Part shown: positions 1 to 64,000 of the stretch, piece after piece
Layout: every line of letters starts with the position of its first letter
How positions within the stretch are numbered: position 1 is the first letter of the stretch
Assembly: GCA_001914235.1 (NCBI GenBank)
Contig: MQUF01000003.1
Coordinates: forward strand, 448,225 to 512,224
Direction of reading: 5' to 3'
Source of the DNA: Desulfobulbaceae bacterium DB1
GTDB taxonomy: Bacteria > Desulfobacterota > Desulfobulbia > Desulfobulbales > SURF-16
DNA length: 64,000 nucleotides
Position numbers and translations under genes: made by a program
The notes under the pieces: generated by a model
Database searches by the model: none
What the model was told of the DNA's origin: nothing
The model's input: only the letters and a program-made list of their open reading frames with translations

Positions 1-46
1 CCTGGTGCAGGAAAAGGAAAATGCAAAAAAAGGAGGCGCGGCATGA
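1..46 (+). CDS. 3' end of an upstream gene (partial); possibly the ATPase partner of the following ABC-2 permease
   Basis: An open frame enters the window (..LVQEKENAKKGGAA*). Its TGA (44-46) overlaps the ATG (43-45) of the next gene in an ATGA junction. The product is inferred from context only. Confidence 0.3.
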   Translation, partial: LVQEKENAKKGGAA

Positions 47-783
47 AACGGTGGATCGCTTTCTGGAACATTGTGCTCAAGGATATGCGGGCCTATTATC
101 TGAAGCCGCCGAACATCAGCTGGGGGCTGATCTTTCCACTGGCCTGGACCGGCATGTTTTTCATCAAATCCGGCGGGGAAGTCGAAAACGTGCTGTCACT
201 GCTGCCCGGCGTGGTGGCAATTTCCATTCTGTTCGGCACCACTTCCATGCTGGCCGTCACAGTAACTTTCGAGAAGAAAAATCGCTCTTTTGAACGGCTG
301 CTGCTCGCCCCCATTTCCCTTGAGCTGCTGATGCTGGCCAAGACGGCAGGGGCGATTTTTTTCGGCATGGTCAATGCTTTTGTGCCGGTGGTCATGGCGC
401 TCTTTCTGACTGATCTGTCACAGGTGGCCTGGGATACGGTTGTTCCAGCTATCATCTTGATCGCCTTCACCTCAACCTTTCAGGGCTTGTTTATTGCGGT
501 GTCGGTGAACGAGGTTTTCGAAGCTCAGACCTTTTCCAATTTTTTCCGTTTTCCCATGATCTTTCTCTGCGGGCTCTTTTTTCCCATCTCGCAGCTGCCG
601 GTATTTTTGCGGCCCCTGTCGTACGTGCTTCCCTTGACCTACGGTGCCGACATTCTGCACGGCGGCTTTGTCGGCGGCGGAAGCCGGATGCCGATGCCGC
701 TGGATTTCGGCATGCTGTTTATTTTCTGCTCCGCACTTTTCCTAATTAGTCTGCGCAACATCCGGAAACGCTGGATTGCCTGA
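43..783 (+). CDS. ABC-2 type transporter permease
   Basis: 246 aa with about 6 hydrophobic segments. The N-terminus (WNIVLKDMRAYYLKPPNISWGLIFP) and overall pattern are typical of ABC-2 family exporter permeases. Confidence 0.8.
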   Translation: MKRWIAFWNIVLKDMRAYYLKPPNISWGLIFPLAWTGMFFIKSGGEVENVLSLLPGVVAISILFGTTSMLAVTVTFEKKNRSFERLLLAPISLELLMLAKTAGAIFFGMVNAFVPVVMALFLTDLSQVAWDTVVPAIILIAFTSTFQGLFIAVSVNEVFEAQTFSNFFRFPMIFLCGLFFPISQLPVFLRPLSYVLPLTYGADILHGGFVGGGSRMPMPLDFGMLFIFCSALFLISLRNIRKRWIA

Positions 784-883
784 CAAGAGCCCGGGACGAC
801 CGGCATCTTGACGGGCTACCATTTCAATAAAACGGCATGCTTTCTACAAACCTTTTTTCACCAAGCGGCGCAAAGGATAAAAA

Positions 884-1195
884 ATGATGGAATTACGAAA
901 TATTACCAAATCATACCGGGATCAACGGATCCTGGCTGATGTCAGTCTCGAAATACGGGAACGGGAAATGGTCAGCATCATGGGCAAATCCGGGCCAGGC
1001 AAAAGCACTCTGCTCGCCGTTATGGCAGGGCTGGTCAAGCCCGACTCCGGGCAGGTGCTCCTCTGTGTCTCCATTCTTTTCGACTTTTTAATCTTCATCC
1101 TTGGTGCGGCTTGTTTTTTTCTGCTCTTCCTGGCGGTGAGCTTTTTTTGTTTCCGTCGGATAAAGAAAATAAAACCGGATGAGTTTGCGGCGTAA
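884..1195 (+). pseudogene. Truncated ABC transporter ATP-binding protein (N-terminal ~60 aa only)
   Basis: [60 protein letters not shown] carries an intact Walker A. After about nt 1063 the frame becomes a non-homologous hydrophobic tail. No Q-loop, signature motif or Walker B is found in any frame downstream. Confidence 0.6.
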
Positions 1196-1527
1196 CCAAG
1201 CCGCGTGCCGCTTCTACACCTCAAATCATCCGGACTCTCAAGTGGTTTCCCTTTATTGGGGCTTCTCTCGTTTGCCAAAGGGGAGTATTCCATGCTGACA
1301 GCCGACGGAACGGCAATCTATTCCGTTGTTTCCGGCGCATGCACCAGGCCGAAGCCTCCCTGCACTCTGCTCATCCGCCATTATCGCCTCGGTTGTGCCC
1401 ATCGACTCGCATTCCCGTCGTTGCGCTCTTTTTGAGCGATTTTTCTGTTTTTGCGCTAAAATGAAAAAAACCGCCCCCCCGAACCTTTGCTCGGCGGCAG
1501 TGTCTTAAGGTGATAATGGAGAACAAT

Positions 1528-3651
1528 ATGAAAACACTTACAAGTATTCTTGTCTTTTTTTGGTTGTTGAGCCTCGGGCTTCCTGCTGCTTCCCATGCCG
1601 CCGATCTCGGCGAATTACGGCTCAGCCTTATTGAAGGGGATGTCCAGCAATGGAATATTGAGACAAATGAATGGATACCGGTTACCATCAACATGCCCCT
1701 TTACGAAGGGGACCGCCTTTGGATTCCCGAAGGAGGCAAAGCGGAAATCCAGGTCAGAAACGGATCATTTGTCCGCCTCAACGCCTATAGCTCCCTTGAA
1801 ATCCTGCGCTCCGACGGCAATTCACTCCAGGCATATCTGTCCGAGGGACAGGCATATCTCAACTTCAGCGGCCGCAAGGACACCATGCTGCAGCTTGATA
1901 CGCCGTTTTCTTCGACGCGTGCCTATGAAGGGACAAAGTTCCTGGCCGATGTGAACCGCACGGGTGAAACGAATATCGCTGTTTTAAGCGGCAAGGTCTT
2001 TATCGACAGCAGCCAGGGAAACGCTGAATTGATCAGCGGCCAGGAATTTTCCTTGGGTGATAAATATGCCAACATCGCTCCAATCGGCAGGCAGGGTGCC
2101 TGGGAACAATGGAACAGGGAGCGGGATTGGAAAATTGCCGACCGCCGGTACAACGATGAGTATCTGCCTGAGGAACTGAGTCCCTACGCCTCGGATTTCG
2201 ACCAGTACGGCAGGTGGGTGCACGTCAATGAATACGGCCATGTCTGGACGCCGACCCTTGCCGTGTCCTCCGGCTGGTCACCATACAGCCAGGGCCGCTG
2301 GATCTGGCGCGGCGGCGATTACGTCTGGATTTCCTACGAACCGTGGGGATGGGCCCCCTATCATTATGGACGCTGGTCGTTTGTTTCGTCAATCGGCTGG
2401 TGCTGGATTCCCCCCCCGCGAGGAGCCGTTTACTGGGGTCCCGGTTATGTCGGCTGGGTCTCGACCCCGAATTATGTCGCCTGGGTCCCGCTCGCCCCCG
2501 GAGATACCTACTACGGGTACGGCGATTACGGGCCTTCCAGCATAAACATCATCAACATCAATGTCCATAAACACTATCCAAGACGTTCCTACAGGAATCT
2601 GCGGGCAAGAAACGCGGTGACCGTCATCCATCATGACACCTTTTTGCATGGCAGGCGTCATGACCTGAAGGTGAAGGAAAACCCTTTTCTCAAGGATGTC
2701 CCCCATGTCGGCCGACCGACAATTCGCCCGGCAAAGGAAACCTATGCCCCGGTTCAGCGAAACATTGACGAATCAAAACGCCCGCCCGAATACATCCGCA
2801 AAACCAAGGTGACAACGATTCAGCAAGAGCGCCCCCTGGTGAAAGACAGAAACCTGCGGGTGCTTCAAACCGAGAGCTTCGAAAGGAGCGGCCGGGAATG
2901 GAAACGCGAACGCGGCCTGCCGTTTGACGAGGCGAAACAGGGGCAGGAAATAAAGAAACGCGGTGATTCGGGGAAACAGCAGGAAACAATCAAAAATCGT
3001 GAAATGACGGCGCCTTCGCCCTTACAGCAGCAAGAACGAACCAGGGAAGAACAGCGCACCGGCGGCGAACCAATTCGTCGCGAGCCCGATTATTCCAAGC
3101 AGCAACAGCTGAAACAAGGCGACAGCCCCACCCGGGATAACGCTTTGCGAGATCAACCGGGAAACGGCAAGAAGAAAGGACCAGGCCCTGAACTAAAAAA
3201 ACAGGATACCCCTGTCGTTGCGCCACAGACTTCCGGCAAGGCGCGAACTCCGGAAAGAGCGGAAAAGGCACCTGCTCCGGCTGTCGGCAAACCGATCACC
3301 GAGAGCAAACCGGCTCCGCTTCCCCCTCGTGTGCGCCAGGAGGAGAACCAAGGCGGAAAACAGGACCCAGCTCCTCATGGACAAGGCAGTCCGGATTGGA
3401 ACACTCATCCTCAACGAGGCCGGCAACCGATACCACCAGAGGTCAGACAAAATTCCGGTCGTGAGCGACCCTCCGACAACGCGATAACGGCCCCGGCACC
3501 ACGGCCGGGGCAAGCTCCCCAACCAGGTCAGGGAGACGCAAAACGGGGGAAACAGCCCTTCGGCAAAAACAAAAAAATTCCCCAGACTGAAGAAGGGACC
3601 GAGGCACAGGAAAATCTTCTCCTGTACCCGGCAGGCCCACCGATTCAATAG
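1528..3651 (+). CDS. Secreted FecR-domain / DUF6600-like protein with a long Pro/Gln/Lys/Arg-rich tail
   Basis: GGAG lies 6 nt before the ATG at 1528 and a signal peptide is present (LVFFWLLSLGLPAASHA). The Trp/Tyr/Gly-rich core (YGRWVHVNEYGHVWTP..WGWAPYHYGRWSF..GWCWIPP) is typical of the family. The C-terminal ~350 aa are low complexity. Confidence 0.7.
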   Translation: MKTLTSILVFFWLLSLGLPAASHAADLGELRLSLIEGDVQQWNIETNEWIPVTINMPLYEGDRLWIPEGGKAEIQVRNGSFVRLNAYSSLEILRSDGNSLQAYLSEGQAYLNFSGRKDTMLQLDTPFSSTRAYEGTKFLADVNRTGETNIAVLSGKVFIDSSQGNAELISGQEFSLGDKYANIAPIGRQGAWEQWNRERDWKIADRRYNDEYLPEELSPYASDFDQYGRWVHVNEYGHVWTPTLAVSSGWSPYSQGRWIWRGGDYVWISYEPWGWAPYHYGRWSFVSSIGWCWIPPPRGAVYWGPGYVGWVSTPNYVAWVPLAPGDTYYGYGDYGPSSINIININVHKHYPRRSYRNLRARNAVTVIHHDTFLHGRRHDLKVKENPFLKDVPHVGRPTIRPAKETYAPVQRNIDESKRPPEYIRKTKVTTIQQERPLVKDRNLRVLQTESFERSGREWKRERGLPFDEAKQGQEIKKRGDSGKQQETIKNREMTAPSPLQQQERTREEQRTGGEPIRREPDYSKQQQLKQGDSPTRDNALRDQPGNGKKKGPGPELKKQDTPVVAPQTSGKARTPERAEKAPAPAVGKPITESKPAPLPPRVRQEENQGGKQDPAPHGQGSPDWNTHPQRGRQPIPPEVRQNSGRERPSDNAITAPAPRPGQAPQPGQGDAKRGKQPFGKNKKIPQTEEGTEAQENLLLYPAGPPIQ

Positions 3652-3702
3652 TAGAATTCAGTTCGCGCCAAAGAACCCGGTGAAAAATTAAAAATTTCCG
3701 GC

Positions 3703-3737
3703 AAAAAAAAAGCCCCGTTGTGAAACGGGGCTTTTTG
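3703..3737. terminator. Bidirectional intrinsic terminator between convergent genes
   Basis: An A-run, the hairpin AGCCCCGT/ACGGGGCT with a 6-nt loop, then a T-run. It sits between the stop at 3651 (+) and the stop at 3755 (-). Confidence 0.75.
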
Positions 3738-3754
3738 CATTCGCGGGTCAGAAA

Positions 3755-3958
3755 TTACTTTTTCTGAACAACATTTGCGGCAGAGGGACCTTTGGGCCCG
3801 TCAACAACATCGAAGGAAACCCGGGCGCCTTCCTGCAGGGATTTGAAGCCATCGGCCTTAATTGCGGAGTGATGCACGAAAACATCCTTGCCACCATCCT
3901 GTTCAATGAAACCAAAACCCTTTGAATCGTTAAACCACTTCACTGTACCTTCAGCCAT
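3755..3958 (-). CDS. cspA: Cold-shock protein, CspA family
   Basis: [33 protein letters not shown] contains the RNP1 (KGFGFI) and RNP2 (VFVHH) motifs. Length is 67 aa. Confidence 0.95.
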
Positions 3959-4065
3959 CTTGTACCACTCCTTTGTGCTCGGTTCCTGGGCGGAACCTCT
4001 TTGTTAAAGAGCCGAGGCATCATTTGATACTTCGACTAGAAGTCTGGGTGTCCAGACAAAAACTG

Positions 4066-5337
4066 TTATCGCTGCGCAGTTTTGCTCATGCCGAAAACAG
4101 AGGAAGGCCCCCTGCCGGTTCGGCTTTTGCCGCGACTGACCGGGGCGGCCGCTTTCTTTCTTCTCGGCACGTCCCGTGAAAATCTTTCTCTTTTTTCTTC
4201 CCGGACATCATCTTCCGCGCCACAGGCACAAACAAAGGCCCCCTCCCGGTCCATTTTTTTGCCGAGATTGTTCTCAATGAGAGAAATCATTTTGCGGTCC
4301 TCGCTGGTGGCAAAGGTAAGAGCCGTTCCCGTGCGTGAAGCGCGCCCCGTGCGGCCGGTGCGATGGGTGTAGGTTTCCGCCGTGCTCGGGACATCGAAAT
4401 TAATCACATGGGAAATCCCGGAAACATCAATACCGCGTGCCGCAATGTCGGTGGCTACGAGAATAGTATACTTGCCGCTTTTAAATCCATCAAGAGCAAG
4501 TTGACGTTTCTGCTGGGACATGTTGCCCTGAAGGGAAACGGATCTGCAGCCCGTTTTTTCCAATTGCAGGGCCAAAGTCTTGGCTTTGTGCTTGGTTCTG
4601 GTAAAAACGATGGTTGAAGTCGGCTGTTTTTCCTGCAGAATTTTTCGCAGGAGAGCGGTTTTGGAACTTTGCTCCACAGGATAAAGCAGGTGCGTAATAG
4701 TGGTTGCCGGACGGTCATGATCGATCTGCACGGTTTCCGGATTGGTAAGGATATCCTCGGCAAGGTGACGGATCTCGGCCGGCATGGTTGCTGAAAAGAT
4801 CAGTGTCTGCCGTTTTCTGGGCAACTGTTTCATGATTTTGCGGATATCGGGCAAAAAGCCCTTGTCAAACATATGGTCCGCTTCGTCAAGGATGAGAATC
4901 TCAACCATTTTCAGGTCAATGGACCCATCATTGACAAGATCGAGCAGGCGGCCGGGGCAGGCCACAATGATTTCAACGCCCTCGCGAATCCGCTTGGCCT
5001 GTGCGTATTTACTGACCCCGCCATAAATAACGGCGCTTTCAAGATCGATGCCTTGGGCCATCTTGCCGAAATACTGGTGAGTCTGCTCGGCAAGTTCTCT
5101 GGTCGGTGCCACAATAAGGGCGCGGACTCTTTTTCGCGGACCGTTCATGAGGCGTTCCAGGGTGGGCAGCACAAAGGCCGCTGTTTTGCCGGTACCGGTC
5201 TGAGCCAGGCCAAGCATATCCTTGCCGGCGAGAACCGGGCCGATAGCCTTTTCCTGGATAGGGGTGGGGATGGTGTAGCCGCAATTTTCAACTGCGGCCT
5301 GAATCTTCGGGTGAAAATTAAACTTTGTAAAACTCAT
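4066..5337 (-). CDS. DEAD-box ATP-dependent RNA helicase (RhlE-like)
   Basis: Motifs AQTGTGKT, DEAD (ILILDEADHMFD), SAT and HRTGRTGRA, plus a basic C-terminal tail. The start is moved to ATG 5337 (MSFTKFNF), which is preceded by AAAGGAG. Confidence 0.92.
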   Translation of the reverse strand: MSFTKFNFHPKIQAAVENCGYTIPTPIQEKAIGPVLAGKDMLGLAQTGTGKTAAFVLPTLERLMNGPRKRVRALIVAPTRELAEQTHQYFGKMAQGIDLESAVIYGGVSKYAQAKRIREGVEIIVACPGRLLDLVNDGSIDLKMVEILILDEADHMFDKGFLPDIRKIMKQLPRKRQTLIFSATMPAEIRHLAEDILTNPETVQIDHDRPATTITHLLYPVEQSSKTALLRKILQEKQPTSTIVFTRTKHKAKTLALQLEKTGCRSVSLQGNMSQQKRQLALDGFKSGKYTILVATDIAARGIDVSGISHVINFDVPSTAETYTHRTGRTGRASRTGTALTFATSEDRKMISLIENNLGKKMDREGAFVCACGAEDDVREEKRERFSRDVPRRKKAAAPVSRGKSRTGRGPSSVFGMSKTAQR

Positions 5338-6183
5338 GTAACTCCTTTGGGTTAAAAAATGATGCGCCGGGATTGTTCCCGAAAAGGTGCACCTTGTCAC
5401 GCGGCAGTCTCTGCCGCGTTAATCTGTTTATTATTTATTTAATCAGGATTTTCAGTCGGTTGTGGGAAAAAGATGAAAAGTGCCAGACAACTTCAGGGAG
5501 GATTTCAATATCCTCGGTGAGGAATGCTTCGGACTTCTCCGTGAATGTTTTTTAGCCTGACGCTCATTTTTCAACCCGGTCCGGGTCGTTTGCCCCGGAT
5601 ACAGGGTGCTTGTTGCCATGAGCCGCCTGTCGCGAATCCCGTCATTCAGTGTTGCACCGGCGTTGTGGCCAACGGTACGTTTTACCATTCCTGCAAAACC
5701 AAAACATTTTGACTGCTTGGCAAAATAATCGATGTATTTCGGCGATTTATCAACACGCGACAAGGGATGCGAAGAATGATTCCAGCTGGGGTCTCGATCA
5801 TATAGTGAACCTGGTTCGGGCATACAGCCGCAATATGCTCTCCTTTGTAAGTGGTCGGCAGACGACTTTAACGATAGCAAACCAGGCAAATGCAACAACG
5901 TGGCGGGAATATAACGTGAAAGGAATATGCTTTTACTCCAAATATTATTTCCAGCATTTATAACTCGATAATTTCATAATGGCAACAGAATAATTTTACA
6001 TAATAATTTCACGAACACGTTTCCCGCCCTCAAAAGGCTCGCCTTGCCGGCTCATGAAATATATCTGGCTTTTTCCTGGATTTCATATTAAATAAAGAGG
6101 TTCGTCTTTATGGGAGTGGTTTCCAGAATGCCGCCCAGGCGGAGACTATTATTTAACGTACTCACTGAAAGGAGAATCTCCCT

Positions 6184-6639
6184 GTGACAACCAGCAATGA
6201 AACTTCAGCCGGCGACGATATTGATTCCCGTTGCTTGAAATGCAAGGCCGTCACCAATCATACCATCATCGCCATGATCGCCGGGCAGGTTGCAAAGGTG
6301 CAATGCAACACCTGCGGCAGTCGCCACAACTACCGTCCACCCATTGTCGAAAAGGCCACGACCCTGCGCCGCTCCGCGGGGAAAATCGTTGCCGGCGGTC
6401 GAATCGCCAAGCCCCGCATGACCAAAGGAATGACGGCTGCGGCCCTGTTTGATGAAATTCTGGCCGGCCAAGACATCGCCACGGCCAAACCCTACAGCAT
6501 GAGTGGCGATTTCAACTCCAACGACCTGCTCAATCATCCCACCTTCGGATTCGGGGTGGTGACCAAAAAAATAAATTCCACCAGAATAGAAGTCACCTTT
6601 AAAGAGGGAAGCAAGATTCTGGTCTGCAGCACAAGTTAG
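6184..6639 (+). CDS. Hypothetical Zn-ribbon protein
   Basis: GTG start preceded by AAGGAGA. A CxxC..CxxC pair is present (CLKCKAVTNH..CNTCGSRHNY). No family recognised. Confidence 0.55.
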   Translation: MTTSNETSAGDDIDSRCLKCKAVTNHTIIAMIAGQVAKVQCNTCGSRHNYRPPIVEKATTLRRSAGKIVAGGRIAKPRMTKGMTAAALFDEILAGQDIATAKPYSMSGDFNSNDLLNHPTFGFGVVTKKINSTRIEVTFKEGSKILVCSTS

Positions 6640-6894
6640 CTCCATGGCCCCTGCCCCTGTGACGCCGGGAGGGCATCTCTGTTTTCTTTGCAAAAAAGCG
6701 TCCTTTTTTTTTCCACCTGTGTTATCGTAAAATTTTTATTGAATTTTCCCTCTTGTCCTCCCTGACATGGGGCGAGTTCTTTTTACATATTTCATATTGA
6801 AGAGTCCCTGTACTCTGTGCCGCTGTCGATCATTTTTGTGCGTTTGGGGGGATGGCGTTAGTGCAATGAACGTACCTTACCGAGGAAAAAACAA

Positions 6895-7170
6895 ATGAAT
6901 ATTTATGTCAGCAACCTGCCCGTTTCAGTGAATGAAGATGAGCTGAAGGTAATGTTTTCACAATACGGCGAGGTTGCAAGTATCAACCTTATCAAGGACA
7001 GATTCTCCGGTCAGTCAAAGGGGTTCGGTTTCATCGACATGCCGAACAATTCAGAGGCTGACGTGGTTATCAAGTCCCTGAACAAAAGCACCCTTCACGG
7101 CCGTGTCATCAAAGTCATCCAGGCCGAACCGCAACGCAAGAAACCTACCCGACGGGGCCGCCGATTCTAG
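6895..7170 (+). CDS. RRM-type RNA-binding protein
   Basis: RNP2 NIYVSNL and RNP1 KGFGFIDM, with a basic tail (RKKPTRRGRRF). Length is 91 aa. Confidence 0.9.
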   Translation: MNIYVSNLPVSVNEDELKVMFSQYGEVASINLIKDRFSGQSKGFGFIDMPNNSEADVVIKSLNKSTLHGRVIKVIQAEPQRKKPTRRGRRF

Positions 7171-7246
7171 CGGGAAAGCATCCCCGGAAATTCCGGCAGA
7201 TTTTTTCCAAAATTCGACATGACGTGGCGCGACCGCAGGTTCGCGC

Positions 7247-7903
7247 CTACTCACCGTAATAAGCCGCAGCCAGATCCCGTCCGAGCTTCCTGAGAGCCGC
7301 CACGGTTTCCGGATTTTGCTCCAGGGTGTTTATGCCCACGTTCTCCGCCGCGGCATCCGGGCCGTGAATCATCTTGACGCCTGAAACCCGGCATTGGCTG
7401 CCGCTTTTGCATTTAACGCAGGGCACATTCCCAAGCACGGAAACTCCCCCCACGTAACGCATCCCCTCCTCCATCATACAAAACCGAATGGCCTGAAGGC
7501 CGTTTTCACCGGCGGGCGGCATGCCTTCCCTGCCCGGCGGAACAGCGCAGGTGACAACCGCGGCTCCCGGCTTGCCGGCCATCAACCCATGGCGATGCCG
7601 CAGGGCATAAAGCCGCTCCATGAAGGCCTTGGTGCGACTGTCCAGCGAGGAATACGGCGTATAGCCGCCGACAATGACAATATCCGCCTTGAATGCCTTT
7701 TCCGCCAGCATGACACCATCATCAGCAATGATGCAACGATTGGTTTTTACACAGCCCAGGCAGGCATTGCAGGGACTTATCGTATAATCGCTCAGCTTAT
7801 AAAACCACTGTTTGCCGGCCATGGTTGCCTCCATGACCATCCTGACCGCGCGATCCGTGTTACTGTTTTTGACGGGTGATCCTGATATTCCGAGCACTAT
7901 CAT
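7247..7903 (-). CDS. Iron-sulfur flavoprotein / NADPH-dependent FMN reductase family
   Basis: MIVLGISGSPVKNSNT flavodoxin-like N-terminus and a compact CNACLGCVKTNRC (CxxCxxCx5C) cluster motif. The start is trimmed to ATG 7903. Confidence 0.8.
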   Translation of the reverse strand: MIVLGISGSPVKNSNTDRAVRMVMEATMAGKQWFYKLSDYTISPCNACLGCVKTNRCIIADDGVMLAEKAFKADIVIVGGYTPYSSLDSRTKAFMERLYALRHRHGLMAGKPGAAVVTCAVPPGREGMPPAGENGLQAIRFCMMEEGMRYVGGVSVLGNVPCVKCKSGSQCRVSGVKMIHGPDAAAENVGINTLEQNPETVAALRKLGRDLAAAYYGE

Positions 7904-7956
7904 ACTGACACTCCGTGAGGGGAAAAAAGATTGAACCAGGGGTATTTCCAATAAAT

Positions 7957-7971
7957 GGCGGAGAGGGTGGC
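7957..7971 (-). repeat. Distal att-like copy of the tRNA-Ser 3' end
   Basis: Exact 15-nt match to 9184-9198 in the same orientation. It is intergenic, upstream of the trimmed flavoprotein start. Confidence 0.7.
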
Positions 7972-8187
7972 TGTCCAATCCGCAGCGCAACACCTTTAAA
8001 TTAATGCATTTTTATGTTTTGTTTAAAATTTCTACCCGTTATCCTACCCGTTTGTGTCGCCGGTGAATGGGTTGACCTTATTCGCTCTTTCCATACCAAC
8101 GGTTATTTTTTCACGCAAGAACTTTATCCAAAGATGCGGGAAGCAGAAAGGGTCTGCACTGAATGCAGGCCCTTTTGAGTAGTAAAA

Positions 8188-8715
8188 TCATGCGGGGCAA
8201 AAATCCGGAAAGGCGTTCAGCCACTCTTGCGGATTGAACTCAAGCCCCCTCGCCCGTTTGATCTTTTTCCTTTTGGCGGGAAGTTCCTTGAACATATCCA
8301 GGACACCGCCGCAAATCATGTGCTGTGCCTGCTCCGAAGCATACATCATATAGACGGACCGGAAAAGCCGGTCGTGGGCCTCGCCTATTTCCTTTTTCCC
8401 GTTCTCCCATCGCGAAACGGTCGCGGCGGTCACGCCAAGCAGAGCCGCCAATTCTTTGGCTTTCAAGTGCAAATCCTTTCGTAAAAATTTTATCTCTTCA
8501 GGTTGCAGCAGTGCTTTTCTCTTCTGGCAGATATACGCGCCTATGAGCCTATGCAGTTTTTGCATCTTCGGGATTGAGGCGTATCCTTCACCGCATGACG
8601 GGCAAGAATATTGCGTTATGCCGTGCAAGACGACATCAAGCCCGCACTCCTCGTAATGGTATGGCTTGTCTTTAATTACCTTTAGTTCCCCGCCGCATGA
8701 GTAGCATTTATTCAT
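8188..8715 (-). CDS. MqsA/YgiT-type antitoxin (Zn-ribbon plus XRE-family HTH)
   Basis: N-terminal CYSCGG..CPSCGE zinc ribbon, then an HTH (LKAKELAALLGVTAATVSRWENGK). The start lies 12 nt downstream of the toxin-like gene's stop. Confidence 0.8.
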   Translation of the reverse strand: MNKCYSCGGELKVIKDKPYHYEECGLDVVLHGITQYSCPSCGEGYASIPKMQKLHRLIGAYICQKRKALLQPEEIKFLRKDLHLKAKELAALLGVTAATVSRWENGKKEIGEAHDRLFRSVYMMYASEQAQHMICGGVLDMFKELPAKRKKIKRARGLEFNPQEWLNAFPDFCPA

Positions 8716-8727
8716 CGTGTCCGCCTT

Positions 8728-9033
8728 TCAGCCCAAAACGGTTATTATGGCGCAAGCCTGACGGCTGACAATGACAGTAACAACTCCGCCCTCGTCGCCT
8801 TCAAGATCATCGCCTTTTATCGTGTAGGCCCAACTGTGTGTCGTATCTTTCAATTCCTTTCTCGTAATTTTCCCCCGCGTCAAGATATGCTCAACATCCT
8901 GCATTGAATATCGGCGCTCTATCATCCTTTTCTTGGCGTGGCTACTGACAATAACCTCGCCGCCGGAAACAATATCCCGGATGATGGAGTGTGCTTTTTC
9001 GTTGTCGATTTCTTCTGCCGGGTTGAATGTCAT
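8728..9033 (-). CDS. DUF4258-like toxin component
   Basis: 101 aa. SHAKKRMIERRYSMQDVEHILTRGKI is characteristic of the DUF4258 family. The longer track ORF (to 9363) was trimmed because it runs through the tRNA gene. Confidence 0.7.
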   Translation of the reverse strand: MTFNPAEEIDNEKAHSIIRDIVSGGEVIVSSHAKKRMIERRYSMQDVEHILTRGKITRKELKDTTHSWAYTIKGDDLEGDEGGVVTVIVSRQACAIITVLG

Positions 9034-9113
9034 ATTCCCATAATAAACAAAAAGTTGACTTTGGCGCAAGTTTTTTGCGTTTGAGCTAATGGCTTTCTTC
9101 GGACTGCACAGGA

Positions 9114-9150
9114 AACAAAAAACCCGCTTTCCTTTTCTGGAAGCGGGTTT
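9114..9150 (-). terminator. Intrinsic terminator downstream of tRNA-Ser
   Basis: On the minus strand: AACCCGCTTCC-AGAAAA-GGAAAGCGGGTT followed by a T-run. Confidence 0.65.
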
Positions 9151-9183
9151 CTGTGTGTTGCTGGGTCTTGTTGGATGCTGATT

Positions 9184-9273
9184 TGGCGGAGAGGGTGGGA
9201 TTTGAACCCACGGTACCCTCACGGGTACACCGGATTTCGAATCCGGCTCATTCGGCCGCTCTGACACCTCTCC
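9184..9273 (-). tRNA. tRNA-Ser (anticodon CGA), class II with long variable arm, CCA encoded
   Basis: Reverse complement is GGAGAGGTGTCAGAGCGGCCGAATGAGCCGGATTCGAAATCCGGTGTACCCGTGAGGGTACCGTGGGTTCAAATCCCACCCTCTCCGCCA. It has a 7-bp acceptor stem, anticodon stem CCGGA/TCCGG with loop TTCGAAA, and T-arm GTGGG-TTCAAAT-CCCAC. Confidence 0.92.
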
Positions 9274-9546
9274 ATTGACCGGGGGCGCCGCCCTGCGGAT
9301 TGGTTCAACCATTGCTGAGCACCATCCGCAATGCAACTCTTCCGACACGCCCGTTTCCTCCATGATTAAAACAAATCCGCCTGAAAAACAACATGCATTA
9401 ACGATCCGCCGGTGAAAAAATTCAAATCAGGGGCAAGAAAAAAAGCAAACCCGTGCGGATATTTCCTGAATTGTCCGAGCAAATAAGGTATTCTCCCACC
9501 AATATAAAAAAACCGGCCGGATCGTCACTTCTCATACCGTAAAAAC

Positions 9547-10578
9547 ATGAATTTCCCGAGATCATTGCTTCTTTTGCTGTCAGGCTGCCTGTTGTGGGCC
9601 TGCGCGCCGCATTTCACAATTCCGGGGAAAACAATGACGGAACCGCGACTGACAGACACCCTTTTCATCAGCTTCGACGGCACCGAACTGCCGCTCAAAA
9701 CCTGGCTGCCGTCCGCTTCTCCCAAGGCAATCATGGTCGCCCTGCACGGCTACAATGATTATTCCAATTTTATCAAGGATGCCGCCGCGTTTTTCAATGA
9801 CAGGGGTATCGGTGTTTATGCTTATGACCAGCGGGGATTCGGCAGCGCTCCCCACCCCGGCAAATGGCACGGCCACGAAGCCATGGTCCGGGATCTCCGA
9901 ACCATTCTCCAACTCGCCCAAAATCGCCATCCGGATATCCCGCTCTATCTGCTTGGCGACAGCATGGGCGGCGCGCTGATCATGGCGGCGGACAGACCGG
10001 AAAATCCCCTGCCCGGGGACGGTGTGATCCTGGTGGCCCCGGCGGTCTGGTCGCGTGACACCATGCCCTTTTATCAACGCTGGGCGCTGTGGCTGGGGGT
10101 CCGGATCATGCCCTGGCTGCGGTTGTCAGGAAAAGGGCTCGACATCACTCCTTCCGACAACAAGGAAATGCTCCTCGCCCTGGGCCGCGATCCGCTGGTC
10201 ATCAAGGAGTCACGCATCGATGCGATATACGGCCTGGCGAATCTGATGGACGCGGCTTACGCGGCAGCATCCCGGTTTGACAGGAAGGTTCTTTTTCTTT
10301 ATGGCGCCAGGGATGAGATCATCCCGCCAAAACCGATGACGGATGTTTTCTCCCAAAGGCTGCACGGGCGTTTTGCAAACCGTCAGCGCCTCCTAGTGTA
10401 CCCAAAGGGCTACCACATGCTGCTGCGGGATCTGCAGGCGGAGGTTGTCTGGAACGACATCCTCTGCTGGCTGGGTTCCCCTGGTGAGACGTTCCCTTCG
10501 GTCCGGGAAAAGTCGGCCGTCGAAATAACCAATGAAAACGATTTGCAGGATGTCCTGAACCGGAAAAAAGCAAACTGA
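9547..10578 (+). CDS. Alpha/beta hydrolase (lysophospholipase / monoacylglycerol lipase-like) lipoprotein
   Basis: Lipobox LLLLSGC, an HG oxyanion motif (VALHGYNDY) and a nucleophile elbow GDSMGG. Confidence 0.85.
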   Translation: MNFPRSLLLLLSGCLLWACAPHFTIPGKTMTEPRLTDTLFISFDGTELPLKTWLPSASPKAIMVALHGYNDYSNFIKDAAAFFNDRGIGVYAYDQRGFGSAPHPGKWHGHEAMVRDLRTILQLAQNRHPDIPLYLLGDSMGGALIMAADRPENPLPGDGVILVAPAVWSRDTMPFYQRWALWLGVRIMPWLRLSGKGLDITPSDNKEMLLALGRDPLVIKESRIDAIYGLANLMDAAYAAASRFDRKVLFLYGARDEIIPPKPMTDVFSQRLHGRFANRQRLLVYPKGYHMLLRDLQAEVVWNDILCWLGSPGETFPSVREKSAVEITNENDLQDVLNRKKAN

Positions 10579-10755
10579 CCGGATTGCCGGCAAGGATAGC
10601 TGGCTTTTCTTTTTCCTTGCCGCCGCATCGTGAATTTTTTTTGAACTTAATCAGGAAAAAAGAGTCACAAAAAAGGAGATATGCATTATTTTTTTTGTTA
10701 CATAAACAAATCACGTTCCTCGAATTTCTTTTTCTGCCTCCCTGTGCGATTCACA

Positions 10756-11193
10756 ATGAAGCAATTTGGCTTGAAAACACTGACGCTGATCATTTCGCTT
10801 ACTGCGTATCTCTGCAGCTTTCCCGGTCTGGGAAATGCGGGCATTGTTTGCATCGGCGAGGATGGGCACGTCGCCATTGAGTCAACCGCGACCCCTTCTC
10901 TGCCGGTTCACAGCGCAACAGAAACCAGCCATGGTCCCGGGATCGAGCAGGAGAACCACTGCGAGGAAGAGTGCCGCTCCTGCATTGATTTTCCCCTGTC
11001 TTTCACCACGGCAGTCCAGCACATCTGCCAAAACAAATTCGAATTTACCCTCGAAAAAAACCCTTTGTACCGCTCACAGTCAGACATGCCGCACATTGCT
11101 GCCGCATATTCCGACCATCCATCTCCCCCTGCAAAAAAACCGGTCATCGACCAAAGCATCACCTCCCTGCGGACAACTGTTCTGCTTATTTGA
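10756..11193 (+). CDS. Hypothetical secreted Cys/His-containing protein at the head of the czc cluster
   Basis: Signal-like N-terminus MKQFGLKTLTLIISLTAYLC. Contains GIVCIGEDGHVAIES and HCEEECRSC. The start is trimmed to ATG 10756. No family recognised. Confidence 0.5.
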   Translation: MKQFGLKTLTLIISLTAYLCSFPGLGNAGIVCIGEDGHVAIESTATPSLPVHSATETSHGPGIEQENHCEEECRSCIDFPLSFTTAVQHICQNKFEFTLEKNPLYRSQSDMPHIAAAYSDHPSPPAKKPVIDQSITSLRTTVLLI

Positions 11194-11409
11194 TTCCTCT
11201 CGTTTTTCTCAAAAAAATCAATTTTCGTTGCCCAAACACACTTCATCCAACCCGCTGAAGTGAAACAAAAGATCCCTGCGGCTCTCTTTCCCTGCAAAGA
11301 TCGCGTGATGCAAATGCAGGCGAGCTCGTCTTGCCGCACGCCCCAAGGCAACGAAATGGCCGGTTATTAACACACCCGAAATTTTGAAAACGACAAGAGA
11401 GGTTTCATC

Positions 11410-11835
11410 ATGGCAATTCCCTATATCTACAAAAGCATTTCATTGCTCGCCGCTCTCGGCATGGCACTCTCGACCGGCGGTTGCAGTCCTCTTGGCCGCA
11501 ATTTGGTGCAAGAAGATACCGCGAAACTGGAATTCCGCACGGCGAGCAACAGCATTGTTGTCGGCTCAGCGAACGTTTACGAGAAAAACGACAAACTTAT
11601 CGTGTCCGGATCAGTCAACCGCGCATCAGGCAGCCGCGGCAGAATACGAGGCCATGTCGACATCAACGTCATCGATCCGGACGGCAAACTTCTTACAAGG
11701 CAAACAACAGCCCTTCTGCTCCCCGCAAATTCCCATTCAAACGGCAGGTCGTCCCGCTTTCTCGCATACCTCGACAGCGTCCCGCCTCCCGGCTCCGTTA
11801 TCCAGGTTGCCGCACATAAGGGAAGTCATCAGTAG
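11410..11835 (+). CDS. Hypothetical lipoprotein
   Basis: Lipobox LSTGGC after a signal peptide. Length is 141 aa. Confidence 0.55.
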   Translation: MAIPYIYKSISLLAALGMALSTGGCSPLGRNLVQEDTAKLEFRTASNSIVVGSANVYEKNDKLIVSGSVNRASGSRGRIRGHVDINVIDPDGKLLTRQTTALLLPANSHSNGRSSRFLAYLDSVPPPGSVIQVAAHKGSHQ

Positions 11836-11909
11836 GCAGCCCAGCCCTTCACCACGGATGGGCGCAACTCGTTGTCTTGCACCAATCACATGAGAAAGGA
11901 GAGTCCATT

Positions 11910-13229
11910 GTGAAACCGGATACAATCCATATAGTCTTCATTTTAATTTTATCCTGCCTTTCGCCATTTACCGCGGCCATGGCCGATACCGCGGCAAAAG
12001 AGCAAAGAAAATTCATCGAGCCGACCGGCAAAATCACCCTGGCTGATGCCATTGCAGCGGCGTTGGCCAACAATCCGGACATTGCCGCGGCATCCCACGA
12101 AATCAGTGCGCGTCACAACGCGCAGCTCCAGGAAGGAGTGTTCGCCAACCCGACATTTTTCAGTGAGTTCGAGGAATTCGGCGGATCGGGAAACTTCTCG
12201 GACGCTGATGCCCTCGGGGCCAGCGCCGGCATCAGCCAGGAAATACCATTGGCCGGCAAACGGGCCAAACGTGTCCGCATCGCCGAATATGAAACAACTA
12301 TCGCCGGCTTGCAAATGCAGGCAAAAATGCTGGCACTGACACGTGATGTGAAGAAAAAATTTCAGCGCGTCCACTCCCTTGAACAGCAGCTCCTCCTGGA
12401 AAATGAAAACATCGCACTGCTTCAGGATATCCAGGATGTCATTATCAGGCAAATTGCCCTGGGGGATATCCCGCCGCTTGATGAAAGAAAAGCGACTGTT
12501 GAACTCGCCTTGGCGAAATCCGCCCTGGCCCGGGCCGCGAGAGAGCTTGCAGTGGCCCGTATCGAGCTGGCTTCCAGCTGGGGCAGCAGGGAGGTCCATT
12601 TCGATCAAGTTGAACCCGTTGGTCGTGCAATACAGCCTCTCCCAACTGAAGACGAACTCTGGCGGGCGGCGCAGGGACATCCTGAAATGGAAATCAACCG
12701 TATCCGGGTCGAACGGTTCAAGGCATCACTGGCCTTAGCCCAGGCAAAGGCCGTTCCCGACCTGGAAATCGAAGGGGGCGTCAAATATTTTAATGAGTCC
12801 TCCGACCACGCCTATTTCATAGGATTCAGCATACCCATTCCGGTTTTTGACCGCAACCAGGGCGGCATTCGTGAAGCCTCGGAACATATCCGGGCAGGCA
12901 AAAAAGAACTCGACGGCACTGCCAATCGCCTGAGAGCGGAACTGGCTGTCCTGCGTGAACGCCTGCAAATTATCACGGCGGAATTAGAAACAACGGCAAC
13001 GACGATTCTCCCCGCCGCCCAGGAAGCATATGAAGCTCTCGCAAAGGCTTATCAAGCCGGAGAAAAGGATTACCTCGAGCTTCTTGATTCGCAGCGAACC
13101 CTGATTGAGGTCAAACGGCAAAATCTGCTTTTGCAGACTGAACACCAAGAACTGTTGGCCGATCTCGAAGCGATCACGGGAAAAGCTGCCGAATCATTTC
13201 CCCGGAACCATCCGACCCTTTCAGAGTAA
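11910..13229 (+). CDS. czcC: TolC-family outer-membrane efflux protein (CzcC-like)
   Basis: GTG start after AAAGGAGAG and a signal peptide. Two-repeat OEP architecture. It sits first in a C-B-A efflux operon. Confidence 0.85.
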   Translation: MKPDTIHIVFILILSCLSPFTAAMADTAAKEQRKFIEPTGKITLADAIAAALANNPDIAAASHEISARHNAQLQEGVFANPTFFSEFEEFGGSGNFSDADALGASAGISQEIPLAGKRAKRVRIAEYETTIAGLQMQAKMLALTRDVKKKFQRVHSLEQQLLLENENIALLQDIQDVIIRQIALGDIPPLDERKATVELALAKSALARAARELAVARIELASSWGSREVHFDQVEPVGRAIQPLPTEDELWRAAQGHPEMEINRIRVERFKASLALAQAKAVPDLEIEGGVKYFNESSDHAYFIGFSIPIPVFDRNQGGIREASEHIRAGKKELDGTANRLRAELAVLRERLQIITAELETTATTILPAAQEAYEALAKAYQAGEKDYLELLDSQRTLIEVKRQNLLLQTEHQELLADLEAITGKAAESFPRNHPTLSE

Positions 13230-13239
13230 GGAATATCTC

Positions 13240-14574
13240 ATGCGAAACAAAATTATTGTTTTCTTAAGCATCGTATTTTTTGCCGGTGTGCTCGTATCAT
13301 TGCCGCTGGCTTCCCAGGAAGAACGACATGATCATCCCGCTGATCGTGAGGAAATTTCCGACAATCATGCAACCCCACACGGCACTGCCGCAGAACCCCA
13401 TGACGACCATGACGGCCGTGTTGACCAGGAAGAGGACACTCACGCGGAACCTGTCGATAAATCCGACGGGGAAGCCGAACACGAGGAAGAAGAGTTGCTG
13501 CTCACCGATGAGCAAAAAAAAGAAATAGGCATTGCAACCGCACCGGCATCCTCGGGGAAACTCCACTCGGAGCTTACCTTGACCGGAGAATTGATGCTGA
13601 ATGAGGATGCCGTCGCCCATATCGTTCCCCGGGTAAGCGGTGTGGCCGTGCAGGTCGATTTCACCTTTGGGGACACGGTGAAAAAAGGAGATGTCCTGGC
13701 TGTGCTTGAAAGCGCGGAACTGGGCAAATCCATATCCGAATACATGGTAAGCCGTAAAATATATGAAAGAAAACGGAAACTGTATGAAGAAAAAATCGCC
13801 GGCCAGAACGATTACCTTGAAGCCCTCAATCGCTTTGAACAGGTAACCGCGGATCTCTACATGAAGCTGGGCAAAGAAAAATATCTTCAGGCAGCAAGGA
13901 TGTTTGAATCGCGTTACCTTCCCGCAACCGATGAACAGGCACATCCCCAGCCTCTCGCCGACAGCCTTGCCTTTGTCGAAAGGACAACCCGATACGAAAT
14001 TACCGCGCCGATAAGCGGCACGATCATTGAAAAACATCTTACTCGCGGCGAAAAAGTGGGAGAAGACGTCTCCGTCTTCACCATTGCCGATCTAAGTACG
14101 GTCTGGGTCGATCTGCAGGTGCCGACCCGCGATATCTCAAGCATTCAGCAGGGAATGAGTGTCGCCATTGAATCGCAGGACGGGCTGAAAACAGAGGGAA
14201 AGGTCGCCGCAATCAGTCCTGTCGTCGATGCCGAAACCCGTACCGCAACAGCAAGGATTGCCGTGGAAAATCACCGGGGCGACTGGATGCCGGGCTCTTT
14301 TGTCACCGGATCCATCCGTGTTTCCGACGAAAACCTGCCGCTTGTCATACCGCGTAATGCCGTCCAGGGCTTTGAAGGAAAAGAGATCGTTTTTCTGGCC
14401 GATGATCATGGCTTTCGCCATGTTCCGGTTGTCAGCGGCCGCCATGACCGTGACAACGTGGAAATTCTGTCAGGACTCCAGGTCGGCCGGCGCATTGTGA
14501 CAAAGGGTGCCTTTGAGCTGAAAGCCATACTCCAGACCAACGACATGGATTCCCATGCCGGACACGGCCATTAA
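13240..14574 (+). CDS. czcB: RND efflux periplasmic adaptor (CzcB-like) with His/Asp/Glu-rich insert
   Basis: Membrane fusion protein core (ITAPISGTIIEKHL..VWVDLQV). His-rich N-terminal region (HDHPADRE..HATPHG..HDDHDGR..) and C-terminal HAGHGH. Confidence 0.9.
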   Translation: MRNKIIVFLSIVFFAGVLVSLPLASQEERHDHPADREEISDNHATPHGTAAEPHDDHDGRVDQEEDTHAEPVDKSDGEAEHEEEELLLTDEQKKEIGIATAPASSGKLHSELTLTGELMLNEDAVAHIVPRVSGVAVQVDFTFGDTVKKGDVLAVLESAELGKSISEYMVSRKIYERKRKLYEEKIAGQNDYLEALNRFEQVTADLYMKLGKEKYLQAARMFESRYLPATDEQAHPQPLADSLAFVERTTRYEITAPISGTIIEKHLTRGEKVGEDVSVFTIADLSTVWVDLQVPTRDISSIQQGMSVAIESQDGLKTEGKVAAISPVVDAETRTATARIAVENHRGDWMPGSFVTGSIRVSDENLPLVIPRNAVQGFEGKEIVFLADDHGFRHVPVVSGRHDRDNVEILSGLQVGRRIVTKGAFELKAILQTNDMDSHAGHGH

Positions 14575-14585
14575 GGGAGGACGGC

Positions 14586-17500
14586 ATGATCAATAAACTT
14601 GTCGAGTTTGCCCTCAAATTTCCCGGCCTGGTCGTCGTCGGACTCATCGCCGTTCTTTCCCTCGGCATCTATAAATACCAGCATATGCCGGTGGACGCCT
14701 TTCCGGACATCTCCCCTGTCATGGTGCCGGTATTTGCCGAAGGACACGGCATGGCGCCGGAGGAAATCGAACGCCTGATTACCTATCCCATTGAATCGGC
14801 CATGAACGGTCTGCCCAAAGTCACGCAGATAAAGTCGACCTCCGCCTTTGGCATGGCTGTTGTCTATGTCTATTTCGAGGACGATGTTGATATCTATTTT
14901 GCCCGTCAGCTTGTTTCGGAACGTCTGACCAGCGCCATGGCGGAATTACCGGAAATGGACGAACCTCCCGCCCTGGGCCCTATTTCCACAGGTCTTGGGC
15001 AAATATTCATATATTATCTCAAGGCGGATCACGACAAAGTCAGGACAGACGGCAAGGATGTCAACACCTGGCTGCGGGAGTTGAATGACTGGGTTGTGAA
15101 ATTTCAACTGCAGACGGTTCCCGGGGTTACAGAGGTCCTTTCGATGGGTGGCCATGTCCTGCAATACCAGGTGAAAGCAAACCCGAATTCCCTCCGGCGC
15201 TATGGGTTGTCCCTGCAAGACGTGGTGGCCGCCATCAAGGAAAACAACCGCAATGTCGGCGGCCAGTTTCTGGTGCTCGGCTCGGAGGAGCATCTGGTGC
15301 GCGGCGTTGGACTGATTGAGCAGCTTGAGGAATTGCAGAATATACCGGTCAAAGTCAGCAACGGCACACCGGTTTTACTCAAGGATGTGGCTGATGTCGA
15401 TTACGGCAACGAAATCCGTCGAGGCGCCGTGACACTTGACGGCCGCCAGGAAGTCGTTTCCGGCATCGTCATGAAACTCTATGGGGAAAACACCTCCGAT
15501 GTCATCAAAAGACTGCATGCCAAGGTGGCCGAGGTGACAAAGGCGCTGCCCGAGGGTGTGGAACTCGTTCCCTATTACGAGCAGTCCGAACTTGTTGAAA
15601 ACGCCACAGGCACCGTCAAGTCGGCCCTCCTGCAGGGAGGAATCCTGGTTTTGTTCGTCCTGCTGCTTTTCCTCGGGAACTGGCGGACAGCATTCATAGT
15701 TGCCCTGTCCCTTCCCGTATGCGCCCTTTTGGCGGTCATCTTCATGGATTTGCAGGATATTTCAGCCAACCTGATGTCGCTGGGCGGCATTGCAATTGCC
15801 ATCGGCATGCTTGGTGACGGCGCCATTGTCATGGTGGAAAACATTTATCGCCACATGGGTGAACGCAATGAGCTGAATGAACCCAAACTCACGATTATCC
15901 GGAAAGCGGCACGCGAAGTGAGCAGGCCCATCGTCTTTTCCATTGCAATTATTATCGTTGTTTTTCTGCCGATTTTTACCCTGGAAGGCGTTGAAGGAAA
16001 AATGTTTTCCCCGCTGGCGTTTACCGTGTCCTTTGCCCTGTTGGGATCGATATTCGCCGCTCTTCTTCTTGCGCCTGTTCTTTCCCTTTTCCTTCTGCAA
16101 CACCGTGAGAAGAAAGAGTTCCGCCTCATCGTCCTGCTGAAAAACGCATACAGACCCCTGCTTGCCATGGCACTCCGTTTCAAAAAAACAGTGGTGGCCT
16201 TTTCCGCCGGTTGCTTTCTCCTCAGCCTTGCCTCCCTGCAATACCTGGGAACGGAATTTATCCCGACCCTGGAAGAGGGATCCATCTTGATAGGTGTTGC
16301 CATGGCGCCGTCCATTTCCCTGGAAAAGGGCACTGAAACCGTCATGGAAATCGAGCGTAAAATCCTGAAGTATCCCGAGGTGCTGGAAACGGTATCACGC
16401 GTCGGACGCCCGGAAGCAGGCAGTCATCCACACCCCGTCAATTACGCGGAGGTCCATATCACCCTGAAACCACATGACGAATGGAAGCGGTTCAGCAGCA
16501 AGGAAGAGCTTATCGCGGCCCTGGATAAGGAACTGCGGAAAGTACCGGGCGTCCAATTGAACTTTACCCAGCCCATCCAGAACGCTTTTGACGAACTTCT
16601 GTCCGGAATCAAGGCACAGCTTGCCGTAAAGCTGTACGGCGAAGATCTGCACATCCTCCGATCAAAAGCGGATGAAATCAAAAAAGCCATAGACAATATC
16701 CCGGGGCTTGTCGATCTGTCCGTTGAGCAGAGCTTTGGACAGCCCCAGGTTCAGGTTGTCGCGGACCGCGCCGCCTGTGCCCGATACGGCGTCAGCGTCA
16801 GCCGGATTCTTGAGATGGTGGAGATGGCGGTTGGAGGAGAGGTCATCGACAATATTTATCTCAACACGCGACGCTTCGGCATCCATTTACGGTATCAGGA
16901 GAAGTTTCGCGACAACCCCCAGGAAATACGAAACATTTTGCTGTCAACGGCGGACAATAACCTTATCCCTCTCGGGCAGGTTGCGGAAGTGCTTCAGGTG
17001 ACAGGCCCCATTCAGATCAACCGGGAAAAAAATCAGCGCCGCTGGATTATTCAGGGAAATATTCGCGGTCGGGACATGGGAAGCGTTGTCGAGGACATCC
17101 AACAGAGGATTGCGGAAACGATAACTCTGCCGCCCGGATACACCATCGAATATGGCGGGCAATTTGAAAATCAGCAGCGGGCAATGTCCCGGCTGGCCCT
17201 CATTGTACCCATTGTCATCGGCAGCGTTTTTCTCATGCTGTGGATGACATTCGGCACATTCCGCCATGCCTTCATCATCATCTTCAATGTCCCCCTTTCC
17301 CTTATCGGCGGCATAATCGGGCTCTTTCTCATGAAAGAATATCTCTCTGTTCCCGCTTCTGTCGGATTCATCGCCCTTTTCGGCATCGCCGTGCAGAACG
17401 GCATGGTCCTGGTGAGCTATTTCAACGACTTGCGAGACCGAGGAAAAGCGATCCACGAGGCGGTGATGGATGGCGCATTGCTTCGTTTGCGGCCGGTGCT

Positions 17501-17696
17501 GATGACTGCGGCCACAACAGTTCTCGGCCTGCTGCCGCTGCTTGCCGCCCAAGGCATCGGTGCTGAAATCCAGCGTCCGCTGGCCTCTGTTGTTATCTTT
17601 GGGCTCACCACCTCCACCATGCTCACCCTTTTTGTCATACCTGCCGTGTACAGCTGGATAGAAGACTACAATGAAAAAAGGAGGGAAATCCGATGA
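14586..17696 (+). CDS. czcA: Heavy-metal efflux RND transporter, CzcA/CusA family
   Basis: 1036 aa with 12-TM RND topology and family-typical N-terminus MINKLVEFALKFPGLVVV..AFPDISPVMV. Confidence 0.95.
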   Translation: MINKLVEFALKFPGLVVVGLIAVLSLGIYKYQHMPVDAFPDISPVMVPVFAEGHGMAPEEIERLITYPIESAMNGLPKVTQIKSTSAFGMAVVYVYFEDDVDIYFARQLVSERLTSAMAELPEMDEPPALGPISTGLGQIFIYYLKADHDKVRTDGKDVNTWLRELNDWVVKFQLQTVPGVTEVLSMGGHVLQYQVKANPNSLRRYGLSLQDVVAAIKENNRNVGGQFLVLGSEEHLVRGVGLIEQLEELQNIPVKVSNGTPVLLKDVADVDYGNEIRRGAVTLDGRQEVVSGIVMKLYGENTSDVIKRLHAKVAEVTKALPEGVELVPYYEQSELVENATGTVKSALLQGGILVLFVLLLFLGNWRTAFIVALSLPVCALLAVIFMDLQDISANLMSLGGIAIAIGMLGDGAIVMVENIYRHMGERNELNEPKLTIIRKAAREVSRPIVFSIAIIIVVFLPIFTLEGVEGKMFSPLAFTVSFALLGSIFAALLLAPVLSLFLLQHREKKEFRLIVLLKNAYRPLLAMALRFKKTVVAFSAGCFLLSLASLQYLGTEFIPTLEEGSILIGVAMAPSISLEKGTETVMEIERKILKYPEVLETVSRVGRPEAGSHPHPVNYAEVHITLKPHDEWKRFSSKEELIAALDKELRKVPGVQLNFTQPIQNAFDELLSGIKAQLAVKLYGEDLHILRSKADEIKKAIDNIPGLVDLSVEQSFGQPQVQVVADRAACARYGVSVSRILEMVEMAVGGEVIDNIYLNTRRFGIHLRYQEKFRDNPQEIRNILLSTADNNLIPLGQVAEVLQVTGPIQINREKNQRRWIIQGNIRGRDMGSVVEDIQQRIAETITLPPGYTIEYGGQFENQQRAMSRLALIVPIVIGSVFLMLWMTFGTFRHAFIIIFNVPLSLIGGIIGLFLMKEYLSVPASVGFIALFGIAVQNGMVLVSYFNDLRDRGKAIHEAVMDGALLRLRPVLMTAATTVLGLLPLLAAQGIGAEIQRPLASVVIFGLTTSTMLTLFVIPAVYSWIEDYNEKRREIR

Positions 17697-18034
17697 AAAG
17701 AATTGTTGCCGTCATCAAGCCCATTATGCTGGATGACGTTATTTTTGCCCTGCATCAGATTAAGGATTTTCCCGGCGCCACCATGACGGAAGTCCGTGGA
17801 ATGGGACGGGGATTTCAACGGTATGTTCAGCAAAACAGTCCGGATTTTGCATTCGGGTATCCGGCGCAAGTGCGCATCGAAATTATTTGCCGGGAAAATC
17901 AAACAGAGGCGATTGTCAATACTCTTGAGCAAAGCGCCCGCACGGGAAAATCCGGAGACGGTAAAATTTTTATTTCCCCTGTGGATGAGGCTGTCCGTAT
18001 ACGAACAGGCGAACGTGGCGATGGGGTGATCTGA
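17693..18034 (+). CDS. P-II (GlnB-like) family protein coupled to czcA
   Basis: MKRIVAVIKPIMLDDVIFAL..GDGKIFISPVDEAVRIRTGERG matches the P-II fold signature. Its ATG overlaps the czcA stop (ATGA). Confidence 0.85.
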   Translation: MKRIVAVIKPIMLDDVIFALHQIKDFPGATMTEVRGMGRGFQRYVQQNSPDFAFGYPAQVRIEIICRENQTEAIVNTLEQSARTGKSGDGKIFISPVDEAVRIRTGERGDGVI

Positions 18035-18149
18035 CGTTATTTTGAGCCGTCGTTGAAAATCAGGGGGCGGAAGCCGGAATGAAGAATCATCAAATCAACC
18101 ATTCCGCCTCCAGCCTCCTGAATTCTCGCAAAAAGCCGCGGGAAAAAAA

Positions 18150-18566
18150 CTATTCGCTCGAAGCGCTGCGGCAGGCCTCATCAAGACGGGTTTCAACGTA
18201 GCGGACAAGTTCATCATCCCGCTGTTCAATATCAAAGCAGACGGCATCCTCACCGAGCAGACCACCGGGAACAAAAGCACCTTTTTCTTCCGGGTCGGTT
18301 ATCATTTCGCTGTAAAAACACACGGAAAGCCAGCGCGGGCTGTCTTCAATCACATCGACCATGACAAAAAGCCCTTTTTTTTTCTGCGCGGCATGGACAG
18401 CCCGGAGTGAATAGGTGAGGCCCGGCCTGGGGACGAATGCCAGGGAGACTCCCTCTTTTCGACCGAGGTATTCCCTGAAACGCCAAAAGACATCTCGGTT
18501 TCCTTCAGGCGTTTCCTGCCACTCCTTCATAAAAGCAATAAGCTCTGAATCCGTTTCTTTTCCCAC
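18150..18566 (-). CDS. Hypothetical protein
   Basis: 138-aa ORF with coding-like composition. No motif recognised. Confidence 0.45.
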   Translation of the reverse strand: MGKETDSELIAFMKEWQETPEGNRDVFWRFREYLGRKEGVSLAFVPRPGLTYSLRAVHAAQKKKGLFVMVDVIEDSPRWLSVCFYSEMITDPEEKGAFVPGGLLGEDAVCFDIEQRDDELVRYVETRLDEACRSASSE

Positions 18567-18643
18567 ATCAAACTCCTCAGTAATTCATTTTTATATTTTT
18601 AATTTCTTTTGTGACGCAACACAAAAAAACAAATGTACCCAGC

Positions 18644-21100
18644 CTAAAAACGAATGATCGCCCCGGCCCCCCAGCCGAAATCGGAATGCCATTGGCCGAT
18701 CAGGGAAAAACTTTTCGACAGCATGTACGTGAGGCCCGCCTTGCCTTCCCATTGTGCGGCATGGGTATCATATTCGGCTTCACCGATCAGGGCCAGGCGC
18801 GGGGTCAGGGCGAATTCCTTGTCAAAGGAAAAACGACCGCCGCCGTCGCTGTCCAGCCAATAGCGGGACTCAATCAGCAGCGGCAGCAGCCAGGTGACAC
18901 CCACAACTCCACGGGAATGTTCCGTATCGCTGCCCTGCCCCAGCATATCGAACCCGGCAAACACGGTGAAAAAACGATTGATATACCTGTCCCAGGACAG
19001 AAATCCTTCCCACTCATTTTTATCGACACGCTGCCAGCCCGACTCCCATTCCGCTGAAAGGGTGTTGCGGGTGCCGGCAGCCGTTAAAAAAACCTCGGCC
19101 ATGTTGCTTGTCAACGCAGCCTCGCCCCAGGAGTGCCACATATCAATGTAAAGTTGCGGACGGATGGCGGCAACCTCGTCCGGCATCACAAAATTATCGT
19201 AGTGAAGCAGGCGGGCCATGCCGCTTTCCATGTGGTAAAGGAGATGGCAGTGAAAAAACCAGTCTCCGGTTTCGTTGGCGTCAAATTCGATAACCGTGGT
19301 GGACATGGGAGCGACATTGACCGTGTGTTTCAGCGGCGCATGATCGCCCTGTCCATTGACAACCCGGAAAAAATGGCCGTGCAGATGCATGGGATGATGC
19401 ATCATGGTGCGGTTGATCATAATGAAACGGACAATCTCGCCCTGGCTCACCGGAATGACGTCGGTCTCGGAAAGCGCCTGGTTGTTCATAAACCAGACAT
19501 AGCGTTCCATATCCCCGTCCAGGGTTAGCCGGATTTCCCGCACCGGCCTGTTGCCGGCAAAGGCGGTTGCGGAGACGGCCCGCAATTTTTCATAAGGCGG
19601 CCATGGACGGCTCTGATCCATGCCGTCCATGGCAAGACTGCCGGCCGAGGAAACATCGGAAGCCATCGGCCGGAAATCAGCGCCGTATTTTTTGCCGTTC
19701 CGTTCACCCCGGTCTCTTGTCCTTTGCTGTTGCGGCGCCATGTCCCCCATGTCATGACCGGCGTGGCTGACAACAGGTTGCGCCGCTTCACCTTCCCCCC
19801 TGCTTTCCGTGGTCGGGGCGGCATGACTCTCCATACCATGCCCCGTATGCGGGGAACCCGCGCCATGATCCATGCCGGGCATAACCGGTTTCTCCATCAT
19901 CTCCATCCGGTCCATGCCATGCCCCACATGACCCATGTCACCCATGTCATCCATGCCGCCCATTGCCGTCATGCCGGGTTTGTCGAACATGCCGGCGGAG
20001 ACCGCATCATCATCCATGCCCATTGAGGCCGCCGGGTTCAAAGCGAACAGGGTGCCCAGGCTGAGATCGCCCATGGCATGATAGAGATTCGGTTTCGGCA
20101 CATCGGGCGCGGGACGGGAATCACCAGTGCCGAGCCACACCGAGGTGAAACCCGACCCATCGTGGGCGGTTGCCCGCAATTCGCAAGCGCCTTTTTGCGG
20201 AACCGTGATGAGCACGTCATAGGTCTCCGCAACGCCGATGAGCAAACGTTCCGTTTCCACCGGTTCCACATCGATACCGTCGGCCGCGATGATCCGCATG
20301 GGGCCGCCGGCGAATTCAAGGTGAAAAAAGGTGGTGGAGGAGCCATCAATGATTCGCAACCGGATTGTTTCTCCCGGTTGGGCGTCAAGATGCATTTCCG
20401 TGCTGCCGTTGGCAAGAAAACGGTCATAGGCGACATCGGCGATGTCCATGGCCGGCATGCGCCCCAGCTCGCGCTTGAAATAATCGGCAAGCATGCCGAG
20501 ACGAATGGCGCCGACTATACTTTGCGCGCTGCCCTTTTCAACGGCAAACCACTCGCTGCCGCGTTTCAGGGTGCGGATAATCTGGTGCGGGTCTTCATCG
20601 GCCCAGTCGGAAAGCAGGATCACATAATCACGGTCAGCCGGGAAACGGGGAACAGTGGGCTCGATGACAATGGCGCCGTACACGCCGCGTTGCTCCTGCA
20701 GACCGGTATGGGAGTGATACCAGTAGGTTCCGCTCTGCCGAATGGGAAACTCATAGGTAAAAGTAGTACCCGGGGCGATTGGCGGAAAGCTGACATACGG
20801 AACCCCGTCCATGCCGGGGGGCACCAGGATGCCGTGCCAATGAAGAGAGGTTTCGACAGCCATTCTGTTGCTGACGTGAATACGGGCGAGATCCCCCTCC
20901 CGGAACCGTAATACCGGACCGGGAATGGAGCCGTTGATGGTCATCGCCGTGGTCGGCGTGCCGGTGATATCGACAGCCTGAGAGGCAATTTCAAGGTGGT
21001 ACTGACTGGTTTTCGCATGCACCGTTGCCAGACCGAGCAGGACCATGATGACGGTGATCACGGGTTGCCATAAAAAGAATATGCGTTTTTCCCGGGGCAT
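18644..21100 (-). CDS. Multicopper oxidase (CopA-like) fused to a C-terminal CopB-like outer-membrane domain
   Basis: Cu-site motifs HWHG, YWYHSH, HPMHLHGH and HCHLLYHMESGM, plus a Met/His-rich linker. The last ~190 aa resemble the CopB barrel (..GVVGVTWLLPLLIESRYWLDSDGGGRFSFDKEFALTPRLALIGEAEYD..) and end in a terminal Phe. The start is set to ATG 21100, after AAAAAGGAGA. Confidence 0.85.
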   Translation of the reverse strand: MPREKRIFFLWQPVITVIMVLLGLATVHAKTSQYHLEIASQAVDITGTPTTAMTINGSIPGPVLRFREGDLARIHVSNRMAVETSLHWHGILVPPGMDGVPYVSFPPIAPGTTFTYEFPIRQSGTYWYHSHTGLQEQRGVYGAIVIEPTVPRFPADRDYVILLSDWADEDPHQIIRTLKRGSEWFAVEKGSAQSIVGAIRLGMLADYFKRELGRMPAMDIADVAYDRFLANGSTEMHLDAQPGETIRLRIIDGSSTTFFHLEFAGGPMRIIAADGIDVEPVETERLLIGVAETYDVLITVPQKGACELRATAHDGSGFTSVWLGTGDSRPAPDVPKPNLYHAMGDLSLGTLFALNPAASMGMDDDAVSAGMFDKPGMTAMGGMDDMGDMGHVGHGMDRMEMMEKPVMPGMDHGAGSPHTGHGMESHAAPTTESRGEGEAAQPVVSHAGHDMGDMAPQQQRTRDRGERNGKKYGADFRPMASDVSSAGSLAMDGMDQSRPWPPYEKLRAVSATAFAGNRPVREIRLTLDGDMERYVWFMNNQALSETDVIPVSQGEIVRFIMINRTMMHHPMHLHGHFFRVVNGQGDHAPLKHTVNVAPMSTTVIEFDANETGDWFFHCHLLYHMESGMARLLHYDNFVMPDEVAAIRPQLYIDMWHSWGEAALTSNMAEVFLTAAGTRNTLSAEWESGWQRVDKNEWEGFLSWDRYINRFFTVFAGFDMLGQGSDTEHSRGVVGVTWLLPLLIESRYWLDSDGGGRFSFDKEFALTPRLALIGEAEYDTHAAQWEGKAGLTYMLSKSFSLIGQWHSDFGWGAGAIIRF

Positions 21101-21174
21101 TGGCGTCTCCTTTTTTGCCGGTCGCGCTTCCACAGACATGATGAATCAATCCTACATATTCACCGGGCAAAAAG

Positions 21175-21804
21175 TCAAAAAAATTCCCGGCCGGATTTCC
21201 CATGGGCATCAAAACGCTCCATGGACTGCCCTCGGGCAATGATACTTTCCAGCTCGGAAACCTTTTTCGCGCAGATACCGACAATGTCCGCCATCATTTC
21301 GGAAACCTGATCATCCTCGCCCAGAAGAGTTTGCGCTTTGCGCAGCAAGTTTTCCCCTTGGGCCAGGTAGCTCTCCATATCTTTATGCAACAAGGCCCGG
21401 TTCTTCTGCTTCTGCTGCTCCGCATCTATCACCGGCAGCAGCCGCTGAATGGAAACCTCCACCAGCACATCCCGCGGAATGTTCCGTTGCCGGGCAACCA
21501 GGTCCAGCACCTCCAGGGAGCGCCTGCTGAGCACAAAGGTCTTCTGCCGCCGCTCCCCGTTTTCCGGGCTGTACTCATGGGCCTTTTTCGCAACTTTATC
21601 AAGCACGCTCACATCCTCGACAAGCTGATCGAACAGGGATTTCTGCTTGAGATTAAGATGCGCGGCAACGATGCCCAGAAGGTCAATGATATGGATCGGC
21701 AACCTGAAGGTGGCCCGCACCGACTGCTTTCCCTTGAGCCCTTCCGCGGAAATAAACAATCCCGCATATTCGGAAGAATTTTCCCCGTCTTTTGTTTTTC
21801 CCAT
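21175..21804 (-). CDS. Hypothetical protein, predicted helical/coiled
   Basis: GAGGGAGG precedes ATG 21804. Length is 209 aa. No family recognised. It lies 74 nt upstream of the oxidase gene on the same strand. Confidence 0.55.
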   Translation of the reverse strand: MGKTKDGENSSEYAGLFISAEGLKGKQSVRATFRLPIHIIDLLGIVAAHLNLKQKSLFDQLVEDVSVLDKVAKKAHEYSPENGERRQKTFVLSRRSLEVLDLVARQRNIPRDVLVEVSIQRLLPVIDAEQQKQKNRALLHKDMESYLAQGENLLRKAQTLLGEDDQVSEMMADIVGICAKKVSELESIIARGQSMERFDAHGKSGREFF

Positions 21805-22000
21805 AATGACCTCCCTCACAGGACCAGTTATCTTATATTACTATATTTATTTTTACATAAAAAGTAATTAATGAGAAAAAATCATAAAAAATAAATATGC
21901 GACATTGACAACACTCTTGATGTAATTATTTTTTTATCAAAGAAAAGCGCAGCAAAAAAAGTCTGATCCCAAAAATGAAAATAAAAAAAGGAGGTACACT

Positions 22001-22447
22001 ATGTGGACACGGTGGAATGACATTGATCGCATGTTTACTGCCATGGATCTGCTGCAATCCAGAATGAACCGGATTTTCCCTGATTACGACAGATTCCGGG
22101 TAATGCCGGCCGGCTGGGGCGTGACGGAAAGCGGACCCAGGACAAATCTCTACGATGCCGGTGACCATTTTGAAGTCAAGGTCGAAGTTGCGGGTCTTGC
22201 CAAAGAGGACCTCAACATCAAGATTCAGGGCAACTATCTTGAGATAAGCGGCACCAGAAAAGCGGATGCGCCGGAAGGATACACCGCCCACCGGGTGGAA
22301 CGTGGCACCACGTCCTTCACCCGCAGTTTCACCCTGCCTGCGGATGTCAATGCGGACAAGGTGAAGGCAACGCTGCTGAATGGACTGCTGACTCTGGCAT
22401 TACCGAAATCAGAGGCGGCAAAACCGAAACAGATCACCGTCAACTGA
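22001..22447 (+). CDS. Hsp20/alpha-crystallin small heat-shock protein
   Basis: AGGAGG RBS. Alpha-crystallin domain (FEVKVEVAGLAKEDLNIKIQGNYLEISG..FTRSFTLP..GLLTLALPK). Confidence 0.9.
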   Translation: MWTRWNDIDRMFTAMDLLQSRMNRIFPDYDRFRVMPAGWGVTESGPRTNLYDAGDHFEVKVEVAGLAKEDLNIKIQGNYLEISGTRKADAPEGYTAHRVERGTTSFTRSFTLPADVNADKVKATLLNGLLTLALPKSEAAKPKQITVN

Positions 22448-22477
22448 TATCCCGGACGAAACAAAAGGAGAATTGCC

Positions 22478-22864
22478 ATGACCGATAGAAACGATATTGT
22501 GAAAAGAGAAGAAACCATGCCGGAAAGAAGCCGTGAGTTGCCGGCAGTTGTGCCTCTTGTCGACATATATGAAAATGAGGATGAAATTCTGCTTTACGCC
22601 GATATGCCGGGCGTGGAAAAAAACAACATCACCATCAATATAGAAAACGGCAAACTCGCCCTCTCCGCCATCCGCAAAATTACGGCAAGCGGCGCTGCGG
22701 GCTGGGAGGAGTTCAGCGACGTGGAGTATCAACGAACCTTTTCCGTGCCCCAGGCCATTGATGTCGGCAAAGTCAATGCGGAATTAAAAGACGGCGTCCT
22801 GCGTCTCCACCTGCCGAAATCAGAGGCGGCAAAACCGCGGCAGATCGAAATAAAAGCCGGCTGA
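22478..22864 (+). CDS. Hsp20/alpha-crystallin small heat-shock protein (second paralogue)
   Basis: ILLYADMPGVEKNNITINIENGKLAL..YQRTFSVP..GVLRLHLPKSEAAKPRQIEI. Confidence 0.9.
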   Translation: MTDRNDIVKREETMPERSRELPAVVPLVDIYENEDEILLYADMPGVEKNNITINIENGKLALSAIRKITASGAAGWEEFSDVEYQRTFSVPQAIDVGKVNAELKDGVLRLHLPKSEAAKPRQIEIKAG

Positions 22865-22936
22865 TACAGCTGCACTTGCGGCAGGAAAACAAAAACACAA
22901 CCTGACTTCCGCTAAAAACGGGGCAGGCGTACTGAA

Positions 22937-22972
22937 AACGGGAAATCATCAGGGCATGGTTTCCCGTTTTTT
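22937..22972 (+). terminator. Intrinsic terminator after the hsp20 pair
   Basis: AACGGGAAA / TTTCCCGTT stem followed by a T-run. Confidence 0.7.
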
Positions 22973-23106
22973 ATTGCGGGCAAACCGCAAGCAGACAAGA
23001 CGATGTGACACGAGACCGTTGATATTTTGTCAAAATAGTGTTGTTATGATAATGGAAATCACGACAATTTTCTTCCCTTGCAGCAAGAAGCTTTTTTTAC
23101 GGAATC

Positions 23107-23835
23107 ATGCGACTGGCCATTATTTCCGACATCCACGGCAATTACCGGGCCCTGCAGGCTGTCTTGCGGGATATCGACGCCATCGGCGTGGATGATATCA
23201 TCTCGCTGGGTGACAATATCGGCTATGGACCGGAACCGGAAGAGGTGGTGCAGACCCTGCTGCAACGAAAAATCGATTCGGTCATGGGCAATCACGAGCT
23301 CGGCCTGGCCAGCGCCAGCGCCTTGCAACGACTCAATGCGAGTCCACGCCTTTCCCTTGAACTCACCCGGCAACTGATGACAAAAGAGTCCCTGCAATTC
23401 TCCATATCCCTGCCGCCCTTTCTGGTCCGCCACAAGACCCGTTTTGTCCACGGCTGCCCACCCGCATCAATTACCGCCTATCTCTGGAACCCCACCGAAA
23501 CGCGACTGTCGCGGCTCTTTGCCGGTTATGCCGAAACCATCTGTTTTTTCGGCCATACCCACAATCTCTCCCGCTTTCAAAGGCGAGCGGAACGCTGCTT
23601 CACGGAAAACGCCGGCCTGGGGGAATTTGCATTGCTGCCGGATGCCCGATACATCATCAACCCCGGCAGCGTCGGGCAACCCAGGGATACAATCAACAAC
23701 AAGGCCAAATACGGCATCTGGCATATGGATACGATGCTTTTTGAACAGCGGGCCGTGAGCTATGATGTGCAAGCCACGGTTGCCCTGCTCGCGGAACGCG
23801 AATTCCCCTCATCGAACGCGATCAGGCTTCTTTGA
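23107..23835 (+). CDS. Metallophosphoesterase with PPP-like motifs (possible Ser/Thr phosphatase partner)
   Basis: Motifs ISDIHGN (DxHG), SLGDNIGYG (GDxx..G), MGNHE (GNHE) and GHTH. Confidence 0.85.
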   Translation: MRLAIISDIHGNYRALQAVLRDIDAIGVDDIISLGDNIGYGPEPEEVVQTLLQRKIDSVMGNHELGLASASALQRLNASPRLSLELTRQLMTKESLQFSISLPPFLVRHKTRFVHGCPPASITAYLWNPTETRLSRLFAGYAETICFFGHTHNLSRFQRRAERCFTENAGLGEFALLPDARYIINPGSVGQPRDTINNKAKYGIWHMDTMLFEQRAVSYDVQATVALLAEREFPSSNAIRLL

Positions 23836-23848
23836 GCGAAATCAGGTC

Positions 23849-25172
23849 ATGGAAAAAATAGGTCGCTATCACATTCTACGCAAGCTCGGCAGAGGAGGAA
23901 TGGGCTCGGTCTACAAGGCCGTCGTACCGGTCATCAACAAGGTGGTGGCGATAAAAGTCCTGGACCCCTTTGAAACGCTCGTCGCCCTCCTTGGAAATGA
24001 AAGGTTGCGGGAAATTTTCACATTCGAGGCGGTGACGATGGCCGGCCTCCACCATCCCGGGGTGGTCGATGTCTGGGACTTTGGAGAAGACGAACAGGGA
24101 CGGCCTTATTTTGTCATGGAGTTCTTCTGCAATAACCTGGGCAATATGACGGGCGAGAGCTTCCAGATGGAAAAGGCCTGCCGCCGCATCAACCCGGACA
24201 AGGTCCTCAGCTATGGCAGGCAGATTCTCGATGGTCTTGCCTGCCTGCACCACAACCAGATTATCCACCGGGATATCAAGCCGTTCAACATCCTGATAAC
24301 AGATGAAGACCGGGCCAAGATCTGCGATTTCGGCATGGCGCTTTCAAAAGGATTTTCTTTTTCCGAACCAAAAAAAAATGCAGATCGGGTCACCTTACTA
24401 TGCAGCCCCCGAACAGGCGAGTCATCCGGACAGGGTTGACGGCCGGGCCGACCTCTATTCAGCCGGGGTGCTGCTTTACCGCATGCTGACCGGAGAACTG
24501 CCGAGCATGCGCAGTTTTTCCCTGAGCCGGGTGAATCCCCTCTATGATAATGCCTGGGACGATTTTTTTTCAAGGTCGCTGAGCCTCCATCCCGACAATC
24601 GTTTCCAGACGGCTGACGACATGGCGGAGGGTTTGAATCGACTCCATGTCCACTGGCAGACCGTCACCAGGCAGCAGACGTTGCAAAACCCAAAAAAGAA
24701 AAACGAGAAAAGGATCATCCTGCGCAAGGAGCCGAAAAACGTCTGCGGGAAAAAGGCCCGGATCCTTTTCGGCCTGAACGAAATGCACCGCCCTGACAAC
24801 GCCGTTCCAAACCACTTCATCAATGCGGAAAAAGACATCATCCTTGACGAGGCAACCGGGCTTTTCTGGCAGCATGACTGCAACCAATACAGCCTGTCCT
24901 GGCAGGCAGCCGTGGACTATGTCGCAACCCTCAACAGTCAAGCGTTTGCCGGCAAAAACAACTGGCGGCTGCCCACGGTAAACGAACTCGTCTCATTATT
25001 GCGCGAAGAGGCCTGGCAATCCGCAACAACCCCCTTTGCCGATCGGGGAAAATGGTTGTGGAGCTGCGATCGCCATGGCGAAAGAGATGCCTGGTATGTC
25101 AACATGGATATGGGTTTTGCCGACTGGCAGGATATCACCTGCCGCAACTTTGCCCGGGCGGTCTCCGGCTAA
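23849..25172 (+). pseudogene. Ser/Thr protein kinase with C-terminal DUF1566-like domain, reading frame broken in an A9 run
   Basis: The first frame carries GRGGMGSVYKA, VAIKVL, HRDIKPFN and DFG. The next frame carries SPYYAAPEQ and the rest of the kinase. The DUF1566-like end is NNWRLPTVNELVSL..WSCD. The switch occurs at A9 (24370-24378); A8 would give one continuous frame. Confidence 0.8.
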
Positions 25173-25911
25173 CCCCCATCCCCGTGGACGGGAACAACGA
25201 AGCATGAAACTTTAAAAGAAATAGGCCATAGTTATCTTCTTAATTTTTCTCGACAAAAAAAGAAGGAGGATAACCATGTGATCAACGGCAATTATTTTCC
25301 CCGTTCCCGCGACAATTAAAATTCCAAAAATCGGATTTAAGCTGCCCACTGTGACCGAATAAGGACAAATCAGGTGAAGCTATTATTTTTTTGTGCTATT
25401 ATAAAAATTGTTCACTATCTTCACCAGCTTCGTCTTTTAGAGGGGGTTTTCTCAGAAACACTCACAGATGTCGAATCCGCGTTTTTCATCACTTTGTGAG
25501 TTTCCGCCCTTCATGAGGATATACCCCGATTTATCCGAATCTTCCGACGGTCGCTTAACCGCGAACTGATCTCTTTATATACCCCGAGGGAATTTCTTTG
25601 GGGAAATTTATCATTCAAAGTGCATCTCCGCACCGGCACTTTCTCGCTTACAGGACTGGAGCAATTTTCATTTCCGGCTGCAACCCTGCGAAAGCAATGT
25701 ACTCCACGGTTTCCGGAAGACGGATTACTCTTCCTTGACGTTTGTTGTCCCGCAAATCTTCGCCAGGCGATGGCTCTTTAGTCGCATCACGGATTTCGGC
25801 GCGTCAAGAGTCATGGCAGAACAGTTTTCATCCGGGCATCACCAATCAGACTCGACGCCGAGGTCCGGCCGCCGGCCTGAAGAACATTCATCTCTTATGA
25901 GGAGCAAAACC

Positions 25912-26040
25912 ATGAGTAAAGAACAAAAAAACATAAAGGCGGATAAAAAAAAACCGGCTATGAGTCCAAAAGAAAAGAAAGCTGCGAAGAAATCCAAGAA
26001 GGAATCGAAGAAGCTTTTTGCCTTTGACAAGACGAGCTGA
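25912..26040 (+). CDS. Hypothetical 42-aa Lys-rich small protein
   Basis: AGGAG lies 7 nt upstream of the ATG. Sequence is MSKEQKNIKADKKKPAMSPKEKKAAKKSKKESKKLFAFDKTS. Only context and RBS support it. Confidence 0.4.
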   Translation: MSKEQKNIKADKKKPAMSPKEKKAAKKSKKESKKLFAFDKTS

Positions 26041-26186
26041 ATTTGACTCACTCCGGGACTCTGCCTTTTTTTACCCTGATGACCATCAATACCCGCCGAA
26101 ACAGCTCATCAGGGTAAAATTATGCCCGACAGAGAATTGACTGATGGCGCTGAAAGCGGGCGGTATAAATTCCCCGAGTCTCACAG

Positions 26187-26498
26187 GTGAGCCGTTCCGC
26201 CGACTTCCTCGGATTTAAGCCGGGAGTATGTCATCGTCATAAAAAAATTGGATTTTCAGAACGCACACGGAATGTGCTGCGTAACGACCGGGATACCGAG
26301 CTCCTGCGTTCGGAACTGTTCAGCATCGAACAGCTGAAGCGTCACGCGGTAACCTTGGCCGGCCGGCATAGAATCAACCCACGTTCAGGTCCGGACAGGT
26401 TGCAGCCACGCCTGGCGGACAATCCGCGCGTCCTGCTGACAGCCTATGAAATTGTGACAGCTGCCGCAGCCACGCCGGACCGCCCCGCAGATCGATAG
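26187..26498 (+). pseudogene. N-terminal relic of a cyclic beta-1,2-glucan synthase / GH94-type giant protein
   Basis: LRSELFSIEQLKRHAVTLAGRH..GPDRLQPRLADNPRVLLTAYEIV resembles, from memory, the conserved N-terminal segment of NdvB-like proteins. The ORF stops after about 100 aa and abuts the next gene. Confidence 0.45.
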
Positions 26499-26505
26499 AA
26501 ACGGT

Positions 26506-26853
26506 TCATTTATCAAAACAACCGGCAAGCAATTTACTAAAAACAATGTTTGAGTCCTCGAGAATATGGGAGTGAAGTTTTTTGAACTGCTCCATCAATT
26601 CTTGGGCAAAAGGCGTCAACCGTGACCCTTTTCCTTCCCGCACCACCAAGGTTTTTCCCAATCTCTCCTCCGAGGCCTTGATGCGGCCCCAAAGGGCCCG
26701 GTAGCCCATCTTCAGCTCCTTGGCCGCCGCCTGCAGTGATGAATGGCGGGCCACCGCATCGAGAATCCGGTAACGCCCAAGTCCAAATACCACCTTCCCT
26801 TTTTCATCCTCGATCCAGATTTTTGACCGTATGATAAACTGCTCACCTGCCAT
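26506..26853 (-). CDS. ModE N-terminal-like winged-helix regulator (LysR-type HTH, molybdate-regulator family)
   Basis: FGLGRYRILDAVARHSSLQAAAKELKMGYRALWGRIKASEERLGKTLV matches the ModE/MopA N-domain pattern. It is divergent from the formate dehydrogenase gene. Confidence 0.75.
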   Translation of the reverse strand: MAGEQFIIRSKIWIEDEKGKVVFGLGRYRILDAVARHSSLQAAAKELKMGYRALWGRIKASEERLGKTLVVREGKGSRLTPFAQELMEQFKKLHSHILEDSNIVFSKLLAGCFDK

Positions 26854-27099
26854 AAATTCCCCCACCGTTTTAATTTTTTTTCCCGCATCAGCCGTGATAT
26901 TGCACGTCCTTTTACCCTGTTTATCAATACTTTTCCAGCGGACCGTGATTTACCATAGGTACATATGCCAATATTGACATAATAAACAATGAAAGGTAAG
27001 AGTAGATCCGGGTCAGATGTCTCTGAACGACCGCACCAGCAGCAAGCGCAAGAAGAATAACCAACCAGAATCGATACAACCAAACTGAAACCGTGTGCA

Positions 27100-30000
27100 A
27101 TGAAACTAATTACCTTTTCCATTAATGCAGTCGAATTGACGGTAGCCGGCGGCACCACCATTCTGGACGCCGCGGAAAAAATCGGCATACCCATACCAAC
27201 CCTTTGCCGTGTAGCGGACAAATCCGAGGCAGACTGCGGCATCTGCGCAGTGGAATGCGAAGGCAGCGAAGAATTGCTTCGGGCATGCAGCACGCAGGCT
27301 GCAGCCGGCATGGTCATCCGCACGGACACCGAAACGGTGAAGAAATACCGGCAAAAGCAACTGACTCGCCTCGCGGCAACCCATTTCGGCGACTGCAAGG
27401 CTCCCTGCAATCTGACCTGCCCCGGCCAGATTAATGTCCAGGGTTATATCGCCCATGTCGCAAAAGGACAGTATGAAGAGGCGGTTCGCCTGATCATGGA
27501 ACGCAACCCCTTTCCCTTTTCAGTGGGGCGTGTCTGCCCCCGTTTCTGCGAAACCCGCTGCCGGCGCATTCTGGTTGATGAGCCTGTTTCCATCAACCAC
27601 CTGAAACGATTTGTCGCGGACTGGTGCATGGCGAACAAGATTGATCTCAAAATCCGCCGCCGATCGCTGACCGGAAAAAAAGTGGCGGTGGTGGGCGGCG
27701 GCCCGGCGGGGCTCACCGCCGCCTACTTTCTGGCCGAAAAAGGTCACGCGGTTACGGTGTTTGAGGCCAATGACAAACTTGGCGGCATGCTGCGCTATGG
27801 CCTGCCGGAATACAAGATTCCCAAAAAGATCCTGGATTACGAAATCAGCAGCATTCTGCGCCTTGGAATCTCAGTACAGCTCAACCAGCACTGGGGGAGA
27901 GACTTTACCCTGGCAAGCCTGAATGAGCAAGGTTTTGACTCGGTGCTGCTGACCATCGGCACCACCGTTGACCAGCCTCTTGAAATTCCGGGTGCAACCC
28001 TGAACAATGTGCTGCCGGCTACCCGGTTTCTCCACATGGTCAATGAAGAGGTGGGAAGGGATTACGGCCGAAGAGCCGCTGTGATAGGCGGCAACAATGT
28101 GGCCATGGAAACGGCCCGCTGCCTGCTCCGCAACAATGTGGACCAGGTGACCATCATCTATCCCCGGGCGCAGCTCGAGATGCCGGCCAACCAGCGAAAC
28201 ATCCGTGAGGCGGAAAGGGAAGGAGTTCAGTTTCTACTCATGGCCTCCCCCATTCAGATCATGGAAAAAGACGGCGGTCTCGAGCTGGAACTGATCCGCA
28301 TGAAACTGGGAGAGGCTGACGCCAGAGGAATCCGCCTGCCGGTGGCCATCCCCGGATCCGCCAATATTCTCAAGGTGGATACGGTAATCTATGCATTGGG
28401 ACAGTCGGCCTGCGGGGAAGAGGGCATTCCCGGTGACCGGCAGGCGGACGACCTTGAATTCACCCCCGGCAACATTATCAAGGCCAACCCGAGAACCTCG
28501 CTTACCAATCTTGCTGATGTTTATGCCGCAGGCGATGCGACAAGCGGCCCCCGATCCGTCATCCAAGCCGTTGTTTCAGCCCGGCGAGCCGCGGAAAACA
28601 TCCACGCCGCACTTATGGCGGTGAGTAAAGAACCGGCCGACAGCCGTTTTAATTTTTCCCGCGGCCGATCATTTGATGACGTTGACATGCGCAACTTCGA
28701 CGGGGTCAAGGTGCGATTGCGGGAAAAAATGCCGTCACGGCCGCCGGAGCGATGCATCCAGGATTTCGACGAGGTCAAACTCGGTTTCACTGAACAGATG
28801 GCCAGGCGGGAGGCGGCACGATGCCTTTCCTGCGGCTGCACCGCTTTTGACCGGTGCGATTTCAAGCGACTGTGCATCGAAAATTTCGTTGATCCGAACA
28901 AAACCGGCATGGGGACGTCCCCGCGCTACAAAAAGGATCTGTCCCATCCTGTCATTGCGGTTGATCTCGACAAGTGCGTCTTCTGCCGGCGCTGCGTCAA
29001 TTCCTGCCAATACGGGGCCCTGGAGATGTCAGCCGCCTCCCTTGACAACGAAGGCCGGCCCCAGGAAATACGTCTTCGTTTCAATGAAAAATGCACCCAC
29101 TGCGGCCAATGCGTCGACAGCTGCTCAACCGGCGCCCTGAACAAAAAAGACATGTCCGTGCCGATCACGGGCGAAGCGACACGGGAGATACGCACCACCT
29201 GCCCTTACTGCGGGGCCGGCTGCCAGATGCTGCTCAAGGTGAAGGGCAATACCATCATGGAGGTGGAGTCGGAGCCTGATCTGGCACCCAATTACGGCGC
29301 GCTCTGCGTTAAGGGACGCTTTGCCTTTAACTTCATTCATCATCCGGACCGTCTGACTCGCCCGTTGATCAGGCGGAACGGCCAGCTGGTGGAGACCTCC
29401 TGGGAAGAGGCCTTAAATCATGCGGCAAAACGTTTTTTTGATATCAAGGCGATGTATGGCGCGGACGCCATTGCCGGATTTTCCTGCGCCCGGGCAACCA
29501 ACGAAGAAAATTATCTGATGCAGAAATTCATGCGTACAGCGATCGGCACCAACAATATCGATCATTGTGCACGACTTTGACACGCGCCAACCGTGGCCAG
29601 TCTGGCCATCACTTTCGGCAGCGGCGCAATGACAAACTCCATTGCCGATGCAGTCAACGGCAAAACCGATCTCTTTCTGATGATCGGCAGCAATCCCGAC
29701 ACCAGCCATCCCACCATCGGCCTGCGCATCCACCAGGCCGTTGATCGAGGAGCCAAGCTGATCGTCATCGATCCGCGCAAAACAAAACTTGCCGAGCGGG
29801 CCGATCATTGGCTGCGCATTCTTCCCGGTACCGATGTGGCAATGCTGAACGGACTGATGCACATCATCATCGAGGAGGACCTCTGGGACAAGGAGTTTGT
29901 CGCGGAGCGTACCGAAGATTTCGATGAGCTGCGCACCCTGGTGAAAAAATATCCGCCGGAGATGGTGGCCCGCATCACCGGCATCACCGCTGAGCAACTG

Positions 30001-31236
30001 CGCCGTGTGGCCCGCATGTATGCCGCTCCGGGCCGGCACGCCATATACCACGGGATGGGAATCACCCATTACACCACCGGCACCGATCGAGTTAAATCCA
30101 TCGCCAACCTGGCGATGCTCTGCGGCAAGGTCGGGATGGAGGGCGGCGGCTGCAACCCCCTGCGCGGACAGAACAACGTCCAGGGCGCCTGCGACATGGG
30201 CGCCCTGTTCAACACCCTGCCGGGCTACGGCGGGCTGGATGACGACGACCTGTTCGATTGCTACGAAAAACTCTGGAATGTCAAACTGCCGCGGCGTCCC
30301 GGCAAACCCGCCACCGAGGTGTGGGACAACATCATGAAGGGAGACATCCGCGCCCTCTACATCTTCGGGGAGGATCCGGCCATTGCCGACGCCAATATCG
30401 GTCATGTGCGTCAGGCACTGGAGGAAGTCGATTTCCTGGTGGTGCAGGATATTTTTCTCACTGAAACCGCCAAGGCAGCGGACGTGGTGTTTCCTGCCGC
30501 CTGTTTCGCCGAGAAAGACGGCACCTTTGCCTCCACCGAACGGAGGGTGCAGCGGGTGCGCAAAGCGGTGGATCCACCCGGTGATGCGAAACCGGACTGG
30601 CGGATCTTCTGCGAACTGTCCCGTAAGATGGGTTATCCCCTCGAGTACGAAAGCGTTGAGCATATATTTCAGGAAATCGCTTCCATTCTCCCCCAATACC
30701 GGGGTATAAGCTATAAACGGCTTGATACCGTCGGTCTGCAGTGGCCGGTGCCTGATGCGGACCATCCAGGCACCCCGGTGTTGCATATCGGCAATTTCAC
30801 CCGGGGCAAGGGCTTATTTGTTGCCGAGGACTATATCCCGCCGCAGGAACCGGTAAACGATGAGTACCCGTTGCTCTTTACCACCGGCCGCCATTATGCC
30901 CGGTACAACTTCAGCAGCATGACCGGCAAAACCCTGGAGATCGATGATATCGCGCCCGAGGCACTGGCTGAGATCAACCCGAAAGACGCCGAACAGATGG
31001 GAATCAACGAAGGCGACATATTGCGCCTGACATCGCGGCGCGGCGCAGTCACCATCAAGGCGACCATTACCGATCGAACCCAGCAGGGCACCGTTTTCAC
31101 CACCTACAACTACCATGACACGCCGGTCAACCTTCTTACCCTGGATGCACTGGATCGTTTGTCCCGTACCCCGGAATACAAGCTCTGCGCAATCAGAGTA
31201 GAGGTGGTTGAGAAAAAAACATCTTGTGAGAGATAA
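27100..31236 (+). CDS. fdhA: Selenocysteine-containing formate dehydrogenase alpha subunit fused to 2Fe-2S ferredoxin, GltD-like NAD(P)H-FAD oxidoreductase and 4Fe-4S domains (TGA 29578-29580 read as Sec)
   Basis: Track ORFs 27100-29580 and 29593-31236 are in the same frame and are joined by ..[32 protein letters not shown], the FdhF/FdhA Sec motif. N-terminal 2Fe-2S region (CRVADKSEADCGICAVEC). GltD-like dinucleotide folds (VAVVGGGPAGLTAAYFLA, AAVIGGGNVAME). Two CxxCxxCxxxC ferredoxin motifs, then the MopB cluster CPYCGAGC. Confidence 0.9.
29578..29620 (+). promoter_or_regulatory. SECIS element for the FdhA selenocysteine codon
   Basis: Hairpin TGGCC-AGTCT-GGCCA begins 16 nt after the U of UGA. 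G and U sit at positions 23 and 24 from the UGA, the same positions as the SelB-contacted G23/U24 in the E. coli fdhF apical loop. Confidence 0.75.
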
Positions 31237-31283
31237 GTTCCCGCTCATAGCACGAAGCATTTTTTTAACGTGGAGGAAATCAC

Positions 31284-31967
31284 ATGCTGATTCATGACTG
31301 GATGGCAAAGCAGGTTGTCACTGTTGATGAAAACACATCACTGATGCTGGCAACCCGGACAATGAAGGAAAATTCGATACGCCGCCTGCCGGTTGTCTCG
31401 AACGGCAATCTTGTCGGCATCATCACCGACCGGGACGTGAAGGATGCTTCCCCAGCCAAAACAACGACGCTTGATGTGCATGAACTGTACTATCTGATGT
31501 CGGAAATGAAGGTCAAGGACATCATGACGTCCAATCCCATTGTCCTGCACGGACATGAATCATTGGAAAAAGCGGCGGTCATCATGCTTGAGTGCAAAAT
31601 TTCAGGGATACCGGTTGTCGACAACGCAGGACAGATCATCGGTCTGCTCAGTGAAACCGATGTCTTGCGCGGTTTTATCCACAGCACGGGTATCAAGGAC
31701 GGCGCCATGCAGTATGTCTTTGACCTGAAGGATGAACCGGGCGCCGTCACCCATGTGGTCAAGATCCTGCGCGAAAATAATGCCAGGGTCATCAGTGTTC
31801 TGACCTCCTTTGAAGATGCCCCGGAAGGCATTAAAAGGGTGGCTGTCAGGGTTTTGCCGGAAAATATCAATGCCGTCGAAAGTTTATCAAAAATACTCGC
31901 CGAGAAATTTACCGTTGTTTTTCAAGGCAAGGATGAGCTGAAAGACATGCCGACCAGAAAAGCCTAA
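31284..31967 (+). CDS. CBS-pair plus ACT-domain protein (AcuB-like)
   Basis: Two CBS repeats (VVTVDENTSL..RRLPVV..LVGIITDRDV and IVLHGHESL..GIPVVD..IIGLLSETDV), followed by an ACT-like C-terminus. Confidence 0.85.
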   Translation: MLIHDWMAKQVVTVDENTSLMLATRTMKENSIRRLPVVSNGNLVGIITDRDVKDASPAKTTTLDVHELYYLMSEMKVKDIMTSNPIVLHGHESLEKAAVIMLECKISGIPVVDNAGQIIGLLSETDVLRGFIHSTGIKDGAMQYVFDLKDEPGAVTHVVKILRENNARVISVLTSFEDAPEGIKRVAVRVLPENINAVESLSKILAEKFTVVFQGKDELKDMPTRKA

Positions 31968-32223
31968 CACCATCGGTGAAAACAAGGGCCGCGCAACGAT
32001 CAGCCGGCGGCCCCTCAGCTCCTTCCACGCAAACAAGACCGACAATACGGACTGCCTTCCAAGAGACAGCAATTCGCCGCTGCAACATTTCCCTTCTCCT
32101 TGCTGTTTTTTCTCTGCCCGGCAGTGCCGCGGATCTTGACATTTTTCACCTTTTCGACGCACCATGAAAAGAGTGCGAAACAAACACCCAACGCCTGGAA
32201 ATTTCACCCAAAAGGAGAAAACG

Positions 32224-32814
32224 ATGCTGGAAACCGGAATTTTACTCCTCCTGCTTGCCTCAGCCGTTCTCATGGTTATCGTCTTCTACAACCGTCTGAT
32301 AACCTTACGAAACCGCTACAAAAACGCATTTTCCCAGATCGACGTGCAACTGCAGCGCCGTTATGACCTGATCCCCAATCTGGTCGAAACCGCCAAGGTC
32401 TACATGAAGCATGAACGAGAAACGCTGGAGGCTGTCATTACCGCCCGCAACAATGCCTCCTCGGCCGTTCGCCGGGCATCTGCCGACCCGGCCGACGCCA
32501 CGTCAATGCAGGGCCTGTCTTCCGCCGACAACCTGCTGACCGGAGCGTTGAGCAGGCTTTTTGCCCTGGTGGAATCCTATCCCGACCTCAAGGCCAACCA
32601 GAACATGATGCAGCTTCATGAAGAGCTCAGCTCCACGGAAAACAGGGTTGCCTTTGCCCGTCAGGCATTCAACGATTCGGTCATGCAGTACAACACGGCG
32701 CGAGAACAGATTCCGGTGAATATCATTGCCATCCTGTTCGGCTTTGCCGAAGCGCCGCTGTTTGCAGCAGATGAGCCGGAAACCAGGAAAGCCCCGAAAG
32801 TCTCCTTCACCTGA
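32224..32814 (+). CDS. lemA: LemA family protein
   Basis: AAAAGGAGA RBS and one N-terminal TM. YNRLITLRNRYKNAFSQIDVQLQRRYDLIPNLVETAK is the LemA signature. Confidence 0.9.
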   Translation: MLETGILLLLLASAVLMVIVFYNRLITLRNRYKNAFSQIDVQLQRRYDLIPNLVETAKVYMKHERETLEAVITARNNASSAVRRASADPADATSMQGLSSADNLLTGALSRLFALVESYPDLKANQNMMQLHEELSSTENRVAFARQAFNDSVMQYNTAREQIPVNIIAILFGFAEAPLFAADEPETRKAPKVSFT

Positions 32815-32833
32815 GGCAAACCGATTCACGTCC

Positions 32834-34822
32834 ATGCTTGATTTTTTTGAACGCCAGGAGTCCGCGCGCCGCAATACCTTTCTTCTGCTTTTTCTTTTCT
32901 TTCTGGCAGTGGTGGTGATCGTCGGCGTCGTTCACTGGAGCGTCGCGCTTTTTCTGCTCTTTACCCCGCGCTATGCCATGACCGCACAGTCATTCGGCAG
33001 CCTGTTGACTGACCCGGACATCTCTCTTGTCACCATACCATCCGTCCTGCTCCTGATCTTTATCGGCAATGCCTATAAGTTCTTCACCCTGCGCCGGGGT
33101 GGAAGCGATATCGCCCTGCGCCTCGGCGGCCGGCTCGTCCTGCCGGACACAAGGGATCAACGGGAACAACGGTTGCTGCATGTGGTCGAGGAAATGGCCC
33201 TGGCCTCAGGACTTCCGGTTCCCCTTGTTTATGTGCTTGACCGGGAAAGCGGCATCAATGCCTTTGCCGCGGGCTTTACTCCGGCCGATGCGGTCATTGC
33301 CGTCACCGACGGCGCGCTGGCCCTGCTCAACCGCGATGAACTGCAAGGGGTCGTGGCCCATGAATTCAGCCATATCCGCAACGGCGACATGCTGCTCAAT
33401 ATTCGACTCATCGGCATCGTGCACGGCATCCTGCTTCTTCATCTTGCCGGCGGGTTTATCCTGCGGAGCTTTGAAACAAACCTTTTTAACAAACGAAGGC
33501 AAAACGGGGCAATCATTATGGCGGTCGGGTTTCTCCTCTATGCTCTCGGCTTCATCGGCGGGCTGCTGGCCAAACTGATCAAAATGGCCGTATCACGCCA
33601 GCGGGAATACCTGAGCGATGCCTCGGCGGTCCAGTTTACCAGAAATCCCCTCGGCCTTGCCTCGGCGCTGAAAAAGATCGGCGGCCTGACGCTTGGATCA
33701 AACCTGCGCCATCCCTTGGCTGAAGAGGCAAGCCACATGTTTTTCGGCAACGGCCTGGGCGACAGCCTGCTCGATATTTTCTCCACCCACCCGCCTCTTG
33801 CCAAAAGAATCCTTTTGCTTGATCCCGCCTTTGACGGCACATTTCCCCGAGTCAAACGGATTGTCGAGGAGATACCCGTTGCCGTGAAAAGGGCCGCGCC
33901 TCCGCCGCCGATGGCGCAGTCGGCAATTGCGTCCGCGGGAAACCTTGCCGGGGCCGCGGTTCCCGCCAATGTTTCAGCCGCGGCGGAACCGCATTCTCAA
34001 TCGCCAAACCACACCCCGGAACAGGTGATCGACCATCACATGCGGGAACGACGAAAAATGCTTGCGACCATACCGGAAATTGTCCGCAAGGCCTGCCGTG
34101 ACAACTACGGTGCCCAGGCAGTGGTGCTGAACCTCCTCTTCAGCCCGGAAGAAACGGTGCGGACTGCGCAATGGGAACTCGTCAGAAACTTTGCCGACCT
34201 TAAACTCGTCAAGGAAACGGAAAGACTCTTCCCCCTATTAACCACTGTTTCCAGATCAACACGGCTGCCGCTGATCGATCTCTCGCTGCCTGCCCTCAGA
34301 CTGCTCGACGAAAAGCAATACCGGGAATTCAGAAAACTTGAAAAGCACCTTGCCGACGCCGACCAGAAAACCGATCTTTTTGAATACATGCTGCATCGTG
34401 TCCTGGTGAGCCACCTGGAGCAGAATTTCGCCGCGCACCAGCCAAATGATGGGCAAAACGAACCAAAGGGGAATTTTGCCTGGGCATGCTCGATCGTCTT
34501 TACCCTCCTGGCGAAACACAGTTATAATAATGACGGGCAAGAAGCACGGGCCGCCTTTGACAGGACCGTATCTCGCATTGCCGCAGGCAAGCGGGACGGA
34601 ATTATTTTTCTGGCCGATCCCCGCTTGCATCCCCTCCGGGATTTTGATCGTGCCCTGCGGATCCTGGCGGAAACGGGACTAAGCAGCCGAAAAAATCTGC
34701 TTGCCGCCTGCCTGGAATGTATCACCAGGGACGGCCGAATCAGTTCGCAAGAGGCGGAACTGTTTCGCGCCATCGGCGAAGGACTGCATTGTCCGATACC
34801 AGCGCAACTCATTGCCTGCTGA
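32834..34822 (+). CDS. M48-family Zn metallopeptidase (HtpX-like) with a long C-terminal extension
   Basis: N-terminal TM segments and HEFSHIRNGD (HExxH). The ~330-aa C-terminal region is of unknown function. It directly follows lemA. Confidence 0.85.
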   Translation: MLDFFERQESARRNTFLLLFLFFLAVVVIVGVVHWSVALFLLFTPRYAMTAQSFGSLLTDPDISLVTIPSVLLLIFIGNAYKFFTLRRGGSDIALRLGGRLVLPDTRDQREQRLLHVVEEMALASGLPVPLVYVLDRESGINAFAAGFTPADAVIAVTDGALALLNRDELQGVVAHEFSHIRNGDMLLNIRLIGIVHGILLLHLAGGFILRSFETNLFNKRRQNGAIIMAVGFLLYALGFIGGLLAKLIKMAVSRQREYLSDASAVQFTRNPLGLASALKKIGGLTLGSNLRHPLAEEASHMFFGNGLGDSLLDIFSTHPPLAKRILLLDPAFDGTFPRVKRIVEEIPVAVKRAAPPPPMAQSAIASAGNLAGAAVPANVSAAAEPHSQSPNHTPEQVIDHHMRERRKMLATIPEIVRKACRDNYGAQAVVLNLLFSPEETVRTAQWELVRNFADLKLVKETERLFPLLTTVSRSTRLPLIDLSLPALRLLDEKQYREFRKLEKHLADADQKTDLFEYMLHRVLVSHLEQNFAAHQPNDGQNEPKGNFAWACSIVFTLLAKHSYNNDGQEARAAFDRTVSRIAAGKRDGIIFLADPRLHPLRDFDRALRILAETGLSSRKNLLAACLECITRDGRISSQEAELFRAIGEGLHCPIPAQLIAC

Positions 34823-34845
34823 CAAAAAACAAGAAGGAACATGGT

Positions 34846-35334
34846 ATGAAAAAATACTCGGCAATCTTTTTCCTGCTGTACACGCTTCTTTTCCAGGCAG
34901 CGCCCCTTTTCGCGGCAAGCGAAAATTCCGTTGAGCCGGAGCCGGAGCCGCCCTCTGCGCCCCTGCAACAGATCCTGCCGCCAACCATTGATGCCGACAA
35001 AGAAAAATTGCGGCAAGACGCACGGGAACTCAGCCGGAACTTCCGCCAACTGTTTACCAACCTTTCATCCCTCAGCATGAAACTGGCCAAATCCGTGGTG
35101 GACTATATTGCGGAGTGGATAGAAATCAATTATGAAAAACTGACCGAGGAAAAACAGGAAAAACTGCGGCAATTTCTGAAAAAAATGCAAAACGAATACA
35201 GCAGTATGAAAGACATGTCGGCTCAGACCATGCAGAAATTCCTGGAAGATTTTCGCGACTTGCTCGAACAGCTCGAAACGCCGGACGACCCTCTTCCTGC
35301 CGGTAATGGACCGGAAAACATGGAGCGCATATAA
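34846..35334 (+). CDS. Hypothetical secreted helical protein
   Basis: Signal peptide MKKYSAIFFLLYTLLFQAAPLFAASE, followed by a charged, helical sequence. Confidence 0.55.
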   Translation: MKKYSAIFFLLYTLLFQAAPLFAASENSVEPEPEPPSAPLQQILPPTIDADKEKLRQDARELSRNFRQLFTNLSSLSMKLAKSVVDYIAEWIEINYEKLTEEKQEKLRQFLKKMQNEYSSMKDMSAQTMQKFLEDFRDLLEQLETPDDPLPAGNGPENMERI

Positions 35335-35393
35335 ATCCGACTCCTTTCGCCGGTTGTCTGCCCGCCCGGCCACTGACGCCCCAAAAAAAACGC

Positions 35394-36170
35394 ATGAAAT
35401 CGCCCGCCATGAAAAATCCGGCCTTGCCGCTTCGAGTTCTGCTCCTGCAGGCACTCTTCATCCTTGCTTTCCCGACCCTATCCAGCACCGCGCCACCCCC
35501 TTTTTTTCCCCATGGAGAAAAACTCACCTTTCAGATACGCTGGAGTTTTCTGCTGGCCGGGCACGCCACCCTTGAGGTGCGGCAAGGAGAAATAATAGAC
35601 GGAGAAACGGCCAGCCACTTTGTCATGACGACCCGCACAACCCCTTTTATCGACACCTTTTACAAGGTGCGCGACGTGATTGAATCCTACACCAGCCAGG
35701 ATATGCACCACTCCCTGCGCTACATCAAGAAACAACAGGGCAAAACAAAACGGGATATCATCGTCACCTTTGACTGGAAAAAAAACCAGGCCCGCTATGC
35801 AAACTTCGGCAAGCCGAAAACACCCATTCCCATTCCTCCGGGCACCATCGACCCCCTGGCCGCTCTTTATTTCATTCGCCAGTCGGATTTCAACCACGGG
35901 CCACTGATCGAGCGTCCCGTGACAGACGGAAAATACAACGAAATCGGCAAAGCAAAGATCCTGCGCCGCGAAGAAGTCCATGTTCCCGCCGGAATCTTTC
36001 AAACTATCGTCGTTCAACCAAACCTCGCCAAGGTGCGTGGCGTTTTCGAAAAAGACAAGAATTCAAGCATGTTGCTCTGGATTACCGATGACCGGAGCCG
36101 CCGGCTGGTCAAGGTAGCAAGCAAGGTTAAGGTGGGAAGTTTCGTGGCGGAACTGATCGCTTCAGAATAA
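35394..36170 (+). CDS. DUF3108 domain protein
   Basis: Signal peptide, then FPHGEKLTFQIRWSFLLAGHATLEV.. and the ..FYKVRDVIESY.. pattern typical of DUF3108. Confidence 0.7.
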   Translation: MKSPAMKNPALPLRVLLLQALFILAFPTLSSTAPPPFFPHGEKLTFQIRWSFLLAGHATLEVRQGEIIDGETASHFVMTTRTTPFIDTFYKVRDVIESYTSQDMHHSLRYIKKQQGKTKRDIIVTFDWKKNQARYANFGKPKTPIPIPPGTIDPLAALYFIRQSDFNHGPLIERPVTDGKYNEIGKAKILRREEVHVPAGIFQTIVVQPNLAKVRGVFEKDKNSSMLLWITDDRSRRLVKVASKVKVGSFVAELIASE

Positions 36171-36260
36171 ATTTGACTCTGATTGACATTTTCCCCCTGA
36201 ATCATTAAAATAGTAAATATAGTAATTTTTCTTCATGTTTTTCCATTCAGGGAGGCGGTT

Positions 36261-36866
36261 ATGCAGGTCAACAACAAGCCATCCAATATTCCTTTCAAAA
36301 CTCCCGCCGAGGTTGACGGACAGAACAGGCTGCAAACACGTCAGGCTGCGGCAGGACAAACGCAGCAGACTCAAATCCTTGCCTCCGGGGACAAGCTGTC
36401 CATTTCCGGCGAGGCAAAGGCATTAAGCAACAACCAGAATGCCGCCTATGACGCAACCACCCCGGCACGGAACCAGACGCAGGTGCGGGCGCGGACAAAT
36501 GCGGCGGATGTTGCCGATAACAGCAGCAACACCGCAGCCCAGCTCCGAACCGCGCAAGAGCAGACAATGCGGATGAATCAGCCCCCTGCGCCACCCGAAC
36601 AGCCCTCGGAAACGGCGGCAAGCCGACCGGAACCGACCAGCAACGGCCAAACCGCCCCGTCGGCGCCGCCAAATACCTTAGCGCCCTCCGCCCCGGAGAG
36701 CACGGCACCTGCAACCGCAACCCAGCGCCCGGAGCCCGCTGCTCCCCCGATCCAGACCCTGCCCCCGCAGAGCATGAATACGGCCCAGAAAGCGGCGCAG
36801 GAAAGCCCGATATCCGCTGCGGGCGGTATGGCTGCAGGACCATATAATATCAACCTCACGGTTTAG
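36261..36866 (+). CDS. Hypothetical low-complexity (Ala/Pro/Gln/Thr-rich) protein
   Basis: GGAGG RBS before the ATG. 201 aa, largely low complexity. Followed by a strong terminator. Confidence 0.45.
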   Translation: MQVNNKPSNIPFKTPAEVDGQNRLQTRQAAAGQTQQTQILASGDKLSISGEAKALSNNQNAAYDATTPARNQTQVRARTNAADVADNSSNTAAQLRTAQEQTMRMNQPPAPPEQPSETAASRPEPTSNGQTAPSAPPNTLAPSAPESTAPATATQRPEPAAPPIQTLPPQSMNTAQKAAQESPISAAGGMAAGPYNINLTV

Positions 36867-36890
36867 ATTTAATCGCTCCTCTTTCCGACG

Positions 36891-36931
36891 GCAGCAGCCT
36901 CCAGCATGATGGACGGCTGCTGTTTTTTTTT
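36891..36931 (+). terminator. Intrinsic terminator
   Basis: CAGCAGCC / GGCTGCTG stem followed by T9. Confidence 0.8.
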
Positions 36932-37265
36932 GCCCTCCCAGCCCCATGCGATAATTTATCCTATGGCAAGACGTTTCGAGTCAATGATTGCCGACCAGGC
37001 CCTTTATTCGGCCAAATACAAGGGGAGAAACCAGGTAGTTTCATTTTCGAGTGCAAGCCGGCCTTCGAAGTGAAGCGCACTTGAAGCACTTCCCGCCTTT
37101 TTCCATCTCCTCCCTCGGCTATCATGCCGCTTCTCCTCAAACCGAACAAAATTGTTCGCGCCGAACTCGTTTTGCCGAAAAAGAAATGGGACAAACGACC
37201 ACCCCGTGGTACAATCCCGGCGACAAACGGTCTTTCTGCAAACAACCCCATGAACACACTGTAAA

Positions 37266-38864
37266 ATGAAAAAGAAACTGAGCAGCTATATTGCCGGCGC
37301 GTTTATCATCAATGTTTTCGCCATCCTCAGTGTAGGCGGCATCTGTACCTTGATGGTCAAAGACATGGTGACGAATATCGCCCGTCTGGAAAAGGAAAGC
37401 GGGAATGTCTCCACAATTTACCGACTGAACAACAAAATCCAGCATGCCGTCTTCATGGTTCACAATTCCATCGTTGATTATGATGAAACAGCGGAAAATG
37501 AAATCATGGCCACCATGGCCAAGGCGGAAAAAGACCTGCTCGACTATATGGGAAGTGAAAAGAGCGGGCACAATCTTCATACGCAGGAGGAATTCATTCT
37601 CCTGGAGAAACTTCACGACAATATCAGCGGCATCAAAACCCTTCTGCCCGAAATTTACCGCAACCTCACCCTTGCCGAGCCCCAGGATGAGAACGGGTTC
37701 AAACTGCTGGAAAAATATGCCTTTCACGCCCGGAACCTGACCCAGTCCATCAACGATGTTCATTTCAAAGTCGTGTCAGGCCTGGTCAAGGAATCTTACA
37801 ACAAGATGTTTTTCATCCTGCTGCTCTACCTGACCTGTTCGGTGGTGGGGATCCTCGCCTCCTGCGTCGGCTATGTGGTGTTAAGCCGTCATACGATCAA
37901 GCCGATCATCAATCTTGCCACCGCGACCCGCAGAATTTCCGGCGGCGATCTCGGTATCCGGGTTGCAACCGATTCCGAAACCGAAATCGGCACTCTGTAT
38001 CAATCATTCAATGCAATGACGGAAAAGCTGCAGGAACATCAGCGAAAACGGGAAGATTTCAACCGGATGCTGGAAAAACTGGTAAAGGAAAGGACCCGGG
38101 AACTGCTCGAATCAAATGAGTCTTTGTCCCGTACCCAGTCGGAACTGGTCAGGATGGAAAAAATCGCCACCCTGGGCCAGATCGCCACCTCGGTCAACCA
38201 CGAAATCAAAACACCGCTGAATGTCCTGTACATGAATCTGCAACTGCTCATTCGCAAGATAAACCAGTGCCCCATGGAAGGGGACTCGCTGAAACAGGGC
38301 ATGCTCGGTCTGACCGAGATCATCAATAATGAAATCGGCAGAATCAATGAAATAATTGAAGAATTCGTCAAATATGCCCGTTTCCCCGCCCCGAAAATCA
38401 AAGAAAGCGATATCAACAAAATACTTACCGACATCGCGGAGATGGTCACCCAGAATGCACGGGAGGCGGACATCAGCATCGATCTTCAGCTTGATGACAA
38501 TTTACAGACCTGCCCGGTTGATGCTAAGATGATGATTCAGGCTCTGCTCAATCTCTGCATGAATGCCATCCAGGCCATGCCCTACGGCGGATCCTTGAAA
38601 ATTGAAAGCAAAAAACTGGAATCATGCACGAAAATATCGATCATCGATACCGGACAGGGCATTGAAGCGGCCGACCTTGACCGCATCTTCGATCCCTTTT
38701 TCACCAAAAAAGACGGAGGCCTGGGTTTTGGGCTTGCAATTGTCCAGCGAATCATCGAAGATCACCGTGGTTCCATTTCCTGCCGGAGCGAGGTGGAAAA
38801 AGGGACCGAATTCACCATCATTCTTCCGACAACGACAAAGGCAATCTGTCAGGATATCATATAA
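37266..38864 (+). CDS. Sensor histidine kinase (periplasmic sensor, HAMP, HisKA, HATPase_c)
   Basis: Two TM segments flank a ~150-aa loop, followed by a HAMP domain. H-box SVNHEIKTPLN, and N/G boxes (LNLCMNAIQA, DTGQGI, GGLGFGL). Confidence 0.9.
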   Translation: MKKKLSSYIAGAFIINVFAILSVGGICTLMVKDMVTNIARLEKESGNVSTIYRLNNKIQHAVFMVHNSIVDYDETAENEIMATMAKAEKDLLDYMGSEKSGHNLHTQEEFILLEKLHDNISGIKTLLPEIYRNLTLAEPQDENGFKLLEKYAFHARNLTQSINDVHFKVVSGLVKESYNKMFFILLLYLTCSVVGILASCVGYVVLSRHTIKPIINLATATRRISGGDLGIRVATDSETEIGTLYQSFNAMTEKLQEHQRKREDFNRMLEKLVKERTRELLESNESLSRTQSELVRMEKIATLGQIATSVNHEIKTPLNVLYMNLQLLIRKINQCPMEGDSLKQGMLGLTEIINNEIGRINEIIEEFVKYARFPAPKIKESDINKILTDIAEMVTQNAREADISIDLQLDDNLQTCPVDAKMMIQALLNLCMNAIQAMPYGGSLKIESKKLESCTKISIIDTGQGIEAADLDRIFDPFFTKKDGGLGFGLAIVQRIIEDHRGSISCRSEVEKGTEFTIILPTTTKAICQDII

Positions 38865-38873
38865 GGTGCACCC

Positions 38874-40214
38874 ATGCCGCAGACCACCATACTGATTGTC
38901 GATGATGACAAAATGACACGGCAGACGCTTTCCCTGGCTCTTGAGGATCATTATCAGACCATGACGGCCAAGGACGGGAAAACCGCCCTGGAAACGCTCA
39001 GGGAGCAGGAAATCGACATCGTCCTTTCCGATCTTTTCATGCCGGGGATGAACGGCATTGAGCTGCTTGAGCAAATCAATCAGTTGCCGGAAAAGCCGCC
39101 GGTCATTTTCATAACCGGCCAGGGCACGGTCGAAACCGCCGTGCAGGCCATGAAACTGGGCGCCTATGACTATGTCACCAAGCCGATCAACATCGACCGC
39201 CTGTGTCTTATCATCGAAAAAACCCTGGAAAATAAACGACTCAAGGAAGAAAACATCCTGCTGAAGGAAAAGATAAAGGAAAACTATCCCGACCTTTCCC
39301 TTATCGGCGATTCCCCGGTCATGCAAAAGGTCAAGGCACTGGCCCATCAGGTGGCCTCCACCACCGCAACCGTGCTCATTGAAGGGGAAAGCGGCACCGG
39401 CAAGGAACTGATCACCAACATCATCCACTACAACAGCCCGGTGGCCCACGGTCCGTTCATCAAAGTCAACTGCGCGGCCTTTGCCGAAGGCGTGCTGGAA
39501 TCGGAACTTTTCGGTCATGAAAAAGGTGCCTTTACCGGCGCCGTGGCCGCGAAGAAAGGCCGTTTCGAGCTGGCCGACAACGGCACCCTTTTTCTCGATG
39601 AAATCGGAGAAATGCCCCAGTCGATCCAGGTCAAGCTGCTGCGCTTTCTCCAGGAGCAGACCTTTGAGCGGGTCGGCGGCACAAAAACCCTGAAGGTGCA
39701 AGTGCGGATTATCTCCGCCACCAACAGAAACCTGACGGAAATGATCAAGGAAGGGACCTTCCGGGAAGACCTTTATTACCGCCTCCGGGTGGTCAAGATC
39801 GAGATGCCCCCTTTACGGGACAGACGGGAAGACATTCCTCCCCTGGTGGACAATTTTCTGAAGAAATTCTCCCACCGGCACGGCAAACCGATTCAGCGGG
39901 TGTCGAACGAGGTTATGAACCTGATCAAACAGTATAACTGGCCGGGCAACATTCGGGAATTGATGAACTGTATAGAGAGCTCGGTGGTCATGGCGCGGGG
40001 CGACACGCTGACCATCGATTCCATACCGGAATACCTGACCTATACCGAAAATGGTTCGGAACCGGAAAGCAAGGAAGGGGCGCTGCATGAAATGGAGCGT
40101 CAGCTTATCACCGATGTGCTCAACAAAACGGCAGGCGACAAGGTGCGGGCGGCGAAAATTCTCGGCATCGGCCTGCGCACCCTGTACCGCAAACTGGACA
40201 GATGGGAGATGTGA
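38874..40214 (+). CDS. Sigma54-dependent response regulator (NtrC family enhancer-binding protein)
   Basis: Receiver domain (ILIVDDD..DIVLSDLFMPGMNG). AAA+ domain with GESGTGKE and the GAFTGA loop. C-terminal Fis-type HTH (AAKILGIGLRTLYRKL). Confidence 0.95.
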   Translation: MPQTTILIVDDDKMTRQTLSLALEDHYQTMTAKDGKTALETLREQEIDIVLSDLFMPGMNGIELLEQINQLPEKPPVIFITGQGTVETAVQAMKLGAYDYVTKPINIDRLCLIIEKTLENKRLKEENILLKEKIKENYPDLSLIGDSPVMQKVKALAHQVASTTATVLIEGESGTGKELITNIIHYNSPVAHGPFIKVNCAAFAEGVLESELFGHEKGAFTGAVAAKKGRFELADNGTLFLDEIGEMPQSIQVKLLRFLQEQTFERVGGTKTLKVQVRIISATNRNLTEMIKEGTFREDLYYRLRVVKIEMPPLRDRREDIPPLVDNFLKKFSHRHGKPIQRVSNEVMNLIKQYNWPGNIRELMNCIESSVVMARGDTLTIDSIPEYLTYTENGSEPESKEGALHEMERQLITDVLNKTAGDKVRAAKILGIGLRTLYRKLDRWEM

Positions 40215-40251
40215 TCAGCCAATCATCCCGATTCGGTGCAACGCCGCCTGA

Positions 40252-42141
40252 TCATCCATTTTTCTCCGCCGGGGAAAACAACGCGTGCGCGGCCTTGATT
40301 GCGGCGCAAGCCGGCCCGTCGTCAGGCGCGAGGGCGGAATCCCCGGCTATCCTCTTTTTCGAGGTGCATTCATAGACGATCTCCATTTCCTCCCGATCCA
40401 GGGTCTCATTAAGCAGCAGCATATCGGCCAGATAAATGACAAAGTCCTTTTCCGCTGTTAATATTTCCCGCGCCTCCTGGTAGCAGGATTCAACCAGTCT
40501 TTTCACCTCCCGGTCTATCCGCTGTCCCGTTTCTTCACTGTAGGCGGACCTGTTCAGCTGTTCCCCGAGAAAGCCCCCATCGTTCTGCAGATAGGCCAGC
40601 GGTCCGATTGCCTCACTCATGCCCCACTGGCACACCATCTTGGTGGCAAGACTGATGGCCTGACGGAAATCGTCCTCCGCACCGGTGGTCTGCTGTGACA
40701 GGCAAATCTCCTCCGCCACACGACCGCCCATGAGAATCTTGATGCGGCTGAGCAGGTATTCCCTTGAATAGGCGTGGCGATCAGTCAACGGCAATTGCTG
40801 GGTATGACCAAGCGCCTTTCCCCTGGGGATGATGGTAATCTTATGGACAGGATCGGTTTCCGGCAGGTGGCGGGCGAGCACCGCATGGCCTGATTCATGG
40901 TAGGCCATGGTCTTGCGATCCTTCTCGCTGATGACAAGCCCTTTTCGTTCAACCCCCATCAGGATCCGGTCCTTGGCCTTTTCCATATGCTCCGGCCGGA
41001 TGGCGCTGTCGCCCATGCGTCCGGCAATAAGAGCCGCTTCGTTCATCAGGCTTGCAAGCTCGGCGCCGGTGAATCCCGGGGTGCTGCGCGCCACATTTTC
41101 AAGATCCATGTTCTCGGCAAGCGCCAGTTTCTGGGCATAAACCCGGAGAATCTGCAGCCTGCCTTTGACATCGGGTGGGAGAATACTGATCTGCCGGTCA
41201 AAACGGCCCGGCCGCAGCAGGGCCGGATCAAGGATATCCGGCCGGTTGGTGGCGGCGAGAATAATGATCGTCTCTTCAGTGGAAAAACCATCCATTTCAA
41301 CCAGCAGGGCGTTGAGCGTCTGGCCGCGCTCATCCTGCCCGCCGGTCATGCTGCCCGCACCTCGGTGCCCTCCCACCGCATCGATCTCATCAATAAAAAC
41401 AATGCAGGGCGTATTTTTTTTCGCCTCCTTGAAGAGATCCCGCACCCTGGAGGCGCCGACGCCGACAAACATCTCGACAAAATCCGAACCGCTGATGGAA
41501 AAAAAGGGGACGCCGGATTCTCCGGCGATGGCGCGGGCCAGCAACGTCTTGCCTGTGCCCGGCGGGCCCTGAAACAGGATGCCGCGCGGGATGACCGCCC
41601 CGAGTTTGCTGTATTTTTTGGGCCGCTGAAGAAAATCAATCACCTCCAGCAATTCCTCCTTGGCCTCCGGTACCCCGGCGACATCACGAAACGTCACCTG
41701 TTTATACTTTTTCTGGGGAGTAAAATGGGCAAGCTTCTCCCTGCCGAAATCCGCCTCGTTTTCCCCGGTCCCATGATTGCGCAGCAGGGAAAACCAGACA
41801 ATGAGAATAAGCATCATCGGCACGGCGAGTTCGGCAACCTGCCACAGCATTGCCGCCTTTTTCTCCGCCGGCAGAACAACAACATTCTTGGCAAGCAGCC
41901 TGGGCAAGAGGGAAGGGACATCCGGGGCAAACGAGGAAAACTCGCGGCCAAATGTATCGGTAAGGGAAATTTGCCCCTGATCAAGGCGGACCTCGGCTAT
42001 TTCGCCTCTTTCCAGGGTCTCAAGGAATTCGTTGTAACTGATTGGCGGAAGACGGTTTTCAATAGTCCAGAAGACGGCAACGATCCCGCCGACGACAATC
42101 AAGGCCACAACGGCAAACAACGTACGAATAAAAAGGGTCAA
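40252..42141 (-). CDS. ftsH: ATP-dependent zinc metalloprotease FtsH
   Basis: GPPGTGKT Walker A, the SRH region and HESGHA zinc site. The track ORF uses a TTG start with GGAG upstream. Confidence 0.93.
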
Positions 42142-42297
42142 CTCGGCAGACTCCGTTAAGGTGGATTGACGGTCACGACATCATCGACACAAAAATATAC
42201 TATATAATGGCAACGTATTGCTTGCAAAAGTTATTCCGTAAATCTCCGCCCGCCGAACAGCCCAAACAAGGGCATCCAGCCCTTTCCGGAATCTCCC

Positions 42298-42334
42298 TTT
42301 TGTCAAAATGACAAAACAGCATGCCATTTTGACA
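42298..42334. promoter_or_regulatory. Candidate enhancer (UAS): overlapping dyads TTTTGTCA-AAA-TGACAAAA and TGTCAAAAT-N16-ATTTTGACA
   Basis: A perfect 8-3-8 palindrome at 42298-42316. A further inverted 9-mer lies at 42326-42334. The centre is about 85 nt upstream of the sigma54-type promoter. Confidence 0.45.
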
Positions 42335-42388
42335 ACAAAAAAGACCGCCATTTCTCACAACATGTCGGAACAACACAAAAAATACCTT

Positions 42389-42404
42389 TGGCACGATAAT
42401 GGCA
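42389..42404 (+). promoter_or_regulatory. Candidate sigma54 (-24/-12) promoter
   Basis: TGGCACGATAATGGCA has a perfect -24 TGGCAC and correct GG-N10-GC spacing. The -12 element is TGGCA rather than TTGCA. It lies about 72 nt upstream of ATG 42477. Confidence 0.55.
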
Positions 42405-42476
42405 ATAAAACACAAGCAAGAGACACAACAAACAAATAATCCAAAACAGAAAGCATCAGCACCATGGAGGAAGCAA

Positions 42477-42710
42477 ATGAAAGCAACGAACCCCGAAGCC
42501 AAGGCCCAGGTAAAAAAACGCTCCACCGTTTCAAGTTCGGAAAACATCCAGGCCAAGGTTGAAGTTTCCAAGGGCGTTGTCATTGCGCTGGGCACAGCTC
42601 CGGCGCTGATCGGCATCTGGGCGGCCGCCTGTTTTGTCGGAGGTCTCGTTGCAAGCGGCGGTCCCATCGGCATGGTGAAAAGCTGGTTTTCGGCAATAAG
42701 CGGCATGTAA
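42477..42710 (+). CDS. Small (77-aa) C-terminally membrane-anchored protein, paralogue 1
   Basis: GGAGGAAGCAA precedes the ATG. A polar N-terminus is followed by ALIGIWAAACFVGGLVASG..WFSAISGM. Confidence 0.6.
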   Translation: MKATNPEAKAQVKKRSTVSSSENIQAKVEVSKGVVIALGTAPALIGIWAAACFVGGLVASGGPIGMVKSWFSAISGM

Positions 42711-42771
42711 GGATCCTTAAGCAATTTATTCCGAATGTAATCGACGACAACTGATGCAACGGAGGTGCCCC

Positions 42772-42996
42772 ATGAAAGAAGCAACATTGACAAAAAAACA
42801 AAACAAGGCACGGACAGGTGAACATATTCAGGCACAGACGGGTCTTGACACGTTTGCCACAGGCACCATCTCCGTCATGGGCGGCATTTCCGCCATCATC
42901 GGCATCTGGGCTGCAGCCTGCTTCATCGGCGGTCTTCTCAGCAGCGGCCCGGTTGAATTGGCTTACGGATGGTTCAGGGCGATAACCGGCCTGTAA
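42772..42996 (+). CDS. Small (74-aa) C-terminally membrane-anchored protein, paralogue 2
   Basis: GGAGGTGCCCC precedes the ATG. AIIGIWAAACFIGGLLSSG..WFRAITGL shares an almost identical core with the preceding gene. Confidence 0.6.
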   Translation: MKEATLTKKQNKARTGEHIQAQTGLDTFATGTISVMGGISAIIGIWAAACFIGGLLSSGPVELAYGWFRAITGL

Positions 42997-43163
42997 AACC
43001 CGCCCCGAGAGTGAGCATGCTGCACAGACAAACAATCCCTCCCCCTGAGTCCCGCCAACGAATGGACAAGAAAAGCACGCGGCAGAGCCGCGTGCTTTTC
43101 CCTGTTTGCGACGCAAATCACCTTCGTCTCAGCCGCCACTGTTGAGCCGAGGAAACCAAAGAA

Positions 43164-44627
43164 ATGAGCAAATCGTCTCCCAGCTTCATGAAAGCGGCGG
43201 TCAATCGAATTTCCCGCAGCAAACTTTCCGTTATCGGCGCGGTTCTCCTCATCTTCGTCAGCCCGATTCTCAGCCTCTCCGTTTTTCTCGACATTCAGGG
43301 CATCGTCAATAATCCCTATTTCGGCTTTCTTATTTATCTTGTTCTCGGACCGCTGTTTCTTTTAGGCATTATCCTGCTTTTTATCGGCATCATTACCTCC
43401 AGGGGCAAGGAGGACATCGGCCTCTTCACCTTTGAATACATCGAAGAACAACTCGCCCGTCCCGGCCGTTACAGCCGTATCCGGCGGCATCTTTACTTCA
43501 GCGTCACCCTCACCCTGGTGACCCTGTTCCTGGTCGCCCTTGTTTCCTATACCGGCTTTCACTATACGGAATCAAATGCATTCTGCGGCCAGTTCTGCCA
43601 TACGGTCATGGAGCCGGCTTTCACCTCGCACTCCAATTCCCCGCACTCTCGGATTTCCTGCGTCAATTGCCATATGGGCAAAGGTTCCCGGTGGATGACC
43701 AAAACCAAGTTCTCCGGTGTCAAGCAGCTTTTTGCCGTCATGTTCGACACCTATCACCGCCCCATCCGTCAGCCCATCGACACCCTGCGCCCGACACGGG
43801 CTACCTGTGAGGAATGTCACCGTCCAGACATGTTTCACGGCGACAAACTCTATATCAAGGACCGTTTTTTACCTGACAAAGACAACACCCACGTCCAGAC
43901 GGCGCTGCTTATGCGGATAGGATCGGGCGGCTACCTCGGCAGAAAAGCCCACGGTATCCACTGGCATGTTTCCGAGGACAACCAGGTTTTCTACAAATAC
44001 AGCGATCTGCATCAGGAGGAAATCGCCCAGGTCTGGCTGCAGAACGGAAACAAGAAAACCATTTACAGCAAAACCGCCTTGCAGCAGCAGGTACCGGCAA
44101 CCCTGTTGAGTGGCACTGTCCGGAAAATGGACTGCATGGACTGCCATAACCGGCCCACCCACGTTTTTCTCAGCGCGGAAGAGGCATTGGACGAAAAAAT
44201 TCTCATGGGGGTTATTCCCCGCACCATCCCCTTTATCAAGAAAAACGGGGTTGAAATCGTCAGCCGGCACTATGATTCGGTGGAACAGGCACTGGAAGCC
44301 ATTTCACAAGATCTGTTCCAATGGTACGAAAAGAATTATCCGGATTTCACCTCAAGCAAAAAACATCTGCTTGACAAGGCGGTCGCTGGAATCCAGCAGG
44401 CCTACCGGGAAAACGTCTTTCCCGATATGGAGGTGGGCTGGAATACCTATGACAATTTTATCGGCCACAAGGACGGAAACGGCTGTTTCCGTTGTCACAA
44501 GGGAGAGCACGTCAGTGAAGAGGGCAAGGTGATCAGCCATGATTGCGACAGTTGCCATGTGATTCTGGCGGAAAACGAACCCCAGCCCGATGTTCTGCGC
44601 ATTCTCAAGGAAGAAGCCGCCAAGTAA
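43164..44627 (+). CDS. Membrane-anchored multihaem c-type cytochrome (NapC/NirT-like N-terminal module; 5 CXXCH plus 1 CX3CH)
   Basis: N-terminal TM segments. Haem sites are CGQFCH (CX3CH), CVNCH, CEECH, CMDCH, CFRCH and CDSCH. Confidence 0.85.
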   Translation: MSKSSPSFMKAAVNRISRSKLSVIGAVLLIFVSPILSLSVFLDIQGIVNNPYFGFLIYLVLGPLFLLGIILLFIGIITSRGKEDIGLFTFEYIEEQLARPGRYSRIRRHLYFSVTLTLVTLFLVALVSYTGFHYTESNAFCGQFCHTVMEPAFTSHSNSPHSRISCVNCHMGKGSRWMTKTKFSGVKQLFAVMFDTYHRPIRQPIDTLRPTRATCEECHRPDMFHGDKLYIKDRFLPDKDNTHVQTALLMRIGSGGYLGRKAHGIHWHVSEDNQVFYKYSDLHQEEIAQVWLQNGNKKTIYSKTALQQQVPATLLSGTVRKMDCMDCHNRPTHVFLSAEEALDEKILMGVIPRTIPFIKKNGVEIVSRHYDSVEQALEAISQDLFQWYEKNYPDFTSSKKHLLDKAVAGIQQAYRENVFPDMEVGWNTYDNFIGHKDGNGCFRCHKGEHVSEEGKVISHDCDSCHVILAENEPQPDVLRILKEEAAK

Positions 44628-44681
44628 ACGCCGGCAGGCTTGATTCAAAACAATAACGACATACCGACGGAGTAGTTTGCA

Positions 44682-46124
44682 ATGAAAGATGATGAGCCAA
44701 ATAACGACCAGGAAAACGACTATCCAAAAAATTATGACCACGAGGGAGCCTTTGACCGCCTGCTGAAGGGGCTATGGCGCTCACCCCTGGGCGTTTTCGG
44801 TGTGGCGCTGACCACTATCAGCATCACCCTGATGATGATCGGCACCATCATCGACATGACCGGCCTGATCGACAACCCATACGCATCCCTGGTGACATAC
44901 ACCATTCTGCCGGTGGGCATGCTGATAGGCCTTGCCCTGATCCCCCTTGCCGCTTTCCTGCGCAGACGGAAATGGCATAAATACGGTGTCGACCGCGACC
45001 ATCTGCAGCTCAACCTGAGTAACCCCAAACACCGTCTGGCCCTGATCGGCTTCATCGTTCTTTCCGTGACCAACGTGGCTATTCTCGCGGTCATCGGTTA
45101 TGAAGGCTATCATTTCACCGATTCGTCCTATTTCTGCGGTGTCGTCTGCCACCAGGTGATGGAACCGGAATATGTGGCCTATAAGCGTTCCCCCCACTCC
45201 AGGGTGGCCTGCGTCGAATGTCACATCGGACCGGGAGCGGAATGGTACGCCCGCGCCAAGCTTTCCGGATTGCGCCAGGTGGCGGCCGTTATGCGCAATA
45301 CCTACAGCCGGCCCATTCCCGCCCCGGTCCATGAGCTGCGTCCGGCCAGGGATACCTGCGAACAGTGCCACTGGCCGGATAAATTTCACGGCAAAAGGAT
45401 AAAAAGATTTGTTTCCTTCAGCAACAATGACCAAACAAATCCGGAAATCACCGAAGTTGCCCTGCATATCGGCGGCCACAACCCCGAAACGAACGTCTTT
45501 GAAGGAATCCACTGGCATGTCAGCCATGAGGTGGAAGTAAGCTATCTGGCGGCGGACGAAAAACGCACGCAAATCGCCAAGGTCAGGGTGAAACGACCGG
45601 ACGGGACCGCGGATGAATTTATCAAGGGCGACATTGAAGTCCCGGCAACCGAGGAAGAAAACTGGCGGGTAATGGACTGCATCGACTGCCATAACCGCCC
45701 CACCCACATTTACAATATGCCGGAAGAAAGGGTTGATTTCGGTCTGCTCAGTAAAAAAATCAACCCTGAAATCCCCGGCATCCGCGAGGACAGCCTCAAG
45801 GTAATCACCAAGGAGTATGCATCCCGCGAGGAGGCAAAGGCTTCCATGACCAACGACCTGATTTCCCTGCAAAAACAACGGGATGCCGGGATGGCGGAAA
45901 CAAACAAAAATGATCTGCTCAAGGCCGGCGATTTCCTGCTGGAAGCATACCTCGGCAACGTCTGGCCGGAAATGAAGGTTGCCTGGGGTACCTATCGCGA
46001 TCATCTCGGCCACCAATGGGCTGATGACGGATACGGCTGCTGGCGCTGCCACGACGAAGAGCACGTCAACAGCGCAGGGGAAACCATTTCCCAGGATTGC
46101 TCCATCTGCCATGATGAACCCTGA
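44682..46124 (+). CDS. Membrane-anchored multihaem c-type cytochrome, paralogue of the preceding gene
   Basis: Same architecture and motif order: CGVVCH (CX3CH), CVECH, CEQCH, CIDCH, CWRCH, CSICH. Shared blocks include SPHSR..C.ECH.G, MDC.DCHNRPTH and GC.RCH. Confidence 0.85.
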   Translation: MKDDEPNNDQENDYPKNYDHEGAFDRLLKGLWRSPLGVFGVALTTISITLMMIGTIIDMTGLIDNPYASLVTYTILPVGMLIGLALIPLAAFLRRRKWHKYGVDRDHLQLNLSNPKHRLALIGFIVLSVTNVAILAVIGYEGYHFTDSSYFCGVVCHQVMEPEYVAYKRSPHSRVACVECHIGPGAEWYARAKLSGLRQVAAVMRNTYSRPIPAPVHELRPARDTCEQCHWPDKFHGKRIKRFVSFSNNDQTNPEITEVALHIGGHNPETNVFEGIHWHVSHEVEVSYLAADEKRTQIAKVRVKRPDGTADEFIKGDIEVPATEEENWRVMDCIDCHNRPTHIYNMPEERVDFGLLSKKINPEIPGIREDSLKVITKEYASREEAKASMTNDLISLQKQRDAGMAETNKNDLLKAGDFLLEAYLGNVWPEMKVAWGTYRDHLGHQWADDGYGCWRCHDEEHVNSAGETISQDCSICHDEP

Positions 46125-46209
46125 TCATTCCGCTTGATGATTGACCGGCCCGGTTCCTTTCCGCTCTCGTCAGGGGGGGAACCGGGACGGCAATTTATGA
46201 AAAAAAATA

Positions 46210-46326
46210 CTCATCACCGGCGGACGGGTCAGCGACGAGGAAATCCGTGTGCAGGTCTCTGCCCTGCACACGGAAAAAGATATTGATTTTGTGCTCCATG
46301 TGTTACAAGGGTTGAAAAAGTCATAA
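46210..46326 (+). pseudogene. C-terminal relic of a class-II PLP-dependent acyltransferase/aminotransferase (BioF/Kbl-like)
   Basis: LITGGRVSDEEIRVQVSALHTEKDIDFVLHVLQGLKKS* resembles the family's conserved C-terminus (R.. .SA.HT..DID). Nothing upstream of it is in frame. Confidence 0.45.
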
Positions 46327-46394
46327 TCGGCCCAGGCCGGCAAAACCCAACCCTTTTCGTGACGCCAGTGCACTCAGAAACAGACGCAAATCAC

Positions 46395-47501
46395 ATGAAT
46401 GGGCGCAGACGCGCCTGGCTGCTGCAACTTTACCGGGAACACCGGCAGATCAGCCTGCTGCACCGGCTGCATCTTTCGACGCCGATCATTGAAATCAGCG
46501 CGGCCTCGACATACTGGGGAAGCTGGCAGTCGGCGGGCGGCGCCATCCGGATCTCTTCCCGGCTCATCGAACTCCACACCTGGGACGTGGTGATCAATGT
46601 CCTCAAACACGAGATGGCCCATCAGGCGGTAAGCGAGCTTTTCCACAGCCGGGAAGGCCACGGCGACCTTTTTGCCAGGGCCTGCGACATGCTGGGAGTC
46701 CCGGACGGTTTCAGGGAAGCCGGCGGCGATCTGCCCCGTTCCCTGCCGACCATCCACGAAAAAGCACAAAAGAGTCCGCAACACGCCCTGCTGCTGAAAA
46801 TAGAAAAAATCCTGGCCCTGGCCCGCTCAAGCAATGAACATGAAGCGCAGCTCGCCATGGAAAAGGCCAACCAGCTCATCACCCGCTACAACCTTGCCCG
46901 GGTCACCACGGAAAATGACACCGGTTACGACTGCATCATCATCAATCACAAGAAGAAACGGATCGAAAATTACCAGCGGAGAATCTGCGCCGTCTTGAGC
47001 CGCCATTTCTTTGTCCGTATCGTGCTGGCCGATCTTTATGATCCGGATCTCTGCTGCAGCCACAAAACCATCGAAATCCTGGGCGCCCGGGAAAACGTGC
47101 TGACCGCCGAATACGTCTATCATTTTCTTCTTTCCCGCATGGAGTCCTTCTGGGAAGAGTTCCGGCGCCGCAACCAAACCGGCGGCAACAGGAAACGATC
47201 CTACTGCCTGGGACTGCTGGATGGATTTGACGCGAAACTTACGGCCGGGGAGCAGGAAAACGCCGTTACTCCAAAGGCAGCCGCCGGTCAAAACATTTCC
47301 GCCCTGGTCTGCGAAGCCGACAGAGGGCTGAGCCTTTTCATCCGCAGGCGCCATCCCCGCCTGGCGCGCAGGAGCCATGCCGGGGCCGGCGTTTCCCGCC
47401 GGGAGTATGAAGCCGGCAGGCAGGACGGTGACAAACTGGTGCTGCACAAGGTGATGGAAAACCATGACGGCAACCGGGGCAAAATGCTGCCTTGTCGGTA
47501 A
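46395..47501 (+). CDS. SprT-like Zn-metalloprotease domain fused to a DUF2786-like domain
   Basis: Contains HEMAH. The later segment LLLKIEKILALARSSNEHEAQLAMEKANQLITRYNL is typical of DUF2786. Confidence 0.7.
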   Translation: MNGRRRAWLLQLYREHRQISLLHRLHLSTPIIEISAASTYWGSWQSAGGAIRISSRLIELHTWDVVINVLKHEMAHQAVSELFHSREGHGDLFARACDMLGVPDGFREAGGDLPRSLPTIHEKAQKSPQHALLLKIEKILALARSSNEHEAQLAMEKANQLITRYNLARVTTENDTGYDCIIINHKKKRIENYQRRICAVLSRHFFVRIVLADLYDPDLCCSHKTIEILGARENVLTAEYVYHFLLSRMESFWEEFRRRNQTGGNRKRSYCLGLLDGFDAKLTAGEQENAVTPKAAAGQNISALVCEADRGLSLFIRRRHPRLARRSHAGAGVSRREYEAGRQDGDKLVLHKVMENHDGNRGKMLPCR

Positions 47502-47524
47502 TTCAAGAAAAATCACCGCTTCCC

Positions 47525-47851
47525 ATGAAACCGAAAAATATTTTTGCCGATATCCCCGCGAAACTTCAGGATGAACATTTTGAGGCCGTTCTCCAAACCA
47601 ACGCACTCCTGCTGGAACGGATCATCTCCAGGGGGCATGCCACTCCTCCCGGCCAGTGGTATGATCAGGATCGGGATGAGTGGGTCTTGCTGCTTGCCGG
47701 AGGTGCGGCGTTACGCATTGATGGGCAACAAGAACTCATTGTCCTGCGTCCCGGGGATCACACTCTCCTGCCCGCCCGTTGCCGCCACCGGGTCGAGTGG
47801 ACTGACGGGAAAACGGAAACCATCTGGCTGGCGCTTCATTACAAAAGCTGA
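47525..47851 (+). CDS. Cupin-domain protein
   Basis: 108 aa. EWVLLLAGGAALRIDG..LRPGDHTLLPARCRHRVEW shows a cupin beta-barrel pattern. Confidence 0.7.
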   Translation: MKPKNIFADIPAKLQDEHFEAVLQTNALLLERIISRGHATPPGQWYDQDRDEWVLLLAGGAALRIDGQQELIVLRPGDHTLLPARCRHRVEWTDGKTETIWLALHYKS

Positions 47852-48738
47852 AACAGCAGCGGCAGGGTGACAAAAGAAAGAAAGATCCCCAGTCCCACCA
47901 GGGCGGCGGTCAGCTCCGGGGCAAGCCCCGCCATGATGGCAAGTGCCCCGGCTGAAACCATGGGCGGCATTCCCGCCTCAAAAACGGCTACCCGAGCCGC
48001 CTCGCTATCAAAACCAAAGAGCCGGCAGACGGCAAGAGCCAATAAGGGCGCCAGCACCAGTTTCATCAGCAGCCCGGCTGACATCGGCTTCAGCACCTCC
48101 GGCTTTAAGCGCAGGGTCAGCTGATATCCCACGGCAATCATGACCACCGGCACCAGGGTTGCGGCCAGTGCCTGCAGCAGGGCGGTCACCGCACCCGGAT
48201 AGGAAAAAAAACGCAGGGCAAAGGCAACGAGCAGGGCAAGAAACGCCGGGAAGGTGGCGATTTTTTTGACCACCGAGCTCACGGTGGGCTTGTCCCCTGT
48301 CTGTCCGTAGAGAGCAATGATCAGCGACCCGTAGGTGGCAAGGCAGAGAAAGGAACCGAGCTGATCATACAGCACCGCGTACGGGATCCCCTGCTCCCCG
48401 AAAAAGGCCCGCACCATGGGAATGCCGAGAAACGAGGTGTTGCCGAGGGGTACGAGCAGCAGCAGGGCGCCCAGAGTCCGGTTATCCCAACGGCAGCAGC
48501 GGGAGAACAGGAAAACCAGGGCGGCGGAAGAAACGAGCATGAACCAGGGCATCAGGGCGGTGACGAGGAGCTCCCGGGAAAACACCAGCTCAGGCACCTT
48601 GATCAGCACCAGGGCGGGCAGCGAGACATAAATGACAAACAGGTTCAAAACCTGGGCGGTGTTGTCCGGAAACAGGGGCAGACGCCGCAGACCCATGCCG
48701 ATCAGCAGAAAGGATATGGTGAGAATGAAGTTTTCCAT
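47839..48738 (-). CDS. AEC (auxin efflux carrier) family transporter
   Basis: 299 aa, polytopic. The N-terminus MENFILTISFLLIGMGLRRL..LNLFVIYVSLPALV is typical of the family. Confidence 0.85.
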   Translation of the reverse strand: MENFILTISFLLIGMGLRRLPLFPDNTAQVLNLFVIYVSLPALVLIKVPELVFSRELLVTALMPWFMLVSSAALVFLFSRCCRWDNRTLGALLLLVPLGNTSFLGIPMVRAFFGEQGIPYAVLYDQLGSFLCLATYGSLIIALYGQTGDKPTVSSVVKKIATFPAFLALLVAFALRFFSYPGAVTALLQALAATLVPVVMIAVGYQLTLRLKPEVLKPMSAGLLMKLVLAPLLALAVCRLFGFDSEAARVAVFEAGMPPMVSAGALAIMAGLAPELTAALVGLGIFLSFVTLPLLFQLL

Positions 48739-48756
48739 GAATGCGGGGAATGCCGG

Positions 48757-49227
48757 CTATTTCCCTTCCTGCTCCTGGAGAAGATCCCCCAGGTATTGGG
48801 CGGACTCGCCCACCAGTTCAACGCAGATCCGGCGGCGGCCCTCGGGGTCGGCATAGTATTTTTTGACCTCTTCCCTGTTTCTCCAGTCCACCCGGGCAAT
48901 ATCGCAGCAATTGACGCTGCCGTGGTCTCTTGTCAATTCATCGAATTTTTTCATAAACTTATGACTGAGGAGCCACATGCGGGGATCTTCCTTTTCCTCC
49001 AGACTGCTCCTGCTGTAAAGCGAAGAGATCATCGCCACGGCGCCGAGCAAAATACCGCAGGCACCGCCCGAACCGGCGATGCCGCCGCCGAAAGCGCCCA
49101 CCGCCTTGACGGACTGTTCGTCCACTCGCCCTGCTTTTTCCTGGCCCACGGCAAGGATCGCCTGGCTTCAATGAAACCGTTTTGTAAAAAGTTCCACGGC
49201 CTTCAGCCGCATCTCTTCCGAATTCAT
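48757..49227 (-). CDS. C_GCAxxG_C_C family redox protein, candidate selenoprotein (in-frame TGA 49168-49170 at the first conserved Cys position)
   Basis: The track ORF (48757-49149) lacks the family N-terminus. Extending the same frame upstream gives ATG 49227, preceded by GAGGTG. The extension reads MNSEEMRLKAVELFTKRFH-TGA-SQAILAVGQEKAG... The family pattern here is F..G..C(S/A)(Q/E)(A/S)(I/V)L. GGACGILLGA and the later Cys residues follow. Sec decoding is independently evident in this window (fdhA). Confidence 0.6.
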
Positions 49228-49311
49228 ACTTCGCACCTCGGATATGTGTTGACGGGAGATTGGTTCATTGCAAACCGGCCAATGTACCGCATTCCCATCA
49301 TTCTGCCCAGC

Positions 49312-49827
49312 TTAAAAATCATCTCCGGGCGGGCCGTTTTTTTCCGGATCAGCAAATCTTCCATCCGACTTGTGCCGCCTCACGGCTTGCACCGCTTCTT
49401 CAAGCCATCCGGTACGGATGTCCGCCTGCCCGTCAAATTCCGGCACATGGGGTTTGATATCGAGCAGCGGCGTGCCGTCAAGAATATCAACATTCTCTAT
49501 TTCAAGCACACATCCCGCAACCCGGAGAAGCTTGACCACGGACATGCCGATGGGGTTGGGACGACGTGGGGCGCGGGTGGCAAAGACCCCGCGCGGCACG
49601 GTATCGAGAAAGGGAACAACCGTCAGCTGGAAACCCGAACTCCGGTGAAAATGGTAAAGGAGGACAATATGGGAAAAGCCCTCAAGGTCCTGCAACCCTG
49701 CCGCGTACTCAGGAAACACCACCACCCGGCCCTTGATGCCGGATGCACCGGCGGGTTGAATGGGCATGTCCTGCCGCGATGCGTGGGGGGAATGGATAAT
49801 TCCTATCGGCACATATTCGATTTTCAT
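49312..49827 (-). CDS. trmO: tRNA (N6-threonylcarbamoyladenosine(37)-N6)-methyltransferase TrmO (YaeB/TsaA family)
   Basis: PIGIIHSP..FSHIVLLYHFH..RAPRRPNPIGMSVVKLL..LDGTPLLDIKP. Confidence 0.85.
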   Translation of the reverse strand: MKIEYVPIGIIHSPHASRQDMPIQPAGASGIKGRVVVFPEYAAGLQDLEGFSHIVLLYHFHRSSGFQLTVVPFLDTVPRGVFATRAPRRPNPIGMSVVKLLRVAGCVLEIENVDILDGTPLLDIKPHVPEFDGQADIRTGWLEEAVQAVRRHKSDGRFADPEKNGPPGDDF

Positions 49828-50051
49828 AATGGCTCAAACCTCCCTGAGATTACATGCATGGGAAACACAAAAAACAACGAAGTGAAGCAGCAATCCGTCC
49901 ATTCCTTCTTCCCTGTTAAAAGGCTGCATTGTCCAAGGATTGTCAAGTTTTTTCCCCCAGACAAGGGGTATGTCCTCTTTCCACCGGGCTGTTGCCTTGC
50001 ATTTTCACAAACCTGATTTTTATCATTTGACCTCTGCAACCTGCCGGGCTT

Positions 50052-50852
50052 ATGATCAAAGAAACAGCGCGCAGCAAACGCAAAAGGATCAAGCCAACCA
50101 CGCGAGAAATTCATTTGATATTATTACATATTTTTTCAATTATCCTGTTATCGTCCTTTGTGCCCGCCCCACTGGCCGCAGGCGGCATGGAAACCATGGA
50201 TGCCGGCAAATTCTCCGGTGCAACAGCCGACGAGCAGCTGCCCGCGGGATGGGAGCCCCTCCATTTCAAGGACATCCCCAGCCATACCGAATACAGCCTG
50301 ATCCAGGACAACGGCACCACCGTGGTTCAGGCCGTAAGCCGGGCATCCTCATCCGGGTTGACCCGTAAAATCAACATCGATCCACAAGAATATCCAACCC
50401 TTTCCTGGAGCTGGAAGGTGTCGAACATCTATGATAAAGGAGATGTCACCCGCAAGGACGGCGACGATTACCCGGCCAGAATCTATATCACCTTTGCCTA
50501 TGATGCCGATAAGGTCGGGTTCTGGGAGCGGGTGAAATTCAACACGGTCAAATTCATCTACGGAGAATATCCGCCCATCAATGCCATCAATTATATCTGG
50601 GCGAGCAAGGCGCCGCAGGAGCTGATCACCCCCAACCCCTTTACCGACCGGGTCAAGATGATCGTCATTGAAAGCGGCGCGGGAAAAATCAATCAGTGGA
50701 TCCATGAAAAACGCGATATTGTCAGCGATTATCGGCAGGCATTCGGCGAAGAGCCGCCGCTTATTTCCGGCATCGCCATCATGACCGACTCCGACAACAC
50801 CAGGGAAAGCGCCACCGCCTGGTACGGCGACATCGCCTTCTCCCGAAAGTAA
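50052..50852 (+). CDS. DUF3047 domain protein (secreted)
   Basis: Hydrophobic N-terminus. ..PAGWEPLHFKDIPSHTEYSL..PTLSWSWKVSN..GDDYPARIYITF matches the DUF3047 pattern. Confidence 0.7.
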   Translation: MIKETARSKRKRIKPTTREIHLILLHIFSIILLSSFVPAPLAAGGMETMDAGKFSGATADEQLPAGWEPLHFKDIPSHTEYSLIQDNGTTVVQAVSRASSSGLTRKINIDPQEYPTLSWSWKVSNIYDKGDVTRKDGDDYPARIYITFAYDADKVGFWERVKFNTVKFIYGEYPPINAINYIWASKAPQELITPNPFTDRVKMIVIESGAGKINQWIHEKRDIVSDYRQAFGEEPPLISGIAIMTDSDNTRESATAWYGDIAFSRK

Positions 50853-50872
50853 CGACCCTTCGAGACCGCGCC

Positions 50873-51595
50873 ATGGGACACAAATCCCGTCATCATCATG
50901 AAAAACATGCCGAACTTCCCCGCCGAGCCGAGCGGCTGGAGGAAAAACCATTGACTCTTGCCCTGGTGGTCAAGGGTGATACCGACGGCTGCGAAGAAGC
51001 GGTTTGCAGCACCCTGTCGGCAAACCTCGTGCCGGGGGTTGACATGGAAATTCTGCACAAAGGCGTGGGCGACATCTGCAAAAACGATGTCCTGACCGCG
51101 GCAAGCGGCAGCCGCCTGGTGGTGGGTTTCAATGTGGGCGTTCATCCCAGAATAGACGAACTCTGCCGGGAGCTTGATGTCGAAATCCGCCTTTACTCGG
51201 TCATCTATCAACTGCAGAAGGATATTACCGAGATTGCCGAAAGCCTCCTTCCCCGCGAAGAAGAGGAAAAAATCCTCGGCAGCGCCAGGGTCATCGCCCT
51301 GTTCAAAAGCAGCCGTAAAGGCATCATTCTCGGCTGCCAGGTACAGCAGGGACGTCTGCAAACCGGCGACCGTTTCCGGATCATCGCCGCCATGGGGCCC
51401 ATCTACTCCGGGGTCATCGAGTCACTGCATATTGAACAAAATGTGGTCACCAGGGCGACACCCGGTCAGCAGGTGGGTCTGAAAATAAGGGATTTCAAGG
51501 CGGCCAAACTGGATGACTATGTTGAATGTTATCAACCCATTCGCCCTTCGACAAAGGCCAGGTGGCAACCCAGTGGAAAAATTCTTTATCTGTAA
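50873..51595 (+). CDS. Stand-alone paralogue of the IF2 C-terminal domains (C1/C2), no GTPase domain
   Basis: LALVVKGDTDGCEEAV..ILHKGVGDICKNDVLTAASGSRLVVGFNV..VEIRLYSVIYQLQKDI..LGSARVIALFKSSRKGIILGCQV..G is collinear with the E. coli IF2 segment [58 protein letters not shown].. Confidence 0.7.
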   Translation: MGHKSRHHHEKHAELPRRAERLEEKPLTLALVVKGDTDGCEEAVCSTLSANLVPGVDMEILHKGVGDICKNDVLTAASGSRLVVGFNVGVHPRIDELCRELDVEIRLYSVIYQLQKDITEIAESLLPREEEEKILGSARVIALFKSSRKGIILGCQVQQGRLQTGDRFRIIAAMGPIYSGVIESLHIEQNVVTRATPGQQVGLKIRDFKAAKLDDYVECYQPIRPSTKARWQPSGKILYL

Positions 51596-51854
51596 CGCCA
51601 TTTTTCTCGCCCGCCGCAAAAAAAATGAAACCTTTTCCCTTCTCCGTTGTCTCATGAATTTCAAATACCGGACACGCATTTTTTTCGCGTCAACCTTGAT
51701 GGATTCGTAAAAAGTCTTTTTTTCAGCACTGAGGGCGCAGACGACACAGAGAAAATATCTTGAATTACAGTCAGTTATCTCCGTGCACTCCGTGGTCTCC
51801 GTGGTTGTTTTTTTAGTTTTTACGAGACCATCAACCTTTTCAATTTCTTTCGCC

Positions 51855-52784
51855 ATGATTGAAGTAAACAATTTAAGCAAAAATTACGATGAGGTCGCCG
51901 CCCTGTCCGACGTGACGTTTTCCGTGCGGGACGGCGAGGTGATCGGCCTGCTCGGGCCTAACGGCGCCGGGAAAACCACCCTGATGAAAATTCTCACCGG
52001 CTATCTTCAGCCCGATGCCGGATCTGCCAGGATCGGCGGCCATGATGTGCTGGAAGAAAGCGGCGCCGTCCAGCAAATGATCGGTTATCTGCCGGAAAAT
52101 GCGCCGCTTTATCCGGAATTGACCGTGCAGTCATACCTCAGGATGATGGCCGACCTGCGCCGGATTCCCGAACAGGACCAGCCGGCGCGACTCTCCGAGG
52201 CCATTCGCGGCGTCGGCCTTGAAGAACGGCTTACCCTGCCCATCGGCACCCTGAGCAAAGGATACCGGCAGCGGGTGGGACTGGCCCAGGCCATGCTCCA
52301 TCATCCCCGCCTGCTCATTCTCGATGAACCGACCAACGGACTTGACCCGACCCAGATCGCCCTGGTGCGCAACCTGATTAAAAAACTGGCCCGCACCAGC
52401 ACGGTGATGATTTCCACCCACATTCTCTCCGAAGTGGAAGCCACCTGCGACAGGGCGATTATCATCATCAAGGGCGAAGTCAAGGCCGATGCCCGACTCT
52501 CCGACCTTGCGGCAACGAGCAGCGCCCGTTTGATTCTGGCGACTGCTGACTCGCAAGGCCCCCTGAAGGAACTCGGCCGCCTGGAGCAGGTGCGGGAAGT
52601 GAGCTGCACCAGCCTGCCGAACGGCCGCAGCTCCTATCTCATCAAGACGGTGGGCGACACGGATATTTGTCCCGATCTGTACCGGCTTGCCCGGGAAAAG
52701 GATTGGCCCCTTTGCGAACTGCACCGGCAGACCCGCACCCTGGAGTCGGTTTTTAACGAGCTTGCCGCCGGAGGTGTCCAATGA
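51855..52784 (+). CDS. ABC transporter ATP-binding protein (GldA-like)
   Basis: Walker A GPNGAGKTT, signature LSKGYRQR and Walker B LLILDEPTNGLD. The start is trimmed to ATG 51855. Confidence 0.9.
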   Translation: MIEVNNLSKNYDEVAALSDVTFSVRDGEVIGLLGPNGAGKTTLMKILTGYLQPDAGSARIGGHDVLEESGAVQQMIGYLPENAPLYPELTVQSYLRMMADLRRIPEQDQPARLSEAIRGVGLEERLTLPIGTLSKGYRQRVGLAQAMLHHPRLLILDEPTNGLDPTQIALVRNLIKKLARTSTVMISTHILSEVEATCDRAIIIIKGEVKADARLSDLAATSSARLILATADSQGPLKELGRLEQVREVSCTSLPNGRSSYLIKTVGDTDICPDLYRLAREKDWPLCELHRQTRTLESVFNELAAGGVQ

Positions 52785-55702
52785 AGCAGATTCTCGCCAT
52801 CACCGGAAAGGAGCTGCAGACCTCTTTCGGCACGCCGATGGCCTCCATCTTCATCGGCTTTTTCCTCCTCTGCTCTCTTTTTTCCTTTTTTTGGCTGGAA
52901 ACATTTTTTGCCAGAAATATTGCCGACATACGGCCGCTGTTTTCCTGGATGCCGTTGCTCATGATCTTTCTTGCCGCCGCGCTCACCATGCGCCAGTGGA
53001 GCGAAGAGCAGAAAATGGGCACCCTGGAGGTGCTGTTGACCCTGCCGGTGCGCATCCATCAGCTTGTCATCGGCAAATTTCTTGCCGTGCTGCTGCTCAC
53101 CGCCTGCGCCCTGTTTCTCACCGTCGGCCTGCCAATCACGGTATCAATGATGGGCAATCTTGACTGGGGCCCTGTGATCGGCGGTTACCTCGGCGCCCTG
53201 CTCATGGCGGCTGCCTACATCAGCATCGGTCTTTTCGTCTCCTCCCGCACGGACAGCCAGATCATCTCCCTCATGCTCACCGTGCTGCTGGCCGGTTTTT
53301 TCTATCTGATCGGTTCAACCGGCATTACCGATTTTTTCGGCAACCGCGCCTCGGATTTCCTGCGCGCACTCGGAACCGGCAGCCGTTTCACCAGCATCGA
53401 ACGGGGAATCATCGATCTGCGCGACATCGTCTATTACCTGAGCATCGCCCTTTTCTTTCTCTGCCTGAATATCTTCTTTCTTGACCGAACCAGATGGAGC
53501 TTCGGCGCCACCACCGCCGCCTACCGCAAAAAGGCGCTTGCCGCCGTTCTGCTGATCAGCGCAAACCTTCTGGCCGCCAACATCTGGCTGGCCCAGGTCA
53601 ACACGATCCGGGTCGACCTGACCGGCCAGAAGATATACTCCCTGTCGCCGGCTACCCGGGATATTATCGCCAATCTGCCGGAACCGCTTGTGCTGCGCGG
53701 CTACTTCAGCGCCAAGACCCACCCCCTGCTTTCCCCTCTGGTTCCCCGCATCAAGGATCTGATGAGCGAATACCAGCACGCTTCCAAGGGCACGGTGCAG
53801 GTCTCTTTTGCGGACCCGAAATTTGACGAGGAACTTGAAAGCGAAGCAAACCAGCTCTACGGCATCAAACCTGTTCCCTTTCAGGTTGCCGGACGCTATG
53901 AGGCATCGGTGGTCAATTCCTATTTCCACATCCTGATCAAATACGGCGACCAGCATGCGGTGCTGGGTTTTAATGACCTGATCGAAGTCAAACCCCAGGC
54001 CGACGGCACCCTCGATGTCGCTTTGCGCAATCTGGAATACGACCTGACGAAATCCATCAAGAAAGTAGTCTACGGTTTTCAGTCCCTGGCCTCGGTTCTC
54101 GCTGAAAACCCGGACAAATTCAACCTTGTTTCCATTGTTACCCCGGATTCCCTGCCCGAACCTTTCCGGCAACTGCCGGCCACAATCAGCACCGTGCTGG
54201 AAAAACTGGAAAAAGAGTCCGGCACCCGACTTCACGTCGAGGAAATCAACCTGGACGGCCAGACCGAGGAAGCCCGGGCCGCTGTTGCCGGCAAATACGG
54301 AATCGAGCCGATCACGGTATCTTTCTTCTCGGATGATACATTTTTTCTTCACCTGATGCTGACAACGGCTGACACCATGGAACGCATCTATCTCACTCCG
54401 GATATGGGCGAGGCAGAGGTGCGCCGGGAAATCGAAGGGGCAATCAAACGAAACGGCACCGGTTTCACCAAAACCGTGGGTGTCTGGACCCCGGCGAATG
54501 CGGAAAATCAGCCCATGCTGCAGCACGGCCCCGAGGACAGTTACCAGATCCTTCAGCAGCTGCTGAAGGAAAATTACAACCTGAAAAAAGTGGAGCTCGC
54601 CGCTGGACGGGTGCCGGGGGACATCGACGTTCTGCTCCTGGCCGCGCCCCGGGAAATGAAGGCAATCGACCTGCTGGCCGTTGACCAGTTCATGATGCAG
54701 GGTGGCGCGGTGGTGGCCCTGGCCGGGAATTACCTGCTTGACCTGTCTCCTTCCGCCCAGACCCTGCAAGTCAAAAAGGTCAAGGACGGCCTGACGGAAC
54801 TGCTCGCATTTCACGGCATTACGGTGGATGAAACGCTGGTCATGGACAAGCAGAACGAGCCGTTCCCCATTCCGGTCACCCGCGATCTCGGCGGGCTGGT
54901 CATCCAGGAAATCCAGCGCCTCGACTACCCTTTTTTCGTCGATGTCCGGCCGGAAAACATGGCGCAGACCAACCCGATAACCGCAAGTCTTCCCGCGGTC
55001 ACCATGAACTGGGCTTCCCCCGTGCTGATCGACGACACGAAGCTTGCGGGCAGGCAGGTCGCCGTGCTGCTCAAGTCAAGCCCGGAATCCTGGCTTCATG
55101 AAGGAACGTCCATCGAGCCTGATTTCAATCGTTATCCGAACAGCGGCTTTGCTCCGGGCGCTGATTTTACGCAGCAGAATCTCGCGGTGGCGGTCAGTGG
55201 AGCCTTCACCAGCTTCTTTGCCGATCGTCCCGACCCCAGACTGGAAAAGCCGGCGGAGAAGATGGAAGAGGATGAGTCCGAAGCAATCAAAGAATCGCCG
55301 CTGACACTTGAAGGCGAGGAGGATCAGGAGATCAAAGCGGCGCCCATCCCCCTGCTCCGCAAATCACCCGGGACCGCCCGGCTGGTGGTGGTCGGTTCAT
55401 CCGAATTCGTCAACGACACGGTGCTCAGCATGTCCCAGGGTATGGGAATGGACCGCTTTCTCAACAGTCTTGAGTTCGTCCAGAACATCATCGACTGGTC
55501 GGTGGCGGATGAGGATCTCTTGACCATCCGCTCCCGCGGCTCCCACGCCAGGCTGCTGAAACCCATGAGCCGGCAGGAACAGACCTTCTGGGAGTGGCTG
55601 AACTACGGCCTCGCCATGGCAGCCCTTGTCGGACTTGGCATGTACGGCGCCGGGAGACGAAGAAAGGAACAACCCATGCGGCTGGTGGGGGAAAAATCAT
55701 GA
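52781..55702 (+). CDS. Fusion of an ABC-2 permease (GldF-like) with a GldG-like large extracytoplasmic domain
   Basis: ATGA overlap with the ATPase gene. The first ~250 aa form a polytopic permease. A ~700-aa soluble region follows, ending in a terminal TM (FWEWLNYGLAMAALVGLGMYG). Confidence 0.8.
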   Translation: MKQILAITGKELQTSFGTPMASIFIGFFLLCSLFSFFWLETFFARNIADIRPLFSWMPLLMIFLAAALTMRQWSEEQKMGTLEVLLTLPVRIHQLVIGKFLAVLLLTACALFLTVGLPITVSMMGNLDWGPVIGGYLGALLMAAAYISIGLFVSSRTDSQIISLMLTVLLAGFFYLIGSTGITDFFGNRASDFLRALGTGSRFTSIERGIIDLRDIVYYLSIALFFLCLNIFFLDRTRWSFGATTAAYRKKALAAVLLISANLLAANIWLAQVNTIRVDLTGQKIYSLSPATRDIIANLPEPLVLRGYFSAKTHPLLSPLVPRIKDLMSEYQHASKGTVQVSFADPKFDEELESEANQLYGIKPVPFQVAGRYEASVVNSYFHILIKYGDQHAVLGFNDLIEVKPQADGTLDVALRNLEYDLTKSIKKVVYGFQSLASVLAENPDKFNLVSIVTPDSLPEPFRQLPATISTVLEKLEKESGTRLHVEEINLDGQTEEARAAVAGKYGIEPITVSFFSDDTFFLHLMLTTADTMERIYLTPDMGEAEVRREIEGAIKRNGTGFTKTVGVWTPANAENQPMLQHGPEDSYQILQQLLKENYNLKKVELAAGRVPGDIDVLLLAAPREMKAIDLLAVDQFMMQGGAVVALAGNYLLDLSPSAQTLQVKKVKDGLTELLAFHGITVDETLVMDKQNEPFPIPVTRDLGGLVIQEIQRLDYPFFVDVRPENMAQTNPITASLPAVTMNWASPVLIDDTKLAGRQVAVLLKSSPESWLHEGTSIEPDFNRYPNSGFAPGADFTQQNLAVAVSGAFTSFFADRPDPRLEKPAEKMEEDESEAIKESPLTLEGEEDQEIKAAPIPLLRKSPGTARLVVVGSSEFVNDTVLSMSQGMGMDRFLNSLEFVQNIIDWSVADEDLLTIRSRGSHARLLKPMSRQEQTFWEWLNYGLAMAALVGLGMYGAGRRRKEQPMRLVGEKS

Positions 55703-56658
55703 AAAAGAACATAAATCGCATCCTTTCCATCCTGCTGATCGGCCAGCTGGCGCTGATCGCCATTTTCTACTGGCCCGGCAAGGAAAAGAAAACGGCGCCA
55801 ACCGAACTTGTCACGGGCCTCAACGCCGAATCGGTGCGGGAACTGACCATTACCGACGACGAGGGGAAAACCCTTGCATTGGCAAAGGATAATGCCGGAC
55901 AATGGCAGGTGACCAGCGCGACGCCTTTGCCGCTGCCCGCCGACGGGAAACAGATGGAACGCACCATCGCCTCGCTCACCTCCCTTCAGTCGCAGCGGCT
56001 GGTGACCCGCACCAGGGCAAGCCATGTCCGTCTGCAGGTGGATGACCGCGTTTTCTCCCGCAAGATCACCCTGCGCGGCGAAAAGGATAAAAGCAGCACC
56101 CTCTTTCTCGGCACCACCCCCGGCCAGCAGACGACCCATGTTCGGGCGCAAGGTTCCGATGATGTGTATCTGGCCAGGGGAATTTCCGCCTGGGAGCTGA
56201 TTACCGAGCAGGATTCCTGGATCGCCAAGGAATATGTGGCGATTGACCGGGAAAAATTACAGGAAGTACGGCTGACAAACGGACATGGCTCCTTGACCCT
56301 GATACGGGAGCAAGGCAACTGGAGGCTGGCCGGTGCCGACGAAGCGAGCTCCGCCGTTGCTGAGGATGCGGTTGACGCCCTGCTGCAAAGGGCGACTCGC
56401 CTTACCCTGCATGAATACCTGGGCAAGGACAAACCAACGGACGCCCTTGACGCGGCCACCCTGACCCTGGTCGCGGAAGGCCAAACCGTCACCGTTGATA
56501 TCGGCAGCGGCCGGAAGGATTACGACAATTTTCATGTCATCAAGTCGTCGGCCTCGCCTTTTTATGTCACGGTCAGCGACTACCAGATCAAACCGCTCCT
56601 TGACATGACCAAGGAAGGTCTGGCCGCTCCGAAGAAGCCTGAGCCGGAACAGAAATAA
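55699..56658 (+). CDS. DUF4340 domain protein (GldG-system accessory)
   Basis: ATGA overlap with the upstream gene. An N-terminal anchor MKKNINRILSILLIGQLALIAIFYW is followed by repeated beta-rich modules. Confidence 0.7.
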   Translation: MKKNINRILSILLIGQLALIAIFYWPGKEKKTAPTELVTGLNAESVRELTITDDEGKTLALAKDNAGQWQVTSATPLPLPADGKQMERTIASLTSLQSQRLVTRTRASHVRLQVDDRVFSRKITLRGEKDKSSTLFLGTTPGQQTTHVRAQGSDDVYLARGISAWELITEQDSWIAKEYVAIDREKLQEVRLTNGHGSLTLIREQGNWRLAGADEASSAVAEDAVDALLQRATRLTLHEYLGKDKPTDALDAATLTLVAEGQTVTVDIGSGRKDYDNFHVIKSSASPFYVTVSDYQIKPLLDMTKEGLAAPKKPEPEQK

Positions 56659-56784
56659 TCGCCCCTCGCAACCTCCCCAAACCAGACACGAACGGGGCAG
56701 GAAAAAACACAGGGAATTGCGCTTTCCTGAAAAACAGAGCAATGCACAATTCCCCGTTCAGCCCTTCAAACCCGAACCGCTTCC

Positions 56785-58665
56785 TCAGGGCAAGGTCACC
56801 TGCAGATCCGCATCCTCGCTGAGGGTGTAATCCACCTTGTTGTAGGCGGCGTCGATGGTCTGCACCCGGATATTGTAGGTTCTGCCGGCAAGGGTATAGA
56901 CATGACTCATGACGGCAGCGGCCGGGTTGCTGTACACAGTGCTGCGGCGATCACCCCAGTAGACATAGGCCCTTTGCACATTCTCCGGGAAAGCCGCATT
57001 CAGGCTTACCGTCCTGCCGTTGACCGCGGTGGTGAAATCGATGACCGGGGCCTGCGATTCCACCAAGACCGCGGCGGCATTGACCACGGCGGTCGCGCTT
57101 TTGCCGCTCACCGATTCACGCATGGTCAGTGTCGCGCTATAGGTCCCCTCGCTGTCATACTGGTAAACGATACTCTCATTGCCGTTGCCGCCCGTGATGC
57201 TGCCGGTTCCCCCGAAGTCCCAGGTGTAGCTGCAGGTGCGCGCTAGCGCCACGCCATTGACGGTTTCGTAGCAGGCGGAACGGCTGGCGTCAAAACTCAC
57301 CGTCCGGTCCGTGTCAAGGGAAGAAAGGGCTGAGACATGCGGCACAACGCTTATCTCAACATAGTTCTCCCATCTGACCGGGTCTGAATATCCCCAGTAT
57401 GCATGGCAGGAGTTGGACGAACAGCTGCCGCCGCCCTCGGCCGGGGTATAGGTGAATGACAGAGCCTGATCACCGTCTCCGTTTCGCCCCGGAAAAGTCG
57501 GGCCAGGCGCGACATTGACCGTGCCGTTGTTATGGCTGGCGCTGATGTTTGATCCATCCGTGGTCGTCTCATAATGGCAGGTCTGGCAGCCATAGCCGAT
57601 CTGGGTGTGGCGCCCGTGCCGGTCATTTTCCCCTTGTGCCGGTGGATAGTCATGGCAGGAATTGCAGCTGGGAAGAAAACCGTTCTTGTGCTCATGACAG
57701 GCCAGACAATCCTGACCCGCATTATGCTCAATACCGGAACCATCTGCCCGCCAGTAATTGGTCGTGGTGTGACAGACCTGACAAATGCCGTCCGGGGTGG
57801 AATCCGTCCCTCCTGCCCCGAGCCCGTCGTTTTTAGCCGCATCCTGACGGCCGAGAAAACGCACGGGAGAGCTGGTCCAGCTGGATGGAGCCGTCGTATC
57901 GGTATAGATTCGGGACAAAATTTCCTGGCCGTAAAAAACCCTGAGCACACCAGGAGGGTACGGCTCGAAAACATCATTTCTCAATTGTCCCTTGATCACA
58001 ATCGTGCTGGTGCCGTCAGGGTTGGTGGCGGCATCGAGAATTTCGCCGTACCAGACACGGGGGCGATTGCCTGGGTCACGAATAATCTCCAGCATCAGCC
58101 CGCGTTCCGGTCCTGTTTTCTTATTCCAGCTGCCGAGATCGTTCCACTGTACCGCATTGACCGTCATCTGCACCCCGGAGAAGGTTGTCGTATCCATGGC
58201 CGGATCCCAAACCCCGGCGCTGGTATATGTCCCCTCGGCAATTGCCGGGGTAAGGAGCGGGTTGACATGACCAATCTGCGGCGGATGAAATTCGGCATTC
58301 TGGCTGGGGCCGTGATGGCAGGAACCGCAGCCCCGGATCAAGGTCCCCCTGGGGTCGCTGCCGAGTGCGGCGGCGGAATGCGATTCCATGGCCGGTGCGG
58401 AATGCAGGCTGTAGGGAGGCCCGTTTTCATTGACATGACAGCTTGCGCAAAGAAAACGATTGGAATAAAAGGACCAGCTTCCCGTGACCCCGTCATCCGT
58501 ATGGCAGTTCCCGCAGTCGCGGAAACTGAAACCATCCGAGTTCATATAACTGGTTGCGTTATGAGGCGACTGCTCATAAAAACTGTAGGTCAACTGGGCC
58601 GCGGCCGCCCCAGGCATGGCCAGAACCACCAGCAGGGGCAGACTCTTCATCATTTTTTTCTTCAT
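56785..58665 (-). CDS. Secreted multihaem c-type cytochrome (7 CXXCH plus 1 CX4CH) with two C-terminal PKD/Ig-like domains
   Basis: Signal peptide present. Haem sites are CGNCH, CASCH, CGSCH, CQVCH, CLACH, CNSCH, CQTCH and GGGSCSSNSCH. The PKD-like segment is CSYTWDFGGTGSITGGNGNESIVYQYDSEGTYSATL. Confidence 0.85.
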   Translation of the reverse strand: MKKKMMKSLPLLVVLAMPGAAAAQLTYSFYEQSPHNATSYMNSDGFSFRDCGNCHTDDGVTGSWSFYSNRFLCASCHVNENGPPYSLHSAPAMESHSAAALGSDPRGTLIRGCGSCHHGPSQNAEFHPPQIGHVNPLLTPAIAEGTYTSAGVWDPAMDTTTFSGVQMTVNAVQWNDLGSWNKKTGPERGLMLEIIRDPGNRPRVWYGEILDAATNPDGTSTIVIKGQLRNDVFEPYPPGVLRVFYGQEILSRIYTDTTAPSSWTSSPVRFLGRQDAAKNDGLGAGGTDSTPDGICQVCHTTTNYWRADGSGIEHNAGQDCLACHEHKNGFLPSCNSCHDYPPAQGENDRHGRHTQIGYGCQTCHYETTTDGSNISASHNNGTVNVAPGPTFPGRNGDGDQALSFTYTPAEGGGSCSSNSCHAYWGYSDPVRWENYVEISVVPHVSALSSLDTDRTVSFDASRSACYETVNGVALARTCSYTWDFGGTGSITGGNGNESIVYQYDSEGTYSATLTMRESVSGKSATAVVNAAAVLVESQAPVIDFTTAVNGRTVSLNAAFPENVQRAYVYWGDRRSTVYSNPAAAVMSHVYTLAGRTYNIRVQTIDAAYNKVDYTLSEDADLQVTLP

Positions 58666-59007
58666 TTTTTTCCCTTTTCTTCATCTGAGCCGGGCCGGCG
58701 CAGCATAACCGGGCATTGACTGTTTCGTTATACCGGGATGTGCTGCGCCCCCGGATCCTCAACCAAGATTGCATGCAAGAAAAAATCCACCATACCACGA
58801 TGTGGTAAATATTTTTTTCGTAATAATATCCGCATTTTCGAAACAAACACCGGGCGCAACAACGCCGGGATCGGGATTATTGCGTCCTTTCCCCCCAAAA
58901 AACAGGGCCACAGGGTTATTTACCCCAACGCTTGGGTAAACTTACGGAATCGATAGGGATATGATGCGGACAACAACAGAAAAGGAGAGGTGCGTGAGGG
59001 AAGGTTT

Positions 59008-59053
59008 AAAAAGGCTGCGGCAGCTTCCTGCAATACAAGAAGCTGCCGCAGCC
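59008..59053 (-). terminator. Intrinsic terminator after purC
   Basis: 15-bp stem GGCTGCGGCAGCTTC / GAAGCTGCCGCAGCC, followed by a T-run on the minus strand. Confidence 0.75.
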
Positions 59054-59105
59054 GGACTTACGGGGGAGAAGCCCTTTCATTTTATTGAGGTTTCTCCCGC
59101 ATCTT

Positions 59106-60005
59106 TCATCCGGCCAGGGTTTTGCCGGTAATTCTCTCCAGTGCCTCAAGGTAGCGGGCGCTGGTTTTATTGATGATATCCGCCGGAAGTTTCGGTGCCG
59201 GCGGCGTTTTCGGCCAGTCAAGGGAAGACAGATAATCCCGGAGAAACTGCTTGTCGAAACTGGCCTGGCCCCGGCCGATCTGATAGTCGTCTTCCGGCCA
59301 GAAACGGGACGAATCCGGCGTCAGCACCTCATCGATGAGCATCAGCCTGCCCTCATGCCAGCCCAGCTCGAATTTCGTGTCGGCAATGATGATCCCCCGG
59401 CTGCGCGCATAATCGGCCGCCTTGCGATACAGCTCGACGCATACCCGGGAAATCTCCGCTGTTTCCTGTCTGCCGACGATCTCCTCCATTTTCTCCAAAG
59501 AAATGTTTTCATCGTGGAGCCCCAGCTCCGCCTTGGTGGAAGGGGTAAAGAGCACCTCGGGCAACTTCTCCGACTCCCGCAACCCATCAGGCAGTTTGAA
59601 ACCGCAAACCGTGGTGTTTTCTTTATATGCGCTCCAGAAAGAGCCGGAAATATAACCGCGGACAATGCATTCCACCGGCAGGGGTTTGGCCTTTTTCACC
59701 AGCATGCTGCGTCCCCTGAGTTGATCGGCGTAAGGGGCGCAGACCGCCGGATATTCGGCGGGATCGGCGGAAATGAGATGGTTCGGGATAATGTCGGCCA
59801 GATAGTCGAACCAGAAAAGAGAGACCTGGGTCAGCACTTCGCCTTTATGGGCAATGGGATCTTCCATGACAACATCAAAGGCGGATATTCTGTCGGTTGC
59901 TACCATGAGGAGCTTGTCCTCAACCTCGTAGAGATCGCGAACCTTACCGCGATGGATTAATTTCAGATCCGGGAAATTGGTTTTGGTAACCGGGGATGCA
60001 CTCAT
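59106..60005 (-). CDS. purC: Phosphoribosylaminoimidazole-succinocarboxamide synthase
   Basis: [26 protein letters not shown]..; 299 aa, long-form SAICAR synthetase. Confidence 0.95.
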
Positions 60006-60103
60006 CGTTAAACCTCAGCTTGCTGGAATATTATTTTGATTTAGAAATTGCAGAAAACAGCACGAACCACTCCTGATGCCGCAAACTCACTTTACCGTTT
60101 CTT

Positions 60104-61957
60104 TCATCGAAAAAACCATTTTTTTATGTCGGCTTCGCTAAAAAATTTCACCACCGGCCGTCCGTGCGGGCAATGGGAAAAAATACCCGCTTCCTCCATC
60201 CTCCGGACAAGCTCTTCTCCCTCTTGGGGCAGCAACGGATCATTGGCCTTGACCGCCGCCTTGCATGCCATCAGGGCAAGAATATCATCAATCCGCCGGG
60301 CGGTCACTTTTTCTTTGCCTTCGCGGTTGAGGAAACAGTCAAAAATACCGTTGATGATTTCAAGCGGGCCGAGATGGCCAAGTATGGCAGGCACCGCCTT
60401 GACGGCATAACTCTGACCGCCGAATTCCTGGATGTTCACGCCGAGCCGCCTGATTTCCTCGGCATGGGCAGTCAAGACCTCGATCTGGGCCGGAGTACAT
60501 TCGATGATCTCCGGGAACAACAGCGACCGGCCAGGCAACCGCATGTCATGATACTGATTTTTCAGCTTCTCGAAAAGCAGTCGTTCATGGGCGGCATGCT
60601 GGTCGATCACCGCGATGCCCCCATCGGTTTCACAGAGAAGATACGACTGAAAAAACTGCCCGACATAGCGAAGTCGTCGACCTGTCGTTTTTTCCGGTTG
60701 CACGCTTTTGTCCTCCGCGTCCATCGCCTGCGATGGTGGAGGATGAACGCCGGGCGGTGGAGGTTCGGCAACGGTCAAAACGGCCGGCGCGTTCACCGGA
60801 ACGGACGGCCGGGTCGTCTCAACAAAAAGCTTTACCGCCGGGACGGACAAGGAATCGGGCGTATCCCGGCGCCGGGGTGTTGCCGGAGAACTTGCGGCCA
60901 GGCCTGAGAATGGTTGCTTTTCACTTTTTTCAGGCCTGCCGAAGAGAGAAAACCGGACCTCGTTCTGATAATTTTCCATTGCCCGGCCCACGGCATAAAC
61001 CACCATGCGGTGGACATGCTGGGAATCGCGGAAGCGGATTTCCTGCTTGGTGGGATGGACATTGACATCAACCAGCCGCGGATCAAGGGCAAGAAAGACG
61101 GCGCCGCCGGGCTTCCGGCCCTTCATGAGAAAATTATGCATCCCTTCGGCAACCGCATGGCTGATCACACGATCCCGCACCGGCCGCCGGTTGACGAAAA
61201 TTTTCAGGCGCGCCGCAGGGGCCGCACCCTCATCCGGGGGCAGCAGAAAACCGGAAAGTGCCATTTCCCCTTCCCGCCCCTCGACAGGGATCAGATTTTT
61301 TTTCAGATGGGGGGCCATAATCTCGCGAACCCGCCACTCCAAGCTCTCACACCCGGCGGCAAAGGAAAGCACCTCTTTGTTGTCAACCGCACAGGTAAAG
61401 CCGATGGCCGGATAGGCAAGCGCACTGTTGATGACGATTTCGTCAATATGGGAAAGCTCGGTGCGGGTTGTTTTGAGAAATTTCCTGCGGGCCGGGACGT
61501 TGCCGAAAAGATCATGAACCTCCATGATGGTCCCTGGACCGCAACCCATTTCATGAACCTTATGGAGCTGCCCGAAACGAACCTCGGCCCGGTTGCCCAA
61601 CGGCGCGTCGACGAGCCGGGACGTGATGGTCAGCCGCGACACCGAAGCGATGCTCGGGATGGCCTCACCCCTGAAACCAAGGGTATTGATCGCGGCAAGC
61701 TGTTCGGCGTTCCACAGTTTGCTGGTGGCGTGGCGTTCAAGGCAAAGGAGCATGTCGTCCTGGTCCATGCCGGAACCGTCGTCAATAACCCGGATCAGCC
61801 GGCTGCCTCCCCCTTCCACCTCGACCCGGATCCTGCCGGCCCCGGCATCAATGCTGTTTTCCACAAACTCCTTGACCACGGAGGCCGGTCTTTCCACAAC
61901 CTCGCCCGCGGCAATCTGATTGGCCAGATTTTCCGGCAGAATTCTGATCTTGGACAT
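60104..61957 (-). CDS. mutL: DNA mismatch repair protein MutL
   Basis: MSKIRILPENLANQIAAGEVVERPASVVKEFVENSIDAG (GHKL ATPase N-terminus) and the conserved C-terminal dimerisation domain. Confidence 0.95.
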   Translation of the reverse strand: MSKIRILPENLANQIAAGEVVERPASVVKEFVENSIDAGAGRIRVEVEGGGSRLIRVIDDGSGMDQDDMLLCLERHATSKLWNAEQLAAINTLGFRGEAIPSIASVSRLTITSRLVDAPLGNRAEVRFGQLHKVHEMGCGPGTIMEVHDLFGNVPARRKFLKTTRTELSHIDEIVINSALAYPAIGFTCAVDNKEVLSFAAGCESLEWRVREIMAPHLKKNLIPVEGREGEMALSGFLLPPDEGAAPAARLKIFVNRRPVRDRVISHAVAEGMHNFLMKGRKPGGAVFLALDPRLVDVNVHPTKQEIRFRDSQHVHRMVVYAVGRAMENYQNEVRFSLFGRPEKSEKQPFSGLAASSPATPRRRDTPDSLSVPAVKLFVETTRPSVPVNAPAVLTVAEPPPPGVHPPPSQAMDAEDKSVQPEKTTGRRLRYVGQFFQSYLLCETDGGIAVIDQHAAHERLLFEKLKNQYHDMRLPGRSLLFPEIIECTPAQIEVLTAHAEEIRRLGVNIQEFGGQSYAVKAVPAILGHLGPLEIINGIFDCFLNREGKEKVTARRIDDILALMACKAAVKANDPLLPQEGEELVRRMEEAGIFSHCPHGRPVVKFFSEADIKKWFFR

Positions 61958-62082
61958 GGTTCATCAACTTTCTGAGTTGGTTGCGTTCTGAAAATACAAT
62001 ATACGGCGCACGCGCAAACGGTTACCCACGAAGCCGCTGATCCGATTTCCTTGGATCTCTGCAGCACCCGCCTTTGCCTGTC

Positions 62083-63447
62083 TTATTTCAAATACGCATG
62101 TATATAGAGATCCATCCAGCTTTGATCCCACCACTCAATGGGATTTACCAGAATACCGTTTACCAGCATGCTGAAATGGAGATGGTCGCCGCCCGCCATT
62201 CCCGTTGTGCCGGTGGCGCCTATCACCGCATTTTTTTCCACCATGTCGCCGACCGCCACATTAATCGAACTGAGATGCGAATAAAGACTGGACACCCCCA
62301 GACCGTGATCGAGAATGACCATATTCCCGTAAATGCCGAGATAATCGGCAAAGAGCACTTTGCCCCGGTTGGCGGCCTGCACCGGATAACGCTCAGTGGC
62401 GGCAAGATCGATTCCCAGATGCACCTGCTTGTCCACCTCCTGGTCCTGATAATAATAGGTGCGATGATCGGCATAGCCGGCACGGTTGCTGCCCTCCATC
62501 CGCCCGAAACGACCATCCCACAGTTTCTCGGGCACCGATGCCCGGCACAGTTCCATTATTTTCTGATTATTGTCGAAACGAACCTTGTTATTGACAAACA
62601 GATACTGTTCCAGTTTGCTGCCGGTCATCTCGGGGTAATGCTGGGAAAATTCCGGAATCTTTGCATCCAGGAAACCGTCAGATACACTGATTTTATCGTG
62701 CTTGAAATTGACTTTTTTAAACACCATGCCGAACGGTGAACTGCCGACATTCCCCGCCTGATCAACCGCCTCAATCCGCGCCTGACGGATTTCGTCCGCA
62801 TCAAACGCCAAGGCGACTATTGCCCCATAAAGCCCTTCCTTGGCCGGAATGGGGAATCCGGGATGGTAGGAATCGTTGAGAAATACGCCATGCTTGGCAA
62901 CCGGTTCGCTGATCCTGTAGGTAATCATTCCGGCTCCGCCCGGCTTGATATAACGGGAGGAATCAACCAAACTCACCTGGGGTGGCCGGGTATCGAGGGT
63001 CACCGGGAAAATCAGCTGCACAACATTGCCGCGGGCAAAATTCCAGAAAGAAAAATCCCGTGCGGTGAAAACAATTTCCGCCGGGCCGTCCTTCAGTCCC
63101 AACACCTTGCTGTCAACGGTCACCTCTGTCTTGACGGTATGTTGCCCGGCGGACCTGAAATACCCCTGCCTTTCATAATCTTGCGCCAGAAGCTGTTTTT
63201 CCACGCCTCCCTGACGCACAACAGTACCAATATGGCGTATGCCGCTTTTTTCATCGTTGACCTCAAAGGCAATCCGCCGTTGACTGCTGATGAGATCAAT
63301 ATTTCCGGCAATATCGATGCGGGGTTTTTCCCACTCAAGCAGCAGAAAAAGAAGAACTGCCGCCGCAACCAGCAAAAGAAAAGGAATAAAAAGGAAAAAA
63401 GTCGATTTCCTGTTGATTGCCCGATCCACACCTAAGGATTTTGACAT
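62083..63447 (-). CDS. M23 family metallopeptidase (membrane-anchored)
   Basis: N-terminal TM. LytM motifs HLGIDLAA and GGDHLHFSMLVNG. The start is trimmed to ATG 63447, after AGGAG. Confidence 0.85.
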   Translation of the reverse strand: MSKSLGVDRAINRKSTFFLFIPFLLLVAAAVLLFLLLEWEKPRIDIAGNIDLISSQRRIAFEVNDEKSGIRHIGTVVRQGGVEKQLLAQDYERQGYFRSAGQHTVKTEVTVDSKVLGLKDGPAEIVFTARDFSFWNFARGNVVQLIFPVTLDTRPPQVSLVDSSRYIKPGGAGMITYRISEPVAKHGVFLNDSYHPGFPIPAKEGLYGAIVALAFDADEIRQARIEAVDQAGNVGSSPFGMVFKKVNFKHDKISVSDGFLDAKIPEFSQHYPEMTGSKLEQYLFVNNKVRFDNNQKIMELCRASVPEKLWDGRFGRMEGSNRAGYADHRTYYYQDQEVDKQVHLGIDLAATERYPVQAANRGKVLFADYLGIYGNMVILDHGLGVSSLYSHLSSINVAVGDMVEKNAVIGATGTTGMAGGDHLHFSMLVNGILVNPIEWWDQSWMDLYIHAYLK

Positions 63448-63753
63448 GATAAAAGCTCCTGAACCTTCATTTAGCGAGTAGTAACGTAAAAAAAAGATGG
63501 GCCGCCCATTCCCGTTGTTCCACTGCGTGGCGGCAAAAAGAATCGCCTGCGAGACAGACACTGAACACGAATTTGCAAAACCCGGTCAACATACCATGTT
63601 CTCCATCAAAATAAAACCTTTGCGTCTCTGTTTCTTTAACGTTACATTACTCGTTACATTCAGTCCGGCATCCGGAGATGCACCCCCTTTCGAGCATCCT
63701 GTCCGGCGTTCCGGCGCACCTGCGTGGATTCAGCTTCAACCTTATCCGTAGGC

Positions 63754-64000
63754 ATGAAAACTCATTTTCACACGATCATCATCGGCGCCGGCCCCGGAGG
63801 GCTTTGCTGCGCGGAAAAACTCGGCAGGCAAGGCGCCGAAGTTCTTCTGCTTGAGCGCCGCAAATCCATCGGCCCCAAAGTGTGCGCCGGAGGAGTAACC
63901 TGGTCGGGGCTTGCCCGCCATCTCCCGCCGCATCTCATCGAAAAGGAATTTCATTGCCAGCATGTGCGCTCGGCCCGGCAACAAACCGTTGTCAGTGCTC
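63754..64000 (+). CDS. FAD-dependent oxidoreductase, geranylgeranyl-reductase family (5' partial, runs off the window)
   Basis: MKTHFHTIIIGAGPGGLCCAEKLGRQGAEVLLLERRKSIGPKVCAGGVT contains a GxGxxG FAD fold. No stop occurs before the window end. Confidence 0.7.
   Translation, partial: MKTHFHTIIIGAGPGGLCCAEKLGRQGAEVLLLERRKSIGPKVCAGGVTWSGLARHLPPHLIEKEFHCQHVRSARQQTVVSA

Follow-up and report, generated by a model that had tools for sequence, protein, structure and literature searches.

The last nucleotides of the tRNA-Ser(CGA) gene of Desulfobulbaceae bacterium DB1 occur a second time close by, with a lone toxin-antitoxin (TA) operon between the two copies, which raises the question of how this small islet came to lie behind a tRNA gene. 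The analysis was performed on a stretch of 64,000 nucleotides (GenBank assembly GCA_001914235.1, contig MQUF01000003.1, positions 448,225 to 512,224), hereafter referred to as the window. The locus comprises the following features:

7247-7903, minus strand: host FMN-reductase-family gene, native neighbour of the tRNA 3' end, outside the islet (Pfam PF03358)
7956-7970, minus strand: distal copy of the 15-bp core, i.e. the displaced tRNA 3' end, attR side (repeat search; BLAST against L005; alignment)
7971-8187, minus strand: distal non-coding arm, 217 nt, 41.9% GC
8188-8715, minus strand: intact antitoxin gene, 175 aa, MqsA family (Pfam PF15731; TIGR03830; PDB 3gn5)
8728-9033, minus strand: intact toxin gene, 101 aa, DUF4258 family (Pfam PF14076)
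9040-9077, minus strand: putative TA promoter/operator (from sequence)
9078-9183, minus strand: tRNA-proximal non-coding arm, absent from the relatives with an empty site and homologous to the arm of L122
9184-9198, minus strand: proximal core copy (15 bp), reading CCACCCTCTCCGCCA in the sense of the tRNA, the final 15 nt of tRNA-Ser
9184-9273, minus strand: intact tRNA-Ser(CGA) gene with encoded CCA, the integration target, attL side (ARAGORN; Rfam RF00005)

The sequence TGGCGGAGAGGGTGG is present in exactly two copies on the plus strand, at 7956-7970 and 9184-9198, separated by 1,228 nt from start to start. Since tRNA-Ser(CGA), recognized by its Rfam model with 55.6 bits (gathering score 29), was placed at 9184-9273 of the minus strand, the 15-mer constitutes the last 15 nt of the tRNA, and is composed of 4 nt of the T-stem, the 7 nt of the acceptor stem, the discriminator G and CCA. 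The bases bordering the two copies differ on both sides, so the repeat is exactly 15 nt long. The original prediction had reported this exact recurrence, with the second copy on the 3' side of the tRNA and in the same orientation, and both points hold; only its placement of the distal copy at 7957-7971 was one base off. No further copy was found in the window or in the 10 kb past its left end (two copies per 74 kb), the nearest other match, at 22656-22670, having two mismatches. Near-identical tRNA-Ser genes occupy the syntenic position in nine relatives, and each of these genomes carries a single copy of the 15-mer, inside the tRNA. These counts rule out a dispersed repeat, an origin that the original prediction had named as fatal to its proposal.

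The sites that correspond to the islet in related genomes were then compared. In eight related Desulfobulbaceae species (loci L005, L006, L007, L008, L009, L010, L013 and L035), tRNA-Ser(CGA) is directly followed by the FMN-reductase gene. These are the empty sites that the original prediction had proposed to look for; the relatives lack the TA pair at this position, so the second outcome named as fatal, its presence in all of them, does not apply either. Homology with L005, the closest of them, begins at window position 7970, the first base of the distal 15-mer, as determined by BLAST and alignment; native chromosomal sequence restarts right after the distal core, and every downstream native base has been kept. 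The resumption of homology at this base, together with the eight empty sites, therefore identifies the islet as a real site-specific insertion. Read in the tRNA sense, the attB junction of an empty site would be ...GGGTTCAAATCCCACCCTCTCCGCCATTTATTGGAAATACCCCTGG.... When the FMN-reductase and hydrolase proteins were looked up by exact match, at most the source contig itself came back, and thus no empty site from the same species. Locus L004, considered as a candidate for a larger island at the same tRNA, carries regulators and FtsH downstream of the gene; it lacks both an integrase and a repeat, and was therefore regarded as a rearrangement.

These data bear on the alternative that the 15-mer recurs by chance and that the TA pair is ancestral and was lost from the relatives by ordinary deletion. 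Such repeats do arise: 9 direct repeats of 15 nt or more, all exact, were counted in the window, compared to 2.7 in shuffled sequences, so the argument of the original prediction, that an exact 15-mer would not recur by chance in 64 kb, was overstated for any 15-mer. It stands for the anchored event, since a copy of the tRNA terminus on the same strand and on the 3' side has a chance expectation of ~1.4e-5. Moreover, each of the eight relatives would need a deletion ending exactly at both copies, and the GC content of the islet (47.7%; ~42% in the arms) is below that of the flanking genes (~57%). We give this explanation practically no credence, as it is already contradicted by the base-precise empty sites.

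The islet between the 15-mers comprises 1,213 bp and contains only two real genes, encoding the DUF4258 protein and the MqsA-family protein; other ORFs do not exceed 54 aa. It is built of the tRNA terminator, the intact toxin/antitoxin operon and two AT-rich non-coding arms, which confirms the gene content originally described for it, integrase absence included. The tRNA-proximal arm contains a strong bidirectional terminator hairpin (9120-9150), at which transcription of the tRNA is predicted to end. DNA conservation among homologous cassettes begins at ~9077, the upstream limit of the putative TA promoter, for which -35 (TTGCGC) and -10 (TATTAT) hexamers with an 18-nt spacer are predicted in the minus sense. 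The putative operator includes an imperfect palindrome (9052-9072; AAGTTG-N9-CAACTT in homologues), and the promoter/operator motif is also present upstream of the toxin gene in L122 and L124. The distal arm carries a hairpin after the antitoxin stop codon (8148-8174), a tandem duplication of CTACCCGTT on the plus strand (8032-8040 and 8044-8052) an AT-rich stretch and, adjoining the core, CTGCGGATTGG at 7975-7985 of the minus strand. A search of its 217 nt for a hidden gene or RNA yielded short ORFs only and no Rfam match, and its sequence was found at no other locus.

The islet is recombinase-free, and no transposase domain was found in it either. With four diverse tyrosine recombinases as phmmer queries, a search of low sensitivity, no recombinase was detected among the ORFs of the 64-kb window; the search scope for an integrase was these 64 kb plus 10 kb containing one degenerate-looking recombinase-like gene. 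The latter (L003 7628-8728, outside the window and ~11 kb away) encodes a fusion of a recombinase domain with Mop-TOBE, in which the catalytic motif is degenerate. A larger island extending to this gene was considered and rejected: the intervening genes are housekeeping genes, syntenic in L005, and no further copy of the tRNA end is present there. An integron cassette was considered as well, by folding and by Rfam. The overall fold of the distal arm, after the antitoxin gene, is unremarkable (z = -0.71), and Rfam matched the tRNA only, with no structured element after the antitoxin gene beyond the short hairpin. A direct repeat derived from a tRNA is unlike what integron cassette insertion leaves.

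The toxin matches PF14076 with 41.6 bits (cut-off 25) over profile positions 2-69 of 71. No match was obtained for it in NCBIfam, PADLOC or PDB sequences, and in Pfam it belongs to DUF4258 only, not to MqsR. The DUF4258 family has the BECR fold of the RelE/ParE superfamily, and its pairing with MqsA, fusions included, has already been catalogued (PMC11980606). On the basis of sequence, the toxin is thus assigned to the DUF4258 family of the RelE/ParE (BECR-fold) superfamily, paired with an MqsA-type antitoxin. The antitoxin scored 53 bits against PF15731 (cut-off 30), 86.4 bits against TIGR03830 (cut-off 61.8) and E = 1.3e-4 against MqsA of PDB entry 3gn5. It combines a zinc ribbon (CxxC...CxxC) at the N-terminus, an XRE helix-turn-helix (HTH) and an extension of 55 aa at the C-terminus. 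PADLOC, queried for membership of a defence system, returned generic HTH matches only. In comparisons with L122 and L123, dN/dS was 0.14-0.17 for the toxin and 0.04-0.06 for the antitoxin, i.e. the TA pair is under strong purifying selection.

Homologous TA cassettes were found on the 3' side of tRNA genes of six species (tRNA-Ser, -Ala, -Asn, -His, -Leu and -Arg). This placement was observed in 7 of ~15 informative contexts, and the 5' side of an adjacent tRNA in none. L122 represents the same islet at tRNA-Ser in a second lineage, from another sample. The two tRNA-Ser islets share 80% nucleotide identity, with dS values of 1.77 (antitoxin) and 0.71 (toxin), which indicates that they are old. 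At tRNA-Asn (L075), the displaced tRNA end lies 1,308 nt downstream and is exact over 10 nt (20 of 23 with extension), while at tRNA-Leu (L071) it is a 78-nt pseudo-tRNA. The order in L071 is tRNA-Leu, a HigB-like/HTH (putative HigBA-type) islet, pseudo-tRNA-Leu and the DUF4258/MqsA pair. No duplicated tRNA end was detected at the tRNA-His, tRNA-Arg or tRNA-Ala cassettes, the contig of the last being too short to judge. The toxin gene is frameshifted in L075, and L071 and L073 gave truncated toxin matches, so erosion appears to be visible in the homologous cassettes themselves. Islets at different tRNAs have no arms in common; the conserved module extends from the promoter to the stop codon, plus a TA terminator in one subclade.

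An insertion made by neither a tyrosine nor a serine integrase, i.e. transposition with a long target-site duplication or homology-facilitated illegitimate recombination at the tRNA, would agree with the missing integrase gene, and transposition also leaves short direct repeats. However, the islet lacks the transposase and the inverted repeats at its two ends that a transposon or insertion sequence would have, and its repeat is anchored at the tRNA terminus and varies in length among the cases (15, 10-23 and 78 nt), unlike the product of a fixed staggered cut. Illegitimate recombination should cost the recipient some of its own DNA, by deletion or replacement, but here all native downstream bases are kept. 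We therefore regard a mechanism of this type as very improbable.

Integrases do occupy like sites elsewhere. In three viral contigs (L152, L176 and L187) a tyrosine integrase gene directly follows a tRNA-Ser(CGA) with the same 3' end, and in L157 a 29-nt attP-like copy of the tRNA-Ser end lies beside a P4-type integrase gene. In two of the empty-site relatives (L009 and L013), P4-type integrases are encoded 190-260 nt after the neighbouring tRNA-Ala(CGC), the same site at which homologous cassettes are also found. Together with the eight empty sites, these observations support the integration scar at the tRNA 3' end that was originally proposed. No parent element, combining an integrase and the DUF4258/MqsA family at a tRNA, was found in genome, metagenome or viral collections; the sole integrase-linked context of this family is a recombinase trio located away from any tRNA.

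We consider the site-specific insertion at the tRNA-Ser 3' end to be, most likely, a larger island eroded down to its TA module. A small circular DNA with an attP bearing a 15-bp copy of the tRNA-Ser(CGA) 3' end would have recombined with the chromosomal tRNA gene in a conservative, site-specific reaction of the kind catalysed by tyrosine integrases, the crossover lying in the acceptor-stem/CCA segment. This would have regenerated a complete tRNA, now with the element-borne terminator behind it, and shifted the native 15 nt to the opposite end of the insert. After erosion of the tRNA-integrating island, the 1,213 bp left would be ~370 bp derived from the attP arms plus a single self-contained, probably autoregulated type II TA operon. 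The module may have survived because it is selfish or addictive and under strong purifying selection. We infer the type of recombinase, the history of erosion and the addictive behaviour of the TA pair from the sequence. As the islet encodes no recombinase, it would be non-autonomous, resembling a CIME (cis-mobilizable element). For a tRNA-targeting integrase, an identity block of 15 bp is short, and the arm-type sites are candidates only. [quoted passage not shown]

Alternatively, the islet could be a functional integrative cassette in miniature, in which attP and the TA operon form a circle of 1,228 bp. An integrase and excisionase acting in trans, from another part of the genome or from an incoming element, would move it, and the DUF4258/MqsA family would spread in this way among tRNA 3' ends. 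The two 15-bp cores are identical and intact and both arms are present, so that attL and attR appear to have been kept; the total length of the arms is about that expected of an attP, in which the tandem 9-mer could be an arm-type site. Two independent islets of nearly equal size (1,213 and ~1,300 bp), with this TA family as sole content, exist at different tRNAs, the second lineage (L122) has the islet and a homologous arm at tRNA-Ser, and P4-type integrases are present at the neighbouring tRNA in relatives. In addition, assembly breaks were seen at the tRNA/islet junction of L002 (30 nt inside the tRNA) and, in L122, 5 nt past the antitoxin stop codon, although such breaks are equally explained by co-occurring relatives with shared tRNA sequence. 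Against this, the arms differ between islets at different tRNAs, and the TA operon of the window, viewed relative to its tRNA, points the other way from that of L075, which favours independent elements over one type of cassette. The age of the tRNA-Ser islets does not suit such a cassette either, and no cognate integrase was found in the window. The junction of the circle, which would read ...GTTGGATGCTGATTTGGCGGAGAGGGTGGCTGTCCAATCCGCAGC... on the plus strand at attP, was not found in IMG/VR, nor were homologues of the TA pair. On balance, we find a working cassette possible but unlikely, and that such non-autonomous mini-elements (a TA operon with ~370 bp of att arms, moved between tRNA 3' ends by integrases in trans) form a distinct class is somewhat more doubtful.

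A further possibility is that the islet was gained ready-made, by homologous recombination through its flanks after transformation or transduction, and that the duplication was generated once, in another lineage, with no integrase ever acting in this one. The anchors for such an exchange are conserved (82% nucleotide identity in the FMN-reductase gene, a nearly identical tRNA), the same islet exists in a second lineage (L122), and this route has been proposed for TA islets (PMC13617665). However, it accounts for spread only and not for the origin of the duplication, and the divergence of L122 is too great for a recent donor. We judge this route decidedly unlikely, and retain erosion of an integrated island as the preferred explanation.

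Solitary TA islets are a common sight between core genes. As a rule they bear no sign of a mobile element, so their route of arrival is mostly obscure. The integration scar and the empty sites in eight relatives therefore document one concrete route of entry, which would be insertion of the integrase type at the 3' end of a tRNA gene and subsequent loss of all but the TA module. The presence of the antitoxin subfamily on the 3' side of six tRNA species provides a set of loci for testing two ideas, erosion to the addictive core and mobilization in trans of minimal att-plus-TA units. If the mini-element class were real, it would explain mechanistically how solitary TA islets colonize chromosomes.

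As regards known systems, the TA pair resembles MqsR/MqsA of Escherichia coli in its antitoxin with a zinc ribbon and XRE HTH, in the toxin gene being first and in the palindrome in the promoter region. It differs in that the toxin is DUF4258 rather than MqsR, in the 55-aa C-terminal extension of the antitoxin and in the palindrome itself, which is unlike the MqsA operator.

The islet as a whole would be a clean example of an eroded mobile element of a known kind. Kobayashi and colleagues reportedly described restriction-modification gene complexes inserted "with long target duplication", the repeats being ~100 bp long and not tRNA-derived; these too are small post-segregational-killing units bounded by direct target repeats, but of another gene class. 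Solitary chromosomal TA islets such as ccdAB and parE/yiaG of E. coli (PMC7232551, PMC13617665) are likewise lone TA pairs between conserved genes, absent from relatives and without MGE signature genes, and toxin erosion is seen in homologues. The available text of those reports describes no junction signature, whereas the present islet keeps a base-precise att-type duplication.

Tyrosine (P4-type) integrase islands and prophages at tRNA and tmRNA genes, as collected by Islander (PMC4383910), share with this locus the intact, regenerated tRNA, the displaced direct 3' fragment and the empty site, and the element likewise brings the 3' end of the tRNA and a terminator. As in the "asymmetric 3' end" sublocation (10.1101/2020.11.02.365908), the identity block extends to the terminal CCA. 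Unlike such islands, the islet is far smaller, has an identity block of 15 bp only and contains no integrase gene, the hallmark that such tools demand; island finders requiring an integrase will miss islets of this kind.

A CIME is defined as a cis-mobilizable element that has kept attL and attR while its integration genes are gone (PMC5704250). The described CIMEs are several kb long and derive from streptococcal ICEs, and their mobilization by accretion has been demonstrated experimentally, whereas the 1.2-kb islet, a TA operon only, comes from a Desulfobulbaceae genome, and no parent element was found for it. The two have in common that the regenerated end of the target gene bounds one side and its displaced copy the other, here at a tRNA 3' end, and the lack of recombinase and transfer genes, as well as the tandem accretion of such units, seen at the homologous locus L071.

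The sequence TGGCGGAGAGGGTGG is present on the plus strand in two exact copies, at 7956-7970 and 9184-9198. The latter is the end of a complete tRNA-Ser(CGA) gene on the minus strand (9184-9273; identified by ARAGORN; Rfam score 55.6 bits, gathering score 29). The sequence of the repeat on the tRNA strand is CCACCCTCTCCGCCA; it takes in the final four T-stem bases, the acceptor stem's 3' strand, the discriminator base and the encoded CCA. Since the bases flanking both copies differ, the repeat is exactly 15 nt long. The displaced copy is found on the 3' side of the tRNA, in the same orientation and 1,228 nt from the tRNA copy, a geometry which agrees with the original prediction; the coordinates given there for this copy (7957-7971) were one base off. 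No further copies were identified in the window or in the 10 kb beyond its left end. A version with two mismatches (22656-22670, minus strand), located near an exact 24-nt direct repeat (22403-22426 and 22814-22837, 411 nt apart), which is the longest in the window, is probably due to chance.

The islet enclosed by the two copies (7971-9183; 1,213 bp) contains the following elements, listed in the tRNA direction:
106 nt, tRNA-proximal arm with a strong terminator hairpin (9120-9150)
9040-9077, putative promoter-like region with an imperfect palindrome, read from the sequence
8728-9033, minus strand, DUF4258 protein of 101 aa (Pfam PF14076, above cut-off)
8188-8715, minus strand, MqsA-family protein of 175 aa (Pfam PF15731, above cut-off; TIGR03830, 86.4 bits vs. 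a cut-off of 61.8; PDB MqsA, E = 1.3e-4)
217 nt, AT-rich distal arm with a hairpin just past the stop codon and tandem CTACCCGTT

All ORFs other than this toxin-antitoxin (TA) pair encode at most 54 aa, and the islet carries no recombinase gene. Thus, as had been proposed from the sequence, only the terminator and the DUF4258/MqsA pair separate the copies. The islet has a GC content of 47.7% (arms ∼42%), lower than that of its flanking genes (∼57%) or of the window as a whole (54%). The DUF4258 family has been placed in the RelE/ParE superfamily of BECR-fold proteins, with no assigned function, and pairs or fuses with MqsA-type antitoxins (PMC11980606); the toxin of the window had no sequence match in PDB, NCBIfam or PADLOC. 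An exact 11-mer, CTGCGGATTGG, occurs in the window only twice, in inverted orientation (7975-7988 and 9290-9303; 13/14 matches on extension). One copy is situated 4 nt inside the islet, beside the distal 15-mer, and the other 20 nt upstream of the tRNA 5' end, where the motif is partly kept in relatives lacking the TA pair; a 14-nt inverted repeat therefore brackets the tRNA and the islet. This may represent chance or a shared protein-binding site.

The tRNA gene is adjoined on its 5' side by an alpha/beta hydrolase gene, while past the islet on its 3' side are genes for an FMN-reductase-family protein, an RRM protein, a DEAD-box helicase and a cold-shock protein. The window sequence is included in JGI contig Ga0052186_10019194, and the same locus, with both 15-mers, was found at 99.7% identity in a second sample (Logan SRR28386961; contig L002).

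Species-representative genomes were scanned with the hydrolase, which yielded a dozen related Desulfobulbaceae and Desulfurivibrio-like MAGs (64-79% identity). The tRNA-Ser(CGA) gene adjoins the hydrolase gene in nine of them. In eight relatives (loci L005-L010, L013 and L035) the FMN-reductase gene directly follows the tRNA, 48-150 nt downstream; the TA pair, which might have been common to all relatives, is absent, and the 15-mer is single-copy. With no third copy in the window either, the 15-mer is not a dispersed repeat. The window sequence past the distal 15-mer aligns with the L005 sequence past the tRNA, and the BLAST alignment starts at 7970, the first base of the distal 15-mer. Therefore, none of the native DNA has been lost and the duplicated tRNA end marks the exact limits of the additional DNA; as read from these alignments, this is the hallmark of conservative site-specific integration. 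The predicted insertion into the tRNA 3' end is thereby supported, down to a base-precise junction. Chance recurrence of the 15-mer had been dismissed on the basis of its length. This does not hold for just any 15-mer, as the window contains 9 exact direct repeats of at least 15 nt vs. 2.7 in shuffles, but it does for one anchored at a tRNA terminus and recurring on the same strand and 3' side (expectation ∼1.4e-5), and the base-precise empty sites exclude chance.

Variation among the relatives extends to the region 5' of tRNA-Ser, with genes that do not occur in the window: an aldo/keto reductase in L007-L010 (∼8997-9989 in L007, L009 and L010), a HipA toxin in L006 (7932-9239) and in an ORF of equal length in L035 (2473-3780), and LigD with two Ku genes in L008 (2029-6154). 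Locus L004 was rejected as an island at tRNA-Ser (rearranged downstream region, no island features).

The 3' end of tRNA-Ser(CGA) is a real integrase target elsewhere. Its 28-nt terminus is present in 57 IMG/VR contigs, in three of which a tyrosine integrase gene begins right past the tRNA; one IMG/VR contig carries only a 29-nt partial, attP-like copy beside a P4-type integrase. P4-type integrases are also found 190-260 nt past tRNA-Ala(CGC) in two relatives, 2-3 kb from the tRNA-Ser site. This tRNA-Ala, which follows the hydrolase gene and is missing from the window and L005, is a hotspot in the relatives, with the following cargo:
L009, 12175-13395, P4-type integrase
L013, 9917-11209, P4-type integrase
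L004, 11708-12739, IS110 transposase
L010, 12554-14520, AAA_21/DUF4276 pair
L074, homologous TA cassette

Of the three crossover sublocations described in tRNA genes (anticodon loop, T-loop and asymmetric 3' end; 10.1101/2020.11.02.365908), the last fits the 15-bp block of the window, which extends from the 3' strand of the T-stem to CCA.

Desulfobulbaceae contain many homologues of the antitoxin, almost all with a length of 175 aa. DNA conservation among the cassettes extends from the promoter (∼9077) to the antitoxin stop codon (8185), excluding the arms. The cassette lies 3' of a tRNA gene in seven of ∼15 informative contexts, while by our rough estimate <1% of a genome is as near to a tRNA 3' end:
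Window, tRNA-Ser(CGA), duplicated end of 15 bp
L122, tRNA-Ser, homologous proximal arm
L074, tRNA-Ala(CGC), flank homology to relatives ends exactly at the tRNA end
L075, tRNA-Asn, displaced copy of the tRNA end
L123, tRNA-His, no duplicated end
L068/L071, tRNA-Leu, pseudo-tRNA of 78 nt in L071
L085, tRNA-Arg, no duplicated end

In L075, a CCA-anchored 10-nt copy (20/23 with extension) lies 1,308 nt downstream of tRNA-Asn and encloses the TA pair alone, while in L071 the pseudo-tRNA-Leu separates a HigB-like/HTH islet (putatively HigBA-type) from the DUF4258/MqsA pair. The window and L075 differ in TA orientation relative to the tRNA and their arms are unrelated, which favors independent elements that share the same cargo rather than one cassette moving between sites. 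The absence of terminal inverted repeats, the varying repeat length between cases and the retention of all target DNA argue against transposition or illegitimate recombination as the source of the insertion.

Other homologues either stand by themselves among housekeeping genes or adjoin a tyrosine recombinase trio with more TA pairs. In contigs L125-L129 (e.g., L125, 2262-5523), a more remote homologue of the TA pair (66% identity) lies directly past three tandem tyrosine recombinase genes (recombinase-in-trio), with Phd/ParE, HigB-like/HTH and TacA-type modules close by and priA adjacent; many contigs of this type end just upstream of the TA pair. Contig L002 breaks 30 nt into the tRNA (window 9213), coming from the islet side, and L122 begins 27 nt inside the tRNA and ends 5 nt past the antitoxin stop codon. 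These ends are assembly-graph branch points at cassette boundaries and may be due to the co-occurrence of relatives or to alternative contexts.

The dN/dS values, 0.04-0.06 for the antitoxin (against five homologues) and 0.14-0.17 for the toxin, indicate that the TA module is maintained by selection. The toxin gene is frameshifted in L075 (5059-5370) and gives partial or truncated matches in L071 and L073, with the antitoxin intact, i.e., the toxin erodes first. The L122 islet is an old copy, given its 80% nucleotide identity to that of the window and dS of 1.77 (antitoxin) and 0.71 (toxin); for comparison, dS is ∼0.8 between the FMN-reductase genes of the window and L005. Homologous recombination through the flanks might have spread a ready-made islet, but this would leave the duplication itself unexplained.

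The best-supported origin is the joining of a circular element to the tRNA gene by a tyrosine-type integrase. The element would have recombined with the chromosomal gene at a 15-bp attP/attB core, supplying a new tRNA 3' end and terminator, and its linked genes would later have been lost, leaving only the TA pair. No cognate integrase was detected among the window ORFs (phmmer, four diverse tyrosine recombinases as queries), no circle junction in IMG/VR, and no same-species empty site by exact look-up of the FMN-reductase and hydrolase proteins. The sole nearby recombinase-like gene lies outside the window, ∼1.2-2.3 kb left of position 1 (L003, the same contig, 7628-8728). It encodes a 366-aa fusion of a tyrosine-recombinase-like domain to two Mop/TOBE molybdate-binding domains and adjoins an ABC transporter. 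The fusion is degenerate, and with its box I arginine apparently replaced (TGAK), it may act in regulation instead of catalysing recombination. A Wadjet-type MksB/MksE/MksF and JetD set is located ∼4-9 kb past the left end of the window (L003, 1130-6444).

The islet is now non-autonomous and, as far as the sequence tells, might be either a dead remnant or still movable in trans. Its value lies in the preserved entry scar, which is normally missing from TA islets, and it points to a TA subfamily habitually found at tRNA 3' flanks. As an integrase-less islet bounded by att sites, with a TA module as its sole cargo, the locus belongs to a known kind, of which it is a clean and exceptionally small case. 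With att sites kept and integration genes presumably lost, it is like a cis-mobilizable element (CIME; PMC5704250), and it agrees with a published scenario for TA-only islets, namely the arrival of TA systems on mobile elements followed by loss of the genes linked to them (PMC13617665; PMC7232551).

Follow-up and report, generated by a model that had tools for sequence, protein, structure and literature searches.

The closest described counterparts of the locus analysed here are the CopA/CopB pair of Pseudomonas syringae and the PcoA/PcoB pair of E. coli and Caulobacter, in which a periplasmic multicopper oxidase (MCO) and its outer-membrane partner are encoded by two genes. PcoB forms a β-barrel of 12 strands whose two ends lie in the periplasm (PMC9210255). 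Both an import role (PMC9210255) and an efflux-channel role (PMC12509749) have been put forward for it, and the teamwork of PcoA and PcoB is still argued. The pcoB gene has never been found without pcoA, the two genes are translationally coupled, the N-terminal region of PcoB stabilises PcoA, and a model of docking and hand-over has been proposed (PMC3548706, PMC9210255, PMC12509749). In Caulobacter, a disordered, Met/His-rich N-terminal region is needed for PcoB function (PMC12509749). Direct contact between PcoA and PcoB has so far been inferred solely from co-occurrence, translational coupling and mutual stabilisation. A fused PcoA–PcoB from five Legionella species is mentioned in one sentence by Hernandez-Montes et al. 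2012 and cited there as a sign of interaction (PMC3548706). This one-line remark is the only description of a CopA–CopB or MCO–porin fusion that we found in the literature. Since such a fusion is already known from Legionella, its kind is not new.

In a 64,000-nucleotide stretch of DNA from Desulfobulbaceae bacterium DB1 (the window), a single gene on the minus strand (18644..21100) encodes an MCO followed by a CopB-like barrel domain. The gene product comprises 818 amino acids, and the stop codon occupies positions 18644–18646. The gene lies within a longer listed open reading frame (18644..21139, minus strand, 831 aa). The ATG at 21100, the start given in the first-pass annotation, is also the most likely start codon, because a putative ribosome-binding site (AAGGAG, 21107..21112, minus strand) is located 6 nt upstream and the N-termini of homologues align to this methionine; full-length homologues agree with the extent of the gene. 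A sigma-70-like match (TTGACT-18-TAGGAT, 21149..21178, minus strand) in the 75-nt gap upstream is a weak promoter candidate, suggestive by its position only, as the four such matches around the gene are at chance level (2.8 expected). The terminator scan around the gene likewise yielded matches at chance level only.

The N-terminal 630 residues constitute a CopA/PcoA-like three-domain MCO. Cupredoxin domain 1 (Cu-oxidase_3; 20657..20980, minus strand; Pfam E 1.3e-44, 151.6 bits) contains HWH at aa 87–89 and HSH at aa 129–131, domain 2 (Cu-oxidase; 20192..20629, minus strand; E 6.9e-22, 78.7 bits) follows, and domain 3 (Cu-oxidase_2; 19205..19537, minus strand; E 4.7e-35, 120.8 bits) carries HPMHLHGH at aa 569–576 and HCHLLYHMESGM at aa 617–628. 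All three bit scores are far over the cut-offs, and the domains are found in that order. Thus, the four copper-ligand motifs that had been claimed for the protein (HxH, HxH, HxxHxH and HCHxxxHxxxxM; 818-aa numbering) are all present. In an alignment of 137 sequences, each of their His, Cys and Met columns shows 90% conservation or more, up to complete invariance. The copper_res_A model TIGR01480 scores 421.7 bits against a cut-off of 478.95, covering model positions 43–589 of 593, and NF008205 scores 120 bits. A Foldseek search with the oxidase part retrieved the three-domain MCO fold (E 1e-34) with the ferroxidase Fet3p as top match and laccases scoring nearly equal; CueO structures are also among the matches.

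Within the oxidase lies a Met/His/Gly/Asp-rich insert (aa 355–459; 19724..20038, minus strand), which the first-pass annotation had already seen at roughly 19790–20030. It contains 16.2% Met and 7.6% His, compared with 4.2% and 4.4% in the remaining oxidase, and it coincides largely with the sole disordered part of the full-length model (aa 381–463, pLDDT <50). A Cu(I)-binding role is known for the Met-rich sequence of CueO, and by analogy the insert is likely a Cu(I)-binding loop. The Met-rich sequence of CueO is referred to in PMC12509749 (its ref. 11).

Past residue 633 the protein extends by 185 aa, ending in ...GWGAGAIIRF. The earlier figure of about 190 aa for the C-terminal segment was close, and 163 aa of it (aa 656–818; 18647..19135, minus strand) are predicted to form a 12-stranded outer-membrane β-barrel of the CopB/PcoB type. 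The barrel prediction called for at the outset is confident: the AlphaFold model of the domain has 12 strands with a pLDDT of 96.5 and a pTM of 0.84. Its best Foldseek match in the PDB is PcoB (7pge; E 5.7e-7, TM 0.57/0.53), and the next matches are other 12-stranded barrels (KdgM, OMPLA). In the modelled strands hydrophobic residues alternate with polar or acidic ones, acidic residues that probably line the lumen lie for example on strands 755–764 and 769–778, all loops are very short, and the net charge of the domain is −11 (family median −6), i.e. it is acidic like canonical CopB barrels. The extreme C-terminus (...GAGAIIRF; 18647..18673, minus strand) resembles a β-signal, with G at −6, a hydrophobic residue at −3 and F at −1, and fits the established consensus recognised by BAM. 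The terminal Phe, correctly noted before, is found in 118 of 120 close homologues; in canonical CopB proteins the last two residues are WF or VF.

On the sequence level the relationship to CopB is remote. The Pfam model PF05275 (CopB) matches the whole protein with 17.7 bits (E 0.003; ORF aa 698–796 against HMM positions 42–142 of 208) and the isolated domain with 21.6–21.8 bits, below the gathering cut-off of 27 bits in both cases. This cut-off is reached by none of 65 family members (best E 1.8e-5), and a precomputed PF05275 label exists for two fragments of the family. Nevertheless, CopB is the commonest Pfam match among the family members (20/65), and the other matches are nearly all to outer-membrane barrel families. 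Single-sequence searches of the PDB with the C-terminal domain gave no match, and a shallow profile of close relatives retrieved a designed barrel alone from the PDB and an unconvincing hhalign probability of 38% against CopB. The link to CopB becomes clear only with a diverse 65-sequence profile built from an exhaustive representative search. Aligned with four canonical CopB/PcoB proteins, this profile gives an hhalign probability of 96.4% (E 1.2e-9, 113 collinear columns), and against the PDB it finds PcoB (7pge_B, E 5.2e-5) as the sole significant natural protein. A family HMM scores the four canonical proteins with 23–40 bits. The collinearity with CopB that the first-pass annotation had proposed is therefore borne out by profiles but weak for the single sequence, and the CopB HMM hit, the lack of which it would have counted against the idea, is a borderline one, present but below the threshold. 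Together, profiles and models support a distant homology of the C-terminal domain to the CopB/PcoB barrel. To judge from the scores, the barrel is a divergent sister group and not a textbook PF05275 member. Because the PF05275 and TIGR01480 scores stay under their cut-offs, both halves of the fusion are divergent from characterised proteins.

The two parts are connected by a short linker of about 20 aa (aa 635–655; 19136..19198, minus strand) with two small predicted helices (residues 7–16 in the domain model; aa 641–644 and 647–651 with a pLDDT of 93–95 in the full-length model). In the full-length model (pLDDT 88, pTM 0.87) this linker is ordered, and among homologues it is conserved and of the same length throughout. 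Judged by pTM and pLDDT, the model suggests a defined arrangement of oxidase and barrel. Neither a second signal peptide nor a Met/His-rich N-terminal region was found between them. The barrel thus lacks a preceding His/Met-rich disordered region of its own; ordered linker and oxidase take this position, and the only His/Met-rich disordered tract sits inside the oxidase, about 175 aa upstream of the barrel.

The N-terminus of the precursor has the features of a Sec-type signal peptide (aa 1–29, MPREKR / hydrophobic core / VHA; 21014..21100, minus strand), modelled as a single helix (aa 3–24), with a probable cleavage site before K30. No twin-arginine motif was found in the leader MPREKRIFFLWQPVITVIMVLLGLATVHA, nor was a conserved RR found in the leaders of 139 full-length relatives; seven of these have an RRx-hydrophobic pair within the first 45 aa, in each case in a short Sec-like leader. 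Leaders across the family are thus short and Sec-like, whereas an RRxF motif is present in PcoA/CopA from Klebsiella, Pseudomonas mandelii and Ralstonia. A separate CopA of Acinetobacter lwoffii has a Sec-type leader too, so that a Tat leader is not universal in CopA. Hence, the first-pass annotation was right about the lack of a Tat motif, but such a leader is less unusual for an MCO than it had supposed. For a protein with an unfolded barrel, the Sec route would be a requirement.

The fusion is not unique to the window but represents a large multi-phylum family. The uninterrupted oxidase–barrel architecture occurs in more than 120 protein clusters (120/120 of the top clusters), and among 80 species genomes inspected, 67 from many phyla, cultured strains included, harbour the complete fusion in one frame; this answers the call for a survey and upholds the reading as a single polypeptide. 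Closed plasmids of cultured Hymenobacter, Spirosoma and Ilyobacter carry it as well. The genome scan, which used one narrow C-terminal motif, recovered at least 116 species and is biased towards close relatives. Most carriers belong to lineages usually regarded as anaerobes, and many come from sediments and redox interfaces; the sulfate reducer Halodesulfovibrio spirochaetisodalis JC271 is one of them. When the domain alone was used in word-indexed homologue searches, most of the sequences retrieved were fragments. Proteins of about 194 aa that look like stand-alone copies (P0129–P0140) were considered as copB candidates but rejected, being gene-calling fragments that start at the Met within HCHxxxHM. 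Two real stand-alone copies of the domain (P0301, P0276) are distant and do not adjoin an oxidase.

The genomic neighbourhood is a metal-resistance context. In the window, a CusCBA-type efflux operon converges on the fusion gene, and one relative of the gene is also located near CusCBA, YHS and Metal_resist genes. A P-type ATPase that, judged from its sequence, resembles copper exporters lies within 4 kb of the fusion in 13 of 60 loci, and in Ilyobacter heavy-metal sensors and a two-component system are found alongside. Among the conserved neighbours within 4 kb, neither copC nor copD was seen, and the window contains no second CopB-like open reading frame. The two small flanking genes (18150–18566 and 21175–21819, both minus strand) have no Pfam match; they were considered as parts of the system but rejected, as they are not conserved beside the fusion gene.

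From these data we consider it probable that the fusion unites the CopA/CopB (PcoA/PcoB) copper-resistance pair in a single chain. The precursor would be exported unfolded via Sec, and its C-terminal 163 aa would be inserted by BAM as a 12-stranded outer-membrane barrel with both ends in the periplasm, where the oxidase of about 600 aa would fold and take up copper. The short, rigid linker of about 20 aa could hold the oxidase close against the barrel opening on the periplasmic side. Cu(I) captured by the Met/His-rich loop would be converted by the oxidase into Cu(II) with O2, and the acidic barrel lumen may provide a path for Cu(II) over the outer membrane, in a direction that, as for PcoB, could be inward or outward. 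Localisation, topology, substrate, copper hand-over and transport are all features that we infer; most likely, the oxidase is tethered under the outer membrane, oxidises Cu(I) and passes Cu(II) to its own channel. Some observations count against this model. The oxidase needs O2, yet most carriers are usually regarded as anaerobes. Furthermore, the Met/His-rich N-terminal region of the PcoB type is absent, and an acidic residue at the position of PcoB E207, here D760, is not kept across the family.

It is important to ask whether the fusion could be an assembly artefact, in which a missed stop codon or a frameshift has merged what are really two genes, copA and copB. In canonical systems the two are neighbours, and their ends frequently overlap by some bases (PMC12509749), so that one base error could join them, and interrupted frames do occur in 5 of 80 related loci. 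The same architecture and linker length in all of the top clusters, in 67 of 80 species genomes and on closed plasmids of cultured strains leave this explanation a practically negligible probability, as do the missing second signal peptide and Met/His-rich region between the domains and the conserved, confidently modelled linker. The stop and start separating two genes, which the first-pass annotation had named as the contrary outcome of resequencing, are not seen in the assembled sequence of the window. Because the frame is continuous in hundreds of independent assemblies, a missed stop codon can, on sequence grounds, be excluded for practical purposes. Another possibility is surface display, in which the C-terminal barrel would bring the oxidase to the outside of the cell in the manner of type Va secretion. 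Autotransporters have the same layout of Sec leader, N-terminal passenger, short helix, C-terminal 12-stranded barrel and terminal Phe, and the barrels of the NalP translocator, intimin and invasin appear at Foldseek ranks 25–32 with E values of about 1e-3. However, the type Va norm of a long α-helical linker running through a barrel of about 250–300 aa is not matched by a barrel of about 163 aa with very short strands and a linker helix of some ten residues, which is too short to span the pore and is modelled as ordered and packed, not threaded. TM scores to NalP are 0.37/0.26 versus 0.57/0.53 to PcoB, no Autotransporter Pfam match was found in the protein or in the 65 family members, and a copper-loaded three-domain oxidase is an unlikely passenger. 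We therefore regard surface display as very improbable.

The remaining alternatives concern the function of the barrel and the identity of the metal. The barrel may serve only as a membrane anchor for a cuprous (or other) oxidase at the inner face of the outer membrane, its likeness to CopB reflecting common descent without a channel. This would agree with Gly, Pro and Leu being the sole invariant positions across the wide family, with the non-conserved acidic residue at the E207 position, with the lack of the Cu-binding N-terminal region of PcoB and with the very short loops; designed or closed barrels also match the model. Yet many charged and aromatic positions reach 90% conservation or more within the close family, the domain is as strongly acidic as canonical CopB barrels, its nearest relative by sequence and structure is a copper channel, and a lipoprotein anchor would be a far cheaper tether than a 12-stranded barrel, all of which makes a mere anchor unlikely. 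Alternatively, the protein could be a fused porin–oxidase for another metal, Fe(II) or Mn(II), working at or across the outer membrane like Cyc2 but with a copper enzyme, and not in copper resistance. Bioinformatic work has suggested that PcoAB oxidises Fe(II) as a porin–MCO system, and PcoA of P. aeruginosa is active as a ferroxidase (PMC5566968). Fet3p tops the structural matches of the oxidase part, and many carriers stem from sediments and redox interfaces. The Fet3p match, however, is generic to three-domain MCOs, with laccases scoring almost equal; a Met/His-rich loop characterises MCOs that handle Cu(I); the neighbours are copper/heavy-metal resistance genes and not electron-transfer genes; and a 60-kDa oxidase cannot fit into a 12-stranded barrel, while no periplasmic electron carrier is encoded nearby. 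On balance, a dedicated Fe(II) or Mn(II) oxidase is quite improbable. We would give only a slim chance to the bolder proposal that the fusion is a self-contained outer-membrane redox module, a counterpart of Cyc2 that oxidises Fe(II), Mn(II) or external Cu(I) through or at its own barrel, beyond detoxification. If true, it would mean a hitherto unrecognised envelope metal-oxidation route in sediment and redox-interface bacteria of many phyla.

With the single-chain copper-resistance pair as the preferred reading, a natural and widespread covalent fusion is strong comparative evidence for CopA and CopB acting as one physical unit. According to the models, it would set the stoichiometry of oxidase to barrel at 1:1 and put the oxidase next to the barrel's opening on the periplasmic side, and as a single chain modelled with confidence it lends itself to structural and transport studies. 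The leader indicates that a CopA-type oxidase can use the Sec route, in which case copper would be inserted in the periplasm; this bears on MCO metallation. Moreover, several hundred proteins labelled only 'multicopper oxidase domain-containing protein' probably carry an outer-membrane domain that is missed by Pfam thresholds.

Compared with known systems, CueO of E. coli has the same three-domain MCO fold and, close to its substrate site, a Met-rich region as well, but it is a soluble, Tat-exported, stand-alone periplasmic cuprous oxidase without membrane partner or barrel. Cyc2, the fused cytochrome–porin of iron oxidisers, likewise joins an N-terminal redox domain and a C-terminal outer-membrane barrel in one Sec-exported protein. 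Cyc2 has a single haem, whereas the fusion has a four-copper, 60-kDa oxidase, and the two show no sequence relationship. The Cyc2 barrel is larger, the cytochrome is thought to sit inside it, and Cyc2 serves to take up electrons from outside the cell, not to detoxify metals (PMC5566968, PMC9040806). The Legionella PcoA–PcoB fusion, which we could compare by description only, follows the same concept of one gene for oxidase and outer-membrane partner; it comes from Gammaproteobacteria, and its source gives no analysis of structure, export route or distribution (PMC3548706). We found no link between the fusion and Legionella McoL, which is described as periplasmic. With CopA/CopB and PcoA/PcoB the fusion shares the three cupredoxin domains, the four copper motifs, the Met-rich insert and the copper/heavy-metal resistance context. 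Its barrel has the same predicted 12-stranded fold as CopB/PcoB (PcoB structure, PDB 7PGE), with detectable homology, and the copA–copB gene order corresponds to its domain order of oxidase, then barrel. Differences are the single polypeptide in place of two genes, the Sec-type leader in place of the Tat leader of PcoA/CopA, the oxidase in the place of the disordered His/Met-rich N-terminal domain of PcoB, and scores below the curated family cut-offs for both halves. The fusion is thus a widespread but barely described version of the two-gene copA–copB pair.

The oxidase gene lies at 18644-21100 (-), within a long open reading frame at 18644..21139 (-). Judging from the sequence, the first ATG of this frame is probably not the true start. 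We place the start at ATG 21100, because a canonical AAGGAG precedes it by 6 nt and its Met lines up with the N-termini of close homologues; the product therefore has 818 aa, and the gene coordinates of the first-pass annotation are right. Pfam finds the three multicopper oxidase (MCO) domains in order (E 1e-44 to 7e-22), and the NCBIfam model TIGR01480 (copper_res_A) matches nearly end to end, its 421.7 bits falling slightly short of the cut-off of 478.95 bits. All four copper-ligand motifs that had been recognized by eye are present (HWH 87, HSH 129, HPMHLHGH 569 and HCHLLYHMESGM 617, in aa numbering of the 818-aa protein), and they are invariant or almost so among 137 aligned relatives. Composition likewise confirms the Met/His-rich tract, which spans aa 355-459 (nt 19724-20038, (-)) and contains 16% Met and 8% His, as opposed to about 4% each in the remaining oxidase. 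The last copper motif is followed by the expected C-terminal extension with a terminal Phe, 185 residues ending in ...GWGAGAIIRF.

The C-terminal domain (aa 656-818) misses the PF05275 cut-off of 27 bits, scoring 17.7 within the whole protein and about 21.7 in isolation, and both protein halves thus lie under curated family cut-offs. A phmmer search of the domain against the PDB gave no match, and a profile of close relatives aligned with four canonical CopB/PcoB proteins from annotated plasmids at an hhalign probability of only 38%. An exhaustive HMM search over 1.84 billion representative proteins (threshold E<=1e-3) returned 339 matches; those with the N-terminus present are mostly 650-916-aa oxidases that carry the domain C-terminally. 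A diverse alignment of 65 of the matched sequences (18-66% identity to the query) yielded a profile that matches the canonical CopB/PcoB alignment with a probability of 96.4% (E 1.2e-9, 113 collinear columns), gives each of the four canonical sequences 23-40 bits, and among natural proteins of the PDB hits only PcoB (7pge_B) significantly (E 5.2e-5). When the 65 members were scanned singly, CopB was among the Pfam matches in 20, and the other matches are nearly all to outer-membrane barrel families.

An AlphaFold2 model of the domain built on the same alignment (pLDDT 96.5, pTM 0.84) shows a short helix, then 12 beta-strands with very short turns. Its top Foldseek match is PcoB (E 5.7e-7, TM 0.57/0.53), followed by other 12-stranded barrels such as KdgM, OMPLA and the designed TMB12. 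In the crystal, PcoB forms a barrel of 12 strands whose termini both face the periplasm and whose pore is electronegative (PMC9210255). In the strands of the fusion barrel, hydrophobic residues alternate with polar or acidic ones, and the net charge of the domain is -11. The residue aligned with the PcoB copper ligand E207 is the acidic D760; an acidic residue at this position is not conserved within the 65-sequence family alignment. Taken together, profiles and predicted fold make the domain a divergent sister group of the CopB/PcoB barrel, homologous to it and of the same fold. The proposed CopB-like barrel therefore stands as a remote homologue with a predicted 12-stranded fold; by the curated threshold it falls outside PF05275.

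The fusion is widespread. A whole-protein search retrieved >120 clusters sharing 60-98% identity with the query; almost all have 94-99% query coverage and a length of about 800 aa; the terminal Phe is present in 118 of 120 clusters, and the C-terminal extension is near-constant in length. With the C-terminal domain alone as query, tblastn matched 22 plasmids of cultured bacteria, including Hymenobacter, Spirosoma, Mucilaginibacter, Pontibacter and the fusobacterium Ilyobacter polytropus, every match falling within a gene that carries the label 'multicopper oxidase domain-containing protein'. When one genome per species was scanned for a single C-terminal motif, at least 116 species matched. 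Among the best 80 loci, 67 have the domain and a full oxidase in a single uninterrupted frame, 8 are truncated by a contig end and in 5 the frame is broken; a free-standing barrel gene with its own signal peptide occurs in none of the 80. Carriers include Thermodesulfobacteriota, Nitrospirota, Nitrospinota, Verrucomicrobiota and several candidate phyla; the cultured Halodesulfovibrio spirochaetisodalis is among the carriers. An artefact is vanishingly improbable, an assembly error being effectively ruled out by the same architecture in clusters, plasmids and species genomes.

Stand-alone barrel copies of 212 aa are rare. P0301 (locus L087, 5001-5639) has its own signal peptide and begins 9 nt behind an Fe/Mn superoxide dismutase gene rather than beside an oxidase; P0276 (locus L089, 5001-5639) has no metal-related neighbours. 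A further database protein, P0306 (3469 aa), gives 13 separate short matches to the end of the barrel profile (positions 138-172) and is probably a repetitive beta-rich protein, not a member of the barrel family.

The leader (MPREKR, a hydrophobic core, VHA) lacks a twin arginine, as had been observed. This absence is not unprecedented. The leaders of 139 full-length relatives are short and Sec-like, with an RRx-hydrophobic pair in only 7. The classical S/RRRxF motif is present in PcoA/CopA of Klebsiella, Pseudomonas mandelii and Ralstonia. In Acinetobacter lwoffii (plasmid pH7-68, locus L004, 2426-4249), CopA is separate from its CopB and has a Sec-type leader without twin arginine, and therefore Tat dependence is not universal in the CopA family. 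Since outer-membrane barrels reach the BAM complex unfolded and Tat carries folded proteins, the fusion would require the Sec route, and its copper would then be acquired in the periplasm.

The 3' end of the fusion gene faces a convergent heavy-metal RND efflux operon at 11877-18034 (+), whose products are an outer-membrane factor, an adaptor like CusB, an RND pump like CusA and a small P-II-like protein. The pump has 1036 aa, and the 113-aa P-II-family gene overlaps its end by 4 nt. No second CopB-like ORF was found elsewhere in the 64-kb window. Two ORFs on the strand of the fusion gene flank it at 18150-18566 (138 aa) and 21175-21819 (214 aa), both (-); neither has a Pfam match, nor does either stay with the fusion gene across 60 related loci. 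In these loci, a P-type ATPase that by sequence looks like a copper exporter is the single gene to recur within 4 kb (13 of 60); metal-sensor or two-component genes occur in few, and copC and copD are absent from the conserved neighbours in that range. A distant relative lies near CusCBA, YHS and Metal_resist genes, and the Ilyobacter copy among heavy-metal sensors. The fusion gene looks self-sufficient and linked to copper or heavy-metal stress.

Tandem Hsp20/alpha-crystallin genes (22001-22447 and 22478-22864, (+)) lie just upstream of the oxidase locus. Beyond them, a Ser/Thr protein kinase extends across two overlapping ORFs, 23762-24439 and 24303-25172 (+), with Pkinase positions 1-145, then 153-200 plus an Lcl_C domain, which indicates a putative frameshift, pseudogene or sequencing error. 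A large molybdopterin oxidoreductase is seemingly split by a single stop: the ORF at 27100-29580 (+) (2Fe-2S, GltD-like Fer4_20/Pyr_redox_2, 4Fe-4S, Molybdop_Fe4S4) stops at position 81 of the Molybdopterin model, which that at 29593-31236 (+) picks up at position 98. This suggests a candidate in-frame selenocysteine codon in a formate-dehydrogenase-like subunit.

A full-length AlphaFold2 model built on 137 full-length sequences (pLDDT 88, pTM 0.87) has the Met/His-rich loop (aa 381-463) as its sole disordered stretch. The linker between oxidase and barrel (aa 635-655) reaches pLDDT 93-95, and the high pTM of the two-module model suggests that the oxidase packs against the barrel in a defined way. 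The oxidase part matches three-domain MCOs generally (Fet3p, ascorbate oxidase, laccases, CueO).

The best-supported account is that of a single-chain CopA-CopB. After Sec export, BAM would insert the barrel via its C-terminal beta-signal, and the oxidase would fold and be metallated in the periplasm and stay fixed at the barrel's periplasmic mouth. The Met/His loop would capture Cu(I) for oxidation with O2, and Cu(II) would cross the acidic barrel, inward or outward. The direction of flow through PcoB is disputed, import (PMC9210255) versus efflux (PMC12509749). PcoB has a disordered N-terminal region by which PcoA is stabilised and perhaps docked (PMC12509749), a role that fits well with the single-chain account, in which the oxidase would stand in for that region. 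The enzyme requires O2, yet most carriers in the genome scan come from lineages regarded as anaerobes.

That few lumen residues are conserved family-wide could mean that the barrel is an anchor only; this is unlikely for an acidic barrel whose closest relative is a copper channel. Less probable still, given its Met-rich loop and its setting among resistance genes, is that the protein is an Fe/Mn oxidase working as a porin-MCO, although such a reading was previously put forward for PcoAB (PMC5566968). Autotransporter-like display of the oxidase would share a formal resemblance in layout, but with helix and barrel too short, no Autotransporter profile match and a poor TM-score to NalP, we consider it very improbable.

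The fusion bears on the unsettled PcoA-PcoB mechanism and on MCO maturation, and the family is relevant to annotation. The joining of adjacent, translationally coupled genes is unsurprising per se. A PcoA-PcoB fusion was noted in a single sentence for five Legionella species (PMC3548706), beyond which we found no description in the searchable literature. New are the large size and wide spread of the fused family, its divergent barrel, which Pfam misses, the consistent Sec-type leaders and the confident single-chain model. Among known systems, the CopA/CopB (PcoA/PcoB) pair comes nearest; what is also new, in comparison with PcoB, is that the oxidase takes the place of the N-terminal region ahead of the barrel.

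Follow-up and report, generated by a model that had tools for sequence, protein, structure and literature searches.

The phosphoesterase gene and the broken kinase gene

The window analyzed here is a stretch of 64,000 nucleotides from Desulfobulbaceae bacterium DB1, a bin-genome recovered from the anode biofilm of a microbial fuel cell, and it corresponds to contig_359 of the source study (Ishii et al.). All coordinates refer to this window. The upstream gene of the pair described below (23107..23835, + strand; OKY76508.1, locus tag BM485_04570) encodes a metallophosphoesterase of 242 aa, whose translation contains the motifs SDIHGN, GDNIGYG, and GNHE. The protein matched two Pfam models, Metallophos_2 (PF12850; 8.6e-18, 65.3 bits against a cut-off of 27) and Metallophos (PF00149; 2.5e-14, 54.6 bits against a cut-off of 21.5). 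Both these profiles and the motifs DxH, GDxx..G, and GNH[ED] place it in the calcineurin-like metallophosphoesterase superfamily. Among solved structures, its best relative was 3rqz, which matched over the full length (3.3e-34) and is itself an uncharacterised metallophosphoesterase. The preliminary description of this DNA had called the enzyme a PPP-motif metallophosphoesterase. The three motifs are present, but they are generic to calcineurin-like proteins, and the PPP label is too strong. When compared with the PrpA/PrpB-type models of NCBIfam, the protein scored only 36.1 bits against 332 (NF007425) and 26.3 bits against 326 (NF008516), and these partial scores came from the N-terminal 65 residues only. 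The Asp-Arg of GDxVDRG is also absent, motif II being GDNIGYG. Membership of the PPP family (PrpA/PrpB or lambda phosphatase type) was rejected on these two grounds.

The kinase gene starts 14 nt after the phosphoesterase gene, as had been described: its ATG is at 23849–23851 and the preceding TGA at 23833–23835, which leaves a spacer of 13 nt. The gene is encoded in two frames. The first (P0125; 23849..24439, + strand) specifies 196 aa, ends in TGA, and is listed as a separate gene in the annotation of the source metagenome. Residues 1–176 of its product are native and include the Gly-rich loop, VAIK, HRD, and DFG, and they are followed by 20 out-of-frame residues (NADRVTLLCSPRTGESSGQG). The second frame (P0006; 24378..25172, + strand) specifies 264 aa, corresponding to M177–G440 of the repaired protein followed by a stop codon, and holds GSPYYAAPEQ, the C-lobe, a linker, and the C-terminal domain. 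The frame changes at a homopolymer of nine A (A9; 24370..24378, + strand), which codes for P-K-K of the activation segment. When one A is deleted, a single frame of 440 aa plus stop (441 codons) is obtained, and the junction reads DFGMALSKGFSFSEPKKMQIGSPYYAAPEQ. Thus, the sequence and its translations confirm two earlier observations, namely that the kinase is split between DFG and APE exactly at A9 and that A8 restores one 441-codon frame.

The repaired protein was compared with Pfam. The protein kinase catalytic domain, which spans the frame break (23867..24515, + strand; residues 7–222), matched Pkinase (PF00069) at 3.2e-39, with 135.3 bits against a cut-off of 31.7. The Lcl_C domain, formerly DUF1566 (PF07603; 24837..25163, + strand; residues 330–438), matched at 1e-21, with 77.8 bits against a cut-off of 34.9, over profile positions 2–116 of 117. 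The initial reading of a Hanks-type kinase with a DUF1566-like C-terminus therefore holds for the repaired frame. No Pfam match was found between the two domains, and the kinase contains no PASTA domains. All the Hanks motifs (LGRGGMGSV, VAIK, HRDIKPFN, DFG, and AAPE) occur in the repaired protein and are kept across the family alignment, and the solved structures nearest to the kinase domain were the kinase domains of StkP and PknB (about 1e-26 to 4e-29). As encoded, however, the kinase subdomains are not on one polypeptide: the first ORF reaches DFG and terminates at 24439, and APE and the C-lobe are in the other frame.

The window contains 19 A/T runs of at least 8 nt, 10 of them inside putative genes. 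The kinase run alone breaks a frame, and the other nine genic runs are frame-consistent. A second split gene was sought with the gene map and a census of coding runs, and none was found in the window. A mechanical scan of homopolymers of at least 5 nt was too noisy for this purpose; it flagged normal operon junctions and antisense ORFs. One candidate, a pair of ORFs of 826 aa and 547 aa at 27100–31236, was rejected as a split gene, the interruption being an in-frame selenocysteine TGA instead.

Conservation of the gene pair

Genome contigs were searched with a profile made from the family alignment. The matches listed were mostly generic kinases, with neither DB1 nor additional close strains among them, and the search served for the survey of synteny and of the tract only. 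In this survey, 15 of the 22 Desulfobacterota loci compared had a metallophosphoesterase gene immediately upstream of the kinase orthologue. Judging from this gene order, a small metallophosphoesterase and a putatively soluble Hanks-type kinase with a C-terminal Lcl_C/DUF1566 domain form a two-gene module that is conserved in Desulfobacterota, and the phosphoesterase is plausibly the antagonist of the kinase with which it is paired. The pairing is an uncharacterised signalling module across Desulfobacterota and may merit study independently of the A tract. A reading of the pair as a defence system was rejected: in PADLOC, the kinase matched the PD-T4-6 and mad6 models through its generic kinase domain only, and the phosphoesterase matched nothing.

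The A tract in relatives

The preliminary description had proposed that the length of the tract be checked in orthologues, and this comparison was informative. The five nearest Logan contigs (SRR28386961, SRR14887730, SRR14887731, SRR14887733, and ERR3839024), which come from five public runs and two lineages and have 98–99.5% nucleotide identity to the window (99.5% for one lineage and about 98.5% for the other), all carry A8. The 440-aa kinase is complete in three of the five; the remaining two contigs break off within the gene, beyond a tract that is read through in frame. In an orthologue with 83% amino acid identity (GCA_964542105), the tract is CA7 and reads CCCAAAAAAATG. The tract was absent from the 30 family members aligned and from another 20 genome loci, all of which use other codons at this place (GPD/E-x). 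Every complete kinase copy compared is a single ORF. A DNA pattern that covered the tract was also run against metagenome contigs and gave seven chance matches and no relative. In an exact look-up, neither the repaired 440-aa protein nor the 441-aa protein made by adding two A was present in the protein collection, so no public assembly contains an intact kinase identical to that of DB1. A9 itself was seen in one assembly only, since a single sequence underlies the JGI contig, contig_359, and the window. Positions 24340–24410, around the tract, correspond to 36779–36849 of contig_359, and the metagenome assembly of the source study is AMWB02000000. The flanking proteins also occur on a GenBank record of 576,926 bp, which probably represents the same contigs after scaffolding and was not counted as independent.

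This distribution (A8 in the contigs nearest to DB1, CA7 in the orthologue of 83% identity, and nothing in more distant ones) shows that A8 is the ancestral state and that A9 is a private +1 expansion. Neither a conserved nor a programmed frameshift is supported, because the tract is unconserved and all complete copies are single ORFs; on this comparison, the tract is not a conserved recoding site. The dN/dS ratio of the kinase gene lay in the range 0.06–0.23, with 0.08–0.23 in comparisons with close strains and 0.14 against the orthologue of 83% identity, values which indicate that the gene is under purifying selection in the relatives. The kinase gene of DB1 has no second lesion, both of its halves are open, and no more than two or three of the substitutions private to the window fall inside it. 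The earlier account had named tract-less orthologues combined with further lesions as evidence that would speak against it. The first part holds, in that the tract is missing from the distant orthologues; the second does not, as the locus carries no further disabling mutation.

In a multi-strain alignment of 5.4 kb, the window had 10 private SNPs and 2 private indels, and both indels were in A runs. The only coding exceptions among the other indels relative to these strains were in the multicopper oxidase gene, namely an indel of 6 nt that keeps the frame and, at the 5′ end, a T5/T6 difference; the rest were non-coding. A T5/T6 difference at 21111 separates one related contig (L001) from two others (L094 and L095), which indicates natural slippage in this region. 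The contigs of two related strains stop or diverge inside the kinase gene at 24596/7, and the 28-nt foreign tail of L001 had no match in the window, in any of the loci compared, or in viral contigs.

Origin of the A9 allele

We consider that A9 is a real and very recent frameshift allele that arose by ordinary replication slippage, with a probability of roughly 0.6. The raw data of the source study comprised 185 Mb of 454 and 10.8 Gb of Illumina sequence, 454 thus contributing 1.7% of the bases, and the coverage of DB1 was 70–90x, nearly all of it Illumina. With so small a share of 454 reads and such high coverage, homopolymer miscalls of the 454 type would have been outvoted, and a real allele is therefore favoured over an artefact. 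Illumina reads also rarely give a wrong majority call at nine A. Nevertheless, there is an appreciable, though clearly smaller, chance that DB1 truly has A8 with an intact 440-aa kinase and that the extra A was introduced by the CLC assembly of mixed 454 and Illumina GAIIx reads. 454 Titanium reads were part of the assembly mix, the difference is one base in a 9-nt homopolymer, assembly errors are most often of this kind, and every other related contig has A8. The window is also odd at two or three A runs (21983, with A7 versus A8; 24370; and possibly 26241), and private indels make up 2 of the 12 private changes in the window versus 0 of 17 in the nearest relative, a difference that is suggestive but based on counts too small to decide. 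The kinase otherwise shows no defect and is under purifying selection, but this absence of decay fits an error and a very recent mutation equally well. Against an artefact, the nine other genic A/T runs of at least 8 nt are in frame, and the other indels relative to the related strains spare coding sequence, apart from the two in the multicopper oxidase gene, as expected of real mutations filtered by selection. Four options had originally been offered for the broken frame. Two of them, a sequencing error and a recent pseudogene, are left after this analysis. The other two, a selected phase-variable switch and slippage-dependent expression, are unsupported and, even when taken together, improbable.

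Several properties of the tract would suit a phase-variable (contingency) switch, in which the tract is kept because reversible slippage between A8 and A9 toggles the kinase in subpopulations: there are eight or nine A inside an ORF, and both in-frame and out-of-frame lengths appear among strains at least 98% identical. The two contigs that stop or diverge at 24596/7 might be added, as they could mean that the gene is lost in other ways too. However, the tract is confined to a very shallow clade: the orthologue of 83% identity has CA7 and more distant ones have no tract, so selection has not preserved it. Moreover, the same ON length is found in five of six contigs, genes of this genome often contain A/T runs of at least 8 nt (10 such runs in the window), and a cytoplasmic kinase is atypical of the gene classes concerned, known contingency loci being mostly those of surface structures or restriction-modification systems. 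We therefore regard such a switch as quite unlikely. Much the same applies to its extended form, in which the A8/A9 tract would be a reversible, heritable on/off or dimmer switch of the kinase in electroactive Desulfobulbaceae, switched by replication slippage with low-level rescue through transcriptional slippage, the OFF state having been selected during more than 800 days on the fuel-cell anode; we hold this to be distinctly improbable. Programmed recoding would mean that the full-length kinase is normally made from A9 through slippage of RNA polymerase (−1 or +2 A) or +1 slippage of the ribosome, either at a low level or as one of two products. In many bacteria, transcriptional slippage is efficient on runs as long as A9, and precedents include Thermus thermophilus dnaX, in which an A9 run gives about 50% altered product (PMC1088944), and Citrobacter rodentium tssM1, in which an A11 run gives 20–25% frameshifted product (PMC4256274). 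Nevertheless, we consider recoding very improbable here. No relative has the frameshifted arrangement, complete copies all being one ORF, and the frame is restored only by deleting one A or inserting two. With regard to a ribosomal frameshift site, the shift required is +1 (or −2) rather than −1, the −1 frame as read from the sequence closes after about 40 codons, and no stimulatory structure was found downstream, the 100 nt of RNA after the tract folding no better than shuffled sequences (z = −0.30). The 196-aa product, which is half a kinase domain, has no plausible function, and both ORFs were almost untranscribed in the source study (RNA-RPKM of 0 to 7.5 versus a DNA-RPKM of about 19). Finally, the 196-aa N-terminal and 264-aa C-terminal ORFs might both be translated and reassemble into a functional split kinase, as the ATG of M177 (24378–24380) opens the second frame at the end of the tract and the public annotation gives two genes. 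This is hardly credible: no Shine-Dalgarno sequence precedes that ATG (CCGAACCAAAAAAAAATG), the first-frame stop is 57 nt downstream of it, so coupling by termination and reinitiation is unlikely, the break is inside the activation segment, and no relative is split.

If A9 is a real and recent allele, the course of events was probably as follows. In the shallow clade around DB1, two Lys codons in the variable part of the activation segment form A8 by chance (CC AAA AAA AAT G). Replication slippage in DB1 would very recently have extended A8 to A9, which would have become the majority allele in the biofilm population of the fuel cell. Translation would then give the 196-aa fragment, ending just past DFG. 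Because this fragment would lack the P+1 loop, APE, and the whole C-lobe, it is predicted to be inactive, making the allele null or strongly hypomorphic. A high rate of reversion would be expected of a tract of nine A, and slippage of RNA polymerase might allow some full-length protein: a minority of mRNAs with one A fewer or two more could direct its synthesis. The allele, if real, could thus be weakly leaky.

The two “kinase” ORFs of DB1, to which K08884 was assigned twice in the table of the source study, are one gene with a one-base lesion, and the pair should be annotated as a frameshifted gene or pseudogene rather than as two proteins. The result has little import beyond annotation. If the allele is real, a signalling kinase that purifying selection preserves in all the relatives was completely or almost completely lost from this electroactive Desulfobulbaceae population, which would add modestly to the evidence on gene loss in long reactor enrichments.

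Comparison with known systems

The gene pair resembles the Hanks-type operons PknB/PstP, PrkC/PrpC, and StkP/PhpP in that the kinase domain is nearest to those of StkP and PknB and is in an operon with a phosphoesterase. In contrast to those operons, the partner is a calcineurin-like metallophosphoesterase, with 3rqz as its nearest relative, rather than a PP2C phosphatase, and the kinase lacks PASTA domains and ends in Lcl_C/DUF1566.

With regard to the tract, contingency loci of Neisseria, Haemophilus, Campylobacter, and Helicobacter are similar in that the length of a homopolymer within an ORF determines if the protein is produced; at the DB1 tract, one A9 sequence stands against five A8 contigs from two lineages of near-identical strains. 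In contrast, the tract of the DB1 clade is not maintained across the family, and the gene class is atypical. In systems of programmed slippage (T. thermophilus dnaX A9, IS transposases, and tssM1 A11), a run of at least nine A likewise lies in coding sequence with the downstream part in another frame. However, those systems conserve the arrangement and depend on both products or on their ratio, whereas the arrangement of DB1 is private to one assembly. Poly(A) frameshift alleles and young pseudogenes that are partly rescued by polymerase slippage, with poly(A) cases in endosymbionts among them, form a further class. The DB1 kinase as assembled resembles the disrupted ORFs with 9A/9T runs of this class (Baranov et al., 2005; PMC1088944): in both, a one-base change in a run of about nine A splits an otherwise intact and conserved gene, relatives still show the in-frame length from which it arose, and slippage could rescue some transcripts, although any rescue at the DB1 tract would need the loss of one A or the gain of two.

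The kinase reading frame is broken at an A9 tract

The kinase gene starts with an ATG at 23849, 13 nt past the TGA of the phosphoesterase gene, and its first frame covers the Gly-rich loop, VAIK, HRDIKPFN, and DFG, followed by CC-AAAAAAAAA-TG. The homopolymer in this segment is A9 (24370–24378). Past the tract, the first frame encodes 20 unrelated residues and stops at 24437–24439, and the kinase continues (MQIGSPYYAAPEQ...) in the +1 frame, which is open to 25172. Deletion of one A yields a protein of 440 aa with a Pkinase domain at residues 7–222 (3.2e-39) and an Lcl_C domain (PF07603, formerly DUF1566) at residues 330–438 (1e-21); the frame is likewise restored when two A's are added, which inserts one additional Lys. 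The preliminary description, in which a kinase with a DUF1566-like C-terminal domain follows the phosphoesterase, changes frame at A9 after DFG, and would be restored to a single frame by A8, was therefore correct, and the options that it listed were reasonable.

The extra A is the sole lesion seen in the DB1 kinase. The dN/dS of the kinase was 0.08 against SRR28386961, 0.23 against the SRR1488773x strain, and 0.14 against the orthologue with 83% identity, and just two or three substitutions in the gene are private to the window. Based on these results, the frameshift is either extremely recent or not real.

Tract length and gene integrity in relatives

The repaired kinase has thousands of homologues, and nearly all of the best 120 are ∼440 aa long with the same Pkinase and Lcl_C architecture; the named ones among these 120 come largely from Desulfobulbaceae and other Thermodesulfobacteriota. 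The only fragmentary near-identical matches were the two annotated halves of the DB1 kinase itself (P0125 and P0006) and P0023, which is cut near a contig end. The tract site is covered by five Logan contigs from five runs. The SRR28386961 contig shares 99.5% identity with the window, and those of SRR14887730, SRR14887731, SRR14887733, and ERR3839024 are ∼98–98.7% identical to it and essentially identical among themselves. All five have A8 and a single frame reading SEPKKMQIGSP; the kinase is complete (440 aa; P0124) in three of them, and the remaining two break off or diverge within the gene. In GCA_964542105 (83% amino acid identity), the tract is CCC AAA AAA ATG, i.e., CA7, and GP[DE]x or related residues occupy this position, with no A run, in a family alignment of 31 sequences and in another 20 genome loci. 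The tract thus arose by chance in this lineage, from two Lys codons in the variable part of the activation segment. Judged from these sequences, A8 is the ancestral state, with A9 private to DB1. This check of tract length in orthologues removes the more interesting options of the preliminary description, a phase-variable switch and slippage-dependent expression, and leaves an ordinary one-base homopolymer lesion, which would be either a genuine recent null allele or an assembly error.

Two of the Logan contigs, L001 (SRR28386961) and L095 (SRR14887733), both stop or diverge inside the kinase gene at 24596–24597 (codon ∼250), a position that may mark the boundary of an insertion element or a branch in the assembly graph. 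Past this point, L001 has 28 unrelated nt (5748–5775; GAACAAGGTTAGATTGTGAGAGCGCAGC) with no match in the window, other loci, or viral_contigs.

Real allele or assembly artefact

In total, we give A9 a probability of about 0.6–0.7 of being a real allele. Over the 6.7 kb compared, the window matches JGI contig Ga0052186_10019194 exactly, starting from position 12440 of that contig, and the source contig is contig_359 of bin-genome DB1, from the anode biofilm of a wastewater-fed microbial fuel cell (Ishii et al., 2015; PMC4595844). In that study, 454 Titanium and Illumina GAIIx reads were pooled and assembled with CLC (PMC4595844), which raised the suspicion of a 454 homopolymer miscall. However, the 454 data comprised only 185 Mb vs 10.8 Gb of Illumina data, i.e., 1.7% of bases, and the mean coverage of the DB1 contigs was 70–90x (supplementary tables, PMC4595844); therefore, the consensus was decided by ∼80x Illumina data.

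An artefact of assembly or sequencing is accordingly unlikely, although several observations speak for it. At 24370 and also at 21983 (A7 there, vs A8 in four contigs), the window stands alone, and it has 10 private SNPs and two private indels vs 17 and none in its nearest relative, counts too low to settle the question. Every public copy of the A9 allele traces to a single assembly, and an intact kinase identical to that of DB1 is absent from a collection of 15 billion proteins. Against this, only the kinase run breaks a frame among the 10 A/T runs of at least 8 inside putative genes of the window (T9 at 18375 included), and the remaining single-base indels relative to the relatives are non-coding (18063, 21983, 25745, and 26241) or fall at the very 5′ end of the multicopper oxidase gene. 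A homopolymer scan and the gene map revealed no second split gene within the window.

A/T homopolymers of at least 8 number 19 in the 64 kb (genome 54% G+C), ten of them inside putative genes, vs an estimate of ∼1 per 64 kb from base composition. The intergenic A runs at 21983 and 26241 are A7 in the window and A8 in the related contigs covering them; the former, whose A7 is private to the window, closely precedes the Shine-Dalgarno sequence of the first HSP20 gene, and the latter difference cannot be polarised. In the multicopper oxidase gene, ∼25 nt inside the 5′ end (21111–21116), the window and L001 have T6, whereas L094 (another Logan contig) and L095 have T5, which shifts the predicted start (831 aa vs 850 aa). 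This difference separates Logan contigs of different runs, so it looks natural. The gene also has a 6-nt in-frame indel (19930–19938) relative to the relatives.

The phosphoesterase gene and neighbouring genes

The phosphoesterase ORF (23107–23835, + strand; 242 aa; GenBank OKY76508.1, “MAG: Desulfobulbaceae bacterium DB1”) matches Pfam Metallophos_2 (8.6e-18) and Metallophos (2.5e-14), and its best solved relative is 3rqz, an uncharacterised metallophosphoesterase. The motifs behind its earlier description as a “PPP-motif” enzyme are present (SDIHGN, GDNIGYG, and GNHE), but they are common to the whole calcineurin-like superfamily, and the protein missed the cut-offs of the curated PPP protein-phosphatase models by a wide margin. 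Of 22 loci with a kinase orthologue from across Desulfobacterota, 15 have the phosphoesterase gene immediately upstream of it, which makes the pair a genuine conserved module; Desulfovibrionaceae-type loci have no phosphoesterase gene within 4 kb of the kinase orthologue. The dN/dS of the phosphoesterase was 0.12–0.33 against close strains and 0.15 against the 83% orthologue. PADLOC gave only generic kinase-domain matches at the locus and thus no case for a defence role.

Two tandem HSP20 genes (22001–22864) lie directly upstream of the pair, and the order HSP20–HSP20–phosphoesterase–kinase is kept in GCA_964542105. They are the only well-expressed genes of the neighbourhood in the source study (RNA-RPKM 34–137). 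The kinase is barely transcribed there (DNA-RPKM ∼19; RNA-RPKM 7.5/0/6.4 and 0/5.2/0; PMC4595844).

The 1.3-kb stretch downstream of the kinase (25173–26505) contains no convincing gene and differs from relatives by one 13-nt and one 2-nt indel. A lysine-rich 101-aa ORF within it has another A9 (25945–25953), and a 103-aa ORF (26187–26498), labelled “glycosyltransferase 36” in the source paper (PMC4595844), looks like the remnant of a much larger gene. Farther downstream, a formate-dehydrogenase-alpha-like gene (27100–31236) appears as two same-frame ORFs (826 and 547 aa), with an in-frame TGA (29578–29580) between them in the motif NIDHCARL*HAPTVASLA. The TGA sits at the classical selenocysteine position. 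The two ORFs form a single Sec-containing gene whose N-terminal extension is long and of Fe-S/NAD(P)H type, and a broken gene was rejected.

Consequences of the allele and comparison with known systems

If A9 is real, the 196-aa product would end after DFG, without the P+1 loop, APE, and the αF–αI core, so, from the architecture of Hanks kinases, it could not be an active kinase. The second frame opens with an ATG at 24378, upstream of which the sequence has no Shine-Dalgarno motif. A full-length kinase would require A8 or A11 mRNA, or a ribosomal slip of +1 or −2. In many bacterial genomes, nine A's mark the threshold run length from which selection against transcriptional slippage can be seen, and the A9 run of T. 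thermophilus dnaX gives ∼50% altered product (PMC1088944); for the A11 run of C. rodentium tssM1, the value is 20–25% (PMC4256274). By analogy with these yields and this threshold, some leaky rescue of the kinase by slippage is plausible. No RNA structure stands out downstream of A9 (z = −0.30), and the −1 frame past the tract closes after ∼40 codons. Replication slippage should also make reversion at the tract much more frequent than at ordinary sites, but such reversibility would be trivial and would not imply a selected switch. We consider it very improbable that A9 serves this electroactive bacterium as a reversible switch or dimmer of a signalling kinase, favoured by selection.

The DB1 module resembles PknB/PstP and StkP/PhpP in its kinase/phosphatase operon organisation. 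However, those systems use a PP2C enzyme and kinases with PASTA repeats, whereas the DB1 module has a calcineurin-like metallophosphoesterase and a kinase with a C-terminal Lcl_C domain. With programmed slippage genes and contingency loci, the DB1 kinase shares a single ingredient, an A run of at least nine in an ORF; the former are defined by a conserved out-of-frame arrangement and the latter by a tract maintained across the family, and the DB1 kinase has neither. It falls within the familiar class of homopolymer frameshift alleles or young pseudogenes.
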